DNA of 64,000 nucleotides from an uncultured Gammaproteobacteria bacterium (GTDB lineage Bacteria; Patescibacteriota; Patescibacteriia; SBBC01; CAIJZX01): contig CAYNGY010000004.1 of assembly GCA_964397195.1 (NCBI GenBank), positions 1,923 through 65,922 on the forward strand. The letters are read 5' to 3'. A program made the position numbers and the translations under genes. Below the pieces are notes generated by a model. It made no database searches and had not been told where the DNA came from. It was given only the letters and a program-made list of their open reading frames with translations. This document shows positions 1 to 64,000 of the stretch, piece by piece. Every line of letters starts with the position of its first letter. Position 1 is the first letter of the stretch.

Positions 1-669
1 GGTGCGGACCGCATGTGCAATCGAAGCCACGATGAGCTGTAACGACTTCGTTGCGTCGTCATTAGCCGGGATTGGGTACGTCAGCCCAGCCGGGTTCACA
101 TTCGTGTCACAGACTGCAACAATCGGAATATGCATGGCTTTCGCTTCATGGATAGCCGTTTTTTCCTGTTTCACATCGATAACAAAAATCGCTTCCGGTA
201 AGTGATCAAGTCCCGCGACTCCGCCGATAAGTTTCTCTAAGCGTTCAATTTCATTCTCGAAAGAGAGTGACTCTTTCTTGGTGTACTTGGCCCATACACC
301 CGTCGCGCGCTCTTCCTTCAAGCGATGTAGTTTCTGGCCAAGCTGACGAACTTGCGAAAAGTTTGTGAATAAGCCGCCGATCCAACGATCGACAATGAAC
401 GGCATGCCGACTTCCTCCGCCGCCGCTCGGACAATATCACGCGCTTGGCGCTTCGTCCCGACAAACAGGATCGAGCCGCCGCGTCCGACGAGGTCGTGCA
501 CAAAAACAGTCGCCTGATCCAAAGCGGCCTTGGTTTTTTCGAGATTAATAATGGAGACGCCGCCACGAGTCGTGAAAATGAACGGATCCATTTTCGGGTG
601 ACGACGACTTTGCTGATGGCCGAAATGAACTCCGGCTTTCAGCATATCGACCAATGAGAGGTCTGACAT
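1..669 (-). CDS. rpsB: 30S ribosomal protein S2 (C-terminus runs off the window start)
   Basis: Minus-strand translation from ATG at 669-667 reads MSDLSLVDMLKAGVHFGHQQSRRHPKMDPFIF...RW.GGLFTN, a typical S2. Absent from the ORF track because it has no in-window stop. Confidence 0.9.
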   Translation of the reverse strand, partial: MSDLSLVDMLKAGVHFGHQQSRRHPKMDPFIFTTRGGVSIINLEKTKAALDQATVFVHDLVGRGGSILFVGTKRQARDIVRAAAEEVGMPFIVDRWIGGLFTNFSQVRQLGQKLHRLKEERATGVWAKYTKKESLSFENEIERLEKLIGGVAGLDHLPEAIFVIDVKQEKTAIHEAKAMHIPIVAVCDTNVNPAGLTYPIPANDDATKSLQLIVASIAHAVRT

Positions 670-808
670 AATTGTACTTCTCCTTATATGTGCCCGGAAA
701 TCGGGCCCGCTACGCTGTTACCATGGCGCGGCTGATGGCCGCGAGGAGGTCTATAAACAGCGTATGTGAGATGAATGAGCGGTCATAGGATACCATAGTC
801 ACCCTGAC

Positions 809-837
809 TTGACAAGCCCGAAAACCGCCCGTATACT
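809..837 (+). promoter_or_regulatory. sigma70-type promoter for rpmE (TTGACA-17-TATACT), near-leaderless
   Basis: TTGACA at 809-814, 17-nt spacer, TATACT at 832-837. ATG of L31 at 848 is only about 4 nt past the predicted TSS. A divergent rpsB promoter overlaps on the minus strand. Confidence 0.5.
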
Positions 838-847
838 GCCACGGCCT

Positions 848-1138
848 ATGAAATCCTCGATTCACCCGAAATATTCACGGTCCGCGACAGTTACCTGTGC
901 CTGTGGCAACACGTTTACGACCGGTTCAACGGTTGAGGATATTCGTGTTGAAGTCTGTTCACGCTGTCACCCGTTCTACACCGGAAAGCAAAATCTCGTC
1001 GACAGCGCTGGCCGGGTGGACCGTTTCAAGAAACTTGTTGAAAAGAGCGGCACCAACGAACACCCCGTTCGAAGTAAGCGCGCCAAGCTCGAAGCAAAAA
1101 AGGCCCGCAAGGTCGCCAAGGCCACCAAAGAAGAATAA
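848..1138 (+). CDS. rpmE: 50S ribosomal protein L31 (Zn-ribbon type, Lys-rich C-terminal extension)
   Basis: MKSSIHPKY...VTCACGNTF...[12 protein letters not shown] motifs. The annotated ORF start at 809 lies inside the -35, so internal M14 was chosen. Confidence 0.85.
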
Positions 1139-1181
1139 CGACACTCGCCCGCCGACCACCGGCGGGATTTGTCTATCACGT

Positions 1182-2255
1182 ATGGTTTTGCCGGATCGCA
1201 CCACCCTAACCACGCAACTTGAAGCCATTGAGGCTGATTTAGCGCGTCTCAGCACCGCCAACGATCAGGCTGCCCTGACCAAGGCATCAAAAAAGCATGC
1301 CGAGATAAGCGCCCTGCTGACCGACATCACCCATCTCGAGACCCTACACCAATCCGTCGATTCAACGCGGCTAACCGCCAATGATGACAGCGACCCGGAA
1401 CTTCAAGCAATGGCGACCGAGGAGTTGCCACGCCTCGAGAAGGAAATGGTTGAGCTGGAGCAAAATATCACCGAGCGCGTCCAGCCGAGCGACCCAAACG
1501 ACGAAAAAGATGTGATCGTCGAAATTCGGGCCGGCGCTGGCGGAGATGAAGCGGCCTTGTTTGCGGCCGAACTGATGCGAATGTACGCCCGCTATGCCGA
1601 ACGCAAAGAGTGGAAAACAAACCTCCTCTCTTCGAGCCACACCGGGATCGGCGGATTAAAAGAAGTCATCTTTGAAATCCACGGCGACCGTGTGTATCGT
1701 CTCATGAAATATGAGAGCGGTGTTCACCGGGTTCAGCGCGTCCCGGAAACAGAAAAAAGCGGTCGCGTTCATACCTCAACGGTGACGGTCGCGGTGGTAC
1801 CAATCGCCGAAGAAGAAGATCTAGTGATTGACCCGAAGGATCTGAAAATTGTGGCCTCAACATCGAGCGGTGCCGGCGGACAGTCGGTCAATACAACCTA
1901 TTCCGCCATCCGCCTGACCCATATCCCGACCGGCATCATGGTTTCGATGCAGGACGAACGATCACAAACCCAAAACAAAATTAAAGCGATGCAAGTTCTG
2001 CGATCCCGTCTGCTCGCTCGGCAAGAAGAAGAACGTCGCGCTCGCGATTCCGCGCTGCGAAAGAGTCAGATTGGCTCCGGCGATCGATCAGAAAAAATTC
2101 GTACCTACAACATCCCCCAAGACCGGGTCACCGACCACCGTATCAAGCTCACCTTGCACACCGTTCCAGCGATTCTTGATGGTGATCTCGATCAATTTAC
2201 GTCCGCCCTGCGAAAGGCTGATCTTGATGGCCAGGCCCCTGCTGACAATTCGTGA
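1182..2255 (+). CDS. prfA: peptide chain release factor 1
   Basis: GGQ motif ([12 protein letters not shown]), RF-1 domain sequence. The long track ORF 897..2255 has a spurious 5' extension overlapping rpmE; start set at MVLPDRTT (ATG 1182). Confidence 0.9.
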
Positions 2256-3069
2256 CCTATTGCGGCACGGCCGGAGCCTCCTCAGCCCGACGATCGCCCA
2301 GTCCGGACCGGAATCACTTGCGCTCCTAGCGACCGCCAGTAAAAAACCGGACACCTGGCTACTAGCCCACGATACCGAAGTGCTTCCACGTAATGCCCGG
2401 CGTACCTTTTTGCGCTGGGTCGGTGACCGCCGACGTGGTAAACCGTTTGCATACCTCGTTGGCTGGCAACCATTTGCCGGTCATCGCATCCGCGTCACAC
2501 CGGCTGTACTCATCCCCCGACCGGCGACCGAGACCTTGGTGGCCGATCTGCTTGCGCGGTACCAAAACCATACACAGCTTCGTGTTCTCGACGTCGGCAC
2601 CGGGAGCGGATGCATTGCCATTGCCATCGCGGCCGCCCAACCAACATGGACCGTCGAGGCGATTGAGCCATCCACCACCGCTCGTGCCGTGGCCACAAAA
2701 AATATTCGTCAGCTCGTCCCTCATCGTGTAAAACTGTTCGCAACGTTCCATCAGGTTCAGCATCATACCTACGACATTATTGTCGCCAACTTGCCATATC
2801 TGACCGCGGCCGAGCGTCGCCACCCCTCGCTTCGGTACGAACCGACGAGCGCCCTCGTTGGCGGTGGACGCGATGGTGGGAATGACATTCGGACGCTTAT
2901 CGGATCTATCGCCCATCCACCGTGTCGAGAACTACTTCTTGAGTGTCTCCCTCGACAATATCGCGCCATTCACAGCATGCTAAAGTCCACCTGGCCTCAC
3001 TACAACATATCCCGCCAAGTTGCCCCGGGCGGGATTGTCATCGGCGTTCGCGCCGCTCGAAAAAATTAG
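2227..3069 (+). CDS. prmC: release factor glutamine N5-methyltransferase PrmC/HemK
   Basis: SAM-MTase motif [16 protein letters not shown] and NLPY variant of the NPPY motif. Overlaps the prfA end, the classic prfA-prmC pair. Confidence 0.85.
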
Positions 3070-4307
3070 TACGTAACCGAGCGATCCGTCGGCACCACTT
3101 CTACCCAAGTCGTACCGCGAGTGAGCGTCACTACGGCACCATCGGCATCGTAGAATTGGGTGCGGTTTGTGGTGGCCTCTTTCTTCCACGTCCCGACGAT
3201 CGTGACCCCATCGTGGAAAATAAGTGCCTTCCCTTGCCCAACCGTCGCCATCTTTAAACGCTGTTTCTCATTCGGATACAGTGTGGTTGGCACATACTGG
3301 ACAATAACATTTTTGGCCGACAAGGCGACTCCGTCTCGAGTCACATGCGCTTCATTCCCATTTTTTCGCGCGTAGACATTATCTTCGCGGTTATAGGTAT
3401 ACGTGACACGGTAGCTGAGCGACGAGAAATTAATAACGATGTCCTTGACGGTCGCCGGTCGATCTGCGAATTCGGACTCATCCGCATAGGCCCAACCGGT
3501 AAATGTACTCTTGGTATTCTTCGCCACCTGAGTCAGAGCCTGGTTAATCGATTGCCCGCTCGTGTACAGGTTATGTGGTGCATAGCGTTTTCGGTCGCGC
3601 CAGAAGTAAGGACTCTTTGTAAATTGATTGAAGTCAACGACCGTTGTTTTGCTCTGCCGTAACAGATCGAGCGCCTGCGGGCTCCCGCCAGCGTGAATAT
3701 AGAGTGGCGCATTGTACTCGCTGGCCCAATCAACAAAATACGGGCGGGCCGAGCGGACCGGACCGATTTCCTTTGGCATATCGGTTGTCGCGAACATCGC
3801 TAAGAACCGAGTAATACCGCCCTCAGCCAGGGCCTCATAGACAACTTTGGCCCGGTCAATGCCCGATGGAGGTCGCGAAGCCGACATGTTCTCAATCATC
3901 ACCGCGGCTAAGGCCGGATTGGTCTCCGCTGCAGTCACCTCAACACCATCGAGAATTCGTGGCGCTAATTCCTCGGCAACATTCGTGTTCACTGGTTCAT
4001 TCGTATTCGTCGGTACTTCTGCTACCGGCTGCGACCAGTACAGATACCCGCCCACGGCGGCTCCCGCTAAGACGACAACACCAAGCACCACCCATACCCA
4101 TACCGGGATACGAGCTTTTGGCTTGGCATCATTTCGAACAATGGAAGGTTTTGGCGTTGCGGTGGGTGTCGAAGGATCCGACGCAACCGGTGAGGCCTTC
4201 TTGCCTCCCTTTTTTACGGGCGGCACTGGTTCAGGCGCAGACTCAGTCGGAAGCGTATCAGGAAACTCAGCCGGCTCGGTAACTTTTTGTCGTTTTGGTT
4301 TTGCCAT
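3066..4307 (-). CDS. DUF3048 (YerB-like) membrane-anchored protein
   Basis: N-terminal Pro/Thr-rich region then a single TM (IPVWVWVVLGVVVLAGAAVGGYLYW), then a globular domain resembling the DUF3048 N/C domains. Convergent with prmC. Confidence 0.5.
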   Translation of the reverse strand: MAKPKRQKVTEPAEFPDTLPTESAPEPVPPVKKGGKKASPVASDPSTPTATPKPSIVRNDAKPKARIPVWVWVVLGVVVLAGAAVGGYLYWSQPVAEVPTNTNEPVNTNVAEELAPRILDGVEVTAAETNPALAAVMIENMSASRPPSGIDRAKVVYEALAEGGITRFLAMFATTDMPKEIGPVRSARPYFVDWASEYNAPLYIHAGGSPQALDLLRQSKTTVVDFNQFTKSPYFWRDRKRYAPHNLYTSGQSINQALTQVAKNTKSTFTGWAYADESEFADRPATVKDIVINFSSLSYRVTYTYNREDNVYARKNGNEAHVTRDGVALSAKNVIVQYVPTTLYPNEKQRLKMATVGQGKALIFHDGVTIVGTWKKEATTNRTQFYDADGAVVTLTRGTTWVEVVPTDRSVTY

Positions 4308-4319
4308 AGGTCGTTGGGA

Positions 4320-5003
4320 TTAGGTCTTTTCAGTGGTTGATTCGGTTCCTTCTTCGGCTGCTTCCTCTTCCTTCCCCTTCTTCTCAACTTCGACCGTGCT
4401 CACATCTTCCTTCACATCGGCACTCAAGGCCTCGAGTTCGGCCTCGCTTCGAGGAGCGGCGACACTCGCGACGACTTCTTCACCGCTAATCATGGCCGTA
4501 ATTCCAGTCGGCAAGACAAGATCCGCGACATGGATTCGATCTTCAAACGTTTTGAGGGCGCTGATATCAACGGCAATGGACGGCACCAAGTCACCTGGCA
4601 AAGCGGTGATTTTCAGTTTATCGAGCGTGCGGATGAGAATACCGCCCTGTTCCTTAACAGCTGGTGATTCCCCAGTAAACTCAAGGTCAACGTCCGCTTC
4701 AATTTTTTCAGTCATGCGCACCTGATAGAAGTCAACGTGCATCACGGTTTGCTTCGTTGGGTGACGCTGGACACCATGGATTAGCACTGCCACTGGTTTT
4801 GCATCATCAACAACTAAATCGACCAAACTGGTCGAACCAGCGGCCTTGTACAGTTTCACAAATTCACCCAGATCAATATCAAGGGTTTGGCTCGTTAAGC
4901 CGTGTCCATAGACAATTGCCGGCACGCGTCGTTCGCGACGCAGGTGATCAACGAGTTTGCCGACAACAGAGCGTCGGCGAGCGGTAAGCACGGGATGGTT
5001 CAT
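4320..5003 (-). CDS. rplY: 50S ribosomal protein L25 / general stress protein Ctc
   Basis: L25 N-domain (VPAIVYGHG...) plus Ctc-type C-domain with an acidic tail. Confidence 0.85.
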   Translation of the reverse strand: MNHPVLTARRRSVVGKLVDHLRRERRVPAIVYGHGLTSQTLDIDLGEFVKLYKAAGSTSLVDLVVDDAKPVAVLIHGVQRHPTKQTVMHVDFYQVRMTEKIEADVDLEFTGESPAVKEQGGILIRTLDKLKITALPGDLVPSIAVDISALKTFEDRIHVADLVLPTGITAMISGEEVVASVAAPRSEAELEALSADVKEDVSTVEVEKKGKEEEAAEEGTESTTEKT

Positions 5004-5041
5004 ACGGTATTCAAGTCAATCAAGGGCAGGTTCCGGTCGGA

Positions 5042-5443
5042 TTACTCCCGCCGAAAAATCTGCATACGGTCCTCGTTCGCAATAAACGCTTCCGAAAAGT
5101 CGATCACATCATCCTCGCTCACTGAGTGTTGATCGCTCCGATCAACGACCTCGGCGGGCGTTAAATCTGTCATCGCGCCAACCGTGCTGACGCCATCAGG
5201 GCGAGCGGTCACAATCGCCAGGGAAGCCGTTCCGCAACGACGGCACTGCAGATAGAGCAAGTGCGCATCGTTTTGGACTGCTAATACGTGGGACTGGACC
5301 GGTTGAAACGCCGACTCACACAACGGACAAGACATAAAGACCGAAGCCTCTGATCCTGACCCTTGCGGGGATGATGCCGGTGACGGGACATTCATAGCAA
5401 ACGAACGTGGCCATACGGTACCACTTGTCCTCGCCCGAGTCAA
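5042..5443 (-). CDS. hypothetical Zn-ribbon protein (CPLC...CRRC); start uncertain (5395 or 5335 likely)
   Basis: Two CxxC pairs and an acidic C-terminus. Sits 4 nt downstream of the rodA stop, so probably co-transcribed. Confidence 0.4.
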   Translation of the reverse strand: MTRARTSGTVWPRSFAMNVPSPASSPQGSGSEASVFMSCPLCESAFQPVQSHVLAVQNDAHLLYLQCRRCGTASLAIVTARPDGVSTVGAMTDLTPAEVVDRSDQHSVSEDDVIDFSEAFIANEDRMQIFRRE

Positions 5444-5447
5444 GTCG

Positions 5448-6563
5448 TTAGGCGGAAAGGCGCGAGGAAAGTCGAATGGAGATGCTTTCCAGTATCCCGA
5501 GGCTCAAAAAACCACCTAATAATGAGCTTCCCCCATAACTCACATACGGCAACGGAATACCGGTCACCGGTAAGACCCCAAGATTCATCCCAATATTTAC
5601 CAGGACATGGATAAAAATCACCCCACCCAAGCCGATGATCAGGTAACCAGTGAACCCATCGACCGCCCGACCGAAGAGTCTGACCAGCCGCAAAAAGTAG
5701 AATCCAAAAAGAATAATCACGGTCCCGCCTCCAAGGAATCCGAGCTCCTCGCTAATCGAAGCAAAGATGAAGTCTGTTTGTCGCTCCGGTAAAAACTCAA
5801 GTTGTGACTGTGGGCCGAGACCAAGCCCTCGACCGAATAACTGACCCGAACCAATCGCGGCTAGCGCCTGTCGAACATTGTAGCCCGCTCCCTGCGGATC
5901 GCTCGCCGGTTGAACAAAAGTGATGATGCGTTTTTTCTGGTAAGGCTTTAGTACCGTCGCCCAACTCAGCGCGCCGACAACTGCCGCAATGCCGAGGAGA
6001 ATAAAGAGATACCGTCGTGGTGTCGGCGAGACTAAGAGCATCATCCCCCACATGCCAAGCATGACAATCGCTGAACCGAAGTCTGGTTGGACCATGACCA
6101 AGACGACCGGTACGGCCACCACCACGCCCGTACGAAAAATAAACATCCAGCTCTGCGCGACGGCCCGTTGATCACTCATGATTTTTGCCAACACAATTGC
6201 CAATATGACTTTCATTACCTCAACCGGCTGGAGTTGGACAAAGCCAAAGGAAAACCAACCCGTCGTCCCCCGGACCGTTTGACCGAACAGTAACACGCCA
6301 ACGAGAAGCGCGTTTCCGACACCGTACAATACCCAGTGTAGCCCGCCAAAAAGTCGATAATCGAGTGTCATCAGGTACAACGCCAGGATCAATCCGGCGG
6401 CGATGAACCCAAGCTGGCGATAGAATGTTAGTCGGTTCGCGGCATCGGCGTTCATGCTAAAACTGAACAAGGCCGCCAAACCGATAAAGGTCAGTAGCAA
6501 AGTGATCGTCAGCACTCCAACGTCCATGCGGCGGACACTCGCGCCGAATCCAAGCGAAGCCAT
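5448..6563 (-). CDS. SEDS-family peptidoglycan glycosyltransferase FtsW/RodA
   Basis: About 10 TM segments and conserved SEDS blocks (GLGxGxQS...LPExxTDFIF, GxxPVTGIPLPFxSYGGSS). Confidence 0.85.
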   Translation of the reverse strand: MASLGFGASVRRMDVGVLTITLLLTFIGLAALFSFSMNADAANRLTFYRQLGFIAAGLILALYLMTLDYRLFGGLHWVLYGVGNALLVGVLLFGQTVRGTTGWFSFGFVQLQPVEVMKVILAIVLAKIMSDQRAVAQSWMFIFRTGVVVAVPVVLVMVQPDFGSAIVMLGMWGMMLLVSPTPRRYLFILLGIAAVVGALSWATVLKPYQKKRIITFVQPASDPQGAGYNVRQALAAIGSGQLFGRGLGLGPQSQLEFLPERQTDFIFASISEELGFLGGGTVIILFGFYFLRLVRLFGRAVDGFTGYLIIGLGGVIFIHVLVNIGMNLGVLPVTGIPLPYVSYGGSSLLGGFLSLGILESISIRLSSRLSA

Positions 6564-6564
6564 G

Positions 6565-7380
6565 TTAGAAGCGGTTCGAGGCGTCGAAGGCGCTGACGGA
6601 TGGTTTTACCTCCACCGTCGAAACGCTCGAAATCGGGTAGGTCCAGCTAGTCCCTATCTTTTTTGTTTCTCGGGATTTCCAGCGGTCAATCACGAGCTCC
6701 TCAACGGCGACAATTCCCTGTGATGAACGAACGATGATCGGCACTCGCACCTGGTAGTAGTTATAAACCGATTCATTCCGAACGGCCGCCTGGACGGCAA
6801 TGGTATCAATACTCGCGCCACGAATGGGAACTTGGGTCCCTGACCATGTCGGCGTCTCGATCGTAAAGCTCGGCAATGGGGTGCGGCTCGTTGACCGAGA
6901 CCATTCTGCCACCACGGCCGAAAGCGTCGGCTGGACATCAGCCGCTAAGGCGATATTCTGGACCATCACCGGACGATCCTCCCCGGGATTCACCCAGGTG
7001 GTCTGAGTTGACGTCGACGTCGATCCTAAGACAAACGTATATTGCACTTTCGCCGCCCCCCAGTCAGCATTTGTATTTTTCAGAAAACCAACAACATCAA
7101 CATGCTGTGCATCACGGCGAATGATCGTCAGATCGTGCACGTTCAGCGTCGTTGGCTGGCCGAGCGCGCGCGGCGAAAATATTGACAAACGCCGTCCAAG
7201 ATCATGAATCCTCGTGGTGATGTGCCCAGCCTGCGCCGTAGCCAGTCCCACCGCCGAAAGGGCCCAAATGCCAGAAATGAAAATAACCATCAGAAGCATA
7301 ATCGCCCACCACCGGCGTAATGTGGCTTTATGACTAACGAACCAATACCCTATTGCCAGCGGAATATCGCGTGAAGGCAT
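6565..7380 (-). CDS. hypothetical membrane-anchored protein (N-terminal TM, large extracytoplasmic domain), in operon with the SEDS gene
   Basis: ORF 6565..7464. Internal start M29 (7380) preferred because the upstream part would overlap the divergent gene starting at 7458. Stop abuts the SEDS start. Confidence 0.45.
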   Translation of the reverse strand: MPSRDIPLAIGYWFVSHKATLRRWWAIMLLMVIFISGIWALSAVGLATAQAGHITTRIHDLGRRLSIFSPRALGQPTTLNVHDLTIIRRDAQHVDVVGFLKNTNADWGAAKVQYTFVLGSTSTSTQTTWVNPGEDRPVMVQNIALAADVQPTLSAVVAEWSRSTSRTPLPSFTIETPTWSGTQVPIRGASIDTIAVQAAVRNESVYNYYQVRVPIIVRSSQGIVAVEELVIDRWKSRETKKIGTSWTYPISSVSTVEVKPSVSAFDASNRF

Positions 7381-7457
7381 GTCAGGAGAGTACCAAAACG
7401 GACCGCTCGTCGCAAGTCGGCGTGACCAACTCCCATCCGATATGGTATGCTGTGGAC

Positions 7458-7763
7458 ATGTCAAAAGACATCCTTTTCATCAGCCTCTCCGTCGCCGCAC
7501 TCGTCGGTACGGCTTTTTGGGTGATTCTACTAGCCGAGATGATTAAGATCTTGCGGTCAGTCGAACGAACCGTCACCGCCTTTGAAACACGGCTGCGCAC
7601 CATTGATGATATTCTTCAGACCCTGCGGGATAAAATTTCTTCTACCCACATCGAATTGGTTGCCTTGGCTCAAGGTGTAAAATCGCTCATTGGATTCTTT
7701 GCGAACCGGCGTTCAGCCCGCCGTTCCAGCACACGCGCATCAGCGCCCGCGGACGACGAATAG
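7458..7763 (+). CDS. small membrane protein (single TM plus coiled-coil, DUF948-like)
   Basis: MSKDILFISLSVAALVGTAFWVILLAEMIK... Directly upstream of dnaE. Confidence 0.5.
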   Translation: MSKDILFISLSVAALVGTAFWVILLAEMIKILRSVERTVTAFETRLRTIDDILQTLRDKISSTHIELVALAQGVKSLIGFFANRRSARRSSTRASAPADDE

Positions 7764-7812
7764 GTCCCGTGGTCGTGATGAAGCTGGTCCCGAGGTTCGG
7801 GATCGTTTACGC

Positions 7813-10800
7813 ATGTCTACATCATTCGTCAATCTCCACGTTCATAGCCACTTTTCGCTGCTCGACGGTCTACCGAAGATCGACGAGTTAGTGACGTGTG
7901 CCAAAGAGCAGGGTGCAACCGCCCTGGCCCTGACTGATCATGGCAACCTGTACGGCGCCATTGAATTTTACCAAAAAGCTACCGCCGCCGGCATCAAGCC
8001 GATTATTGGTGTTGAGATCTATGTTGCCCCAAACAAGCACACCGAAAAACGCCCAAAGGTCGATGAACATGCATACCATCTGACACTACTGGCCGAGAAT
8101 AACACCGGGTATCGCAACCTGATCGCCCTCGTCACCGCCGCTCACCTTGAAGGATTTTACTATAAGCCGCGTGTCGATCACGATCTGCTCGCCAAGCACG
8201 CGGAAGGGGTCATTGCCTTAAGCGGCTGTTTAAAGGGCGAAATTGCTGGTGCGATCCTCTCCGGCCGCGACTCGGAAGCGCGTAAACTAATAGCGTGGTA
8301 TCAGGAAGCATTCGGACCAAAAAACTTTTTTCTTGAGCTCCAGGATCATCCGACGATTCCCGAGCAAGGGAAGCTGAATACCGCTTTAATTGCTTACGGG
8401 CAAGAGCTGGGTATTCCCCTCGTCGCGACCACAGATTCACACTACCTCCGACCCGATGACGCAGAAGCCCAAGACATTCTCCTCTGCATCCACATGAAGC
8501 GACAGATCAGTGACCCTGATCGTCTTTCGATGCGGCATGCTGATTTCTCGCTTCGGCCAGCTGACGACATGATTGCGGCTTTTTCCCATGTTCCAGCAGC
8601 GATTACCAATACGGTCGCTATCGCGGAACGTTGTGACGTCACTATTAAACTTGGACAGGTCCAGCTCCCCCACTATCAGGTCCCGGCTGGCCAGACCGCC
8701 GAACAATACCTGCGACAATTGGCAGAAGAAGGTATCCCGCGACGGTACGGCAGCGAAACACCGGCTGTTCGTGAACGTCTTGAGTATGAACTCTCGGTAA
8801 TCGACAAAACCGGCTTCGCCTCATACTTTTTGATTGTCCAAGATTTTGTGAACTGGTCAAAACAACATGGGATTATCGTCGGCCCTGGTCGCGGCTCGGC
8901 GGCTGGTTCGATCGTGTCATACCTTTTGAATATCACCAACGTCGACCCGATCATGTACGATCTCCTGTTTGAGCGATTTCTCAACCCGGAACGTATCGCC
9001 ATGCCGGATATTGATATTGATTTTGCTGACACGCGTCGAGACGAAGTAATCCGCTATGTTGAATCGCGCTACGGGAAGGACCACGTCGCCCAAATTATCA
9101 CCTTTGGAACCATGGCCGCTCGCGCGGCGATTCGCGACGTTGGTCGGGTACTCGGTTTTCCGTATACCTATTGTGATCGCGTCGCAAAACTGATCCCGAT
9201 GTTTTCGTCACTCTCCCAAGCCTTAGAGCATGTTCCGGAATTGAAAGAGATCTACGAAAACGATGAGGAGGCAAAGCGGCTGATCGATGGCGCCATGAAG
9301 CTCGAGGGCGTCGCGCGTCACGCGTCACGCCACGCCTGCGGCGTGGTCATCACCAAAGACCCGCTGATTGCCAACGTGCCTCTGCAATATGCGGGGCCAG
9401 ATGACGATTCAATTATCTCTCAGTACTCGTTGCATCCGATTGAAGATCTTGGCCTCTTAAAAATGGACTTCCTTGGTCTTTCAAACTTAACGATCCTTGA
9501 GACCTGTCTCCAGATGATTCAAAAGTCGCGCGGCATCACCATCGACTTAGACACCATTCCGCTCGAGGACAAGAAGACGTTCCGCCTCCTCCAACGCGGG
9601 GAAACGACCGGGGTCTTTCAGCTCGAATCGAGTGGCATGAAACGGTATTTACGCGAGCTGAAGCCGACCTCGATCGAAGATATCATCGCTATGGTGGCCT
9701 TATACCGTCCGGGACCGATGGAGCTTATCCCCCAGTTCATTGCCGGGAAACACGGCACCTACAAACCAACCTACCTAGATCCGCGATTGAAACCAATTCT
9801 CGAAAAGACGTACGGCGTAGCCGTCTACCAAGAACAAGTCATGCAAATGGCTCGCGATGTCGCCGGCTTCACCCTTGGCGAAGCAGATGTGCTTCGAAAA
9901 GCCGTCGGAAAAAAGATTATGAAGCTGCTGCAAGAACAGAAGGAGAAATTCGTCGAGGGGGCGGTAAAAAATGGCGTCAAGAAGCTGGCGGCCGAGAAGA
10001 TTTTCGAGTTCATTGAACCATTTGCCCGATACGGATTTAACCGATCCCACGCCGCCTGCTATGCGGTCATAGCCTACCAGACCGCCTACTGCAAAGCTAA
10101 CTATCCAGCCGAGTTCATGGCGGCTCTCCTCACCTCTGACCAACATAACACCGACCGGATAGCGATCGAAATCGAAGAGGCCCGTCGTATGCAACTCGAA
10201 GTGTTGGCACCTGACATCAATCAGAGTGAGGGGTCGTTCACCGTTCACGCCGACGATAAAAAGAAGTTCACCAAAATCCGATTTGGTCTTAACGCAATAA
10301 AAAATGTCGGCGAGCACTTGGTGGAGGCCATCATCGCCGAACGCTCGTCCGGACCGTTTGTCTCGATCGAGGATCTTCTCCGCCGCGTTCAGCACAAGGA
10401 TTTAAATAAGAAGTCACTCGAAAGCTTAATCAAAGTTGGTGCACTTGAAAACTGGGGTGAACGTCAAACACTGCTGACCAATTTACCTGAACTCCTTAAA
10501 TTTGCAAAAACGATATCGGAAGAAATCGCTCGAAAGCAAACTAATCTCTTTGGGGCGCTCCCGGTCGCCTTCTCCCCGACCATCCGTCTCGCGCCGGCTG
10601 AACCGGCGAGTCGCGGCACTCGCAGCCAATGGGAGAAGGACCTGCTAGGGTTTTACCTGACCGATCATCCGTTGAATGAGCACCGTGACGTATTGGCCGG
10701 CCTAACCCTCCCCATTCAAGAAGCTCGAGAAAAACGTGGCCGCGGGATAAAGATCGGCGGACTGATTAGCAGTGTTAAGCGTATTTCCACGAAACGGAAT

Positions 10801-11232
10801 GAATTAATGATGTTCGTCCGCCTCGAGGACCACACCGGATCGGCCGAAGCCGTCATTTTCCCAAAAACCTACGCCGCGACATCAGCCATGTGGGAACCTG
10901 ATCGATTGGTGGTCGTCGAAGGGCAAGCCGATCAACGTGATAGCGAATGGAAAATTCTGGTTGACAAAGTTTGGGACCTAAAAACGCTCGCCGCCCAAAA
11001 GAAACCGGCCAAAAAAATACGGATCCGAGTCGATTTGACCACCGCCACCCCAGCCATTTTTGCCAGTTTACGTGACATATTAGGTCGTTTTCCTGGCCCG
11101 ACACCAGTCGAACTGCATGCAGTGCGTGGGACACAATCCAAGGCTATGCCAACCGAGTTTTCCATCGCCCTTACGCCGGAGGCTCGAGAGCATTTGGAGT
11201 CATTGCTCGGAGAGTGTATCCTACCTGAGTAA
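7813..11232 (+). CDS. dnaE: DNA polymerase III alpha subunit
   Basis: PHP domain (LHVHSHFSLLDG), polIII alpha core, OB-fold C-terminus. 1139 aa from ATG 7813. Confidence 0.95.
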   Translation: MSTSFVNLHVHSHFSLLDGLPKIDELVTCAKEQGATALALTDHGNLYGAIEFYQKATAAGIKPIIGVEIYVAPNKHTEKRPKVDEHAYHLTLLAENNTGYRNLIALVTAAHLEGFYYKPRVDHDLLAKHAEGVIALSGCLKGEIAGAILSGRDSEARKLIAWYQEAFGPKNFFLELQDHPTIPEQGKLNTALIAYGQELGIPLVATTDSHYLRPDDAEAQDILLCIHMKRQISDPDRLSMRHADFSLRPADDMIAAFSHVPAAITNTVAIAERCDVTIKLGQVQLPHYQVPAGQTAEQYLRQLAEEGIPRRYGSETPAVRERLEYELSVIDKTGFASYFLIVQDFVNWSKQHGIIVGPGRGSAAGSIVSYLLNITNVDPIMYDLLFERFLNPERIAMPDIDIDFADTRRDEVIRYVESRYGKDHVAQIITFGTMAARAAIRDVGRVLGFPYTYCDRVAKLIPMFSSLSQALEHVPELKEIYENDEEAKRLIDGAMKLEGVARHASRHACGVVITKDPLIANVPLQYAGPDDDSIISQYSLHPIEDLGLLKMDFLGLSNLTILETCLQMIQKSRGITIDLDTIPLEDKKTFRLLQRGETTGVFQLESSGMKRYLRELKPTSIEDIIAMVALYRPGPMELIPQFIAGKHGTYKPTYLDPRLKPILEKTYGVAVYQEQVMQMARDVAGFTLGEADVLRKAVGKKIMKLLQEQKEKFVEGAVKNGVKKLAAEKIFEFIEPFARYGFNRSHAACYAVIAYQTAYCKANYPAEFMAALLTSDQHNTDRIAIEIEEARRMQLEVLAPDINQSEGSFTVHADDKKKFTKIRFGLNAIKNVGEHLVEAIIAERSSGPFVSIEDLLRRVQHKDLNKKSLESLIKVGALENWGERQTLLTNLPELLKFAKTISEEIARKQTNLFGALPVAFSPTIRLAPAEPASRGTRSQWEKDLLGFYLTDHPLNEHRDVLAGLTLPIQEAREKRGRGIKIGGLISSVKRISTKRNELMMFVRLEDHTGSAEAVIFPKTYAATSAMWEPDRLVVVEGQADQRDSEWKILVDKVWDLKTLAAQKKPAKKIRIRVDLTTATPAIFASLRDILGRFPGPTPVELHAVRGTQSKAMPTEFSIALTPEAREHLESLLGECILPE

Positions 11233-12338
11233 TGCCGCCGCTCACTTCTATCCGACTTCAACGGTCGTTTACTCCCCTCCTCATCGGTTTTCTTATTGTT
11301 GGCGCGTTGATATTTGGAGTGGCGCTCCTGTACACCGACGCCACCACCACCATCACGATCACCCCGCTCCAAAAACAGATCACCACAAGTTTCTCCATTC
11401 CCGTTCAAACTGGCTCTGCGGTTGACGAACAAGCGCTTTCGGCAACCATCGCCAACGAGCCGCTGAAAGCTACCGTCAGTGTCCCCGCCTCCGCTGAGGG
11501 CGAATTAGTTGACGCGCACGCGACCGGTACAATGACCGTTCTTAACACCACGAGCACTGCACAGACACTCGCCGCCACCACTCGCTTTCGTTCCACCGAC
11601 GGTATTATCGTCCGCAGCACAAAACGCGTCGACGTCCCAGGTAAGGGACAGGTCGAGGTACCCGTCATCGCCGACCCCATTGGGGTGAGCGGAAATGTTG
11701 CCGCGGGGAAATTCACCATCGTCGCCCTCTGGCCGGGGTTGCAGGCCAGTATCTACGGACAAACATCAGCCGCTATGACAGGCGGCCAGGTTCGACAAGG
11801 CTCAACCCTCAGCGCGGATGACTTGAACGCGGCGAGTACCAAGGCCCGTGAAGAAATAGCTACAACCTTCGGTACATCCTCCTCGGGAACAATCAAGTTC
11901 GTCACCCCAAAATCGGTCACGACAAATCCGGCGGCAAATAAACCAAGTGATTCGTACGCCGTAACGGTCACCATGACGGGAACCACCGTCACCTATAATC
12001 CGAAGGATCTTGAGTCGTTTGTGCGGACAAAATTGGCAAAGGAAGTCCCCACCGGTTTCTTATTGCAATCATTTGAACAGCCAACCATCACCCAAACTAG
12101 CGATCTAGACCTGACCCTGCGCATCGAGGTCAAAGGCTGGGCCGCTCCTGACACGACGGCTGATATCTTCAACGCCGGACTATTCGCCGGGAAGTCTCGT
12201 TCGACGATTACCCAGCTCCTTCTCGAAACTGAGCGGGTCAAGGCGGTCGTCGTCTCCTTTGCCCCCGGCTGGCAAACAACGGCCCCGAACGATCCACAGC
12301 ATATCCGTATCACCTTTACCGACCCGTCGGCGCCTTGA
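11232..12338 (+). CDS. hypothetical Thr/Ser-rich membrane-anchored protein, translationally coupled to dnaE (TAATG overlap)
   Basis: N-terminal TM (LLIGFLIVGALIFGVALLY), then a low-complexity T/S-rich extracellular region. Confidence 0.5.
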   Translation: MPPLTSIRLQRSFTPLLIGFLIVGALIFGVALLYTDATTTITITPLQKQITTSFSIPVQTGSAVDEQALSATIANEPLKATVSVPASAEGELVDAHATGTMTVLNTTSTAQTLAATTRFRSTDGIIVRSTKRVDVPGKGQVEVPVIADPIGVSGNVAAGKFTIVALWPGLQASIYGQTSAAMTGGQVRQGSTLSADDLNAASTKAREEIATTFGTSSSGTIKFVTPKSVTTNPAANKPSDSYAVTVTMTGTTVTYNPKDLESFVRTKLAKEVPTGFLLQSFEQPTITQTSDLDLTLRIEVKGWAAPDTTADIFNAGLFAGKSRSTITQLLLETERVKAVVVSFAPGWQTTAPNDPQHIRITFTDPSAP

Positions 12339-12354
12339 CTGGCGGCCAAAACCA

Positions 12355-12595
12355 TGGGACAATCGGCACAGAGAGCGCGTTGAACGAACTAGCCTCCCTT
12401 ACCTCGGCCCGACAGGAAGCGTAGACCACGACTGAGAGCCTACGCCGGCAACCGCAAGAGAGCACCACTCGCGAGCGCTACGACAATTCGAAAGTGTCCC
12501 GCCGAGTTCGGGAAAATTGGGTGGAACCGCCCTCCAGAAAAAGGGTCCCAAGCATCAAAAATGATGATTGGTTCTTTATGTATAACCCCACGTCT
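12355..12595 (+). promoter_or_regulatory. putative T-box leader (tRNA-Thr sensing) upstream of thrS
   Basis: TGGGTGGAACCGCC at 12518-12531 matches the T-box core AGGGTGGNACCGCG in 12 of 14 positions. Upstream AGAGAG (about 12369) and GTTGA (about 12380) resemble Stem-I K-turn elements. ACC-A (Thr codon plus purine) at about 12409. No obvious intrinsic terminator, so it may act at translation initiation. Confidence 0.35.
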
Positions 12596-14359
12596 ATGTC
12601 AGCGTCATCCGCAAAAAAACCTTCGATCGAAACAATTCGACATACCCTCGCCCATCTCTTGGCCCATGCGGTCCTTGACGCCTACCCAACGGCGAAACTC
12701 GGCGTTGGTCCGGCGATCGAAAATGGTTTTTACTATGACTTTGAACTCTCGCGCCCGCTGACCGAGGCCGACCTGAAACCACTCGAGAAACGGATGCGCC
12801 ACTTGATCCAGCAAAACCTGGCCCTGACCAGCGTCGCCGCCAACGACCCGACAGTCACAGCGTACATGGCCCACCAGCCTTTTAAACAAGAACTGCAAAA
12901 AGAGTTTCTCGGTGCGGGACAATCCGTGACCTACTACCAAGTTGGAAAATTTATCGACCTCTGTCGTGGCGGCCATGTCGCCACCACACATGAGATTCCC
13001 GTCGACGCCTTTCACTTGAGCCATGTCGCCGGAGCGTACTGGCGCGGCGATGCCACTCGTCCGATGCTCCAACGCATTTATGGACTAGCCTTCGCCACCA
13101 AGGCCGAACTTGACGCCCATATCGCTCGCCAAGCGGAAGCGAAGAAGCGCGATCACAAAATTCTCGGTCCTCAACTGGATCTCTTCACATTCTCCGAACT
13201 CGTCGGCAGTGGATTACCACTCTGGACCCCGCGTGGAACACTCGTCCGTAATCTCCTTGACGCCTACGTCTGGGAACTTCGTTCGGCGGTCGGCTATGAT
13301 CGTGTCGAAATCCCTCACATCACGAAAAAAGATCTGTACGAAAAGAGTGGCCACTGGCAAAAGTTTCAAGATGAACTATTCAAAATCACCACCCGTGAAG
13401 GCCACGTCTTCGCCATGAAACCGATGAATTGCCCGCATCACACCCAGATCTACAATCGTCGACAACATAGCTACCGCGAACTCCCCCAACGCTACGCCAA
13501 CACCACCATGTGCTACCGTGACGAGCAAAGTGGCGAGCTGGCTGGGATTTCCCGCGCCCGCGCCTTCACCCAAGATGATGCGCACGTCTTTTGTCGCGAA
13601 ATGCAGGTCGAAGACGAGATGCGCAAAATTTGGCATATTATCAACGCCTTTTATAAAGCCTCCGGCTTTGCCCTAAAAGTCCGTCTCTCGCTCCATGACC
13701 CGGCCCACATGGAAAAATACCTCGGCGATGAAAAACGATGGGTCGCGGCGGAAAAACAACTTCGTGCCCTCGCCAGAGCAGAAAACGTCCAGGCACCGGA
13801 AGCAATTGGCGAAGCCGCGTTCTATGGTCCGAAAATAGATTTCATGGCCCAAGACTCAATCGGCCGCGAATGGCAAGTCGCGACGATCCAGCTCGACATG
13901 AACCTGCCGGAGCGTTTCGATCTCACGTGTGTCAACGAAAAAGGAGACCACGAACGAATCGTCATGATTCATGCGGCCATTATGGGATCCATCGAGCGCT
14001 TTCTCTCGATCTTGATTGAACACCACGCCGGCGCCTTCCCGCTCTGGCTTTGCCCGGTCCAAGTTCAGATCATCCCCGTCACCACGAAGCACATGGCGAT
14101 CGGCCGAAAATTACAGAAAACCATCGCCGCCGCCGGACTGCGGGTCGTCCTTGATGAATCGAATGACACTGTCGGATACAAAATTCGCCGGGCGGAAAAA
14201 GAAAAGATCCCGTACATGATTGTCGTCGGCGATAAAGAAAAAAGCTTACGTCAAGTCGCTGTCCGTATTCGCGGAAAGCAGGATGTCAAAAAAGTTACAC
14301 TCACCGCCTGGTTGAAACAACTTCAACGTGCCATTGAAAAAAAATCACTCGCACTCTAG
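12596..14359 (+). CDS. thrS: threonyl-tRNA synthetase (lacks the N-terminal TGS domain)
   Basis: Starts in the N2/editing domain (IRHTLAHLLAHAVLDAYPTAKLGVGPAIENGFYYDF), class II motifs, C-terminal anticodon-binding domain. Confidence 0.9.
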   Translation: MSASSAKKPSIETIRHTLAHLLAHAVLDAYPTAKLGVGPAIENGFYYDFELSRPLTEADLKPLEKRMRHLIQQNLALTSVAANDPTVTAYMAHQPFKQELQKEFLGAGQSVTYYQVGKFIDLCRGGHVATTHEIPVDAFHLSHVAGAYWRGDATRPMLQRIYGLAFATKAELDAHIARQAEAKKRDHKILGPQLDLFTFSELVGSGLPLWTPRGTLVRNLLDAYVWELRSAVGYDRVEIPHITKKDLYEKSGHWQKFQDELFKITTREGHVFAMKPMNCPHHTQIYNRRQHSYRELPQRYANTTMCYRDEQSGELAGISRARAFTQDDAHVFCREMQVEDEMRKIWHIINAFYKASGFALKVRLSLHDPAHMEKYLGDEKRWVAAEKQLRALARAENVQAPEAIGEAAFYGPKIDFMAQDSIGREWQVATIQLDMNLPERFDLTCVNEKGDHERIVMIHAAIMGSIERFLSILIEHHAGAFPLWLCPVQVQIIPVTTKHMAIGRKLQKTIAAAGLRVVLDESNDTVGYKIRRAEKEKIPYMIVVGDKEKSLRQVAVRIRGKQDVKKVTLTAWLKQLQRAIEKKSLAL

Positions 14360-15257
14360 GCGCACCATTGTCGTTATCCTGGGCCCGACCTCAAGCGGCA
14401 AATCAGCGCTCGGTATCGCCTTGGCCCGACAATTCAACGGCCTGATTATTTCCGCGGATTCGCGGCAGGTCTACCGCGGACTCAATATTGGTTCCGGCAA
14501 AGTCACCAAGCGAGAACAGCGGCTCGCTCCGCATGTCCTCCTCGATGTCGCCTCACCTCGCCGACAATATTCCGTGGCCCATTTCGTTCGAGATGCACTA
14601 CGCGCAATCAACGCCACCCCAACGACCGTCCCTATCTTTATTGTCGGTGGAACACCCTACTACATCAGCGCCCTACTCGGCGAACAGCAGTTTTCTGATG
14701 TTCCACCAGATCACCACGTCCGTGCCCGCCTAGCCACCAAAACACTCCCCGAACTCCAAAGCGAATTACGACGCCTTGACCCGAAACGGTACCGCACAAT
14801 CGACCGGCTGAACCCTCGTCGTTTGATCCGCGCGATTGAAATCGCCAACGCACATATACCCCCCGAGGGTATGTCTCCGGTCATCGATCGTCGTGATTGG
14901 CGCGTCCTGAAAATTGGACTATCACTCCCCCGTCAAAAACTCTACACCCGCATCGACCGCCGCCTTGATGCGCGTATTCGTCAGGGCATGGTCGCCGAAG
15001 TCCGAGCCCTGCACGAGCGTGGGCTGAGCTGGAAACGTCTTGATGCGTTCGGACTTGAATACCGTTTTATCAGCCGCTTCCTCCGCCATCAATACACCAA
15101 GCCGGAAGCCATCCAATTCCTGAAGGGCGCCATCCACGACTTCACCCGGCGCCAACTGACCTGGTGGCGGAAAGACACCACGATACACTGGATACCCAAA
15201 CCAGACCGCGCTAGCGGCCTCGTTATGCGCTTCCTCCGCGCCTCAGACGCCGAGTGA
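14328..15257 (+). CDS. miaA: tRNA dimethylallyltransferase
   Basis: P-loop GPTSSGKS, IPPtase family. Overlaps the thrS 3' end by 32 nt. Confidence 0.85.
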   Translation: MPLKKNHSHSRRTIVVILGPTSSGKSALGIALARQFNGLIISADSRQVYRGLNIGSGKVTKREQRLAPHVLLDVASPRRQYSVAHFVRDALRAINATPTTVPIFIVGGTPYYISALLGEQQFSDVPPDHHVRARLATKTLPELQSELRRLDPKRYRTIDRLNPRRLIRAIEIANAHIPPEGMSPVIDRRDWRVLKIGLSLPRQKLYTRIDRRLDARIRQGMVAEVRALHERGLSWKRLDAFGLEYRFISRFLRHQYTKPEAIQFLKGAIHDFTRRQLTWWRKDTTIHWIPKPDRASGLVMRFLRASDAE

Positions 15258-16730
15258 CTTTTTGAGAACTTCTAACGCCACCTGCGGGTTGGCCTTGCCT
15301 TTCGATTGCTTCATCACCTGCCCGACGAGAAATTGGACCCCGACGGTTTTTCCCGCCCGAATCTCGGCCACCACTTTTTCATTCGCCGCAATGACGGTCG
15401 TCACAATTTCCTGTAACCCCGAGAGGTCACTCATCTGTTCAAGTCCAAGTTCTTTCACGAGCAAATGCGGACCTTTTTTCGTCAGGCGCATCTGTTCATA
15501 GACGGTTTGTGCCGCCGCAGCATTTATCATTCCCTGTCGAAACATCCAGAGCAATCGCGCCATATCGGCGGCCGGGACACTCAGTCCGTGTGTATCGCGA
15601 TGTTCAACAGAAATTTTATTCAATAACCAGTTGGCAATCGCCCGGCGAATATCATTTCCCGTCTCGGCAAATAATCGCGCCGCTTCCTCGGCCGACAGTT
15701 CGGCTTCAGCGTACGCCCGGTATTCGCTCACCACATCTTCAAAATACGCCGCCAACGCCTTATCACGGACCAAAACATCAGCCTGATCGACGGTCAACCC
15801 ATACTGTTCATGAAAACGAGCGCGTCGATCCGCTGGCAGTTCGGGAATAGCCTGTCGAAGTATATCCAACTCGTCGTTGGTAAGTCGTATGGGCGGAATA
15901 TCCGGCTCCGGAAAATACCGATAATCGGCCTCACCTTCTTTGGTTCGCTGTTCTTTTGTGGTTCCGCTCAATTCATCCCAGCCTCGGGTTGATGACGTCG
16001 TCGGGGCCGACCCTTCTTCCCACAGCGCCGACTGCCGAGATATTTCGTACGTTAACGCCGACTCAAGAGCTTTAAAAGAGTTGATATTCTTAATCTCCGT
16101 TTTCGGGTAGAGCGTCGTCTCGCCGACCGGACGGAGCGAAATGTTTGCATCACAACGCAAATGCCCTTTTTCCATATCGGCATCCGAAACTCCAAGGTAT
16201 CGGGCAATCAATTGTAGCTCTTCGGCGTAGGTCCGTGCTTCGAGCGGCGTACGAAAATCCGGCTCACTCACAATTTCCATCAACGGCGTTCCGGCCCGGT
16301 TGAGATCAACCAGGGAATACTTCTGACCGCTCGGGTGAATCAGTTTTCCGGCGTCTTCTTCAAGGTGGAGTCGATGGATGCGAAACGCCCGCAGTTCGCC
16401 ACCAATCGGAACCGTCACCTTGCCCGCAAAGCCAAACGGCAGATCATATTGGCTGACCTGGTAGCCCTTCGGCAGATCCGGATAGAAATACGATTTACGA
16501 TCAAACTTTGAATCTTGGTTGATGGTACAGCCAAGCGCCAATGAGGTCATCACCGCCCAGTCAATCGCCTGTTTGTTCGGTACCGGCAAGGCGCCCGGCT
16601 GACCGGAGCAGACCGGACAAATTGCCGCATTCGGTGCCTGATCGTCGCGATTATCGCATCGACAAAACATCTTCGACGCGGTTTTCAGTTGCACATGGAC
16701 TTCCAGTCCGATAATGGTTTCCAGTTGCAT
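15243..16730 (-). CDS. gatB: Asp-tRNA(Asn)/Glu-tRNA(Gln) amidotransferase subunit B
   Basis: MQLETIIGLEVHVQLKT..., GatB/YqeY C-terminal domain. Confidence 0.9.
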   Translation of the reverse strand: MQLETIIGLEVHVQLKTASKMFCRCDNRDDQAPNAAICPVCSGQPGALPVPNKQAIDWAVMTSLALGCTINQDSKFDRKSYFYPDLPKGYQVSQYDLPFGFAGKVTVPIGGELRAFRIHRLHLEEDAGKLIHPSGQKYSLVDLNRAGTPLMEIVSEPDFRTPLEARTYAEELQLIARYLGVSDADMEKGHLRCDANISLRPVGETTLYPKTEIKNINSFKALESALTYEISRQSALWEEGSAPTTSSTRGWDELSGTTKEQRTKEGEADYRYFPEPDIPPIRLTNDELDILRQAIPELPADRRARFHEQYGLTVDQADVLVRDKALAAYFEDVVSEYRAYAEAELSAEEAARLFAETGNDIRRAIANWLLNKISVEHRDTHGLSVPAADMARLLWMFRQGMINAAAAQTVYEQMRLTKKGPHLLVKELGLEQMSDLSGLQEIVTTVIAANEKVVAEIRAGKTVGVQFLVGQVMKQSKGKANPQVALEVLKKSLGV

Positions 16731-16756
16731 ATCGTCGATATTCTACCGATTTATCG

Positions 16757-16793
16757 ATAAAAAAGAAAGGGGGCCAGCGTTTCCGCCGGACCC
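16757..16793 (-). terminator. intrinsic terminator closing high-GC cassette 1
   Basis: Minus-strand GGGGTCCGGCG-GAAA-CGCTGGCCCC hairpin (GNRA loop) followed by CTTTCTTTTTT. Confidence 0.55.
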
Positions 16794-16809
16794 CGTGAAT
16801 CGGATGTAC

Positions 16810-17046
16810 CTAGGTTCGGCGTGACTTCTTCCGCCGACGTCGGCGGGTGCGCTTGAGATCGAGTGCCAACCACCGCAAATGTGCATCTCGGCACTCCTGA
16901 CGCGGACAACGCTTCAAGTGCTCCCACGCGCTGAGGCGGACGCCGGGATGTGACGGTCGCCCATTCACCCCGACCGTCGCGGCCGTCTGGCGGGCCAGCG
17001 CGCAGGTGATGCCACGCTGGACATGTCGGGCCTTGACGTTCCGCAT
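16810..17046 (-). CDS. small Arg-rich basic protein (78 aa), translationally coupled to thyX
   Basis: ATG 2 nt after the thyX TGA. High GC3. C-terminal RTRRRRRKKSRRT tail. Confidence 0.45.
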   Translation of the reverse strand: MRNVKARHVQRGITCALARQTAATVGVNGRPSHPGVRLSAWEHLKRCPRQECRDAHLRWLALDLKRTRRRRRKKSRRT

Positions 17047-17048
17047 GG

Positions 17049-17852
17049 TCAGACCTTGACGTGGTCGGTACGGGTGACGAAGGAACCGTCGGGCAGGGCC
17101 ACGAGCGTGTAGTCGCCGAACATACTCGGCGCTTCCCGCTGCATGATCTTCAGCACCGCGACGGCGACCTTGCGGATCTCGACCTCGGCGTGCTCACTGC
17201 CCCGCAGCTCGATGAAGTGTCGCAGAGCCCGCGCATTCGCCGTGACGAAGATCTTGGTCTCCGTCGCGTTGGGTAGGACCGACCGCGCCGCCTGCCGCGC
17301 CATCTTCCGGCGCAACGTCTTGTCGGTCACGTACTGGAACTTCTCCTCGAGACCGGCCACGAGCAGATCGTAGCCACGTCGCGCGGCGTTGATCGCATGG
17401 GCCCAGATCGCGTGAAGCGCCGGGTCGTCCGCGATCACGTCCGGCTCGATGTAGTCGGAATCGCTCTCGTCCACGTACCGCTGAGAAAGCTGCGAATACG
17501 AGAAGTGACGATGGCGGATGAGCTCGTGGGTGAACGAGCGGGACGCGCCGGTGATCAGGAAGTTCCAGACGCCGTGCTCGAGGACCGAACCGTGTCCGAC
17601 CTCGATCAGGTGCGACATGAACTCCCCATTCGTCTTGCGACCTCGGCCGTACGACATGTAGCAGACCCGTCCGGCGATCTCGGCCAGCTTCTCAGCGCCG
17701 ACCTCCGTGTCCGTCTCCCAGGTCATGCCTTCGTCCGCCAGGAACCGTTCGATGTCCTCGTCGCAGGTGACCTGCTTTCCGACGAGAAACACCTTCGGCT
17801 CACGACTGATGGCCAGTGTTCCGGCGTAGTCACGCTCGAGCTTCGTGTCCAT
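17049..17852 (-). CDS. thyX: flavin-dependent thymidylate synthase ThyX
   Basis: ThyX signature RHRHFSYSQLSQRY. Start at MDTKLERDY, preceded by SD GGGAGGA. About 63% GC with strong GC3 bias. Confidence 0.85.
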   Translation of the reverse strand: MDTKLERDYAGTLAISREPKVFLVGKQVTCDEDIERFLADEGMTWETDTEVGAEKLAEIAGRVCYMSYGRGRKTNGEFMSHLIEVGHGSVLEHGVWNFLITGASRSFTHELIRHRHFSYSQLSQRYVDESDSDYIEPDVIADDPALHAIWAHAINAARRGYDLLVAGLEEKFQYVTDKTLRRKMARQAARSVLPNATETKIFVTANARALRHFIELRGSEHAEVEIRKVAVAVLKIMQREAPSMFGDYTLVALPDGSFVTRTDHVKV

Positions 17853-17986
17853 GCATCCTCCCCCAACGGTCATCCGTCGCGCAGGTGGTAGATACTGCCT
17901 GTAAGGGGCAACTACTTCACCCCTCTGTTGTGAAGTCGGGAGTAGCCTAGCAGAACAACGGCTCCCCGGTCAAAGGTACTCGACCA

Positions 17987-18041
17987 AACCTTTTATCATA
18001 ACAACATAAACTGAATTTTTGCTGAAAAAGGTCATTTTTTG
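17987..18041 (-). promoter_or_regulatory. AT-rich internal promoter for thyX (extended -10 TGTTATGAT) with upstream ATCTTAGCCAAAAA element
   Basis: Minus-strand TATGAT at 17992-17987 preceded by TGT. The 14-nt element (plus coords 18028-18041) lies exactly 35 nt upstream of the -10, the same element and spacing as in the atp operon promoter. Confidence 0.4.
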
Positions 18042-18103
18042 GCTAAGATAAAAGGAGTCCCCGGACCGCTGTCGCGGCCCAGGGAAGATTCGGATGTGCA
18101 TGA

Positions 18104-18802
18104 TCAGCGTCGCCGGCGCTTGGCCTGTGCCAGGGCCGCGTGGATGAGCTGAGAGGTCTCATTCCAGTCCTCCGGGAGCTCATAGCACGTGTCGCACCGG
18201 GCTTCGTAGGTGATTCCGGCGTTGTTGTACTTCGGGGTGTCCGGCAGGAAGACCGGGTGGAAGCGCGGAACCGGCTGGCCGAACTCGAGTCGCTGCGGAT
18301 ACTCCGCGCCCCAGCGTTCGCACTTCTTACAGCGGGCCTCGAGGAATTCCCGCTGGCCGGGCACCGCGATCAGGTTCGCCATCAACGGGAATGGGACCCC
18401 GCGGAAGTCGACCGGTAACCCGGACAGGAAGAGATTACGACCGGATCGTCGGACGGCCGCCAGCATCTCGAATGCGGCATCTGGCCCCTCGCGAAACGTC
18501 TGCGCGAACTGGACCTCGTCGAAGAAGATGTTCAGCGCATTCGATCGCAGGATATAGCGAGCCATCTGGGTCAGGCTCGACACCGGGATGGTTTCCGGAT
18601 ACTGCGCCTGGATACGACTCTTCACGCCGACCACGGTACGCATCGCCATCCGTGGCTGGAAGAACAAGACCCCGGACCGTTGGTTGGCCGGATCACGCGC
18701 CAGCCCGATCAGTCGGGTGGTTTTACCGGCGGTCATGTTGGCCACGATGATGCGCTGATCACCGAGGGTGTGAGACCGCAACGTTGGGAAGTCCAGCTTC
18801 AT
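18104..18802 (-). CDS. tdk: thymidine kinase
   Basis: P-loop NMTAGKTT, DEVQF, DFRG, and a C-terminal CKKC...CDTC zinc ribbon, all matching TK1-type Tdk. SD GAGGTG 7 nt before ATG 18802. Confidence 0.8.
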   Translation of the reverse strand: MKLDFPTLRSHTLGDQRIIVANMTAGKTTRLIGLARDPANQRSGVLFFQPRMAMRTVVGVKSRIQAQYPETIPVSSLTQMARYILRSNALNIFFDEVQFAQTFREGPDAAFEMLAAVRRSGRNLFLSGLPVDFRGVPFPLMANLIAVPGQREFLEARCKKCERWGAEYPQRLEFGQPVPRFHPVFLPDTPKYNNAGITYEARCDTCYELPEDWNETSQLIHAALAQAKRRRR

Positions 18803-18845
18803 AGTGCACCTCACAGAGAAGGACGGTCAGGGACGGACGGCTATG

Positions 18846-18874
18846 ACCCTATCAAATCCCCTCAGTCTGGTCAA
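18846..18874 (-). promoter_or_regulatory. promoter P3 of high-GC cassette 1 (TTGACC-17-TAGGGT with GGGGATTTGA block)
   Basis: Minus strand TTGACCagactgaGGGGATTTGATAGGGT. Same architecture as P1 (29321) and P2 (51738). Confidence 0.5.
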
Positions 18875-18940
18875 CGCAAAGACTATATCGATCTGTCGAG
18901 TGACACCCAATACGCATGTCAGCCGAAATGTCACTCAAAC

Positions 18941-18970
18941 AAAAACAAAAACGCCCAACGGGCGTTTTTG
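18941..18970. terminator. bidirectional intrinsic terminator downstream of rplA
   Basis: AAAAACAAAAACGCCCAACGGGCGTTTTTG: a 5-bp GC stem flanked by an A-tract and a T-tract. Confidence 0.7.
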
Positions 18971-18983
18971 TGACGATCAGATA

Positions 18984-19661
18984 CTAGGCGGCGATTTTGA
19001 TCCCCGGCCCCATCGAACTAGTCAGGGTCACCGAAGCCAAATATGTTCCCTTCGTTTCCGCTGGCTTGGCTTTCTTGACTGCCTCGAGGAACGCTTCAGC
19101 ATTCGCTTGAATTTGCTCTGCCGAAAATGAGGCCTTCCCAATGATTTGGTGGAGGTTACCCGTTGTATCAGAACGGAAGCTGATTTTTCCGCCGTTCAAG
19201 GCTGTCACCATCGCCGCCGGATCGGCCGTGACGGTTTCGTTCTTTGGGTTCGGCATCAGCCCTTTTGTCCCGAGCGTCTTTGCAATCGGGGCGAGACTTT
19301 TCATCATATCCGGAGTCGCCAAAACGATGTCGAAATTCGTCCGATTCGTTTTTTTGATCTCGGCGATCAAATCGTCGTCACCCACGACCGCAGCTCCGGC
19401 CTCGGTTGCGGCTTTCGCCACGGCGCCCTTCGCAAACACCGCAATGGTCAGCTTCTTCCCGGTCCCGTGCGGCAACGATGCCGTGGCGCGAACCAGCTGC
19501 TCGGCTTTCGTCGGGTCAACACCGAGTCGCACGTGCATTTCGATGCTCGAATCAAACTTGGTGGTCGCGGTCTGTTTCACCAAGGCGACCGCTTCAGTGA
19601 GCGGATAAACCTTCTCCGCCTCGATCAGGCCGTAGGCGGCTTTATAGCGCTTGCTACGCAT
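18984..19661 (-). CDS. rplA: 50S ribosomal protein L1
   Basis: Full-length L1 homolog (…TKFDSSIEMHVRLGVDP…). Confidence 0.9.
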   Translation of the reverse strand: MRSKRYKAAYGLIEAEKVYPLTEAVALVKQTATTKFDSSIEMHVRLGVDPTKAEQLVRATASLPHGTGKKLTIAVFAKGAVAKAATEAGAAVVGDDDLIAEIKKTNRTNFDIVLATPDMMKSLAPIAKTLGTKGLMPNPKNETVTADPAAMVTALNGGKISFRSDTTGNLHQIIGKASFSAEQIQANAEAFLEAVKKAKPAETKGTYLASVTLTSSMGPGIKIAA

Positions 19662-19738
19662 ATCTGTGTCCTTTCGTGGTACAAGCCCCGCCTTCGTGCT
19701 CCATGCACTCCGGCGGGTCCCACAAATAGTGAATAAAC

Positions 19739-20704
19739 TTACGAAATTGGTTGGCCCGTTGGGACGGGTGGTTTTTGGGTTTCCTTACGAATCCGAGCGA
19801 AATGGTACCAGAAGAGCGGAATACCGACAAGGACCAACGGAATCGTGGTGGCGAGGTCGTTCGCTGTCGCCCCAGTATTCGAGTTTTGACGATCGCGATA
19901 GGTCTGCCAGTCTTTCTTCCAAGCCTTGGCCACCGCCACGTCATCCGCCGTAAACCCGCAATTTTTTTCACAGGCGATGACGCTATCAGGCAAGGCGGTC
20001 TCAGTATACAACCCGCCGACGGTTGGAATTGGCATGGTGTTCTTGTTGGCCGTATCAACCTTCAGCGCAACATTGAGAACGGTATTGATCAGCATCGCGC
20101 CGCCCACCACCGCCGTCACCAATCCGGCAAATGCCACGCCGTAGTAGTAGACCGAACGCAATGGCGATGGTTTTGGATGGACAGCGTACTCCTCGGCCGC
20201 GCCCTTGTTCATCCAGTTGATGAAGAGTAGGTAAAGCGGGAGAGCGATAATCAGAATCGCGAGTGCCCCCGCAATCGCCCGACGAGTTTGAATGGAGTAG
20301 GTACTCGTCGACTGCCAGTTCGCATAGGATGTCTTCAGATCGGCAAATGACTGCTTGTCAGCCGCCGTCATTTCGCAATCCGTCGTACAGGCATACGGTT
20401 GTGACGATTGGAATTTCGTATCGGTTGGATTGCCGGTCAGATAAAACGTTGGCGGCGTATTGTAGCGCTGGTTGTATTCCTTCGCCGTCGGCAAGACCGT
20501 TTCCTTCAGCCCAATGACAAGCAATGAGACGAGCGACCCGATGGTCATGACCAACATCAGCAACGAGACGATCGTATAGAACGCCTGTCGATAGCCGTAT
20601 TTCCGCTCCTGACGCATGTCTTGGACAATCGCGACCGCCACCAAGGCTAAGACGCCGACGCCCGCCACCATCATGAGCGGCCCGATGAATGAAAGTGTAT
20701 CCAT
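19739..20704 (-). CDS. polytopic membrane protein with an internally duplicated C-x3-C-x-[MF]TA[AD]D...W[QK] module, inserted between rplK and rplA
   Basis: Five predicted TM helices. Two loops carry ACTTDCEMTAADKQSFADLKTSYANWQ and ACEKNCGFTADDVAVAKAWKKDWQ respectively. Confidence 0.5.
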   Translation of the reverse strand: MDTLSFIGPLMMVAGVGVLALVAVAIVQDMRQERKYGYRQAFYTIVSLLMLVMTIGSLVSLLVIGLKETVLPTAKEYNQRYNTPPTFYLTGNPTDTKFQSSQPYACTTDCEMTAADKQSFADLKTSYANWQSTSTYSIQTRRAIAGALAILIIALPLYLLFINWMNKGAAEEYAVHPKPSPLRSVYYYGVAFAGLVTAVVGGAMLINTVLNVALKVDTANKNTMPIPTVGGLYTETALPDSVIACEKNCGFTADDVAVAKAWKKDWQTYRDRQNSNTGATANDLATTIPLVLVGIPLFWYHFARIRKETQKPPVPTGQPIS

Positions 20705-20731
20705 ACTGTCCCCCTCCTAGTTATATGGTAA

Positions 20732-21157
20732 TTACCCTTCGATCGTGATACCCATGTTGCGGGCCGTGCCTTCAATGATTCGCATCGCCCCGGCTAAATC
20801 TTTAGCGTTCAGGTCAGGCATCTTCTTTTCCGCAATTTCCTGGACTTGTGCTTTGGTCACTTTTCCGACCTTCGTCCGTAGCGGATCGGCGCTCCCTTTT
20901 TCAATCTTCGCCGCTTTCTTTAGTAGCTCGGAAGCCGGCGCGGTTTTCAGGATAAACGAATACGTGCGGTCCTCAAAAACAGTCAGCTCAACCGGCGTGA
21001 CTTCGCCCATTCGATCTTGCGTTGCATCGTTAAAACGCTTGACGAATTCCGCAATATTCAAGCCATGGGGCCCAAGGGCCGTTCCGACTGGCGGAGCCGG
21101 CGTGGCTTTGCCACCCGGAATTTGGAGTTTGATAACGAGTTTGATCTTCTTAGCCAT
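20732..21157 (-). CDS. rplK: 50S ribosomal protein L11
   Basis: [29 protein letters not shown]... typical L11. Confidence 0.9.
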
Positions 21158-21213
21158 ACAGATGTGAAATGAGGGAGTTGTCCGTCATGAGAAGCGCATG
21201 ACACACAACATGA

Positions 21214-21759
21214 TTAAACTTTCTTGATTTGAAGGAAATCGAGTTCCACCGGAGTTTCGCGTCCGAACATCGACACCAACACTTTGACCTTGCCGCGACC
21301 TTCGTCAACTTCCGCCACTTTTCCTTCAAAGTCTTTAAACGGACCGTCAACGATTCGCACCGGGCTACCGGCTTCAACGTCAATCTTGTATTTCGGCTCT
21401 TCCACACCCATCCGTTGCATCAAGGCCTTCACTTCCTCCTCGGAAATCGGGGTTGGCGTTGTACCTGAACCGACGAATCCGGTCACGTTCGGCGTATTAC
21501 GCACAACGTACCACGAGTCGTCAGTCACGATCATTTCTACCAAGACGTACCCGGGGAAAAGTTTCTCGGTGATAATCTTGCGCTTACCGTTCTTAATGCG
21601 AATCCGGTTTTCTGTTGGAATCAGCACCGTGAAGATCTTATCCTCCATGTCCATGGATTCGATACGTTGACGGAGGTTACGGGCCACGTTTTCTTCATAC
21701 CCGGAGTAGGTGTGAAGGACGTACCAGCGCTTTCCCTGTTGGAGAACTTGTTTGGCCAT
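21214..21759 (-). CDS. nusG: transcription termination/antitermination factor NusG
   Basis: NGN plus KOW domains (WYVLHTYSGYE..., GPFKDFEGKV). Confidence 0.9.
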   Translation of the reverse strand: MAKQVLQQGKRWYVLHTYSGYEENVARNLRQRIESMDMEDKIFTVLIPTENRIRIKNGKRKIITEKLFPGYVLVEMIVTDDSWYVVRNTPNVTGFVGSGTTPTPISEEEVKALMQRMGVEEPKYKIDVEAGSPVRIVDGPFKDFEGKVAEVDEGRGKVKVLVSMFGRETPVELDFLQIKKV

Positions 21760-21760
21760 G

Positions 21761-21949
21761 TTACTTCAGAATAACGTTCTGGAAAATATAGCTAAAAAGG
21801 AGGTCACATAACCCGAGAAACACCGCCACAAAGAGACTAATCCCAATCACGAGGAGGGTGTTATTTCGAGTTTCCAGCCATCGCGGCCAGCTGACTTTCC
21901 GGAGTTCCTCGAATGATTCGCGGAAGTACCGGCTTAATGATGTTGCCAT
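21761..21949 (-). CDS. secE: preprotein translocase subunit SecE
   Basis: 62 aa, single TM, F.ELRKVSWP motif. Immediately upstream of nusG. Confidence 0.85.
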   Translation of the reverse strand: MATSLSRYFRESFEELRKVSWPRWLETRNNTLLVIGISLFVAVFLGLCDLLFSYIFQNVILK

Positions 21950-21954
21950 AGTAA

Positions 21955-21981
21955 CTCACTTCGAAAAGGCCCTCGGGGCCT
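21955..21981 (-). terminator. intrinsic terminator after the M3 peptidase gene
   Basis: AGGCCC-TCG-GGGCCT hairpin followed on the minus strand by TTTTCGAAG. Confidence 0.45.
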
Positions 21982-22017
21982 CAACAGACCGAAGCATACC
22001 ATGTGGATTTCGGCCTG

Positions 22018-24051
22018 TCAACGTCCCCGGAGGCCGTAATGGCGCTCCAGGGGCCCCAAATCCGGCCCATGCCCCTTCAAGGCGCGAAAAGACGCCTCGC
22101 CAGTCCGACTGCCACCCACCGCCAAGATTTCCTGACGGTACCGACGACCTAATGCCGCCCAATGCTGCGGGTGGCCCCGTAACGGGGCAAAGGCATCAAT
22201 GGCTAATACTTCGGCCCACAGGTATGAGTAATACCCAGCATAGTACCCGTCACTAAAAATGTGACTGAAAGAATTGGGGAACCGATTCGTGCGCGACCAC
22301 GGAACGACACTGTAGTCGCGAAGAATCTGGTGCCAGAGTGTCGTTGCCACTCGGGCCGTAGGTTTTGTCTGTTGGTACAACCGAAGATCGTAGAGCGCAA
22401 ACTGCGTTTGGCGCAAAACGCGCATGGCCGCCATGTACCGTTGCGAGGCCAAGAGTTTTTTTCGCAGATCTGCCGGGAGTTTTTTCGCTCCCGACCGCGC
22501 AAACGTATCCCAAACCGTCGGTTCCCACGCAAACTGCTCAAACCACTGGCTCGGAAGTTCAATCACGTCCCACTCAACACCGTTCATACCGTCAACACCG
22601 GCCACCAGCGAGTCGCTCAGCAAGTGGTGCAAGGCGTGACCGAATTCATGGAACAACTCGGCAACCTCGCTATGGTTCAACCATGTTTCTCCGTTACGAT
22701 CGGGCGCCGGAAGGTTACAGACGATATAGGCCGCACCCGAGTGTAGCTTACCTCGCACCACGCGTCGTGGACGATCCTGGTTCATCCAGGCCCCACCGCG
22801 TTTCTCCGGACGACCGTGGAGGTCCAAGAGGATCTCGCCGCGCTTCCCCTGACGATCGCGGACTGATGCCATCATCAGGCCACGCCGATATCCGTTCGCC
22901 CACGGCGAAATCGTCATCGTCACCCCAAAGACCCGCTCAGCGGTTTTTGCTAATCCGGCTAAAACGGCGCGCATCGGGAAATACTGACGTAAGGCTTCGG
23001 CGGTAATACTGAAACGCTCATGACGGAACCGTTCCGCTACATAATCAACATCCCACGGTTGGAGTTTCGACAGGCCGATCCGAGCGCCATATCGGGACAA
23101 GGCTTGAAATTCAGCTGCGGCCGCTTTTTTTGACCGATGCGCTAAGCGAGTGATGAGGCGTGTCGCGCGTTCAGGGCGCTTCGCCATTCGATCGGCTAAA
23201 CGAGAATGGGCGTACGTGGGGTACCCAAGCAGTCGCGCCATCGCCTGTCGTTCTCGGAGGAGCTGTAAAATAATCGACGCGGTACTCATGGATCGAGGTC
23301 CAAGCTCCGAGGCAACAGCAATCGATTGCTGGTACAGCCGCTCGCGGAGTGACCGGGACGTCGCCGTACGCATCACCACCCCAGATTCGGCCCGACGAAT
23401 AGAAAATCGCCAGCCGGGAAATCCTTGACGTTTCGCTCGCTGCTTGGCGACACGGATAATATCATTTGGAATCCCGTCTAACTCACCGACGTCCGTTACA
23501 TCAACGACGACGGCATTCGTCGCATCAAGTAACCGCTGACTGAAGACCGAACGTAAATTCGCCACAGATCGAAAATGTTTTTCGAGTTTCCGTTTCTTGC
23601 TGGGTGGCAATCCCGCCCCGGCCATATACTGGCAAAAAATCATCCGTTTTAGGGCCCGGCGCTGCACCACCGATAGCCCCGACGTCCGCAGCAAGGCCTC
23701 TCGACGCGCCAACAGGCGTGTCGATTGTTGCTCTCGGGTTGTAAGTTTTGTCATCTCGCGATCACCAAACGTATTGATCTGTTTCCATCGCGGGGCATTT
23801 TCCGTTTGGAAAAAATGATGGCACCGATTCCAATACACCGTCAGTTCATCGTCAACGTTTTGGAACGGTACCACCGTATTTTCCCACGTCGGTTGGGCCG
23901 TATCACCTTCGACAGCCGTGATCACTTTTTTCCAGGCCGTCAGAATTGACTGCAGATGCGACAAAATCTTGGTCGGCTGCTGATGAAACAGCGACACCAT
24001 ATCACCCCAGCTCGGATCGATCGACGGCGTCTTAGACACGCCGTTCTTCAA
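22018..24051 (-). CDS. M3-family zinc metallopeptidase (oligopeptidase A/Dcp-like)
   Basis: HEFGHALHH (HExxH) in an M3 thimet-oligopeptidase context, 677 aa. Confidence 0.75.
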   Translation of the reverse strand: MKNGVSKTPSIDPSWGDMVSLFHQQPTKILSHLQSILTAWKKVITAVEGDTAQPTWENTVVPFQNVDDELTVYWNRCHHFFQTENAPRWKQINTFGDREMTKLTTREQQSTRLLARREALLRTSGLSVVQRRALKRMIFCQYMAGAGLPPSKKRKLEKHFRSVANLRSVFSQRLLDATNAVVVDVTDVGELDGIPNDIIRVAKQRAKRQGFPGWRFSIRRAESGVVMRTATSRSLRERLYQQSIAVASELGPRSMSTASIILQLLRERQAMARLLGYPTYAHSRLADRMAKRPERATRLITRLAHRSKKAAAAEFQALSRYGARIGLSKLQPWDVDYVAERFRHERFSITAEALRQYFPMRAVLAGLAKTAERVFGVTMTISPWANGYRRGLMMASVRDRQGKRGEILLDLHGRPEKRGGAWMNQDRPRRVVRGKLHSGAAYIVCNLPAPDRNGETWLNHSEVAELFHEFGHALHHLLSDSLVAGVDGMNGVEWDVIELPSQWFEQFAWEPTVWDTFARSGAKKLPADLRKKLLASQRYMAAMRVLRQTQFALYDLRLYQQTKPTARVATTLWHQILRDYSVVPWSRTNRFPNSFSHIFSDGYYAGYYSYLWAEVLAIDAFAPLRGHPQHWAALGRRYRQEILAVGGSRTGEASFRALKGHGPDLGPLERHYGLRGR

Positions 24052-25162
24052 AACGGAAGGTCACCATCGCCAGCCCAACCAGAATCACCGACCAACCCAT
24101 CATCCAGTACAAATCACCGGCAATGGCACCAATGCCGGCGCCATTTGCCATGACTTCCCGCAAACCGTGAGTCAGGTATTGGAGAGGTAAATAGTGCACA
24201 ATATGTTGCAGCCACGACGGCATCCCGTCGGTTGGGAAGAACGTGCCACCCAAAAATAACATCGGAAAAACGACGAGGTTCGCTATGGCCGGTACAGATT
24301 CGACAGTATTGGCGAGACCGGAAATGGTAAAACCTAAACCCAAGAACATAATGCTGCCGAGGAGAGCAACGAGCGCGACCAGCCACAACGACCCGTAGAT
24401 ATGCGTATGAAGTAGCCAGACACCAACCGACGTTAGGATCGCTGACTGGACCAAGGCCACAATCAACCGCGTCAAGACTTGGGCGGTCACAAACTGCTGC
24501 GGCTTCATCGGCGTCGCCAACAGACGTTTGAGTATCCCTTTTTCTTTGTAATCGGCAAAAACAAACGCCACCGAAAATACCGCCATCTGCATCAGGGCCA
24601 TACCGACAATACCCGGGAGCAAGAAATCAATGTATTTCGTTGACCGGACGCTCACCTCTTCGGCCCTCAGCGCAAAAAGCTGTGGTGCCCGGGTCATGGC
24701 CAATGTCGTCTTATCGAGGATTTGGTTCATGATGATTTCCACCATCTTGGCCTGCTGCAACTGCCCGACATTCTCCAACACGGTGACTGTCTTTGTGGAA
24801 ACTTGCTGGAGGTTTGCCGCCGACGGTCCGGATGGGATCAAATCGTTCGGGATGAGCAAAACGGCGGCTAATGTGTTCTTCTTGAGCGCGGTCCGGAGCG
24901 ACGCCTCTGTGTCCATGGTCACAGAAATATTCGGCGCCTGCTTCAATTGATCGATAAACTGTTGCGTGCCAGCATTCGGTTCCGCCGCCACAATGCCAAT
25001 CTTCGTTGGGACCACCTTATCGAATCCGACGAACCCAAAAATCGTCATGATCACCAAGGGCATGAACAGCGTAAAAAACAACGACTGTTTATTGCGCACG
25101 AACATCTTCATCGTTGAAATCGTCAGCGCTAGGGTGGTGTTCATCGCCATGGGTTTCGCCAT
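24032..25162 (-). CDS. ABC-2 type transporter permease
   Basis: Six TM segments and an ABC-2 family pattern. Follows the ATPase gene. Confidence 0.75.
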   Translation of the reverse strand: MAKPMAMNTTLALTISTMKMFVRNKQSLFFTLFMPLVIMTIFGFVGFDKVVPTKIGIVAAEPNAGTQQFIDQLKQAPNISVTMDTEASLRTALKKNTLAAVLLIPNDLIPSGPSAANLQQVSTKTVTVLENVGQLQQAKMVEIIMNQILDKTTLAMTRAPQLFALRAEEVSVRSTKYIDFLLPGIVGMALMQMAVFSVAFVFADYKEKGILKRLLATPMKPQQFVTAQVLTRLIVALVQSAILTSVGVWLLHTHIYGSLWLVALVALLGSIMFLGLGFTISGLANTVESVPAIANLVVFPMLFLGGTFFPTDGMPSWLQHIVHYLPLQYLTHGLREVMANGAGIGAIAGDLYWMMGWSVILVGLAMVTFRFEERRV

Positions 25163-25163
25163 A

Positions 25164-26090
25164 CTATTCGCGTAAACTACGACCGGTCAGTTTCAGGAAC
25201 ACATCTTCGAGCGTCGCCTGATGGAGCTGTAAATCGAAGATAGAAAATCCATGTTGGACTTCATAGCTGAAGAGCGCCGGGAGTGTCTTCTCCGGATCAT
25301 TTGTGAGTATCCGATAGGCGTGATCATCACGATCAACCTTTTCCGCACCCGGAAGCGACGCCATCACGCCGTCGGCCGGATGGGCGGTCACATGAAATTC
25401 AACCGTCGAACCAATGTCGGCCAACTTCAATAATTCCGCCGGTGTCCCGAGGGCGATGATTTTTGCGTGGTCCATAATGGCAATCCGGTCACACAACACC
25501 TCGGCTTCTTCCATATAGTGCGTCGTCAGGATAATCGTCTTCCCCTGCTTTTTAATGTCATGGATCAGGTCCCACAAATTCCGTCGCGCCTGCGGATCAA
25601 GGCCGGTTGTGGGTTCATCTAAATAGATCGCCTTAGGGTCATTGACCAGCGCCACGGCGATCGATAAGCGTTGTTTCTGACCGCCGGAAAGTTCTTTGAC
25701 CTGACGTTTGGCTTTTTCTTCGAGCTGGACTTGGCGCAAGAGCGCCATCGGCTCAACCCGTCGTCCGTACAACGCCCCAAAGGTCGTCAGTAATTCAGTC
25801 AGACTCAGGCCATCGAAAAAAGATGAGGCCTGTAATTGAACACCAATCAGGTGTTTGACAGCGTTCGTGTGACGCTGAACATCGAGTCCATCAAAGGTCA
25901 CCTGTCCGGAGGTAATTGGCTTCAATCCTTCAAGCATCTCCAAGGTAGTCGTCTTTCCAGCCCCATTCGGCCCGAGAATGCCAAAGGTTTCGCCACGTCG
26001 CACAGCGAAGGAAATCGCATCAACCGCGACTAGGTCGCCGTACTGTTTCGTCAGTTTCTGCGCTTCAATAATCGTATCCATACCGCCCAC
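25164..26090 (-). CDS. ABC transporter ATP-binding protein
   Basis: Walker A GPNGAGKTT, signature LSGGQKQR, Walker B. Confidence 0.9.
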   Translation of the reverse strand: MGGMDTIIEAQKLTKQYGDLVAVDAISFAVRRGETFGILGPNGAGKTTTLEMLEGLKPITSGQVTFDGLDVQRHTNAVKHLIGVQLQASSFFDGLSLTELLTTFGALYGRRVEPMALLRQVQLEEKAKRQVKELSGGQKQRLSIAVALVNDPKAIYLDEPTTGLDPQARRNLWDLIHDIKKQGKTIILTTHYMEEAEVLCDRIAIMDHAKIIALGTPAELLKLADIGSTVEFHVTAHPADGVMASLPGAEKVDRDDHAYRILTNDPEKTLPALFSYEVQHGFSIFDLQLHQATLEDVFLKLTGRSLRE

Positions 26091-26155
26091 ATCCTAGCAC
26101 ATCAGCGGCCTTCCCCGCAACCACTTTTTACGCAAAAAAGGCCGCCTAGGTTGCC

Positions 26156-26668
26156 CTAGACGGTGTCATCGAAGCGGTACAACGTGGCACTGCGGTAAAC
26201 ATCAGCGACAGACCGCCACGCTTCCCAGACCGATGACGGGATCTGGTAGCAGAGCGGGTTTGGACCATGACCGTTGGTCACGCCCAGGTCACGGGCGATG
26301 TGCTCTCGCGCTTCCGGGGTCCGAACAAAGAGTGACAACGCACCATCCGGCGGAAGCACCAGCGAGATTCGCTTCGCCCAATTCGGGGACACACGAATGG
26401 CCAGATTTCCGGCTAGATAGAGCGTCAGGTAGACGCCGTGAACGCGACACAGTTCGCCGACTTGCCCAACCGTCATGTCCGCTGGAAGATCCGTATTCGG
26501 GATCATCGTCGAAGCCGTCGTCCCATGCACGAGAATGTGCGGCTGTACATTGGGTGCCACTAAGCCAAGTTGTCCTAGTGTCAGATCCGATGACAGATCG
26601 GAAATCGTGTGACGACTGATCGTTTCCGCCACGAGATGCGCAAACTCCGCTGGCGTCCATGCCGCCAT
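26156..26668 (-). CDS. hypothetical protein (170 aa), first gene of the ABC-transporter/M3 peptidase operon
   Basis: ORF with typical codon usage; no recognisable motif. Confidence 0.4.
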   Translation of the reverse strand: MAAWTPAEFAHLVAETISRHTISDLSSDLTLGQLGLVAPNVQPHILVHGTTASTMIPNTDLPADMTVGQVGELCRVHGVYLTLYLAGNLAIRVSPNWAKRISLVLPPDGALSLFVRTPEAREHIARDLGVTNGHGPNPLCYQIPSSVWEAWRSVADVYRSATLYRFDDTV

Positions 26669-26700
26669 CGTCGCTCACCTCCTTTAAGGTACGAGAAAGA

Positions 26701-26913
26701 TTATTGCGAGAGAATACTGTCGATATTGTAGGACTTCAATAACGTCGGCAAGACAATCGCAATTCCGATCAACGGAATCACGGCGAAAGCCACCGTCAGG
26801 ATAATCGTCCATAAAAACATCGTCCGAGCGGAATGGGCCACGCGATAGGTAGCATCAACTTTTTGCTCGAGTACCGTCAGACGTGAATTGAGTTCCGGAT
26901 CCATATCTGGCAC
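26701..26913 (-). CDS. small membrane protein (70 aa)
   Basis: Single TM helix. Adjacent to the next small TM ORF and gyrB. Confidence 0.4.
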   Translation of the reverse strand: MPDMDPELNSRLTVLEQKVDATYRVAHSARTMFLWTIILTVAFAVIPLIGIAIVLPTLLKSYNIDSILSQ

Positions 26914-26914
26914 T

Positions 26915-27163
26915 CTAGCACAGATACGAAGAACCGACGACCGAGAGGTGTAGCTGCTCAGCCGGCCCCGGAATCAAGACAATCAGCCAGCCCACTAAGG
27001 ATAAAATCAGAACCACCAAGGTTAATGCGGCATACCATCGATACGATTGCTCGGCCGCGGGTCGACGAACCGACTGGGATGCATACCACCACAAAAAGAC
27101 CACGCACACACCGATCACCACTGGCAGTCCCCAGCGGAGCGTCGTGAGAATCGTGGTGGCCAT
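26915..27163 (-). CDS. small membrane protein (82 aa, 2 TM)
   Basis: Start 2 nt after the gyrB stop. Confidence 0.4.
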   Translation of the reverse strand: MATTILTTLRWGLPVVIGVCVVFLWWYASQSVRRPAAEQSYRWYAALTLVVLILSLVGWLIVLIPGPAEQLHLSVVGSSYLC

Positions 27164-27164
27164 C

Positions 27165-29276
<2,112 letters not shown>

Positions 29277-29320
29277 CTAAGAATAGCATAAAAGCCCCCG
29301 ACCCGCCAAGCCGTCTCGAC

Positions 29321-29349
29321 TTGACAATCCGGCCATTTTATGATAGTGT
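29321..29349 (+). promoter_or_regulatory. promoter P1 (TTGACA-17-TAGTGT), a copy of the cassette promoter family
   Basis: cTTGACAatCCGGccaTTTtATGATAGTGT aligns with P2 and P3. Confidence 0.5.
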
Positions 29350-29385
29350 CGCGACCGTCCCACCACGTCCACCCGGAGGCTCGTC

Positions 29386-29595
29386 ATGGCCAAGCAAACG
29401 GACACGGCGGCCATGATGGCTACCGCGGATGGGAAGACGGAACTTCCAAGAGAAACCATGCACCCGCTGACGCGCGCCAGGCGCCGTCACCAGGCCGTTA
29501 TGCACCGGCCCGACTCGTCTCTAGCCGCACTGCAGACGCTGCTCCATCAGTGGCACTCCAGTCGTACTGGAACGGATCACCACGGCGCCAATTAA
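29386..29595 (+). other. small ORF (69 aa) or cis-antisense sRNA in a high-GC mini-cassette
   Basis: SD GGAGG 6 nt upstream of the ATG. About 63% GC. Antisense to the 3' end of the 460-aa gene. The predicted peptide is low-complexity, so coding status is uncertain. Confidence 0.3.
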
Positions 29596-30880
29596 CACGC
29601 GCCGCATGCACAAACCCGGGGTCGGCGACCACGAGTTCGCTCGGTCGCCGCCTCCCCCGCCCCTGTGGCACCTCAACTGCACGGGCGGATTTTTGTTCCA
29701 AGAGTCTTTCCAGATGAGCAACCAACGCTACATGATCGACTAAAAACTCCTCTGGTGCCTGACGCTCCTGAAGAACACTGACCTGTTCCCGCAATTGCGT
29801 GAGTAACGCCGCCGGGATTTGCTGTTCCCAGAGATAATCTTTTCGCCAGTCTTCAACTTCGGGTACACCGACTTTTGCCGCTGGGCCAACAGTATCGGCC
29901 GCGCGTTCTAAATAATATCGATTCGACATGGTTTTTATTCGATCTCGGGTGACTGCGAAAACAACTCTAATTCCAGTAGTGTTTTTTGGGACATCGGCGG
30001 TATCGTATTTTGAGGTGACAAATGGATTTGCGACCGAATAGTGCAGCTTCTCTGCTAATGAAGGCAGGCTCCCGGAAACAGTAAAATCTGTCGCTAGACG
30101 AATCTTTCGACTCTGTGCATCATTGGTAACCGGCAATTTAATACTGACCCAGCCATCAAAATGTTGGAGAACATCCGAATGCTCATTTGTAGGACTAACC
30201 TGAACCTCAGTGTTATCACCAAGGGCTTGTGAATCAGCTAACTGTTGGAAGAACGACAGTTCGAGTTGTTCGTTCTCACGCATTTCTTCCTTACTAATCT
30301 CGTGAGTAAGGCCACCTTGAAACTCTCTATAAGTCTTTTCTCGAACCATATCAAGACTCTCCGCATCTCGTTCAGAGAAAGTTATTGGCTCACCATCCGG
30401 CCCATGTGTCGCCCGTGTATTCCAAGATATTTGGTCAAGTTGTCCTTGCCGTGTCGCCTCTGCCTCAAGCTGAACCCCAATCTCTCGTTCTCGTTCCGCC
30501 ATTGCCGCCGCCTGATGCGCGAATCGAGCCTCGACTTCTCGGGCCTGCCATAGGCTAAACTTTTTTTCCTGTTCGCGAATATTCCAAATGTAATCCCGGT
30601 CGGTCAGCGCCTTGATTCTTGGCTTCTTTAGCGTGCCATCGAGAATGAGCTTTCTCCGATATGCCTCAGCTATATCGTCCGTTGTTTGCGCCTCGGTAAA
30701 CCCAGCCGCTCGTTCTTGCTCGACCAATGCCGATTCAAATGATCGTATGGCCTGCATTCGAGCATCACCTGCCATACTCTCAATGGAGAGTAAAAACTCC
30801 TGCACCGCCTCGGGCGTGGTCAGAACCGTATCTGACGCGACTGGTTCAGTTTCAGTGGCGAATTCCTCTTCAGTGCTCAT
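29498..30880 (-). CDS. hypothetical soluble coiled-coil protein (460 aa), ATGA-coupled to pheT
   Basis: No TM segments and a central Glu/Arg-rich coiled coil. The last 80 or so codons lie in the high-GC mini-cassette and may be a read-through extension. Confidence 0.5.
   Translation of the reverse strand: MSTEEEFATETEPVASDTVLTTPEAVQEFLLSIESMAGDARMQAIRSFESALVEQERAAGFTEAQTTDDIAEAYRRKLILDGTLKKPRIKALTDRDYIWNIREQEKKFSLWQAREVEARFAHQAAAMAEREREIGVQLEAEATRQGQLDQISWNTRATHGPDGEPITFSERDAESLDMVREKTYREFQGGLTHEISKEEMRENEQLELSFFQQLADSQALGDNTEVQVSPTNEHSDVLQHFDGWVSIKLPVTNDAQSRKIRLATDFTVSGSLPSLAEKLHYSVANPFVTSKYDTADVPKNTTGIRVVFAVTRDRIKTMSNRYYLERAADTVGPAAKVGVPEVEDWRKDYLWEQQIPAALLTQLREQVSVLQERQAPEEFLVDHVALVAHLERLLEQKSARAVEVPQGRGRRRPSELVVADPGFVHAARVNWRRGDPFQYDWSATDGAASAVRLETSRAGA
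29623..29695 (+). terminator. tandem hairpins plus T-tract ending the P1 transcript
   Basis: GGCGACCACGAGTTCGCTCGGTCGCC hairpin, then CCGCCC...GGGCGG followed by ATTTTTGTT. Confidence 0.4.
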
Positions 30881-33120
30881 GAACGCTCAACGACTCGCAT
30901 TGATGCTAAGGTCGTGATAACTTTTTTCATCGCCCGATCAACCTCGTCTTTCGTCAGGGTGCGAGATGCATCTTGAAAAACCAAGCGTAAGGTCATTCCG
31001 CGTTGTCCGGCGTCGCGAATCGCATCAATCGCCGTCACATCGGCCAATGACGCTATTTGGGCCTGCAATAATCGTTCACGAGCCGCCCGGAAAGTCAGAT
31101 CCGCCGGCATCGTGACCGCAACATCGCGAATAATGTCCGGGTGCTCTGACGGCGGGATAAACACCCGTGGTCGCCGCGATGTCAGAATCTCCCGACAGCC
31201 TATTTCAGCCCAAGCGAGTCGGCGTCCTTTATTTTCCATGGTCAGAATCTGCGGCACGGCATTCGTCCCCATAGCCGTCATGAATTCATGAACGACCCCT
31301 AAGATAGCCCATTCCGGAGCGAGCGTCGGCGATTCTTTGCGTGCCACCCCGATCATCACTTTCCAGGGCTGGCGCGTTTCAACGTCGCCCTGTCCAGACT
31401 CAAAAACGCGACCGACTTCGAACAGATACGCATCCTCCCCCGCATCAGACGCGCGCACCAGTGCGTTACGCATCGCCGGCCCCAGACTTCGTCGCAAGAA
31501 TTGCTGGGTTTTATCGAGTGGATTCGCCACGGTTACATGATCGCCGCCAACACTGGACGCATCCGCGTGACTGTAGTAGGAATGGGTAATCATTTCGGAA
31601 AAACCCATCGCCGCTAACGTGTCACGAATATCGTCGCCAAGGTGCACGATTGCGGGCAACGCCTCCGGTACCGACGCGACCGACGGCATCACTCGCACTA
31701 CACCCGCATACCCAACCACTTTCCCAATATCATCGAGAATATCCTCTGGACCGCGAACATCAATTCGCCAAGCCGGCACCTTGAGTCGCCACGTTTTCCC
31801 CGTCGCTGCTGTCGTGAAGCCAAGCTGTTGCAGGATTCGCTTCGCCCGCGGGAGTGGTACCGATACGCCAAGGCGCGGCAACCACACCGCCGTATCAAAC
31901 GGTACCGATGCGGTCGATACTTTTTGTTTTCCGACCACGGTCAGGGCCCCAATGGTCACCCGCGAATCAAGCGTGACCATTAAGGCCGCCGTCGCCTCAC
32001 TCACTTCCGTTGGCAAACTTGACCAGAGTCCCCGCTCAAAACGCTTCGATGACTCACTGCCCAGACCAAGCCGACGCGCCGTTCGACGAATCGAGATCGG
32101 ATCAAATATCGCCGCCTCGAGAATGACATCGGTCGTTGTTTCCGTCACTTCGGCTCGCTGGCCACCCATCACTCCCGCAATCGCCACCGGTCCCTGGTCA
32201 TCGGCAATCACCAGCGTCTCCGGCGTCAGCAATCGATCGACACTATCAATCGTCACGATGTGTTCACCCGTCTGCGCCAGCCTGACTACGAGGCTCCCGA
32301 CCACCTTGGCCGCATCAAAGGCATGGAGCGGCTGACCGTACTCAAGCATCATATAATTCGTCACATCAACCATGACGTGAATTGGACGCATCCCCATTGC
32401 CTGGAGTCGTTTCTGCATCCAGAGCGGTGATTGACCGTGCGGGATATTCCGAATATACCGCGCTGTGTACTGCGGACAACCGGCGGAGGTTTTTACCGAC
32501 ACCCGCGGACCTTTTTCCCGGCTGGCCGCCCGGACCTTCTTTACCACTGGTATCACCAGCTGCCGATCAAGAATAGCGCTCGTCTCGCGTGCTAGTCCGC
32601 GAACAGACAGCAGATCGGCTCGATTTGATGGGACCGCGATTTCCATCACCACATCATCAAAACCCATGACGGTCGCAAAGTCGGCACCAACCGGTGCGTC
32701 CGGCGCAAGCACAAGTATACCGGAGTGATCCGAACCGAGGCCTAATTCATCAAGCGCACAGAGCATGCCGTTCGACACCACCCCACGAATCGGACGCGAG
32801 GCAATCGTCACGCCGTTCGGCAGTGTCGTGCCGAGTGTCGCCACCGCCACGCGTTGCCCAATCGCGATGTTCGGCGCACCGCACACAATTTCTTCCGGTT
32901 GACCGGCGGGACGGAGCCGGACCATGGCCAATCGTAATTTATCCGCCTGCGGGTGCGGTCGAATCGCAGTAATCTCTCCGACCACAACCCCATCGAATGC
33001 GTGACGACGATCCTCAATATTCTCCACTTCCAATCCATGCATCGTCAATAACTCCGGCAGCGCTTCCGCGGTCGGAAGTTTCGGGATATACGATCGTAAC
33101 CAAGAATAGGAGAGTCGCAT
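30877..33120 (-). CDS. pheT: phenylalanyl-tRNA synthetase beta subunit
   Basis: tRNA-binding, B3/B4, B5 and class II-like catalytic-like domains. Confidence 0.9.
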   Translation of the reverse strand: MRLSYSWLRSYIPKLPTAEALPELLTMHGLEVENIEDRRHAFDGVVVGEITAIRPHPQADKLRLAMVRLRPAGQPEEIVCGAPNIAIGQRVAVATLGTTLPNGVTIASRPIRGVVSNGMLCALDELGLGSDHSGILVLAPDAPVGADFATVMGFDDVVMEIAVPSNRADLLSVRGLARETSAILDRQLVIPVVKKVRAASREKGPRVSVKTSAGCPQYTARYIRNIPHGQSPLWMQKRLQAMGMRPIHVMVDVTNYMMLEYGQPLHAFDAAKVVGSLVVRLAQTGEHIVTIDSVDRLLTPETLVIADDQGPVAIAGVMGGQRAEVTETTTDVILEAAIFDPISIRRTARRLGLGSESSKRFERGLWSSLPTEVSEATAALMVTLDSRVTIGALTVVGKQKVSTASVPFDTAVWLPRLGVSVPLPRAKRILQQLGFTTAATGKTWRLKVPAWRIDVRGPEDILDDIGKVVGYAGVVRVMPSVASVPEALPAIVHLGDDIRDTLAAMGFSEMITHSYYSHADASSVGGDHVTVANPLDKTQQFLRRSLGPAMRNALVRASDAGEDAYLFEVGRVFESGQGDVETRQPWKVMIGVARKESPTLAPEWAILGVVHEFMTAMGTNAVPQILTMENKGRRLAWAEIGCREILTSRRPRVFIPPSEHPDIIRDVAVTMPADLTFRAARERLLQAQIASLADVTAIDAIRDAGQRGMTLRLVFQDASRTLTKDEVDRAMKKVITTLASMRVVERS

Positions 33121-33121
33121 A

Positions 33122-34123
33122 TTAGAATCGTTGGATCAAACGCGGATCACCGCCATAAAAGACCCGGACATCGTGAACACCGTATTCCAGCATCGCCAAC
33201 CGATCGAGTCCCATACCAAAGGCAAAACCTTGCCAGTGCGACGGCGAGCGCCCCATCGCTTTGATCACGTTCGGATGAACCAAGCCAGCACCCAAAAGTT
33301 CCATCCATCGCGGTTTCTGACCCGGCGCTTCGTACCACACATCCAATTCCATCCCCGGCTCAACGAATGGAAAAAAGCTTGGCCGGACTCGGGTTCGGGC
33401 CGTCGGGAAAAGGCGATGAATGAATAATTCCAACGTCGCAATCAGGTGCCCCATCGTCACCTGATGGTCAACAAAAACTCCATCACATTGCATAAACATG
33501 GATTCGTGGGTCGCATCCGTCGCTTCGTTCCGATATACCTTCCCGATTTCGACATACCGCACCGGCGCATCCGACGGCGCGTGATGCTTGAGAGCACGAA
33601 GTTGCACGGTCGACGAGTGGGTTCGCAAAACGAGGCGCGGTTCGTTTTTGATAAAAAACGTATCTTGAATATCACGAGCCGGATGGTCCTTTGGTACGTT
33701 CAGTCCATCAAAGTTATACCATTCGTCCTCAAGTTCCGGGCCGTCGTGGACGGCGTAGCCGAGACTTTGCCAAATCATGCGCACCCGACGGGCGTAGGCC
33801 GTCAACGGATGGAGTCGGCCCCGCTTCCACGGCGCGCCCGGGAGCGTCAGGTCAAACTGCATGTCCGGTGTATGGATCGCCCGGCGATGTGTCTCAATCG
33901 CTTGGGTCAGCGTTCGTTTCGCCGCGTTTAATCGGTCCCCGGCTACCCGCCTAATCGACGGCGGCAATTCGCTTAATCCAGAAAATCGTGCGTTCAAAAG
34001 ACCGTTGCGCCCGAGGTACTTCGTCGACAATCCTTCAATGTCAGCCAAGCTGGTAGTCGCATGAACCGCCTGCAAGGCCGATTGTAATTCCGCATCAAGA
34101 CCGAGGAGTGGATCGTTACTCAT
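33122..34123 (-). CDS. pheS: phenylalanyl-tRNA synthetase alpha subunit
   Basis: Class II motifs (FMQCDGVFVD, ...GAGLVHPNV). Confidence 0.9.
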   Translation of the reverse strand: MSNDPLLGLDAELQSALQAVHATTSLADIEGLSTKYLGRNGLLNARFSGLSELPPSIRRVAGDRLNAAKRTLTQAIETHRRAIHTPDMQFDLTLPGAPWKRGRLHPLTAYARRVRMIWQSLGYAVHDGPELEDEWYNFDGLNVPKDHPARDIQDTFFIKNEPRLVLRTHSSTVQLRALKHHAPSDAPVRYVEIGKVYRNEATDATHESMFMQCDGVFVDHQVTMGHLIATLELFIHRLFPTARTRVRPSFFPFVEPGMELDVWYEAPGQKPRWMELLGAGLVHPNVIKAMGRSPSHWQGFAFGMGLDRLAMLEYGVHDVRVFYGGDPRLIQRF

Positions 34124-34529
34124 GGGACATCACGTATGAATGTTCTGACTGGTGACGCGCTTGACCGGCCTGGAAGAACGCTTCAATTCCTACCGCCACC
34201 ACAAATGCCAAACCACCGGTCCAGACGCTCAGTAAACTGCCTGCCTGGAGTCCCAAAAAAACAACTGTCAACGTGCTGAGATTCACCGCCTGCCGAGCGG
34301 CCACGGCCATTTGGCGGTACGGAATCGTCTGACGCTCAAAAAGATGGCGCGCGAGGAAACCAATAATCGTCGCCGTCCCGAGGATCGCCAACCACAGACT
34401 CGAAAAAAAGAGGGTCGGGGCGATGCCACGGCTCGATTCCGGGTTGATTTGCCATAGCACCACAACCCACGTACCCCAGGACAATGCGGTGCCAATAGCG
34501 CTGAGCACAAGAAATCGAACAACCGTCAT
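34116..34529 (-). CDS. small 4-TM membrane protein, first gene of the pheST operon (leaderless)
   Basis: Overlaps the pheS start by 8 nt. ATG lies 8 nt after the TATAAT -10. Confidence 0.5.
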   Translation of the reverse strand: MTVVRFLVLSAIGTALSWGTWVVVLWQINPESSRGIAPTLFFSSLWLAILGTATIIGFLARHLFERQTIPYRQMAVAARQAVNLSTLTVVFLGLQAGSLLSVWTGGLAFVVAVGIEAFFQAGQARHQSEHSYVMSHE

Positions 34530-34537
34530 ACCGCATG

Positions 34538-34566
34538 ATTATACTGATTTTTCCAGCAATCGGCAA
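34538..34566 (-). promoter_or_regulatory. promoter of the pheST operon (TTGCCG-17-TATAAT)
   Basis: Minus strand TTGCCGattgctggaaaaatcagTATAAT, then 8 nt to the ATG (leaderless). Confidence 0.5.
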
Positions 34567-34624
34567 CATGCCGACCGACCTTGACGACGGCGTCCTGTTT
34601 CGGCAGGATACGTTCATCACAGGC

Positions 34625-34752
34625 AGCAGGGTGTCCGAACGGTATGGACTGGTCTCAGCCCCCAGAACCCAGAGGAGAGGAGGAAGCCGATGGACTCCTT
34701 GATCGGCATCCAAGAGTGCCTCTGGTTGCGGGTTCGAATCCCGCCCCTGCTG
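34625..34752 (+). ncRNA. tRNA-like element (canonical T-arm and acceptor stem, type-II-like D- and V-arms, aberrant middle): degenerate or insert-containing tRNA, or a tRNA-like RNA
   Basis: GCGGG-TTCGAAT-CCCGC T-arm at 34728-34744. Acceptor 3' strand CCCTGCT with discriminator G at 34752. The only complementary 5' strand, AGCAGGG, is at 34625-31. D-arm-like TCC-GAACGGTAT-GGA follows. V-arm-like CCAAGAG-TGC-CTCTGG at 34710-25. Total 128 nt, too long for a normal tRNA. Confidence 0.3.
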
Positions 34753-34974
34753 CCGAAATCGCACATCGCACGCTTCACCCTACCTGTGCCGGCCCGGAAC
34801 CGTCTCGGTCGGGAAGTTCCGAGGGGCCCCGAGTCGCGTCTCTGGGCCGGCACCTTCCGTGGGCCATGTTCGTTGCTGAACGTGGCTCGCTTTTTTTATT
34901 CCGTAAAAATCCTAGCAAACACCGGCCCATGCAAACGAAACTGAAAAAATGCTGAACGAGTTATCAACACCCAA

Positions 34975-35210
34975 CAACCGTTTGGTTTTTCCTCCGAGCG
35001 TAACAGTTAACGACTCAATTCGGCGGCGAGTGATAGCGAGCCGTACCGAGACAAGAGCGGTCGGTCGGACAGCGCAGACGTCAAACTTGCTTTGCGGCTC
35101 GCGATGCCCGACCGACACACAAGAGGGAAAAGGAGGCAGCGAAGCCCCGCTCCGTCCGGAGCGATGGGCGTCAGCGTCGGAAGGAAAAACCGTCTGGTTT
35201 TTCCTCCGAG
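34975..35210 (+). repeat. two direct copies of AACCGT[TC]TGGTTTTTCCTCCGAGC 211 bp apart, flanking a long imperfect hairpin
   Basis: Copies at about 34975-34999 and 35186-35210 (24 of 25 identical). Between them, GTCGGTCGG...CCGACCGAC can pair. Confidence 0.5.
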
Positions 35211-38144
35211 CTACACCGCCCGAAATTCGCAGATGTCCTTGAAGTCGCAGTACTTACAAATCATCTCATTCGGGGTCGGTCGGAAGTCGCCACGCTGAAT
35301 ACCAGCCACCGTATCGCGAACCCAATCAAGTGCCCCGGCCGCGTCTTTCTCGCTCGGCGTCATCGTCCGCGATTCATTTTCATCAATGAAGTAATACTCG
35401 AGCTCCTGGACATCACCGTCAAGGATGTGCGGATCTTTCACTGCCAGGGTATATATCAATAACTGGTATTTGTCGTCACGTTCAAACTTCTCTTTTACCT
35501 TTCCTGTTTTGTAATCCACAATCTTGACCAACGGTTTTTTTGTATGCGCGTCCACTCCAATCTGATCAATCCGATCAATCGCGCCGGTAATCACAAACTC
35601 ATCGATCTTCAAATTGAACACCTGTTCTAACCGCAAAACGTTCGGCCGGGCACTGATGGTCTTTTCATACCACCCTTCGAGCGCCGCCTTCCCTTTCACG
35701 TAGTATTCCTGTCGCTGTTTCTTTGACTGATACCACTCGTCAATGAACGACTGCTCGTACATGGTTAAGAGCTCCGGCAGTGTTACATCCTTTCCGCCAT
35801 CCGCCTGGCGGGCTTTCTGGAGGGAAAAGAAGTTAAAAAGCGTTTTATGAATCGATGATCCATATGATAACGCATGACTCCCTTTTTTCGGAATCTGGAG
35901 TACGAAGGCGTAGCGGTATTTCCAAGGACAATCATTATACGTCGACAGTTTCGTGAAGCTAAAAGACTTTTCACGCGTCAGGTACGCCGCGACTTCCTGT
36001 TTCTCCACCGCGGTCGGAATAAAATCACGTATCGGCAACGGCGGTTTCTTCTCGGCCGCGACCGGTGGCGCCAACAGTTGTAACTCGTACATGAATGGAG
36101 ACGGTTTTTTACGCCGCGTCCCGCCGTAATCTTCGGCCAACGTGAAAAATACACCATCACGCGCCCGGGTAATCGCCACGTACATCAACCGCCGCTCTTC
36201 TTGGACATGCGCATCGCCGCTCGGTAAGTGCTCACGAATGAGCGCGTCGGGCACCGGGATCGCATCCGCCCGATTCATTCCCGGGAATCGCTGTTCAACA
36301 ACATTACCGATAAAAACATACGGAAACTCCAAGCCCTTGGCTGAGTGAATGGTCATGATCTTGATCGTTTCCGGCCCGCTCTCAAGATCACGCTCGAGGG
36401 CTCCCGCATCACCGGAGTCAGTGACATGGTCGATGTATTGGAGAAAGGCCCGAACGGTAGCTGGACGTTCGCCGTGCTGAAATGTTTCGATTGCTTTGAA
36501 AAACTGCCTGAGGTACGAGGCGTTCTGATGCGTCTGCGCCGACTCATCTTTCGTCATTGTCTTGAGATATCCCGAGTCATTCAAAAACTGAAGCGCCACC
36601 TCGCCAACCGGCTTTGATTGTGCCGACTGGGCGTGCTGGTGTATACCGTCAAGCAATCGGGCTACCCCGGCGCGCACCGCGTCCGTTACTGTCAGATCAT
36701 CAAGGTGTTGGAGTTGCTCGAAGAGTGACCGCGTTTTCTTTTTGGCCATATGGCTCAACTCGATAACAGCATCATGATCGATCCCCCAGATCGGCATGGC
36801 AACCACACGGTACATCGCCGCCGCTTCATGGTAATTGTCGAGCAGTCGCAGGTAGGCCAAAATATCAAGCACCACCGGCTTCGTAAAGAGTCCGCGGGCG
36901 GCGAAAAAGGTGTACGGGAATCCGCGTCGCTCAAACTCCTGTAGAAAAATCTGGGCGTGGTCATTGGCACGGACCAAGACGCAAAAGGCATCCCACTTCA
37001 CCTCGGGATTTTGTGCCCGAATAGCCTCGATTTTTTCCGCCACCGCTCGCGCCTCGGCTTCCTGCGTTTCCTGATGGAAGACCTGGATTTCACCGGCGCC
37101 TAGACGCTGGGCCTGGAGTTGTTTTGAAATCTGGAGCCCACCGAGATCGCTCACTTTCGCTTCCAAGCGGTCTGGATTATTTTGCTGGATAAAATGGTAG
37201 GCGGCATCCAAAATTGATTGCTTCGTCCGATAGTTCTTGGTCAGGACCACCACTTCCGCCTCCGGAAAATCTTTCTTAAACGCTAAAATATTCGAGACCG
37301 ACGCCCCACGAAATTTATAGATCGACTGGTCATCATCACCCACGACCGTCAGATTATTGCGCGGCGCCGCCAGACGCTTAATCAACTCAAACTGCGCCCA
37401 GTTGGTATCCTGAAACTCGTCGACCAAAACATATTGGAATTGCTGTTGATACTGTTTGAGAATTGCCGGGCGTTCACGCAGAAGCCGCAGTGTATAGAGA
37501 ATCAGATCGCCGAAATCAAGGGCGTTATTATCGAGCAAGAGCTGATTATAGGTCGCATAGGCTCTCGCCAGCTCCATAATCCGATCCGCCTCAGCTCGAT
37601 CTTCCTCGCTCTTCTTCGTTTTTCCTTTACCAAGCTTCTTGGCGTGGTCGAGATACTCTACCGGCGAAATATCCTCGTCTTTCAGGCGCGAAAAATGCTT
37701 GACTAGGGCCGAGATAAACTTCGTCGGGTTCCCCAATGGTCGGTAATAATCAAGTTCGAACTCGTCGAGGTGCTCACGAATCAACAGCCACTGATCGGTC
37801 TGCGACAGCAACCGAAAATCATTCGACAGGCCGATATCAAGCGCGTGACGTTCAAGGAGTCGCTGACCGAAGCCATGGAACGTCATCACCCATAAATCAA
37901 CATATCCATACGGTAAAATTTTCTCGACCCGCTCCTGCATTTCCCCGGCCGCTTTGTCGGTAAAGGTTAAGGCCAGGATGTTGTCCGATGGAATCTGTTC
38001 GTGCATGATCAGGTGGGCGATGCGCTCCGTTACGACCGTCGTTTTTCCGGTGCCCGCGCCCGCCACAATCAATAATGGGCCTTGGCCATGCTGGATGGCG
38101 GCGCGTTGTTCGGTATTGACGGTGTCCGGAATTTGGCCTGGCAT
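35211..38144 (-). CDS. UvrD/PcrA-family helicase fused to a C-terminal RecB-family (PD-(D/E)xK, Cys-cluster) nuclease domain
   Basis: Walker A GAGTGKT and UvrD motifs. C-terminus DYKTGKV...YQLLIYTLAV...CKYCDFKDIC resembles AddA/AdnAB nuclease domains. Confidence 0.75.
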   Translation of the reverse strand: MPGQIPDTVNTEQRAAIQHGQGPLLIVAGAGTGKTTVVTERIAHLIMHEQIPSDNILALTFTDKAAGEMQERVEKILPYGYVDLWVMTFHGFGQRLLERHALDIGLSNDFRLLSQTDQWLLIREHLDEFELDYYRPLGNPTKFISALVKHFSRLKDEDISPVEYLDHAKKLGKGKTKKSEEDRAEADRIMELARAYATYNQLLLDNNALDFGDLILYTLRLLRERPAILKQYQQQFQYVLVDEFQDTNWAQFELIKRLAAPRNNLTVVGDDDQSIYKFRGASVSNILAFKKDFPEAEVVVLTKNYRTKQSILDAAYHFIQQNNPDRLEAKVSDLGGLQISKQLQAQRLGAGEIQVFHQETQEAEARAVAEKIEAIRAQNPEVKWDAFCVLVRANDHAQIFLQEFERRGFPYTFFAARGLFTKPVVLDILAYLRLLDNYHEAAAMYRVVAMPIWGIDHDAVIELSHMAKKKTRSLFEQLQHLDDLTVTDAVRAGVARLLDGIHQHAQSAQSKPVGEVALQFLNDSGYLKTMTKDESAQTHQNASYLRQFFKAIETFQHGERPATVRAFLQYIDHVTDSGDAGALERDLESGPETIKIMTIHSAKGLEFPYVFIGNVVEQRFPGMNRADAIPVPDALIREHLPSGDAHVQEERRLMYVAITRARDGVFFTLAEDYGGTRRKKPSPFMYELQLLAPPVAAEKKPPLPIRDFIPTAVEKQEVAAYLTREKSFSFTKLSTYNDCPWKYRYAFVLQIPKKGSHALSYGSSIHKTLFNFFSLQKARQADGGKDVTLPELLTMYEQSFIDEWYQSKKQRQEYYVKGKAALEGWYEKTISARPNVLRLEQVFNLKIDEFVITGAIDRIDQIGVDAHTKKPLVKIVDYKTGKVKEKFERDDKYQLLIYTLAVKDPHILDGDVQELEYYFIDENESRTMTPSEKDAAGALDWVRDTVAGIQRGDFRPTPNEMICKYCDFKDICEFRAV

Positions 38145-38150
38145 GGAATA

Positions 38151-38765
38151 TTATCCTCGCTGTTGGCTAATCATAATTGCTCTCCCAGTGTATCCACCTA
38201 TAAACTCCTTAATGGGAATTGGACGCGCCACCCAGTTTTGTTCCTCGATCTTTGATGTGTGATGGAGATAGAGGTGCGTCACAACCCCATGATCGAATCT
38301 GTACCCAACCACCACCGCCAGATGACCACCATATTTTTTCCAAAAAAAGAGTTGCTCTTTGAGCGTCTTCGTATTCTGCAAAGCCCATTTAATCGAAACG
38401 ATGGGGAGTCGATTTTGATCAATCGCCGCACGGAGTTCCTCCACACCAACAGGCTTCGCCGCCGCCAAGCATCCGTATTCGGTAGCAATGGCACATAATC
38501 CCTGATGACTCCAGCCATGCTGGTCGGTATACGCATGAAGTCGAAGGCCTGTCTGCAGGAGATCCTGAAACAACACATCGCGATGGAGCAAGAATTCAAA
38601 TGTCATTTGTAGGCACAAAATCCCACAACACGACTTCTGCCAATATTCGGCATCGTCCCGACTCGTAAAACCTAGCCGTGACCACACATCAAGATCCCAG
38701 TGCTGAGTATGGAACGGCACTGACAGCACCCGTTCTGGGACAGGCTCGGTTGTTGGCATTGTCAT
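38151..38765 (-). CDS. peptidase C39-like domain protein (papain-fold Cys/His)
   Basis: LSVPFHTQ...SCCGILCLQM and GGHLAVVVGY resemble the Peptidase_C39_2 family. No signal peptide. Confidence 0.5.
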   Translation of the reverse strand: MTMPTTEPVPERVLSVPFHTQHWDLDVWSRLGFTSRDDAEYWQKSCCGILCLQMTFEFLLHRDVLFQDLLQTGLRLHAYTDQHGWSHQGLCAIATEYGCLAAAKPVGVEELRAAIDQNRLPIVSIKWALQNTKTLKEQLFFWKKYGGHLAVVVGYRFDHGVVTHLYLHHTSKIEEQNWVARPIPIKEFIGGYTGRAIMISQQRG

Positions 38766-38772
38766 GACCAGC

Positions 38773-39366
38773 CTATTCTAGCACAGCCAGACCCCGGAGT
38801 AACCCGCCGACTCGTTCCTCAGCATCAAGCTCTTGTATCCGCAGAGCGATATAGCCTCGATCCACCGTTGGGTGATGTTTCAGAAAGTCCTTAATGTCCT
38901 GTACATCAAATTTTCCGAACGAATCGTCCCGCTGCAAAAGCGCTTTCGCTAGAATTACATCTTCGGGCGCGAGCAACCAGATATCCTGATCTTCATATTG
39001 CACAGCCTGTCGATGAGCGATTTGGAGCGGCGTCAACGACAGCGGATATGTCTTCCCCGCGACCGTCAGGACGAGATGACTGGTCAGTTGAATATCATAG
39101 TCGCCAAGTGGGTGTGAGTTTCGGACCGTCTCAATCGCCGACCGATAGGGCACAGACGCGATCCCAAATAACTGATCAATCCGATCGTGGTCTTCGTCGC
39201 GAACAAAGAGATCAAGATCGCCGGGTTGACGGGCATTCCCATGCACGAAAAAACAGGCACTACCACTGAGCGCCCATGGTATTCCGGCCTCATGTAACTG
39301 GGCTACGACCGTTACAAACGAAGGGAAGAGTTGGTCAAGTAGGTGGAGACGCTGGGTATCAATCAT
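38773..39366 (-). CDS. nucleotidyltransferase (Pol-beta superfamily) domain protein
   Basis: ALSGSACFFVHGNARQPGDLDLFV matches the minimal NTase motif [GS]x9-13Dx[DE]. Confidence 0.55.
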   Translation of the reverse strand: MIDTQRLHLLDQLFPSFVTVVAQLHEAGIPWALSGSACFFVHGNARQPGDLDLFVRDEDHDRIDQLFGIASVPYRSAIETVRNSHPLGDYDIQLTSHLVLTVAGKTYPLSLTPLQIAHRQAVQYEDQDIWLLAPEDVILAKALLQRDDSFGKFDVQDIKDFLKHHPTVDRGYIALRIQELDAEERVGGLLRGLAVLE

Positions 39367-39498
39367 GTCCGTAGTATACCCTACCTAGGCCACCCTACAG
39401 AAGGTGCCCTGGATCTCAGCGTCCCTCTGACCTCAAACCGGTTTCTTTCCACGACAACAATGCCCGCCATATCAGCGAGTCGCAACATAAACACTTCC

Positions 39499-40452
39499 TC
39501 AGGTCCGCGCCGCCGGTTTTCGGGCGATTACGTTAAAATGCCAGTTCAACAGATGGAGTCCCGGCACCATTCTGAGCACCTCATCAATCCGTGATAAGAC
39601 ATGGTCCATCGTTCGCCATGTCGCCAACGGTTTATGTCGCAGGCGACCGAGAAAACGCGTCAACTGTTCATTGACCGAACCGAGGTATTTAATCCGTCGA
39701 ACATCTTCAATCTGAAGTCCCGCCGTGGCAAATGTGGTTCGAATTAACGGTAGTGTATACCCTTCGGTCGTGTCATCGGCCACCGAGTTATGTTGCCGGT
39801 CGCGATTGGCGCGAATGAAGTTCTTCAACGGACGCAACCAGCGATACATGGTTCGATATGGCCACTGCGCCGGCTCAATTCCCCAGATCACGAGGCCACC
39901 GGGTTTGACGACACGAGCAAATTCTTGTAAGGCGGCGGCTTGATTCGGAAGATGGTGAAATGAGGCGGCAATAAAGGCGGCGTCGAAACTGTTATCGGCA
40001 AACGGCATGTGCTCCGCGTCAGCGACAGCAAACCGCATGTGCTCACCAAGCGGTGTGCCCGAAGCTAACCATCGCGACTTCGCCACTGAGACCGGAGAAA
40101 TATCGAATGAGGTTACGAATTTATTGGCCGCGGCAATTTCAATTCCATCAGCCCGCGTCCCGCAGGCCACTTCCAGCACGGCGGCACCATCTGGCAGTTG
40201 CCGCATTGGGTTTAGGAAGTGCCAGTGAAATGACGAGTTCCGTCCGCGTAACGACCGCGGCGGCGCCGTCCGTGAGATCTCATCGTGAAAAGCCTGCTCC
40301 TCACCTTTAAACGCATCCAAACCTGAGGCGATCAAGATGGGCAAGCCGTCCTGAACAGGATACATCTTTCCACAACCGGTACACACCCACATCTCGCCGT
40401 CCTGACGGATCGGTTGGTGGCAGGCGGGACAGGCAAATGATGGATGACTCAT
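39499..40452 (-). CDS. class I SAM-dependent methyltransferase with N-terminal Trm112-like zinc ribbon
   Basis: CPACHQ...CTGCGKMYPVQDGLPILI then VLEVACGTRADGIE (motif I). Confidence 0.7.
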   Translation of the reverse strand: MSHPSFACPACHQPIRQDGEMWVCTGCGKMYPVQDGLPILIASGLDAFKGEEQAFHDEISRTAPPRSLRGRNSSFHWHFLNPMRQLPDGAAVLEVACGTRADGIEIAAANKFVTSFDISPVSVAKSRWLASGTPLGEHMRFAVADAEHMPFADNSFDAAFIAASFHHLPNQAAALQEFARVVKPGGLVIWGIEPAQWPYRTMYRWLRPLKNFIRANRDRQHNSVADDTTEGYTLPLIRTTFATAGLQIEDVRRIKYLGSVNEQLTRFLGRLRHKPLATWRTMDHVLSRIDEVLRMVPGLHLLNWHFNVIARKPAART

Positions 40453-40521
40453 GATCGTGAAGAAAGTGGAGTGAACGTAATCGAGGACTGCACCGTACCA
40501 CTCGCCCTATCCGGCGTCAAT

Positions 40522-40980
40522 TTAGTCTTTTCGTACCCCCTCGTATGGCAGTCCGTGATGGCCATGATGCTTATGTTTCCGAACGACATGGAGACGGGCT
40601 AGATCGCGTTCAAGTTTCGCGGCCATTCCAGCGTACTCGACATGCTCATGGGTAAGTTCAGACTTCAACTGCTCGGCACGAGCAATCGCATCATGAACCC
40701 GTTGTTCATCTATCTCGGCAATATGTTCCGCGGTATCCGCCAAGACCACGAGTTTGTCAGGATGGACCTCAAGAAACCCGCCACCGATTGCGAACGGTTC
40801 TTCACGGCCATCCGACAAATGAATCATCAGTTCTCCCGCTTTCAAGGTGGTCGCAATCGGCATGTGATGTGGTAAAACCGTAATCTGACCATCAATCGTC
40901 GGCACGGTCATGCCAGCCACATCCGCATGATAGACTTCGCGAACCGGCGTAATGATGCTGAGAGAGATAGTGCTAGTCAT
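40522..40980 (-). CDS. atpC: F-type ATP synthase epsilon subunit
   Basis: Beta-sandwich N-domain plus C-terminal helices. His-rich tail. Confidence 0.85.
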   Translation of the reverse strand: MTSTISLSIITPVREVYHADVAGMTVPTIDGQITVLPHHMPIATTLKAGELMIHLSDGREEPFAIGGGFLEVHPDKLVVLADTAEHIAEIDEQRVHDAIARAEQLKSELTHEHVEYAGMAAKLERDLARLHVVRKHKHHGHHGLPYEGVRKD

Positions 40981-41173
40981 CGCGCCACGCGTGAATATCC
41001 TTCATCGCAAACGAACGCTCAACATTTTTTTCAACGTCCATGGCGTCAAGGAGCCACTGCGGTTCCGGATGCCACGGTGTTGAAGCAAAACGCATGGATC
41101 GCGGCACAATGCGACGTTCGTGTCGCTCGCCGCGATGGTTTGTATAATCGATGCTGACGATATGATCGTCCAT
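40973..41173 (-). CDS. conserved-looking small ORF (66 aa) between atpD and atpC
   Basis: ATG 4 nt after the atpD TAA, in the same frame (TAA-TAT-ATG). Stop overlaps the atpC ATG (ATGACTAG). Normal codon usage. Fills an otherwise atypical 200-bp gap. Confidence 0.45.
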   Translation of the reverse strand: MDDHIVSIDYTNHRGERHERRIVPRSMRFASTPWHPEPQWLLDAMDVEKNVERSFAMKDIHAWRDD

Positions 41174-41176
41174 ATA

Positions 41177-42574
<1,398 letters not shown>

Positions 42575-43507
42575 CTAGCCTTCTAAAGCCGCCCGGCTGG
42601 CGGAAATTTCCGCCAAGTCCTGGGTAATGGCCGCCTGGCGGGCTTGGTTAAAGGTCAACGTTAAGTCGTCAATGAGTTCTTCGGCGGCATCCGAGGCGTT
42701 CCGCATCGCCAACATCCGCGCCGCATGCTCCGAAGCGTTTGTTTCCAGCACGGCCCGGAAGATCTGCATCTCCACCAGCCGCGGGAGCAGTGTTTCCAAG
42801 ACCGTATCGGCGTTTGGCTCAAATGCATATTCAAATGTCCGTTCCTCAGCCGCTTCTTCCGCCAAGACCTGTTCACGCTCACCGCGATCAAAGAGTCCGA
42901 GATGGTTCTCTTGTAAGTCAATCGGCGTCAGCGGCAGTATTTGCCGGACCCGCGGCTTTTGTACCAGCGATGAAACGTAGTCGACATAGGCGACGACGAC
43001 CTGATCATACTTCCCGGCCACGAAGCCATCAATCGCCATCTTCGCGACTGGACGAACATGGATACTATCGGTCACGACATCGTCTTTCACAAACTCAGCG
43101 GCCACGTCGTGGTGGAATTGCGTATGGAGACTACGACCTTTTGTCCCAAGGAGCATCACCGACGGCGTCACGACTTGGCCCGGTAAGGCTCGCAGATACC
43201 CATCGACCGCGGACAACAACTGTGAATTCAACGACCCGACAAAGCCGCGGTTCGACGAAACGACGATCACCGCCACATTCGCCACCGGACTCGTTTTTCG
43301 CAGCAAGGGATGTTTGCTCGCGTCGGTCCGCTTCGCCACATTCACCAACATTTCCCAAGCCGCGTTGGTATACGGTCGACTCGACAACACCGCCTGCGTT
43401 GCCTTACGCATTTTCACGCTGGAGACAAGCTCCATCGCCTTCGTAATCTTGCGCGTACTACCAATCGACCGAATGCGCCGCTTAATCTCGCCAGTAGAAA
43501 CGCTCAT
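42575..43507 (-). CDS. atpG: F-type ATP synthase gamma subunit
   Basis: Start at [14 protein letters not shown] (ATG 43507), adjacent to the atpA stop. The track ORF has a spurious 5' extension. Confidence 0.9.
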
Positions 43508-45000
43508 GCCCAGGTTGCCACAAAGTCGGTAATAATCTGCTTCAACTGCGCCTCGAGCTCCGGCGTTAAATCTTTGGCAACAATCAATGAATCCATCCAA
43601 ACGCTCCCGACACCATCAAGATGGGCTCGGAAAGCGTCTTGAAAGGCCACGAGCTTTTCTGGATCGACGGCATCAAGTAACCCATTCGTCACCGCGTACA
43701 GAATGGCAACCTGCTGCGGCACCGCCAGCGGTTGGTACTGACCCTGCTTCAAAATTTCCGTCATCCGGCGTCCCCGTTCAAGCTGTTGTTTTGTGGCGGC
43801 GTCGAGATCGGAGCCAAACTGGGCAAATCCGGCCAATTCGCGATATTGTGCCAAGGCGATTCGAAGTTTCCCCGCCACTTTCTTCATCGCTTTCGTTTGA
43901 GCGGCCGAGCCGACACGAGACACCGACAACCCCACGTTCAGCGCCGGTCGAATACCTTGGTAGAACAAGTCCGATTCAAGATAAATCTGTCCATCCGTAA
44001 TCGAAATAACATTGGTCGGAATATACGCTGAGACGTCTCCGGCCTGTGTTTCAATGATTGGCAACGCCGTCATCGATCCACCTCCCGCTTCTGGATTCAA
44101 TCGCGCCGAACGCTCGAGCAGACGGGAATGGGCGTAAAAAATGTCGCCCGGATACGCTTCGCGTCCCGGCGGTCGCCGCAGGAGGAGCGAAACTTGACGA
44201 TAGGCCCAGGCGTGCTTGGAAAGATCATCAAATACGACCAGGACGTCTTTCCCTTGCGCCATGAAATATTCACCGATCGCACACCCGCTATACGGCGCTA
44301 GATATGAGAGCGCCGCCGGATCGGAGGCTCCGGCCAATACGACCGTCGTATAGTCCATAGCCCCAACTTCCTGAAGCTTAGCGACAATGCGCGCCACTTT
44401 TGATTCTTTCTGCCCGATGGCCACATAGATACAGATAACGTCTTGGCCCTTTTGGTTAATAATCGTATCAACGGCAATTGCCGTTTTGCCGGTTTGCCGG
44501 TCACCGATAATTAATTCGCGCTGTCCGCGTCCGATCGGAATCATCGCGTCAATCGCTTTAATCCCGGTTTGGAGCGGGACCGTCACCGACTGTCGGGTAA
44601 TGACTCCCGGGGCAATCTTTTCCACCGGCATCATCATCTCCGCCACCACGGCGCCCCGACCATCCAGGGCTTCACCGAGCGGATTCACCACCCGGCCAAT
44701 CACCCCGGCACCGGTCGGAACTTGTAAAATATTTCCGGTCGCCGTCACCCGCTGGCCCTGACGCACCGCGGCTGCGTCACCCAGAATCATGACCCCAACG
44801 GTGTCCTCCTCAAGGTTCAAGGCGACACCGTTCGTCCCGTCTTCAAAGGCGACCATCTCTGATGATCGTACATGCTTCAAACCGCTGACGCGGGCGATTC
44901 CGTCACCAACCTCAAGCACCGTACCAACCTCGGTCACGGTCGCCGAAGTCTTGGCGGTTGTAAGTTCTTTTGCTAATGCGTCAACGAGTGATTCGGGCAT
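43504..45000 (-). CDS. atpA: F-type ATP synthase alpha subunit
   Basis: Walker A GDRQTGKT, typical alpha subunit. Confidence 0.95.
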
Positions 45001-45003
45001 ACG

Positions 45004-45384
45004 TTATGCGTGAAAAAGAAGTGATTGTTGTAGTTGTCGTAAACGACCGTCTAAACTGGCGTCGATGCGACGATCATCGACAATAACCGCCACGCCCCGT
45101 CGAAGTTCCGGTCGGATCACGACCGTCACATCGGTTTTTGTAAGCTGATCGGCCAGGGCATCCGCCGCACGCGGCGTCGCGGCTTCAATTGTTACCCGAC
45201 GTCGGCCCCGACGAGCTGATTCGATATTTCGCAGATGTTCGAGCACTCGCGGCATGAGGCGCATCGCCCGATCGCGTCGGAGGCGATGGAGGATACGTGG
45301 CGCTATCTGCGCCACCGATGCTTTCGGCGCCGTCAAGGCCATATCGATGGCCATCGCATACTGGCGAGCGCTCAGCCGTTTCAT
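45004..45384 (-). CDS. atpH: F-type ATP synthase delta subunit, short form (126 aa, lacks most of the N-terminal domain)
   Basis: Matches only the OSCP/delta C-terminal region. ATGA overlap with atpF. Confidence 0.7.
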   Translation of the reverse strand: MKRLSARQYAMAIDMALTAPKASVAQIAPRILHRLRRDRAMRLMPRVLEHLRNIESARRGRRRVTIEAATPRAADALADQLTKTDVTVVIRPELRRGVAVIVDDRRIDASLDGRLRQLQQSLLFHA

Positions 45385-45887
45385 GATTTCGATGATAATT
45401 CTTCAAGCGCCTCACGCGCCGACTGCGTCTCAAAGGCCTTTCCGGATTTCTTCTCGATCACCAAGCCAGCGGCTTGCACCACGAGGGTCGCTAGGTCTTT
45501 CTTCGCTTCCGAGATCATGGCGGTTCGTTCACGACGAAGTTCGGCGCGAGCTTCCGACATCACCTTCTCAGCGTCGGTTTTCGCGTCGGCCACCAGCCGC
45601 TCGCGCATCACCTGGGCCTCGGCTCGCGCCGCCACTAAGATATCACCTGCTTCGCGGCGGGCTTGGGTCGCAATGTCTTTATGTTGGGCCTCGGCGCCGG
45701 CCAAGGCTTCGCGAGTGGCTTTTTCCTGATCAACAGTTTTGGCCGCTAAGGCCCGACGAGCATCGAGCACTTTCAAAATTGGGGCGAACGCGAATTTTCG
45801 CAGCACCCACAAAACGATCAGGAACGTGACGATATTCGCCACGAGGAGTTTCCAGTCGATTCCGAGTTTATGAATAAGTTCCCCCAT
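45381..45887 (-). CDS. atpF: F-type ATP synthase subunit b
   Basis: N-terminal TM then a long Ala/Glu/Arg-rich helix. Confidence 0.85.
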   Translation of the reverse strand: MGELIHKLGIDWKLLVANIVTFLIVLWVLRKFAFAPILKVLDARRALAAKTVDQEKATREALAGAEAQHKDIATQARREAGDILVAARAEAQVMRERLVADAKTDAEKVMSEARAELRRERTAMISEAKKDLATLVVQAAGLVIEKKSGKAFETQSAREALEELSSKS

Positions 45888-45898
45888 CGGGTGTCGGA

Positions 45899-46898
<1,000 letters not shown>

Positions 46899-46900
46899 GA

Positions 46901-47158
46901 TTATTGTTTCTTCGGTGTCTCTTTTTCAAGATCACGAAGGAGTTGAGAAAATTTTCGAACGAGGAAAACGGTCGTCACGAGGACGGCCATGGCCATCCCG
47001 CCCAAGAAGAGCCACGGCGTGGTACCAAACCGGCGATCGAGCCAGCGACCACCGAGGCCGAAGAGGAGAAGCGGAATGACGATCAGATACCCCAGCTCGA
47101 AGACCAATCCGAGGGCTACCCAATATGGTCGACGCGGGGTGTCAGGTTGGGTCTTCAT
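46901..47158 (-). CDS. atpI: AtpI/AtpZ-like small membrane protein (85 aa)
   Basis: Internal start MKTQPD... of track ORF 46901..47398; two TM helices; leads the atp operon. Confidence 0.6.
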   Translation of the reverse strand: MKTQPDTPRRPYWVALGLVFELGYLIVIPLLLFGLGGRWLDRRFGTTPWLFLGGMAMAVLVTTVFLVRKFSQLLRDLEKETPKKQ

Positions 47159-47198
47159 GGTGCATTCACATCTTTCATCCACAATCAAAAGCGCCGAG

Positions 47199-47253
47199 AG
47201 TATACTCGTTTTTCGCGAAATGCTCAAGACTGGGAAAACTTTTTGGCTAAGAT
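47199..47253 (-). promoter_or_regulatory. atp operon promoter (TTGAGC-17-TATACT) with upstream ATCTTAGCCAAAAA element
   Basis: -10 at 47204-47199 and -35 at 47227-47222 (minus). The 14-nt element at plus 47240-47253 lies 35 nt upstream of the -10, identical to the thyX promoter. Confidence 0.5.
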
Positions 47254-47277
47254 TAGCGAATCTTCGCAAATCACACC

Positions 47278-47305
47278 TTGACACTCCTGGTAAAAGGCAT
47301 AGTCT
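47278..47305 (+). promoter_or_regulatory. promoter of high-GC cassette 2 (TTGACA-16-TAGTCT)
   Basis: The track ORF 'start' (TTG 47278) is actually the -35 hexamer. Confidence 0.4.
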
Positions 47306-47340
47306 TCCGCCACCAATCGCACCACCCCTGCCACCCGAGC

Positions 47341-47874
47341 ATGGAGGTCGCCGTGGCCAAACACCACCGCCAAAAGCAAGCCACCCCGCGGGGAACAATC
47401 GACGAGCAGGAACTCCGCGCCGCCCAAGCCGCCTACGGCCGAAGCAACGAGGAGCGTGTCTTGTACCTGCTCGAACGGCACATTTCCAACGCCACCCATC
47501 GCCCGCCGTGGCTCGTCTCGATTCGACGCGCCACCGAGGAAGAAGACGTGCTCGGGATCGACCTTGTCGCTATCACCGTCGACAGCCCGAACGTCTACAT
47601 CCAGATCAAGAGCAGTGAGAGCTTTAGGAAGATCCATATCGACAAGGGTCGGAAGCTCTGGCGCGCCGGCGCGACGGTCCACATCACCGGCGTCATGATC
47701 GCCAATCATGCCCTGACGGACAAGAAGATCATCGGCCGCGGTATGGCGACGATCAGCCGCGTCTATCGCACCGTCAAGAACCTCGGCTCGAACATCATGC
47801 CGTCGTACCGTCACACGGGCGACGATATCACCGACTGTGACCACCACCCGGTCAACACCCCGGAGGTCCCATGA
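47341..47874 (+). CDS. NERD-domain (nuclease-related) protein, high-GC cassette 2
   Basis: GRSNEERVLYLLERH...EDVLGIDLVAITVDSPNVYIQIKSSE matches the NERD pattern GxxxE...L...EIDhhhh...hhIEVK. About 62% GC. No SD. Confidence 0.45.
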   Translation: MEVAVAKHHRQKQATPRGTIDEQELRAAQAAYGRSNEERVLYLLERHISNATHRPPWLVSIRRATEEEDVLGIDLVAITVDSPNVYIQIKSSESFRKIHIDKGRKLWRAGATVHITGVMIANHALTDKKIIGRGMATISRVYRTVKNLGSNIMPSYRHTGDDITDCDHHPVNTPEVP

Positions 47875-48017
47875 CCAAGCCGATCAACGTCGACTACGAG
47901 CATGAGGCACTGCGGTACGGCTGGATCCAGCGCCTCAAGGACCTGCTGACCCTCCCCTTCGCCGTCCTCGGCTTCATCTTCGTCTGGCTGTACGAGAAGA
48001 TCACTGGCGGCGACTGA
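47871..48017 (+). CDS. 48-aa single-TM peptide, ATGA-coupled to the NERD gene (not in the ORF track, under 60 aa)
   Basis: MTKPINVDYEHEALRYGWIQRLKDLLTLPFAVLGFIFVWLYEKITGGD. High GC3. Confidence 0.4.
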   Translation: MTKPINVDYEHEALRYGWIQRLKDLLTLPFAVLGFIFVWLYEKITGGD

Positions 48018-48041
48018 ACCGCCTACGCACATCCCTACCCC

Positions 48042-48095
48042 CCCCGGCTCACCACCGGGGCGGTTTTTCTTAATGAGAGCACCTCTCAGTAAGTG
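48042..48095 (+). repeat. terminator-plus-palindrome module, copy A
   Basis: CCCCGG-ctcaccac-CGGGG-CGG-TTTTT then CTTAATGAGAG-cac-CTCTCAGTAAG. About 85% identical to copy B. Confidence 0.6.
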
Positions 48096-48162
48096 ACTGC
48101 CGACCACGGAGCAGCTAGCTTTCCCATCCAGAACAATTCCTATGTCCGAAAATAGTATGCGG

Positions 48163-48405
48163 TCACTCCAAACGATCAACGCGTGTAGCGAGCTCATTAA
48201 ATTCAAAGCGATAGACCATTTGGTCCTGACGAAGCTCGATATGCTCGAGTGTGGTCTCAATCTTGTTCAACCGAAGGCTGACCTGGTCAAAGCCGGTTTT
48301 TGTGGCCGCCGCTAATGTATCGATGGTCGACTCGAGGCGTTCGAGACGCGTATCGACCCTCTGAATAATGGTAGTGAACATTTCCGGGGTGAGTTCTTCG
48401 GACAT
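48163..48405 (-). CDS. hypothetical 80-aa coiled-coil protein
   Basis: Heptad-rich (RLERLESTIDTL...LRLNKIETTLEHIELRQD). Own promoter TTGACA-16-TACGAT and SD GAAGAGG. Normal GC. Confidence 0.5.
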   Translation of the reverse strand: MSEELTPEMFTTIIQRVDTRLERLESTIDTLAAATKTGFDQVSLRLNKIETTLEHIELRQDQMVYRFEFNELATRVDRLE

Positions 48406-48512
48406 ACGGCCTCTTCAGCCAAGCCCAACATACGTTTTTATCGTAACGTCGGAGGTTATCCTGTCAAGAAGGGGTCGTTTTCTATATGAGGCTAACTCAC
48501 ATTAAACCGTCA

Positions 48513-48562
48513 CCGCCCTACGGGGCGGTTTTTTCCTTACTGAGAGTTCCTCTCAGTAAGAA
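48513..48562 (+). repeat. terminator-plus-palindrome module, copy B
   Basis: CCGCCC-tac-GGGCGG-TTTTTT then CTTACTGAGAG-ttc-CTCTCAGTAAG, a perfect 11-bp inverted repeat. Ends 2 nt before the nudix stop. Confidence 0.6.
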
Positions 48563-49051
48563 CTATGCGAGCTGGTCCGGTTTTTCGTGCAACTCCTGGC
48601 GCAAAATCTGCGCCGTGTACTCCGGCGTTGTCGGGCGGTCGTAATGGAACTGCCCAACAAAATCCTTGTTTGCAAGAAACATCGGCATCCAATACGCATC
48701 AGCCGCCCACATTTCTTTCAATGGCACCTCATGTTCACTAAACCACATCGGCCTCATTTCGTCGGTCTCACGTGGCGTGCCACGAAACTTCGTCACTCGA
48801 AAAACATGCGCCTCGCGGATCGTCGGCTCCGATTCGAACGTGAAGGTTAAAACACCAACTTCCTTCATCTCAACTACCTCCACTCCGGCTTCTTCCTGAA
48901 GCTCACGCTTGGCCGCCGCCACAATAGATTCATTCAACTCAACCTTGCCACCAAACCCATTCCACTTCCCCGCGCCGAATCCGCGCTTCTTCATCCCTAA
49001 CAACACCCGGCCATCCTGGTCGATGATCGCGATGGTCAGGAGTTTTTTCAT
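48563..49051 (-). CDS. NUDIX hydrolase (MutT-like)
   Basis: Nudix box GKWNGFGGKVELNESIVAAAKRELQEEAG. Confidence 0.85.
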   Translation of the reverse strand: MKKLLTIAIIDQDGRVLLGMKKRGFGAGKWNGFGGKVELNESIVAAAKRELQEEAGVEVVEMKEVGVLTFTFESEPTIREAHVFRVTKFRGTPRETDEMRPMWFSEHEVPLKEMWAADAYWMPMFLANKDFVGQFHYDRPTTPEYTAQILRQELHEKPDQLA

Positions 49052-49056
49052 GCGGA

Positions 49057-50097
49057 CTATTCGTTTTGATTCGGCTTCTCGATCTGCATCGGCTCCACCG
49101 TCGATTCAATATCCGCCACCTTCATCACGTCTTTCTCGACTTTCGCAAATTCTTTGTAGGCGATGTTATATTGATTGACGGTCGTACCGAGCGAGTTACC
49201 GAGTTTCGCCATATACGCATCGTACGACTGCAGGTGCTTGGCGAGGACTTCGACGTTCTTGCGAATTTCTTTTGCCGACTCCTCAATTTGCATAGCTCGC
49301 AAACCCTGGAGCACCGTTTGCAGATAGGCGAAGAACGAAGTCGGCGAAACGATAATGACGTGCTTTTCTTTAAAGGCGTAATCGATCAGATCGCGCGACG
49401 AAACACCGGCCGCCCCGACTTTATTCACCAGCAGATCATAATAGATACCCTCGGCCGGAATAAACATAAACGCGAAGTCCATGGTATTCTCCGCCGGGCG
49501 GATATATTTTGACGTCTCGTCAATCCGATTCTTTAAATCCTGTTTAAACGTCTTCTCAACCGCATCATGATCGGCTCCCGGCCCAAGCTCCGCCAAACGG
49601 TTGTAGTTTTCTAAACTAAACTTTGCGTCGACCGGGATAATTTTTTCCTGAATGAAAATTGCTGCATCAACGATTTCCCCGTCCTTAAATTTATACTGCA
49701 ACTTGTAATTCTTCGGCGGGAGCACGTTTTTTAGGACCGTTTCCAAATAGTATTCCCCGAGTACCCCGCGCTGCTTGGGATTCTTGAGTGTATCCTGCAG
49801 TTTTTGTAGTTGATCGGCAAAGGAAACCACCTGACGATTCGTCTCGTCGAGTTTCGTCAAGCGCTCGGTCACATCGCGCACAATCTTGGCGCTCTCCCCT
49901 AACTGAGACTGAATCGACTTCTGCATCGATTCGCCCTGACGGTCCATCCGATCGTGGATCTGCTTCAGGTCTTCTTTCAACATCAAAAACGAGGCCGAAT
50001 CGTCCGGCTTCTGCATCTTCTTCATCGCCTGGGCCTGAAACCACATTACCAGGCCGAAACCGACCACCACGAGAATAATGATAATCCATGTTTCCAT
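49057..50097 (-). CDS. rmuC: DNA recombination protein RmuC
   Basis: N-terminal TM, coiled coil, RmuC domain (IIPVDAKFSLENYNRL...). Confidence 0.75.
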   Translation of the reverse strand: METWIIIILVVVGFGLVMWFQAQAMKKMQKPDDSASFLMLKEDLKQIHDRMDRQGESMQKSIQSQLGESAKIVRDVTERLTKLDETNRQVVSFADQLQKLQDTLKNPKQRGVLGEYYLETVLKNVLPPKNYKLQYKFKDGEIVDAAIFIQEKIIPVDAKFSLENYNRLAELGPGADHDAVEKTFKQDLKNRIDETSKYIRPAENTMDFAFMFIPAEGIYYDLLVNKVGAAGVSSRDLIDYAFKEKHVIIVSPTSFFAYLQTVLQGLRAMQIEESAKEIRKNVEVLAKHLQSYDAYMAKLGNSLGTTVNQYNIAYKEFAKVEKDVMKVADIESTVEPMQIEKPNQNE

Positions 50098-50170
50098 GGC
50101 GGTATCCTAGCATGAGCGTCAGGAATGGCAAAACCGTGCTGGTCAACACTTCGAGACGGTCTTTTCCTGA

Positions 50171-50214
50171 AAACAAAACGCGGGTGGCGCTGGGATCGAA
50201 CCAGCACCACCCGC
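50171..50214 (-). terminator. intrinsic terminator of high-GC cassette 3; 14-bp stem with a T-loop-like TTCGATC loop
   Basis: Minus strand GCGGGTGGTGCTGG-TTCGATC-CCAGCGCCACCCGC followed by GTTTTGTTTT. Looks like a tRNA acceptor/T-arm minihelix. Confidence 0.6.
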
Positions 50215-50226
50215 AACGGGGAACAG

Positions 50227-51675
50227 CTACTTCTTCGCGTGAAGCGTGAACGGGACATCGACCACGACGTTCGCCGAGGTCCGGCGGCCGTTCGTGGGTT
50301 CGACCCGCGCTTCGAGGGTGATCGTTGCCAGCGGCAGCGCCACGGCGATGTGGCCATCGATCCGCTGGGTGAACCCACCGCGCGGGGCGTAGCGCACGGG
50401 TTCGAGCCCGCCGCCGAACGTCACCGCGCCATGAGTGTACTGCGCGTCGAGCACCGCACCTTCGGCCAGCGTCAGCCGATGCGTGCGATACGTGAAGACC
50501 ATCGCCCCGAGATCGACCCCGTGACCGGACCAGGCCAGCTTCGCCATCGGTCCGACGTAGGGGTGGACGCCGTCCGGCTTGACGAGCGTCCCGAGCGATC
50601 CACCGACATTCAGCGCCATCGCCGGGTGGGAGAGAAGGTCATAGCGCCCGAACAGGTCGAGCGCACTGCCGTCGGCCATCACCGTCGGATTGACGAGCGT
50701 CCGCCCGCCATCGAAGGTGTAGCCGTACATCGAGCCTCGACCGAAGGCCCACTCGCCCGCCGTCAGGGAGACGGTGTGCGGCGCGGCCACGGCCAGGGTG
50801 AAACCGAACGTCACGAACAGCGCGACGAAGGCGGACAGCAGGACAGCGAAGCGGGACATGCGGCTCTCCTTGAGAGTGGGCGGTGCACGCCCACGAGTGA
50901 TTGATCGTGACGGTGCCGTCACGACCCTCGTGACTGCACCACTGATACCGAGAACGAGCAGAAACACGACCGCCCAGTGCATTGCCGGCGGGAGTTCAGC
51001 CGTCTCGGGTGAAACAGGTGATGCACTCTGACACTGCGTCGAAGCCGTGATCTGCGTCTGCGTCGTCGGGAGGAGCACGGTGGGTGCTTTCCCGATTGTC
51101 AGCACAGACAGTAGCCCGAGCAAGATCAGTAGGTACGGGAACACGAGCATCACCCCCCAGGCCACGCCGCCGCCGATTCCGATCGACGATAGCGTCTTAG
51201 CCAACAGGAGGTACCAACGCCCATGGACCATGCCATACGCATCCAAGTATCCCGGACCCCACTGGCGGTTATGAGGATCGCGGTTGAAGTATCCCGACAT
51301 GCCGGCCGATCCGTAGGCCGTCCATGCCTGGCTCATCAACTCGTCGGTCACCCATTCCTTGCGCACGTGCGTCGAGGCCTTTGTGCCGCCTCCTACCCAG
51401 CGATGCGTCAGGTCGACAAGAATGGCCGGGAAATCGGCATGGTAAACGGTCGGATTCTCCGCCACCAACGCCATCGCCTTGTTCCAGTCTCGCCAGAACT
51501 CGTCCGGGTTTTGCGGATCGAGCAGACCAATCTGCGCCATCGTCCGGCTATGCAACGCACCGTCAGCGACGATCGTCCGCAAGTCGGCCTGAGCCCAGAT
51601 CAGTACCAGCGTGATTACAACACCTCCGATCAAGACCGGAGGACGTAACCAAATGTTGCGCTTCAGAAGAATCAC
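50227..51675 (-). CDS. hypothetical polytopic membrane protein (about 483 aa), high-GC cassette 3
   Basis: About 65% GC. The track start (ATG 51747) lies inside the promoter -10. Preferred start is GTG 51675 after SD AAAAGGGGG. Five or more TM helices, then a C-terminal secreted-type domain. Confidence 0.5.
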   Translation of the reverse strand: MILLKRNIWLRPPVLIGGVVITLVLIWAQADLRTIVADGALHSRTMAQIGLLDPQNPDEFWRDWNKAMALVAENPTVYHADFPAILVDLTHRWVGGGTKASTHVRKEWVTDELMSQAWTAYGSAGMSGYFNRDPHNRQWGPGYLDAYGMVHGRWYLLLAKTLSSIGIGGGVAWGVMLVFPYLLILLGLLSVLTIGKAPTVLLPTTQTQITASTQCQSASPVSPETAELPPAMHWAVVFLLVLGISGAVTRVVTAPSRSITRGRAPPTLKESRMSRFAVLLSAFVALFVTFGFTLAVAAPHTVSLTAGEWAFGRGSMYGYTFDGGRTLVNPTVMADGSALDLFGRYDLLSHPAMALNVGGSLGTLVKPDGVHPYVGPMAKLAWSGHGVDLGAMVFTYRTHRLTLAEGAVLDAQYTHGAVTFGGGLEPVRYAPRGGFTQRIDGHIAVALPLATITLEARVEPTNGRRTSANVVVDVPFTLHAKK

Positions 51676-51737
51676 CCCCTTTTCGCGCGAAGATGATCCG
51701 GCGAGAATGCCGGATGTATGCAAATGTGCGACCCCGC

Positions 51738-51766
51738 AAACTATCATAAATCCCCGGTTTTGTCAA
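51738..51766 (-). promoter_or_regulatory. promoter P2 (TTGACA-17-TAGTTT with CCGGGGATTTATGA block)
   Basis: Minus strand cTTGACAaaaCCGGGGATTTATGATAGTTT. Nearly identical to P1 and P3. Confidence 0.5.
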
Positions 51767-51803
51767 GACCGGGCGCTAGAAGCTGACCGAATTGAACGGT
51801 GTA

Positions 51804-52607
51804 CTACGCGTCAGCCGGCAGGCGAAAGAACCGTTTGGCGTTATCGGTGGTTATCTTCGCCACTTCATCCACACTGATCCCACGAACGTCCGCTACCGCC
51901 TGCGCCACCCTTTCCACCCACGCCGGCTCATTCCGTTTCCCTCGATTCGGTACGGGCGCAAGAAATGGCGCATCCGTTTCCACCATCAGTCGATCAAGCG
52001 GCATGTTTTTCACGACCTCCTGGAGTGATTCACTTTTTGGAAAGGTCAAAATACCGGTCACAGAAATCCAGCCTCCGAGATCGAGGAACGGTTGGGCATC
52101 AGCCCAGGTTCCCCCAAAACAGTGCATCACAAACGGCACTCCACCATGACGGCGCAAAATCACTGCGGCGTTTTCGTACGCTTCGGTTGAGCCGTTCTTG
52201 TCGCGGCAGTGAATAATAAGCGGGAGTCGCGCTTCTTTTGCCACGAGAATATGTTGCTCGAAAACGTCCGCTTGCACGTCACGCGTTTCAAGATCATAGG
52301 CTTCCAATCGATAGTAGTCCAGGCCGGTCTCACCAATACCGACAATCTTTTTACTGCCGAGTAACGCTTCGAGATGTTTCGGCGAAATATCACCAACCGT
52401 TTCGTCAGTTGGGTGCACCCCAATGGCCGCATAGACCGGTGTATTCGGATACTGCTCGGCCAGCCGAACACCGGCCAACGAATCTTCTAGATTAGTCCCA
52501 ATGGCAATCAGACCGATCCCGGCGTCGAGCGACCGCGTGATCATCTCGGCGCGATCGGCATCGTATTCCCCCATCTGGGGGTGGCAATGAGTATCAATCA
52601 GTCTCAT
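51804..52607 (-). CDS. tatD: TatD-family metal-dependent hydrolase/DNase
   Basis: MRLIDTHCHPQM... HxH motif. Start at internal M31 of the track ORF. Confidence 0.8.
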   Translation of the reverse strand: MRLIDTHCHPQMGEYDADRAEMITRSLDAGIGLIAIGTNLEDSLAGVRLAEQYPNTPVYAAIGVHPTDETVGDISPKHLEALLGSKKIVGIGETGLDYYRLEAYDLETRDVQADVFEQHILVAKEARLPLIIHCRDKNGSTEAYENAAVILRRHGGVPFVMHCFGGTWADAQPFLDLGGWISVTGILTFPKSESLQEVVKNMPLDRLMVETDAPFLAPVPNRGKRNEPAWVERVAQAVADVRGISVDEVAKITTDNAKRFFRLPADA

Positions 52608-52774
52608 GGACACAGGATAAATGAGGAACGCAAAAAAGTCGAATTCAAAAAAAATGACGATGGCTAACATTAGCCACGAATCGGAATAATTCAGCATTTC
52701 TTCAGTTTCAGAATCTATACTAACAGGTTGCCCCCGCGCATCTCGTTATACCCACGTTCCGCCGAACCAACAAC

Positions 52775-52877
52775 GCGGCCGGCACCTGTTTGAGGCGCGG
52801 GCCGTGGTTGGCCCGCGACGAGTCTGCCGGCCGCATGAATCTTCTTGGTTCTTCTTCTGTTCAAGCAGAAGAAGAAC
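52775..52877. other. highly structured intergenic region: nested GC hairpin plus a 12-bp perfect inverted repeat
   Basis: GCGGCCGGCA...TGCCGGCCGC with inner GCGCGGGCC/GGCCCGCG. Then GTTCTTCTTCTG-ttcaag-CAGAAGAAGAAC at 52848-52877. Neither has a T-tract. Confidence 0.4.
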
Positions 52878-52918
52878 GCCCCTCCGGCAGGAGAGCCACC
52901 CACACTGCTCAAGGAAAT

Positions 52919-53527
52919 CTACAACGGCAAATTCTGATTGAGAATTCCGGAGTCCTTCACCGCGTTGATCGTTTTTAACGTCCCATTCACATCAAGATTC
53001 TTCGGGAAAAAGGTGTCGAGGGCTTTTTGTGATTCCTTCAGCGCTTTCGGTAAGAACGGTACGAGCCAGGCCGAAATACCGAGTAAGAACGGAACCATGA
53101 AGGAGTGGTGGAGCGAGGTAGCCCAGCCTTCGGGAATCGGCAGTCGATTGACGAATTGTAGAATCAGTCCGAGAAAGATTGCGCCTTCGAGAAATCCGAA
53201 AATGGCGCCGCCAAATCGATTGACCATTTTTAAGCCGGGTACGATAGCGATGATGTTGAACAATTTATTGACGAACCAGACGATGATCGCTACAGCGCGC
53301 GTGGCCAAAAAGAAAATAACGATAAAGGCGGCAACTTTTCCTACCAGTTCATTGCCACCAACAATCGGCTGGACCGCGGGCGCGAGTCCTTCATACCACC
53401 GCGAGGCCACAAACGACCCAATAATTAAACCAAAGACGCCGCCGATTGACGAGATCAGTCCCGCCGTAAACCCACCCCAGACATAGGAGAAGAGGGCGAG
53501 AATAAGGATGAGATCGAGCCAAGACAT
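52919..53527 (-). CDS. cvpA: CvpA-family membrane protein
   Basis: Four TM segments, colicin V production protein family pattern. Confidence 0.7.
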   Translation of the reverse strand: MSWLDLILILALFSYVWGGFTAGLISSIGGVFGLIIGSFVASRWYEGLAPAVQPIVGGNELVGKVAAFIVIFFLATRAVAIIVWFVNKLFNIIAIVPGLKMVNRFGGAIFGFLEGAIFLGLILQFVNRLPIPEGWATSLHHSFMVPFLLGISAWLVPFLPKALKESQKALDTFFPKNLDVNGTLKTINAVKDSGILNQNLPL

Positions 53528-53554
53528 GTTGATAGTGTACTCCGCGACCCGAAC

Positions 53555-54301
53555 TTACTCAAGTTTTGGGCCGAGGGCCATGCCGCCGTCAACCGACCAG
53601 ACGGCGCCGGTCACGTAACTCGCTTGGTTCGAGACGAGGAATGACACCACATTGGCCACTTCGCTCACCTTCCCAATTCGTTGCATTGGCACCCGTTTCA
53701 CAAAGTAGTCCGTGTACTCGGTTCGATTCTGGAAGAATTTGTCGGAGATACCGGTCGTGACGGGACCCGGACAGACGGCGTTCACGCGGACGTTCTTTTC
53801 AGCGCCCTGCACAGCCCAAGATTTGGTCAACATAATCACCGCCGCTTTCGAGGCACTGTAGACCGCAACATCGTATTCAGGCATCAACCCGGCCACCGAG
53901 GAAATGTTGACGATCGTACCGGCCGTTTTAACGAGCGACTTCCACGCATGCTTAGTCATTACCACGGTACCCCGAACATTCGTGTCCATAATCTCGTCAT
54001 ACTTTTTCATGTCGAGTGAGCCGACTCCTTCTTCAACCAGGGCGATCCCAGCGTTGTTCACAACGGCATCAATTCGGCCCCACATCCGAACCGTGGCGGC
54101 CACCACACGTTTTGCATCCTTTTCCTCCCGCACATCACACGGCACAAACAGTGCGGCTCGACCAAGTCTTTTCGCGGCCGCGAGACCTGCGTCTTTGTTC
54201 CGATTTGCTAGGACAACTCGATACCCGTCCGCCACTAGTCGCTCGGCAATCCCAAAACCAATACCGTGCGATCCGCCGGTAACGATGGCTACTTTTTTCA
54301 T
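53555..54301 (-). CDS. SDR-family oxidoreductase
   Basis: TGGSHGIG Rossmann motif, catalytic YxxxK (YSASKAA). Start at MKKVAIVTGG. Confidence 0.85.
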   Translation of the reverse strand: MKKVAIVTGGSHGIGFGIAERLVADGYRVVLANRNKDAGLAAAKRLGRAALFVPCDVREEKDAKRVVAATVRMWGRIDAVVNNAGIALVEEGVGSLDMKKYDEIMDTNVRGTVVMTKHAWKSLVKTAGTIVNISSVAGLMPEYDVAVYSASKAAVIMLTKSWAVQGAEKNVRVNAVCPGPVTTGISDKFFQNRTEYTDYFVKRVPMQRIGKVSEVANVVSFLVSNQASYVTGAVWSVDGGMALGPKLE

Positions 54302-54476
54302 ATGGGTGAGCGTGAGTTGATACGGATAGTATACGGCAGACACCTCAAAAAACAAAGTTGTCACGCCTTTTTCGACTCGGCCACTCCATCCACAACCCCA
54401 GACATATCTCCGAATGGATGGAGGTGCTACCATCTTGATCGGTAGCCGCTTCGATATTGATTAACCGCTAAAGACT

Positions 54477-54854
54477 ATGGCCATTCCCCACCGACTCCAT
54501 ATCGCCGCCATACTGACCACGCTGGTACTCATCGGCGCGGGGTGCAACGCAAAAACCGCGACCACTGAACGGACCGTCAACACCGGAGCAAATAATACTG
54601 CCACGGTCACCACCATTAGCATCAATGATTTTGCGTTTAATCCGAAAAATATCGAAGTGAAAGTTGGCACGACTGTTTCGTGGACGAATGACGACAGTGC
54701 TTCACACATCATCGTCGGCGATAGCGGTGGGCCGAACAGCTCCACCCTCGCGACCGGTGACACCTACGCCTATACCTTCAATACGGCCGGATCATTCCCA
54801 TATCACTGTGGGATTCATTCAATGATGACCGGAACGGTCACCGTCACCCAGTAG
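54477..54854 (+). CDS. cupredoxin (type-1 blue copper) lipoprotein
   Basis: Lipobox LIGAGC. Cu ligands H...YHCGIHSMM (Cys-His-Met) in an amicyanin/plastocyanin-like beta-sandwich. Confidence 0.7.
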   Translation: MAIPHRLHIAAILTTLVLIGAGCNAKTATTERTVNTGANNTATVTTISINDFAFNPKNIEVKVGTTVSWTNDDSASHIIVGDSGGPNSSTLATGDTYAYTFNTAGSFPYHCGIHSMMTGTVTVTQ

Positions 54855-54922
54855 TATCCACCGCGACGGCCTATCCGACGCCAGATATACGACCACGCAC
54901 TTCGTCTGCTATAGTGGTATAA

Positions 54923-55651
54923 ATGAAACATCTTCCCGTGTATATGGCGGCCCTGGTCCTGGCGTGCACCGGTGTTTTTCTGGTGGCGTCGCGTCCCGAC
55001 CATCCGAGTAACTCGAATACGACCAACACTGCCACGTTGAACGCCAATGCGGTCAGCTCCGCGCCGATGGCAAATACGACCCCGGAGCCACTCAACACGA
55101 ATACATCTCCCCCGCTCAACACGAATTCCACCAACCCATCACCCGCCGTCGTCGAACCAATCGCGAACTTTGCGACGCGAGTGACAAAAAAACCGTTCGG
55201 CATCTACATCACCCCAAAAACGTCGCCCATTCAGCCCGAAAAATTCACTGGCTATCACACCGGCGCTGATGCTGAAACGACCGCTGCCGAAGCTGACCAG
55301 AATACTCCCATCTTTGCGATTGCCAGTGGCAGCGTTGTGTTCGCCGACCACGTCAACGGCTACGGCGGCGTCATGATCATCAAACACACCATCGGCGGGA
55401 AAAAACTGTTATCGCTCTACGGCCATCTTCGAATCTCGTCCTTCACGGTGACGGTTGGCAAGACAGTTACCCCCGGGCAACGACTCGCATATCTCGGCAC
55501 CGGCTTTTCAAGCGAAACCGATCACGAACGAAAACATTTGCACTTTGGCCTCATCAACGGCTGGACGATAACCTACAAAGGCTACGTGACGACGAAAAGC
55601 GCACTATCATCATGGATGAACCCTGCCAGCTGGCTGGCCGCTCATGAATAA
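54923..55651 (+). CDS. M23-family peptidase (LytM-like)
   Basis: Signal/TM then M23 motifs (HTGADA..., GHLHFG). Confidence 0.75.
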   Translation: MKHLPVYMAALVLACTGVFLVASRPDHPSNSNTTNTATLNANAVSSAPMANTTPEPLNTNTSPPLNTNSTNPSPAVVEPIANFATRVTKKPFGIYITPKTSPIQPEKFTGYHTGADAETTAAEADQNTPIFAIASGSVVFADHVNGYGGVMIIKHTIGGKKLLSLYGHLRISSFTVTVGKTVTPGQRLAYLGTGFSSETDHERKHLHFGLINGWTITYKGYVTTKSALSSWMNPASWLAAHE

Positions 55652-55666
55652 AGCGACGGACCGGTT

Positions 55667-57079
55667 TTAGGCAACCCGCGGAAACAGTGGTTCGGCTTTT
55701 TTCACCGGCTGATTCAGCGAGGTCTGAATTTTTTCGGCGGTCTCCGGCATGAATGGCACGAGCAATGTCGCAATATCAGCCAAGGCATTGGCTAATGAGG
55801 CCAACAATGGCCGCACGTCCTCCCCGGCCTTGGCCATCTTCCACGGCGCCGCATCATCAATTTTCTTATTCGCCACCGTCACCAGATCCCAAACAATCCG
55901 CAACGCTTCATCATACCGGTAAGCCGCAATGGCTTCCATATACCCCGCGGGGGTATCCGCCATCACCCGCGTAAACGTTCCGTCACAATACTTTTCCACC
56001 ATATTCGTCACTCGGGACACGAGGTTCCCGAGTCCATTTGCCAGATCTGATGTATACACCTCTTTCAATCGTTCAACGGTAAAATCACTGTCTTCGAACG
56101 GGCTGACGTACCGAGCTAAATAGTACCGCACAGCGTCGGTACCAAACTCCGCGACCATGGCAAACGGGTCAATCACATTCCCCAACGACTTGCTCATTTT
56201 TTGTCCGCCGCTAGTAATAAACCCATGTATCACGATCTGCTCTGACGGCGCAATATCTGCCGACAAAAGCATCGCCTGCCACATGGCCGACTGCTGACGG
56301 AGGTTATCCTTTCCGGCAAACTGCACTGACGGCCACCAATCAGAGAACTGTTTCTCGGGCCAGCCGAGGCAGGAAATGTAGTTCACCAGCGCATCAAACC
56401 AGACATACATGACCTGCACGTCATCCCCCGGCACCGGAATACCCCATGGCATCTTCTCCTTGATGCGCGAGACGCTAAAATCCTGCAGACCACCTTCGAC
56501 AAACGTCCGGATTTCATTTAAGCGCCACGACGGGACCACAAACGCCGGCCGCTCACTATAGAGTTTTAAGAGCGGCTCTTGATATTTCGAAAACCGAAAG
56601 AAATAGTTCTCTTCCTCAATGAGCTCAATGGGAAGGTTTGGGTGAATCGCACATGTGCCATTAACTAACTCCGATTCGGTTTTCTCTAATTCGCAGCCGC
56701 TACAATACTTCACCCGATATTGCTTCTTGTAAATATCACCGTTTGCGGCACAACGATTCCAAAATTCCTGAGCCGCCGCCACATGGCGTTGGTCGGTTGT
56801 GCGAATAAAGGAATTGTACGACAGATTGAGCGCGGCCTTAAGCCGATCGAATTTGGCCGCGTACTCATCGACATACGCTTGTGGTTCTTTCCCCGCCTCG
56901 AGGGCCTGACGGTAGATCTTCACTCCATGTTCATCGGTGCCGGTATTGAAAAAAACATCCTCCCCGCGTTGCCGGGCCGCCCGGGCGACAATATCCGCCT
57001 GAATAATCTCTAAGGCGAACCCTATATGCGGATCGGAATTGACGTATGGAAGGGTGGTAGTCAGTGAAAGTCTTTTCAT
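55667..57079 (-). CDS. metG: methionyl-tRNA synthetase (short form)
   Basis: KMSKS motif and Zn knuckle CSGCE...C. Confidence 0.9.
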   Translation of the reverse strand: MKRLSLTTTLPYVNSDPHIGFALEIIQADIVARAARQRGEDVFFNTGTDEHGVKIYRQALEAGKEPQAYVDEYAAKFDRLKAALNLSYNSFIRTTDQRHVAAAQEFWNRCAANGDIYKKQYRVKYCSGCELEKTESELVNGTCAIHPNLPIELIEEENYFFRFSKYQEPLLKLYSERPAFVVPSWRLNEIRTFVEGGLQDFSVSRIKEKMPWGIPVPGDDVQVMYVWFDALVNYISCLGWPEKQFSDWWPSVQFAGKDNLRQQSAMWQAMLLSADIAPSEQIVIHGFITSGGQKMSKSLGNVIDPFAMVAEFGTDAVRYYLARYVSPFEDSDFTVERLKEVYTSDLANGLGNLVSRVTNMVEKYCDGTFTRVMADTPAGYMEAIAAYRYDEALRIVWDLVTVANKKIDDAAPWKMAKAGEDVRPLLASLANALADIATLLVPFMPETAEKIQTSLNQPVKKAEPLFPRVA

Positions 57080-57750
57080 GAGATAGTGCTTACTATAATC
57101 ACGATTTCCCCTCGCACTTCGTCGGGGTGGTCAATGAAATGCTGACGAACTGCGGTCAAAGTGCCGCGAATTACAGACTCGTGAATCTTGGTCAGCTCAC
57201 GACAGACAGCGGCCAGGCGGAGTGGTTGCGCCGCTTGCAAAGCATCAAGTGTTTTCAATAGCCGGTGCGGAGATTCGTACAGTACCACCGTTTCCTCAGT
57301 TTCGGCAATACGACGAAAAAGTGTTTCTCGCCCCTTCTTATGGGGTAAAAAGCCGAGGAATTGAAAGTGATCGGCCGGAAATCCGCAGATCGAAAGAGCC
57401 GCCGCGACGGCTGACGGACCCGGAATAGCAACAACCTCGATACCGCGCTCATGGGCCATCGCCACCAGCCTTCCCCCGGGGTCGGCCACGTTCGGCGTCC
57501 CGGCGTCACTGACGTACGCCCCTTCTCCTAGCTCAACAATCTGCGCTAAGACCGCCCCGAGCTTCTCATCCGTGGAGTGTTGATGCAAGGAAATCGTCCG
57601 GCCGACGGCCGTCAAGCCAACGAGAATCTTATGTGTCACTCGGGTATCCTCACAAAGAATAATCGGCACGGACGATAAAATACGCGCCGCCCGTGGCGTC
57701 AGGTCTTCACGATTCCCAATCGGCGTACCAACAACGTAGAGCCGCGCCAT
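57076..57750 (-). CDS. rsmI: 16S rRNA (cytidine1402-2'-O)-methyltransferase
   Basis: Tetrapyrrole-methylase fold, LYVVGTPIGN...CEDTR. ATGA overlap with metG. Confidence 0.8.
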   Translation of the reverse strand: MARLYVVGTPIGNREDLTPRAARILSSVPIILCEDTRVTHKILVGLTAVGRTISLHQHSTDEKLGAVLAQIVELGEGAYVSDAGTPNVADPGGRLVAMAHERGIEVVAIPGPSAVAAALSICGFPADHFQFLGFLPHKKGRETLFRRIAETEETVVLYESPHRLLKTLDALQAAQPLRLAAVCRELTKIHESVIRGTLTAVRQHFIDHPDEVRGEIVIIVSTIS

Positions 57751-57759
57751 GAAAATACC

Positions 57760-58827
57760 TTAAGCGTTGTCTACTTCGAGACGATTGTCTTTATCTTCGC
57801 GCTCCTGCAGAAAGTCCTCGAGGAAAGTCGTCACGATAATCATCGTCGGAACCGCCAGAATGACGCCAGCCACCCCGGCCAGTTTTGCCCCAACCAGTAA
57901 GGCCACGATCACCAGTACCGGATTTAAACCGGTGGTCTTTGACATGACCCGCGGCACTAAGAAATGGTTTTCTAACTGCTGAATACCAACGTACATCAGC
58001 ATCACCCAGACGGCGAAGATCGGATCACCGTTCCACGCCCCACCGGAGAGCGCCACTAAGATTGCCGGAATCGCACCGATGAACGGACCAACGGCCGGGA
58101 TCAACTCCGTGATACCGGCGATCAGCGCCAGCACAAACGCATAATCAACGCGCATGATCAGCAATCCGACGAGGGTCACCGCAAAAATGATAAAGCCGAG
58201 CAGCAATTGTCCGCGCAACCACATCCCCAATCGTTCCTCAATGCGATTAAACAACTGCACAAGGTACGGACGATATTTGACCGGTGCCAAATCAACGGCG
58301 ATTCGCTTCATGCCCTTCTCCTCCATAGTCATGTAGAAGGTCATGACGATAACCCCGAAGAACGCGAAGAGGCCGCCAAAGAATCCAAAGACCCGGCTAA
58401 AGAGCCCGGATGTCAGATTCCCGAGCGACTGCGTCACCGTCTCTAGGCCCTTCTGTAAACTATTCACAATCGTCGTATCTTCCACCGACTTGAAGGCGCT
58501 AAAGGCACGGTCGTAGAGCGTTGGGATTTGTCGTGCGAACTGCTCGAGCTGAGAAACGACAATCGGGACGATTAACATGATCACCAGGGTCACCACCGCC
58601 AGCAACAGAATATAGATGATAGCCAACCCAAAACCGCGGGGAATCCCCCGTCGCTCCAAGGCGGTAATCGACGGGTCAATCGCCGCCGCCAAGACCAGCG
58701 AGATGAACACGAGGAACAAGATGTCGGCAATCGACCGCACAAACAACACACCGAAAACAATGACCAAAACCTTCAACATGGTCTGCATCGAGATTTCGAT
58801 GGCGAGTGGGCGGCGTGATTGTTCCAT
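57760..58827 (-). CDS. AI-2E family transporter (PerM/UPF0118)
   Basis: Eight TM segments and the family pattern. Confidence 0.7.
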   Translation of the reverse strand: MEQSRRPLAIEISMQTMLKVLVIVFGVLFVRSIADILFLVFISLVLAAAIDPSITALERRGIPRGFGLAIIYILLLAVVTLVIMLIVPIVVSQLEQFARQIPTLYDRAFSAFKSVEDTTIVNSLQKGLETVTQSLGNLTSGLFSRVFGFFGGLFAFFGVIVMTFYMTMEEKGMKRIAVDLAPVKYRPYLVQLFNRIEERLGMWLRGQLLLGFIIFAVTLVGLLIMRVDYAFVLALIAGITELIPAVGPFIGAIPAILVALSGGAWNGDPIFAVWVMLMYVGIQQLENHFLVPRVMSKTTGLNPVLVIVALLVGAKLAGVAGVILAVPTMIIVTTFLEDFLQEREDKDNRLEVDNA

Positions 58828-58863
58828 AGCCTATAGAATACTCCCCTTTTTTCTGACGGGCAA

Positions 58864-60141
58864 CTACGCCGACCGGCCGCGGAGAATCGCCGCCAATGGC
58901 GCGGTTGGCATCTTCGGCGCAATCAAGGCTAAACGTCCGGCCCCCGGCCGAAAGAGTGATGCCGCAACTCGCCGGACATCCTCCGCCGTGACCTTCATGA
59001 TCCGAGCCACATGAGCCGCCGGTGCCTCCGTGCGCTTACCAAACAGTGCTTGGCGGCCATACCAGCCGGCTAGATTCTCGCCATCTTCGTAGGCCAATAC
59101 CGTCCGACCGCGAATATACTCTTTCGCACGATGGAGTTCTTCCGCACTGACCGCCGACGTCGTCGTCTGTCGTAGTTCCTTCATGATAACTCGCAAAGCT
59201 TCCGGCACGCGCTTCACTTCGAGCCCGGCCTGAACAGCAAAGACACCGGTATCTTCATACGGATGCGCCCCGGCACCGATCGAATACGCCAAACCCCGTT
59301 TCTCGCGCACTTCGATGAATAATCGTGAGCTCATGTTCCCACCCAGAATAACCGACAGCACACTCAACGCACCCATGTCCGGATGATTATACGGCAACGA
59401 TCGAAAACCGAGCGCGAGTTGCGCTTGTTGGAGGTCTTTGACGATTAAACGAACGGCGGGCGTTGGGTGTGGGCGGAAGGTCGGAAATGGCTTGCCGGTT
59501 CCACGACGATGTATCCCACCAAAATGTTTTCGTACAAGCGGCATCGTCGACGGTTTCATCCGGCCGGCGACAATCACCCACATTGCGCGATTTCGATAGT
59601 ACGCGTCGCGATAGGTAATCAGGTCGGCCCGGGTGATTCGAGCAATCGTCGACGCCGGACCGGTAATATTTCGTCCTAATGGGTGACCGGCGCCAAACAA
59701 GGCCAGCTCACACTCATCATCAATACCCATGACCGGATTCTCGGCGTACATTTTGATCTCTTCGATAATCACCCCACGTTCGCGATCAATTTCCGCCTGA
59801 TCAAAACGTGCGTGCTGGACAATGTCGCCGAGCATATCAACGGCCAGCTCCGTATGATCGGCGTGGGCTTTGACATAGTATCCGGTGTAATCTTTGGCCG
59901 TAAAGGCGTTATACGAAGCACCGATTCCATCCAGCTCTTTGGAAATATCGAGCGACGTCGGACGCCGGGTCGTGCCCTTAAACATCAGGTGCTCGATAAA
60001 ATGCGATGCGCCGCTGACACGTGCCGACTCATACCGCGATCCGACTTTTACCATCACCAAAACCGTCACCGCCTGCGTATCGTGAAGCGGAACCGTCACG
60101 ACGCGGACGCCGTTCGGAAGTGTCGTCAGGTGATGCGTCAT
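58864..60141 (-). CDS. M16-family zinc peptidase (insulinase-like)
   Basis: Inverted zinc motif HFIEH...E. Confidence 0.8.
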   Translation of the reverse strand: MTHHLTTLPNGVRVVTVPLHDTQAVTVLVMVKVGSRYESARVSGASHFIEHLMFKGTTRRPTSLDISKELDGIGASYNAFTAKDYTGYYVKAHADHTELAVDMLGDIVQHARFDQAEIDRERGVIIEEIKMYAENPVMGIDDECELALFGAGHPLGRNITGPASTIARITRADLITYRDAYYRNRAMWVIVAGRMKPSTMPLVRKHFGGIHRRGTGKPFPTFRPHPTPAVRLIVKDLQQAQLALGFRSLPYNHPDMGALSVLSVILGGNMSSRLFIEVREKRGLAYSIGAGAHPYEDTGVFAVQAGLEVKRVPEALRVIMKELRQTTTSAVSAEELHRAKEYIRGRTVLAYEDGENLAGWYGRQALFGKRTEAPAAHVARIMKVTAEDVRRVAASLFRPGAGRLALIAPKMPTAPLAAILRGRSA

Positions 60142-60848
60142 TCGCTTTCGCTCGTCACCACAAATGCTTTCTTGGTTGAGGTCAGATAGGCACTCAAACT
60201 ATATGTCTGGCCATCAGAAACGTACCCATAGTAGTAATTTGGGAAATCCGGATCGATCTTTTCATAGTACGTTCCGCCGTAAAACTCCTTCATTGCAGTA
60301 TAGAACAGATCGTCCGACGTTCGGTTGAGTTTGATCTGTTGTCCATCCGTCGACGGGTACTCCTGCCGAATCACGTAGTACGAGTTTAAGGCGTACTGCA
60401 AATCAATCAAATCCTGCTGACGGATAACATCCGACATGGTCAACGATTTATCAACCAGGGTCAATAAGTTCGCCTGCTTAATCGTTTGTAATTGCGCTTG
60501 CGTTGTCGCGTCGATCTTTCCGGCATCGCCCGACGTAAAAATGTTTGTATTCAGGATACTCGTATTGGTCGATGTATTCGTATTCTTATTCGTCGCCACG
60601 TTTGTGTTCTTATTGACGGACGTGTTGGTCGAACTGTTTACATTCGTGACGATCTTGGCATTAGAATAGACTCTGGTGTTCGTATTCTGATTCTCAAAAC
60701 TCGGCGCCTCTTTTATACCGATGGCAATCCCGACGGTCACCCCGACCACAAAAATGACCGGGTACAGCAACCAGGAGATAACTTGCGACGGAACTGGATG
60801 TTTTTTTGCGCCCGGGAGGGCTTGGTCCGGGTCAACGAGAATAGCCAT
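60138..60848 (-). CDS. hypothetical membrane-anchored protein with Asn/Thr-rich low-complexity region
   Basis: N-terminal TM, NTNTSTNTS repeats. ATGA overlap with the M16 gene. Promoter with extended -10 TGGTATACT upstream. Confidence 0.5.
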   Translation of the reverse strand: MAILVDPDQALPGAKKHPVPSQVISWLLYPVIFVVGVTVGIAIGIKEAPSFENQNTNTRVYSNAKIVTNVNSSTNTSVNKNTNVATNKNTNTSTNTSILNTNIFTSGDAGKIDATTQAQLQTIKQANLLTLVDKSLTMSDVIRQQDLIDLQYALNSYYVIRQEYPSTDGQQIKLNRTSDDLFYTAMKEFYGGTYYEKIDPDFPNYYYGYVSDGQTYSLSAYLTSTKKAFVVTSESE

Positions 60849-60922
60849 AGTGTTTGTGTTCTAAAGGCCCTCTGAGTATACCACAAAACTCGGCAAGCGA
60901 AACTTCAGGCGACCTGTGGAGC

Positions 60923-62284
60923 CTATCCCAGCCGTTCCCGCAGATACGCCACCAAATCGTGGCTGTCGACGACCTCTTGCTCCATCGTATCGCGATGACG
61001 GATAGTCACGGTGCCCTGTGGGCGTTTTCCGCCCTCCACAGATTCGAAATCAACGGTGATACAGAATGGCGTACCGATCTCATCTTGGCGACGATACCGA
61101 CGACCAATCGAGCCGGTCTCATCGTACATCGTCGTCCAGTGCTTGCGGAGGTCCTGCGTGATTTCATGAGCCAATTTCTGCAGTTCCGGCTTTTTGGAAA
61201 GCGGCAAAACAGCGGCTTTAACGGGCGCAATGGCCGGATGGAGATGAAGCACGATCTCTTCCTCTTTGACGCTCTCAGTCGTCGTTGATCGTCCCCCGCT
61301 TACCACATCATAGGCGTCGAGCAAAAACGCCAGCGCCACTCGATCAACGCCCAGCGATGGCTCAATAACATACGGCACTTGTTTCACATTATCGTCATCA
61401 CCGATGGAAACCGCGAAGGCCTGTTCATCACCGCGCGCAAATTTTCCATGCTGGCGGAGATCATAATCTCCACGGTTCGCAATCCCCCATAGTTCTGACC
61501 AGCCGTCCCCAAACGGAAAGGCGAACAAGATGTCAGTGGTTGCCTTCGAGTAATGCGCCAGCTCTGCTTTCGGATATTCGTGAAGTTTAATACTCGAGCT
61601 TTTTATGCCGTGATTCAATAACCATTGTCGACTACGCTCAACCCACTCCGAGAAGAACTTGTCAGCCTCGGCCGGCGGCACAAAATATTCCATTTCCATT
61701 TGCTCGAATTCACGTGATCGAAAAACGAAATTACCCGGCGTGATTTCGTTACGGAACGCCTTGCCGATCTGCGCAATGCCGAACGGTAACTTCATGCGCA
61801 TCGTTTCGCGCACGTTTTCGAAATTCACAAAAATATTCTGACAGGTTTCCCCGCGGAGGTAGGCCAAGCTCCCGGCATCTTCGACCGGTCCGACGCTCGT
61901 CCGAAACATCACATTAAATCGACGTGGATCCGTCAATTCACCGCCACAATCCGGGCATTTCGAAAGTTTCGCCCCGTCATCACGAAAACGATGGTGGCAT
62001 TTTTTACATTCGACTAGCATGTCCACCATGTTCGCAACATGCCCGCTCGCCTCCCAGACTTTCGGATTGGTAATGATGGAGCCGTCAATCCCAACTACAT
62101 CGTCCCACAGCAACACAAACTCTTTCCACCAGGCGGCCTTAATGTTTTCCTTCAGTTTATGGCCGAGCGGACCCCAATCCCAAAAACCCCCAAACCCGCC
62201 GTAAATCTCGGCTGACGGGAATACAAAGCCCCGCCGTTTACAGAGATTCACAATCCGATCCATCTGGGTCATGTCCTTAGGCAT
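60923..62284 (-). CDS. glyQS: glycyl-tRNA synthetase (alpha2 type)
   Basis: Class II motifs and anticodon-binding domain. Start at MPKDMTQMDRIV (ATG 62284). Confidence 0.9.
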   Translation of the reverse strand: MPKDMTQMDRIVNLCKRRGFVFPSAEIYGGFGGFWDWGPLGHKLKENIKAAWWKEFVLLWDDVVGIDGSIITNPKVWEASGHVANMVDMLVECKKCHHRFRDDGAKLSKCPDCGGELTDPRRFNVMFRTSVGPVEDAGSLAYLRGETCQNIFVNFENVRETMRMKLPFGIAQIGKAFRNEITPGNFVFRSREFEQMEMEYFVPPAEADKFFSEWVERSRQWLLNHGIKSSSIKLHEYPKAELAHYSKATTDILFAFPFGDGWSELWGIANRGDYDLRQHGKFARGDEQAFAVSIGDDDNVKQVPYVIEPSLGVDRVALAFLLDAYDVVSGGRSTTTESVKEEEIVLHLHPAIAPVKAAVLPLSKKPELQKLAHEITQDLRKHWTTMYDETGSIGRRYRRQDEIGTPFCITVDFESVEGGKRPQGTVTIRHRDTMEQEVVDSHDLVAYLRERLG

Positions 62285-62388
62285 ATGGCCCAGTCTACCA
62301 GTCAAACGCTCGAAATTCAAGGGCAAACAATACCCTAACTGTCGTGATCGGACCCGCCACACCACTCAGCCCTACCCGAGCGCCAGGC

Positions 62389-64000
62389 TTATGCCCCTAG
62401 GTTTGATGCCTTTTCGACCCGAATGACGCCGCCGGCTTCCAACACCGCCACATCGCGTCGACCAATTTTTCCTTCGAGCAACTGCTTGGCCAAGGCGTTA
62501 TCGACATGATCTTGGACAGCCCGACGTAACGGCCGCGCCCCAAATAGCGGATCAAAACCAATCTGCGCTAATTCGTGAATCGCTTCCGGCGTCGCCTGCA
62601 AGGTGATTCCTTTCTCTTTCATCCGGGTCCCAATTTGCGCCACCATCATCGTCACAATTTTTTCCACCTCGTCCTGATTGAGCGGTGTAAACAGAATGAT
62701 CCCGTCAAAACGGTTGAGAAACTCGGGACGGAAATACTGTTGTAGAACATCTTGAACCATCTCGGTTTTTATATGCGCCAGATCGACTCCGGCCCGCAGC
62801 TGAGTTTGAATATGTTGCGTACCGGCATTCGAGGTAGCAATCAAAATCACATTTGTAAAATCAATCGTTCTCCCCGCCGCATCGGTCATCCGACCATCGT
62901 CCATGACCTGCAGGAAAACATTCAGAATATCCGGATGGGCTTTTTCTAATTCATCTAACAAGACTAACGTATATGGATGCTCTCGTACCGCATCGGTAAA
63001 ATATCCGCCCCGTTCACTCCCAGATGATCCCAAGAGTCGACTAATACTAGCCACATCTTGATATTCAGACATATCGAGGCGAATCATCGACGATTCCGAG
63101 CCGAAAAATACTTCGGCCACGGTCTTGGCAAGTTCTGTTTTTCCAACCCCGGTCGGTCCGAGGAACAACAAGTTCGCGATCGGCCGTTTCGGATCACGCA
63201 GTTCGGTTCGAGCCCGACGAAGCGCATCCGCCACCGCATTGACCGCTTCAACCTGGCCAACCACTCGCTCATGCATCAGTGATTCCAGATGCAGAAGCTT
63301 CCCCTGCTCCGAGGCGGTCATATCCGTCACCGCCACATTGGTCTGCTCGCTCACCAGTTGAGCCACATGCTCACCAGTGACCAATGCATGCCGACCGGAT
63401 TTTTTCGCCAAAACCGCCGCCTCTTCCAGTAAATCGAGGGCTGAACCCGGTAATGTCTTTTGATGCATGAACCTCCGCGCAAGGCTGACCGCACGGTCGA
63501 GCGCCTGAAAAGTAAAGTAGACACCGTAGGTATGTTCGAGCGGCCCAACGCGCGACTGAAGGACTCGAACGGCCTGAGCCGCATCGAGTTCGTTCAAATC
63601 TAACTTCTCAAATGATGACGGGATAACCCCACGCTCTAGGTAGCGTCGATACGCTGAAGACGTCGTGGTGGCCACGACGATAACTGACCGACGGCCTGCA
63701 GCATCGGCGATAATTTGCGCGGCATCGAGGCCCTCGCTTCCCGCTGTTGATGCGCCAACGAGTTGATCAAAATTTTCAATCGCCAAAACAATATTCCCGG
63801 CGTGCGACAACTCCACCAGCACGGTCTGCAATCGTTCTTCGAGTTGTCCGGCTCCGCCAGCACCCGCCACAATCGCCGCCGCCGAAAGCGCCACCAGTCG
63901 TTTGTCTTGGAGCATCTCCGGCACATCCTCAGACGCCATACGTTCCGCCAGTGCCTGGAGGATACTCGTTTTTCCGACGCCACTATCGCCAACAATCAAT
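62389..64000 (-). CDS. ClpC/ClpA-like AAA+ ATPase (two NBDs; N-terminal part beyond window end)
   Basis: Two Walker A motifs (GDSGVGKT, GPTGVGKT), sensor and arginine-finger regions. Confidence 0.85.
   Translation of the reverse strand, partial: LIVGDSGVGKTSILQALAERMASEDVPEMLQDKRLVALSAAAIVAGAGGAGQLEERLQTVLVELSHAGNIVLAIENFDQLVGASTAGSEGLDAAQIIADAAGRRSVIVVATTTSSAYRRYLERGVIPSSFEKLDLNELDAAQAVRVLQSRVGPLEHTYGVYFTFQALDRAVSLARRFMHQKTLPGSALDLLEEAAVLAKKSGRHALVTGEHVAQLVSEQTNVAVTDMTASEQGKLLHLESLMHERVVGQVEAVNAVADALRRARTELRDPKRPIANLLFLGPTGVGKTELAKTVAEVFFGSESSMIRLDMSEYQDVASISRLLGSSGSERGGYFTDAVREHPYTLVLLDELEKAHPDILNVFLQVMDDGRMTDAAGRTIDFTNVILIATSNAGTQHIQTQLRAGVDLAHIKTEMVQDVLQQYFRPEFLNRFDGIILFTPLNQDEVEKIVTMMVAQIGTRMKEKGITLQATPEAIHELAQIGFDPLFGARPLRRAVQDHVDNALAKQLLEGKIGRRDVAVLEAGGVIRVEKASNLGA

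Follow-up and report, generated by a model that had tools for sequence, protein, structure and literature searches.

Among the described systems that come closest to the locus analyzed here, DUF4365 (PF14280) is a PD-(D/E)xK effector nuclease domain, denoted ‘RE/DREN’, of short-Argonaute defence of the SPARDA type (PMC10810196). In the DUF4365 nuclease TmuRE, Q62 and K64 are the putative active site, and Q62A/K64A is described as an inactive mutant (PMC10810196). Many proteins containing the NERD domain (PF08378) have a transmembrane (TM) segment, and one such protein has been linked to the processing of rRNA in trypanosomes (PMC12702573). The locus in question lies in a 64,000-nucleotide stretch of patescibacterial DNA (the whole stretch that was analyzed, hereinafter the window) and encodes a nuclease-like protein that, judging from sequence comparisons, is a member of an undescribed family found mostly in Patescibacteria contexts; the 3' end of its gene overlaps a gene for a 48-aa peptide with a single TM segment.

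Two overlapping genes and their expression signals

The nuclease-like gene occupies positions 47341-47874 of the forward strand if counted from ATG 47341 (177 aa; the same frame opened at TTG 47278 yields 198 aa) and terminates with TGA 47872-47874. Within a shared ATGA (47871-47874), this stop codon overlaps the start of the 48-codon peptide ORF (47871-48017, forward strand), and GGAGG at 47862-47866 precedes the ATG of the peptide gene by 4 nt. These coordinates, along with the GC content of 0.62 for the nuclease-like ORF and 0.61 for the peptide ORF (0.54 for the window), agree with the original prediction, which described a 177-aa ORF and an overlapping 48-aa TM ORF joined by ATGA, both with about 62% GC, as a high-GC cassette. 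GC at codon positions 1/2/3 is 0.60/0.42/0.83 in the nuclease-like ORF and 0.58/0.31/0.94 in the peptide ORF, compared to 0.60/0.41/0.60 for 20 long window ORFs pooled. The window mean of the third-position value (GC3) is 0.61, and the 0.83 and 0.94 of the two ORFs exceed the mean of 50 window ORFs by 3.1 SD and 4.7 SD, respectively, which makes the cassette compositionally odd. Because codon positions 1 and 2 are gene-typical and only position 3 is shifted, both ORFs fit genuine forward-strand coding; the segment of elevated GC3 in the window coincides exactly with the two ORFs and fades upstream of 47281. Both the 177-aa and the 48-aa ORFs are real coding sequences. An antisense 207-aa ORF was rejected as a true gene in view of its atypical GC at codon position 1 (0.78).

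No Shine-Dalgarno sequence precedes ATG 47341, whereas GGAGG at 47343-47347 is followed, after a 5-nt spacer, by the in-frame GTG 47353, so that the true start of the nuclease-like gene is probably this GTG and the protein probably consists of 173 aa. In a comparison of the starts of eight homologues, GGAGG was found in seven and GGAG in the eighth, 5-8 nt from the start. A promoter-like site, TTGACA-N16-TAGTCT (47278-47305, forward strand), lies ahead of the nuclease-like gene, back to back with the predicted promoter of the atp operon (TTGAGC-17-TATACT, 47199-47227, reverse strand), which a promoter scan placed upstream of an AtpI-like gene (46901-47158, reverse strand; Pfam ATPase_gene1, E = 1.4e-9). 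The form TTGAC(A/T)-N16/17-TA(G/A)nnT recurs in seven of the eight homologous loci, 63-94 nt upstream of the start, and the TAGNNT form of the promoter was found three times in the window against 0.11 expected; the generic promoter scan missed the site at 47278-47305 because its -10 element matches TATAAT at only 3 of the 6 positions. Given this recurrence, the earlier interpretation of TTG 47278 as part of a -35 box (TTGACA, 47278-47283) is credible. The nuclease-like gene is predicted to have its own promoter and ribosome-binding site, and since the promoter recurs at the homologous loci, the gene would be transcribed alone, even in locus L008, in which it lies downstream of a gene on the same strand.

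The two-gene transcript of the window is predicted to end at an intrinsic terminator, copy A (48042-48068, forward strand), in which a stem at 48042-48060 with six G-C pairs is followed by a T-run (fold z = -3.1); the anticipated termination of both ORFs at this element is in line with these features. Directly 3' of the copy A terminator lies the palindrome CTTAATGAGAG-CAC-CTCTCAGTAAG (48069-48093). The 3' half of copy A, the T-run and the palindrome are duplicated at 48523-48560; the second palindrome copy (48536-48560) again lies behind a terminator, here at 48512-48529. The palindrome produced two matches in the window against zero expected, and none in 87 loci or in JGI metagenome contigs; an Rfam scan of the window returned no match. 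The two palindrome copies flank an 80-aa coiled-coil ORF (48163-48405, reverse strand).

A nuclease-like family and its predicted fold

An exhaustive phmmer search of 1.84 billion cluster representatives (cut-off E<1e-3) yielded at least 94 sequence clusters related to the nuclease-like protein, 8 of these with E<1e-10. The family alignment follows the pattern G-x-x-N-E-x-R ... R-P-P-W-L ... A-T-x-x-E-D-x-x-G-I-D-x-V-V ... L-x-L-Q-V-K-S-S; all 94 relatives share W57, D74 and K90, at least 90% of them also have E37, D69, G72, Q88, S91 and S92, and E37, D69, D74, Q88 and K90 are the predicted catalytic-type residues. A word-indexed homology search with both proteins returned solely the Logan contig L001, which is 100% identical to window positions 44143-54095 and, being identical, is not independent evidence.

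The original prediction recognized a NERD pattern in this protein. The Pfam NERD profile (PF08378), however, does not match the window protein even at E<=10 and matches only one of the 94 relatives, at a sub-threshold level (E = 0.0071). What stands is a genuine D...QxK motif of the PD-(D/E)xK type, that is, the call of a nuclease motif is right at the level of the superfamily and the NERD label is wrong. In the Pfam scan of the 94 relatives, the sub-threshold matches were to DUF4365 (15/94), RE_MjaI (10/94), and NERD, Mrr_cat and Hjc (one each); those to DUF4365 (best E = 0.0018, all below 24.3 bits) align over the W...D...QxK core. The window protein itself produced no Pfam match to DUF4365, the family consensus sequences matched no nuclease in Pfam, searches of PDB sequences with phmmer and with profiles retrieved no relevant entry, and neither ORF had a meaningful match in Pfam, NCBIfam, PADLOC or PHROG. 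The nuclease-like family is without a model in Pfam, NCBIfam, PHROGs and PADLOC.

Structure prediction, the check proposed for a PD-(D/E)xK fold, did reveal such a core. The AlphaFold2 (AF2) model built on the family alignment (pLDDT 86.9, about 97 in the core; pTM 0.76) consists of the elements H22-50, E58-63, E75-79, E85-90, H93-108, E116-120 and H127-148, which amount to the alpha-beta-beta-beta-alpha-beta-alpha topology of the PD-(D/E)xK core. In this model, E37 maps to helix 1, D74 to the start of strand 2 and Q88-x-K90 to strand 3; among the features of the superfamily, the core fold, the aspartate of strand 2, the xK of strand 3 and the acidic residue of helix 1 are present, with Q as the middle residue. 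The predicted core, together with the conservation of E37, D74, Q88 and K90, supports the initial reading of a nuclease fold. A Foldseek search of the PDB with this model (best E = 0.04, TM about 0.2-0.3) produced a list dominated by PD-(D/E)xK nucleases, with matches to SfsA, RecE, a REase-domain protein, TnsA, AvaII, VRR-NUC, tRNA-splicing endonuclease, SwaI, arenavirus endonuclease, BamHI and CdiA-CT toxin; in the viral BFVD collection, the matches were to nucleases, VRR-NUC, RecU, Cas4 and MmcB (E = 1e-3, probabilities up to 1.0). Given the weak E-values for solved structures, the fold call rests on the topology, the motif and the consistency of the matches. The glutamine at the (D/E)xK position could entail altered chemistry; as QxK is the putative active site of a DUF4365 nuclease, its presence here is compatible with catalysis.

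The slot beside the atp operon and the history of the allele

The AtpB of the window is 66-67% identical to those of Candidatus Kerfeldbacteria MAGs. At least six other Kerfeldbacteria-like lineages, known from metagenomes, have a homologue of the nuclease-like gene at the same place, which is divergent from atpI and precedes rmuC. These include a Kerfeldbacteria MAG (L008), JGI metagenomes (L090/L091, L092 and L093/L088/L089), L005, in which the family gene accompanies atpB and atpI, L006, with the gene directly next to rmuC, and the 52.6-kb contig of P0027, in which the atp operon and atpI are followed by the family gene, a 93-aa gene, NUDIX, a 257-aa gene, RmuC, one further gene, TatD and CvpA. 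The divergent pairing with atpI is kept in the window, L005, L090, L092 and the P0027 genome, whereas in L008 and L093 other genes lie between the family gene and atpI; rmuC adjoins the family gene in L006, L008 and L092 (its end is 15-35 nt away) and elsewhere is located within 1-2 kb. The atpI-rmuC interval is a variable spot within the Kerfeldbacteria-like clade: the extra genes in it are a GT87 glycosyltransferase in L008, a 1125-aa Ig-domain protein in L093, and NUDIX, DUF3467 and small ORFs in L090.

In neighboring genomes, for which a check of presence-absence polymorphism had been proposed, the distribution of the gene is patchy. The family gene is absent from L011, the closest species representative, and from L016, in both of which rmuC lies approximately 370-470 bp from atpI, as well as from the several kb upstream of atpB in six further Patescibacteria loci (L009, L010, L012, L015, L024 and L031). 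Because the same slot is occupied in several divergent relatives, its position appears to be ancestral, so the insertion at the atp promoter does not look unusual as originally thought; the shared slot combined with the absence of the gene from other relatives argues for a patchily distributed accessory gene of long standing and against a new insertion. In the simplest history, the interval would be a variable one in which this old gene was lost by some lineages.

The syntenic family copies are 29-52% identical to one another, compared to 71-93% for RmuC; at the same loci, AtpF is 37-39% and CvpA 44-48% identical. The similar divergence of AtpF and CvpA indicates that the genomes themselves are deeply diverged, with the family at the fast end only, and the notion of its exceptionally fast evolution was toned down for this reason. 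Recent mobility of the homing-endonuclease kind was considered as well and rejected, given the identity of 29-52% within the family against 71-93% for the flanking RmuC.

The GC3 of the family gene is clearly above that of its neighbors in the window, L006 and L007, and not in L008 and L093; the Kerfeldbacteria MAG names give a GC range of 42-61%. With GC3 so far above that of the neighboring genes, the window allele together with the coupled 48-aa peptide gene was probably imported by recombination from a GC-richer relative, or else replaced the resident copy. No donor-like sequence for the high-GC3 allele was found, the best relative being only 41-42% identical, and something other than transfer could also account for the GC3 excess.

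The 48-aa peptide contains one hydrophobic stretch, LKDLLTLPFAVLGFIFVWL, with a KD19 maximum (mean KD) of 1.84. Among 5.8 billion proteins, its own copy was the sole match, and a BLAST comparison of the peptide to every ORF of 101 loci detected nothing. A TM-like small ORF starting between -40 and +60 nt of the nuclease stop was found in 0 of the 14 other distinct family loci (those with at least 180 nt downstream, the window and the identical copy L001 being excluded from the count); in L006, L008 and L092, the proximity of the rmuC end leaves no room for such an ORF. Thus, the picture of a nuclease with a tiny membrane partner finds no counterpart in the rest of the family: of the two outcomes that had been named in advance as jointly refuting the original prediction, the non-conservation of the small ORF was observed, whereas the PD-(D/E)xK assignment survives. 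The peptide, coding by its composition and signals, appears to be specific to the lineage of the window genome. A frameshifted fusion of the nuclease with a TM segment was rejected, as none of the homologues has such a segment.

Candidate substrate and function

Some distant branches of the family, with E-values of 1e-3 to 1e-5 to the window protein, are fused to double-stranded RNA-binding domains (dsRBDs). The Pfam dsrm profile matches 7 of the 94 relatives above or near the threshold (best E = 3.6e-9), and more of the N-terminally extended relatives show, by eye, the dsRBD-typical pattern G-x-G-x-S-K-K-x-A. In the model of one such protein, P0085 (pLDDT 84), two N-terminal alpha-beta-beta-beta-alpha modules are followed by a long helix and the nuclease core, and a Foldseek search with its N-terminal half retrieved the dsRBDs of Loqs-PB, TARBP2, DRB4, DGCR8, PKR and Rnt1p (E = 1e-5 to 1e-2, probability 1.0). 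This fusion suggests that at least the P0085 branch acts on duplex RNA and makes duplex or structured RNA a serious candidate substrate for the family; no published description of a PD-(D/E)xK-like domain fused to dsRBDs was found in our search of the literature. The window protein has no dsRBD, and its N-terminal tail is basic and disordered. With the basic tail alone, an RNA substrate would be an extrapolation for this protein, and the distant dsRBD fusions are not necessarily a guide to what the stand-alone clade acts on.

Taken as a whole, these observations favor, with some reserve, a stand-alone QxK-type PD-(D/E)xK protein, a probable endonuclease, which is encoded in an old slot by an allele derived from a GC-richer relative. 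Its activity would be metal-dependent and directed at duplex nucleic acid, and in the stand-alone form, the basic N-terminal tail may stand in for binding by dsRBDs. The gene itself, with a predicted promoter and ribosome-binding site of its own, has no conserved partner gene. A much bolder proposal, which we consider a long shot, is that the family represents a Patescibacteria-centred, hitherto unrecognized class of RNA endonucleases in which a QxK PD-(D/E)xK core is guided by dsRBDs or by a basic tail and cuts duplex or structured RNA, for example, intervening sequences of rRNA. Such intervening sequences interrupt the rRNA genes of many candidate-phyla-radiation bacteria, and we know of no processing enzyme identified for them; their excision by this family is a speculation.

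The original prediction placed the two genes in a defence or toxin island. On this view, they would form a module of two genes for defence or abortive infection, or a toxin module, with the nuclease as the effector or toxin and the peptide as an anchor, sensor, antitoxin or second toxin. The translational coupling of the ORFs (ATGA, GGAGG) and their common anomalous GC3 are consistent with this arrangement, as are the differences in the atpI-rmuC interval between genomes, the defence role of DUF4365, the nearest Pfam model, and the TM segment that many bacterial NERD proteins carry in cis (PMC12702573); the patchy distribution and poor conservation of the family, with 29-52% identity, might equally be expected of a conflict or defence gene. 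We nevertheless regard a defence module as unlikely. Neither protein matches PADLOC, PHROG or NCBIfam, and the 94 relatives lack a consistent PADLOC match, with at most two matching any one model at marginal E-values. Family members were not detected in IMG/VR contigs, GenBank phages or PLSDB plasmids, nor was an APAZ or Argonaute gene in any inspected family locus. The neighbors in loci of the window and P0027 type are atp, rmuC, NUDIX, tatD and similar genes, and elsewhere the family gene is found next to housekeeping or envelope genes, for instance, trmD/msrA/RNase III/nusB in L007, ClpB/PPase/PriA in L002, SmpB/IF3/L20 in L099 and RlmH/Maf in L100. Furthermore, the peptide has no homologue and no downstream counterpart in the 14 other distinct loci, and one chromosomal slot is kept across genomes in which AtpF is only 37-39% identical.

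The location of rmuC, adjacent in L006, L008 and L092 and within 1-2 kb elsewhere, raises the alternative of a DNA repair or recombination endonuclease in the RmuC pathway, either a minimal structure-specific nuclease or a resolvase of the Hjc/RecU/VRR-NUC type. VRR-NUC, RecU, MmcB and Holliday-junction resolvases are indeed among the Foldseek matches, and we take the protein size and the E...D...(E/Q)xK spacing to resemble those of minimal resolvases. A repair role is, however, improbable given that the gene is convergent with rmuC and, having its own promoter, is not co-transcribed with it; that the close relatives L011 and L016 keep rmuC without the family gene; that elsewhere no repair genes are located close to family members; and that the dsRBD fusions point to RNA, not to DNA junctions. 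The divergent layout with atpI, maintained in the window, L005, L090, L092 and the P0027 genome, and the replacement of the usual acidic residue of (D/E)xK by Q would be compatible with a catalytically inert nucleic-acid-binding protein, such as a regulator at the divergent promoter region shared with the atp operon. This we deem very unlikely: all the catalytic-type residues are invariant or nearly so in the 94 clusters, QxK is the putative active site in DUF4365 (PMC10810196), genes intervene before atpI in L008 and L093, and many family members are encoded far from atp.

If the protein is an active nuclease, the superfamily would gain a compact QxK-type PD-(D/E)xK enzyme from a poorly characterised group, the Patescibacteria, and the dsRBD fusions in its relatives make the question of an RNA or a DNA substrate directly testable. 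With regard to annotation, the present analysis corrects the terms ‘NERD domain protein’, ‘defence island’ and ‘recent insertion at atp promoter’. Apart from these points, this is an ordinary uncharacterised accessory gene.

Comparison with known nucleases

DUF4365 is the most frequent Pfam model among the relatives (15/94, best E = 0.0018) and shares QxK with the family. None of these matches, however, reaches the Pfam cut-off, and there is none for the window protein; unlike the DUF4365 effectors, the family has neither an APAZ fusion nor an Argonaute neighbor and consists of stand-alone proteins of approximately 150-175 aa, with an RPPW motif and with KSS formed by the lysine and the two residues after it. 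NERD belongs to the same superfamily and also displays G-x-x-x-E in helix 1, followed by the (E/G)-I-D and h-h-(E/Q)-h-K strands, and this similar layout accounts for the pattern recognized originally; the difference is that the NERD profile remains unmatched at E<=10 and that the TM element is a separate, non-conserved ORF.

The family resembles the minimal PD-(D/E)xK nucleases (VRR-NUC, Hjc/RecU, MjaI and the HinP1I/MspI type, of which HinP1I uses a QxK motif) in its single-domain core with E...D...(E/Q)xK, in the Foldseek matches to VRR-NUC, RecU and REases, and in the weak RE_MjaI matches of 10 of the 94 relatives. It differs in the lack of a significant sequence or profile match to a solved structure; furthermore, in contrast to restriction enzymes, the nuclease-like gene has no methyltransferase partner, and the family shows no sign of the junction specificity of resolvases or the site specificity of restriction enzymes. 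Similarly to RNase III-type enzymes, distant relatives pair the nuclease-like domain with one or two dsRBDs, and three family members match the NCBIfam RNaseIII model, presumably via the dsRBD. The catalytic fold of the family, however, is predicted to be PD-(D/E)xK, the dsRBDs are N-terminal, and the window protein has none. What is new, then, is a family, or variant, inside a very well known superfamily.

Variable cargo in a conserved backbone

The interval between atpI and rmuC, where the PD-(D/E)xK family gene resides in the window, is a variable spot, the surrounding cvpA-tatD-rmuC-atp backbone being otherwise conserved. The cargo of this interval differs from relative to relative: in the related locus L090, it consists of two small ORFs together with one NUDIX and one DUF3467 protein (5517–6900); in L093, of a 1125-aa Big_7/fn3 surface protein along with two membrane proteins (2333–5710 and 6461–7538); and in L008, of a GT87 glycosyltransferase (8500–9465).

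Between rmuC and tatD, the window contains a 506-aa ORF (50227–51747, minus strand; GC 0.63, GC3 0.77), for which a search of Pfam produced no match. In L008, by contrast, rmuC and tatD are immediate neighbours, with nothing between them; the 506-aa ORF looks like a real GC-rich insertion particular to this lineage. Because its annotated ATG is overlapped by a promoter-like site, TTGACA-N17-TAGTTT (51766–51738), the true start of this ORF is probably located further downstream. Codon composition suggests that two nucleotide-salvage genes, thyX (Thy1; 17049–17873, minus strand) and the thymidine kinase gene (18104–18814, minus strand), also came from a GC-richer source, given that their GC3 values, 0.85 and 0.81, respectively, are the highest in a comparison of 50 long ORFs from the window (mean, 0.61).

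Domain architectures in the family

The domain architecture varies among some members of the PD-(D/E)xK family. P0017 and P0022 (L002, 6001–6822) have about 120 aa added at the C-terminus, an extension without a match in Pfam; P0032 apparently encompasses three tandem copies of the domain, and P0059 has a cysteine-rich C-terminal tail.

A direct repeat and a promoter form

Downstream of the family gene, a 37-nt direct repeat, with the consensus CGGGGCGGTTTTT(T)C(C)TTAMTGAGAG-N3-CTCTCAGTAAG, flanks on both sides an 80-aa coiled-coil ORF (48163–48405, minus strand). The repeat is made up of an intrinsic terminator's 3′ half, the T-run and a perfect palindrome with 11-bp arms. It is present in only two copies in the 64 kb (48057–48093 and 48523–48560), and searches of related loci and of JGI metagenome contigs turned up no further copies. 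No plus-strand gene ends at the second copy. An operator, a bidirectional terminator and a duplication scar are the candidate roles.

The promoter-like site at the 506-aa ORF (minus strand) is one of three in the window that conform to TTGACW-N16/17-TAGNNT, with G in the third −10 position, compared to 0.11 expected; the other two are on the plus strand, at 29321–29349 and, upstream of the family gene, at 47278–47305. The same form recurs 5′ of the family gene in other genomes (L005, L007, L008, L090, L092 and L093) and may be a common promoter variant of these Patescibacteria or else regulon-specific.
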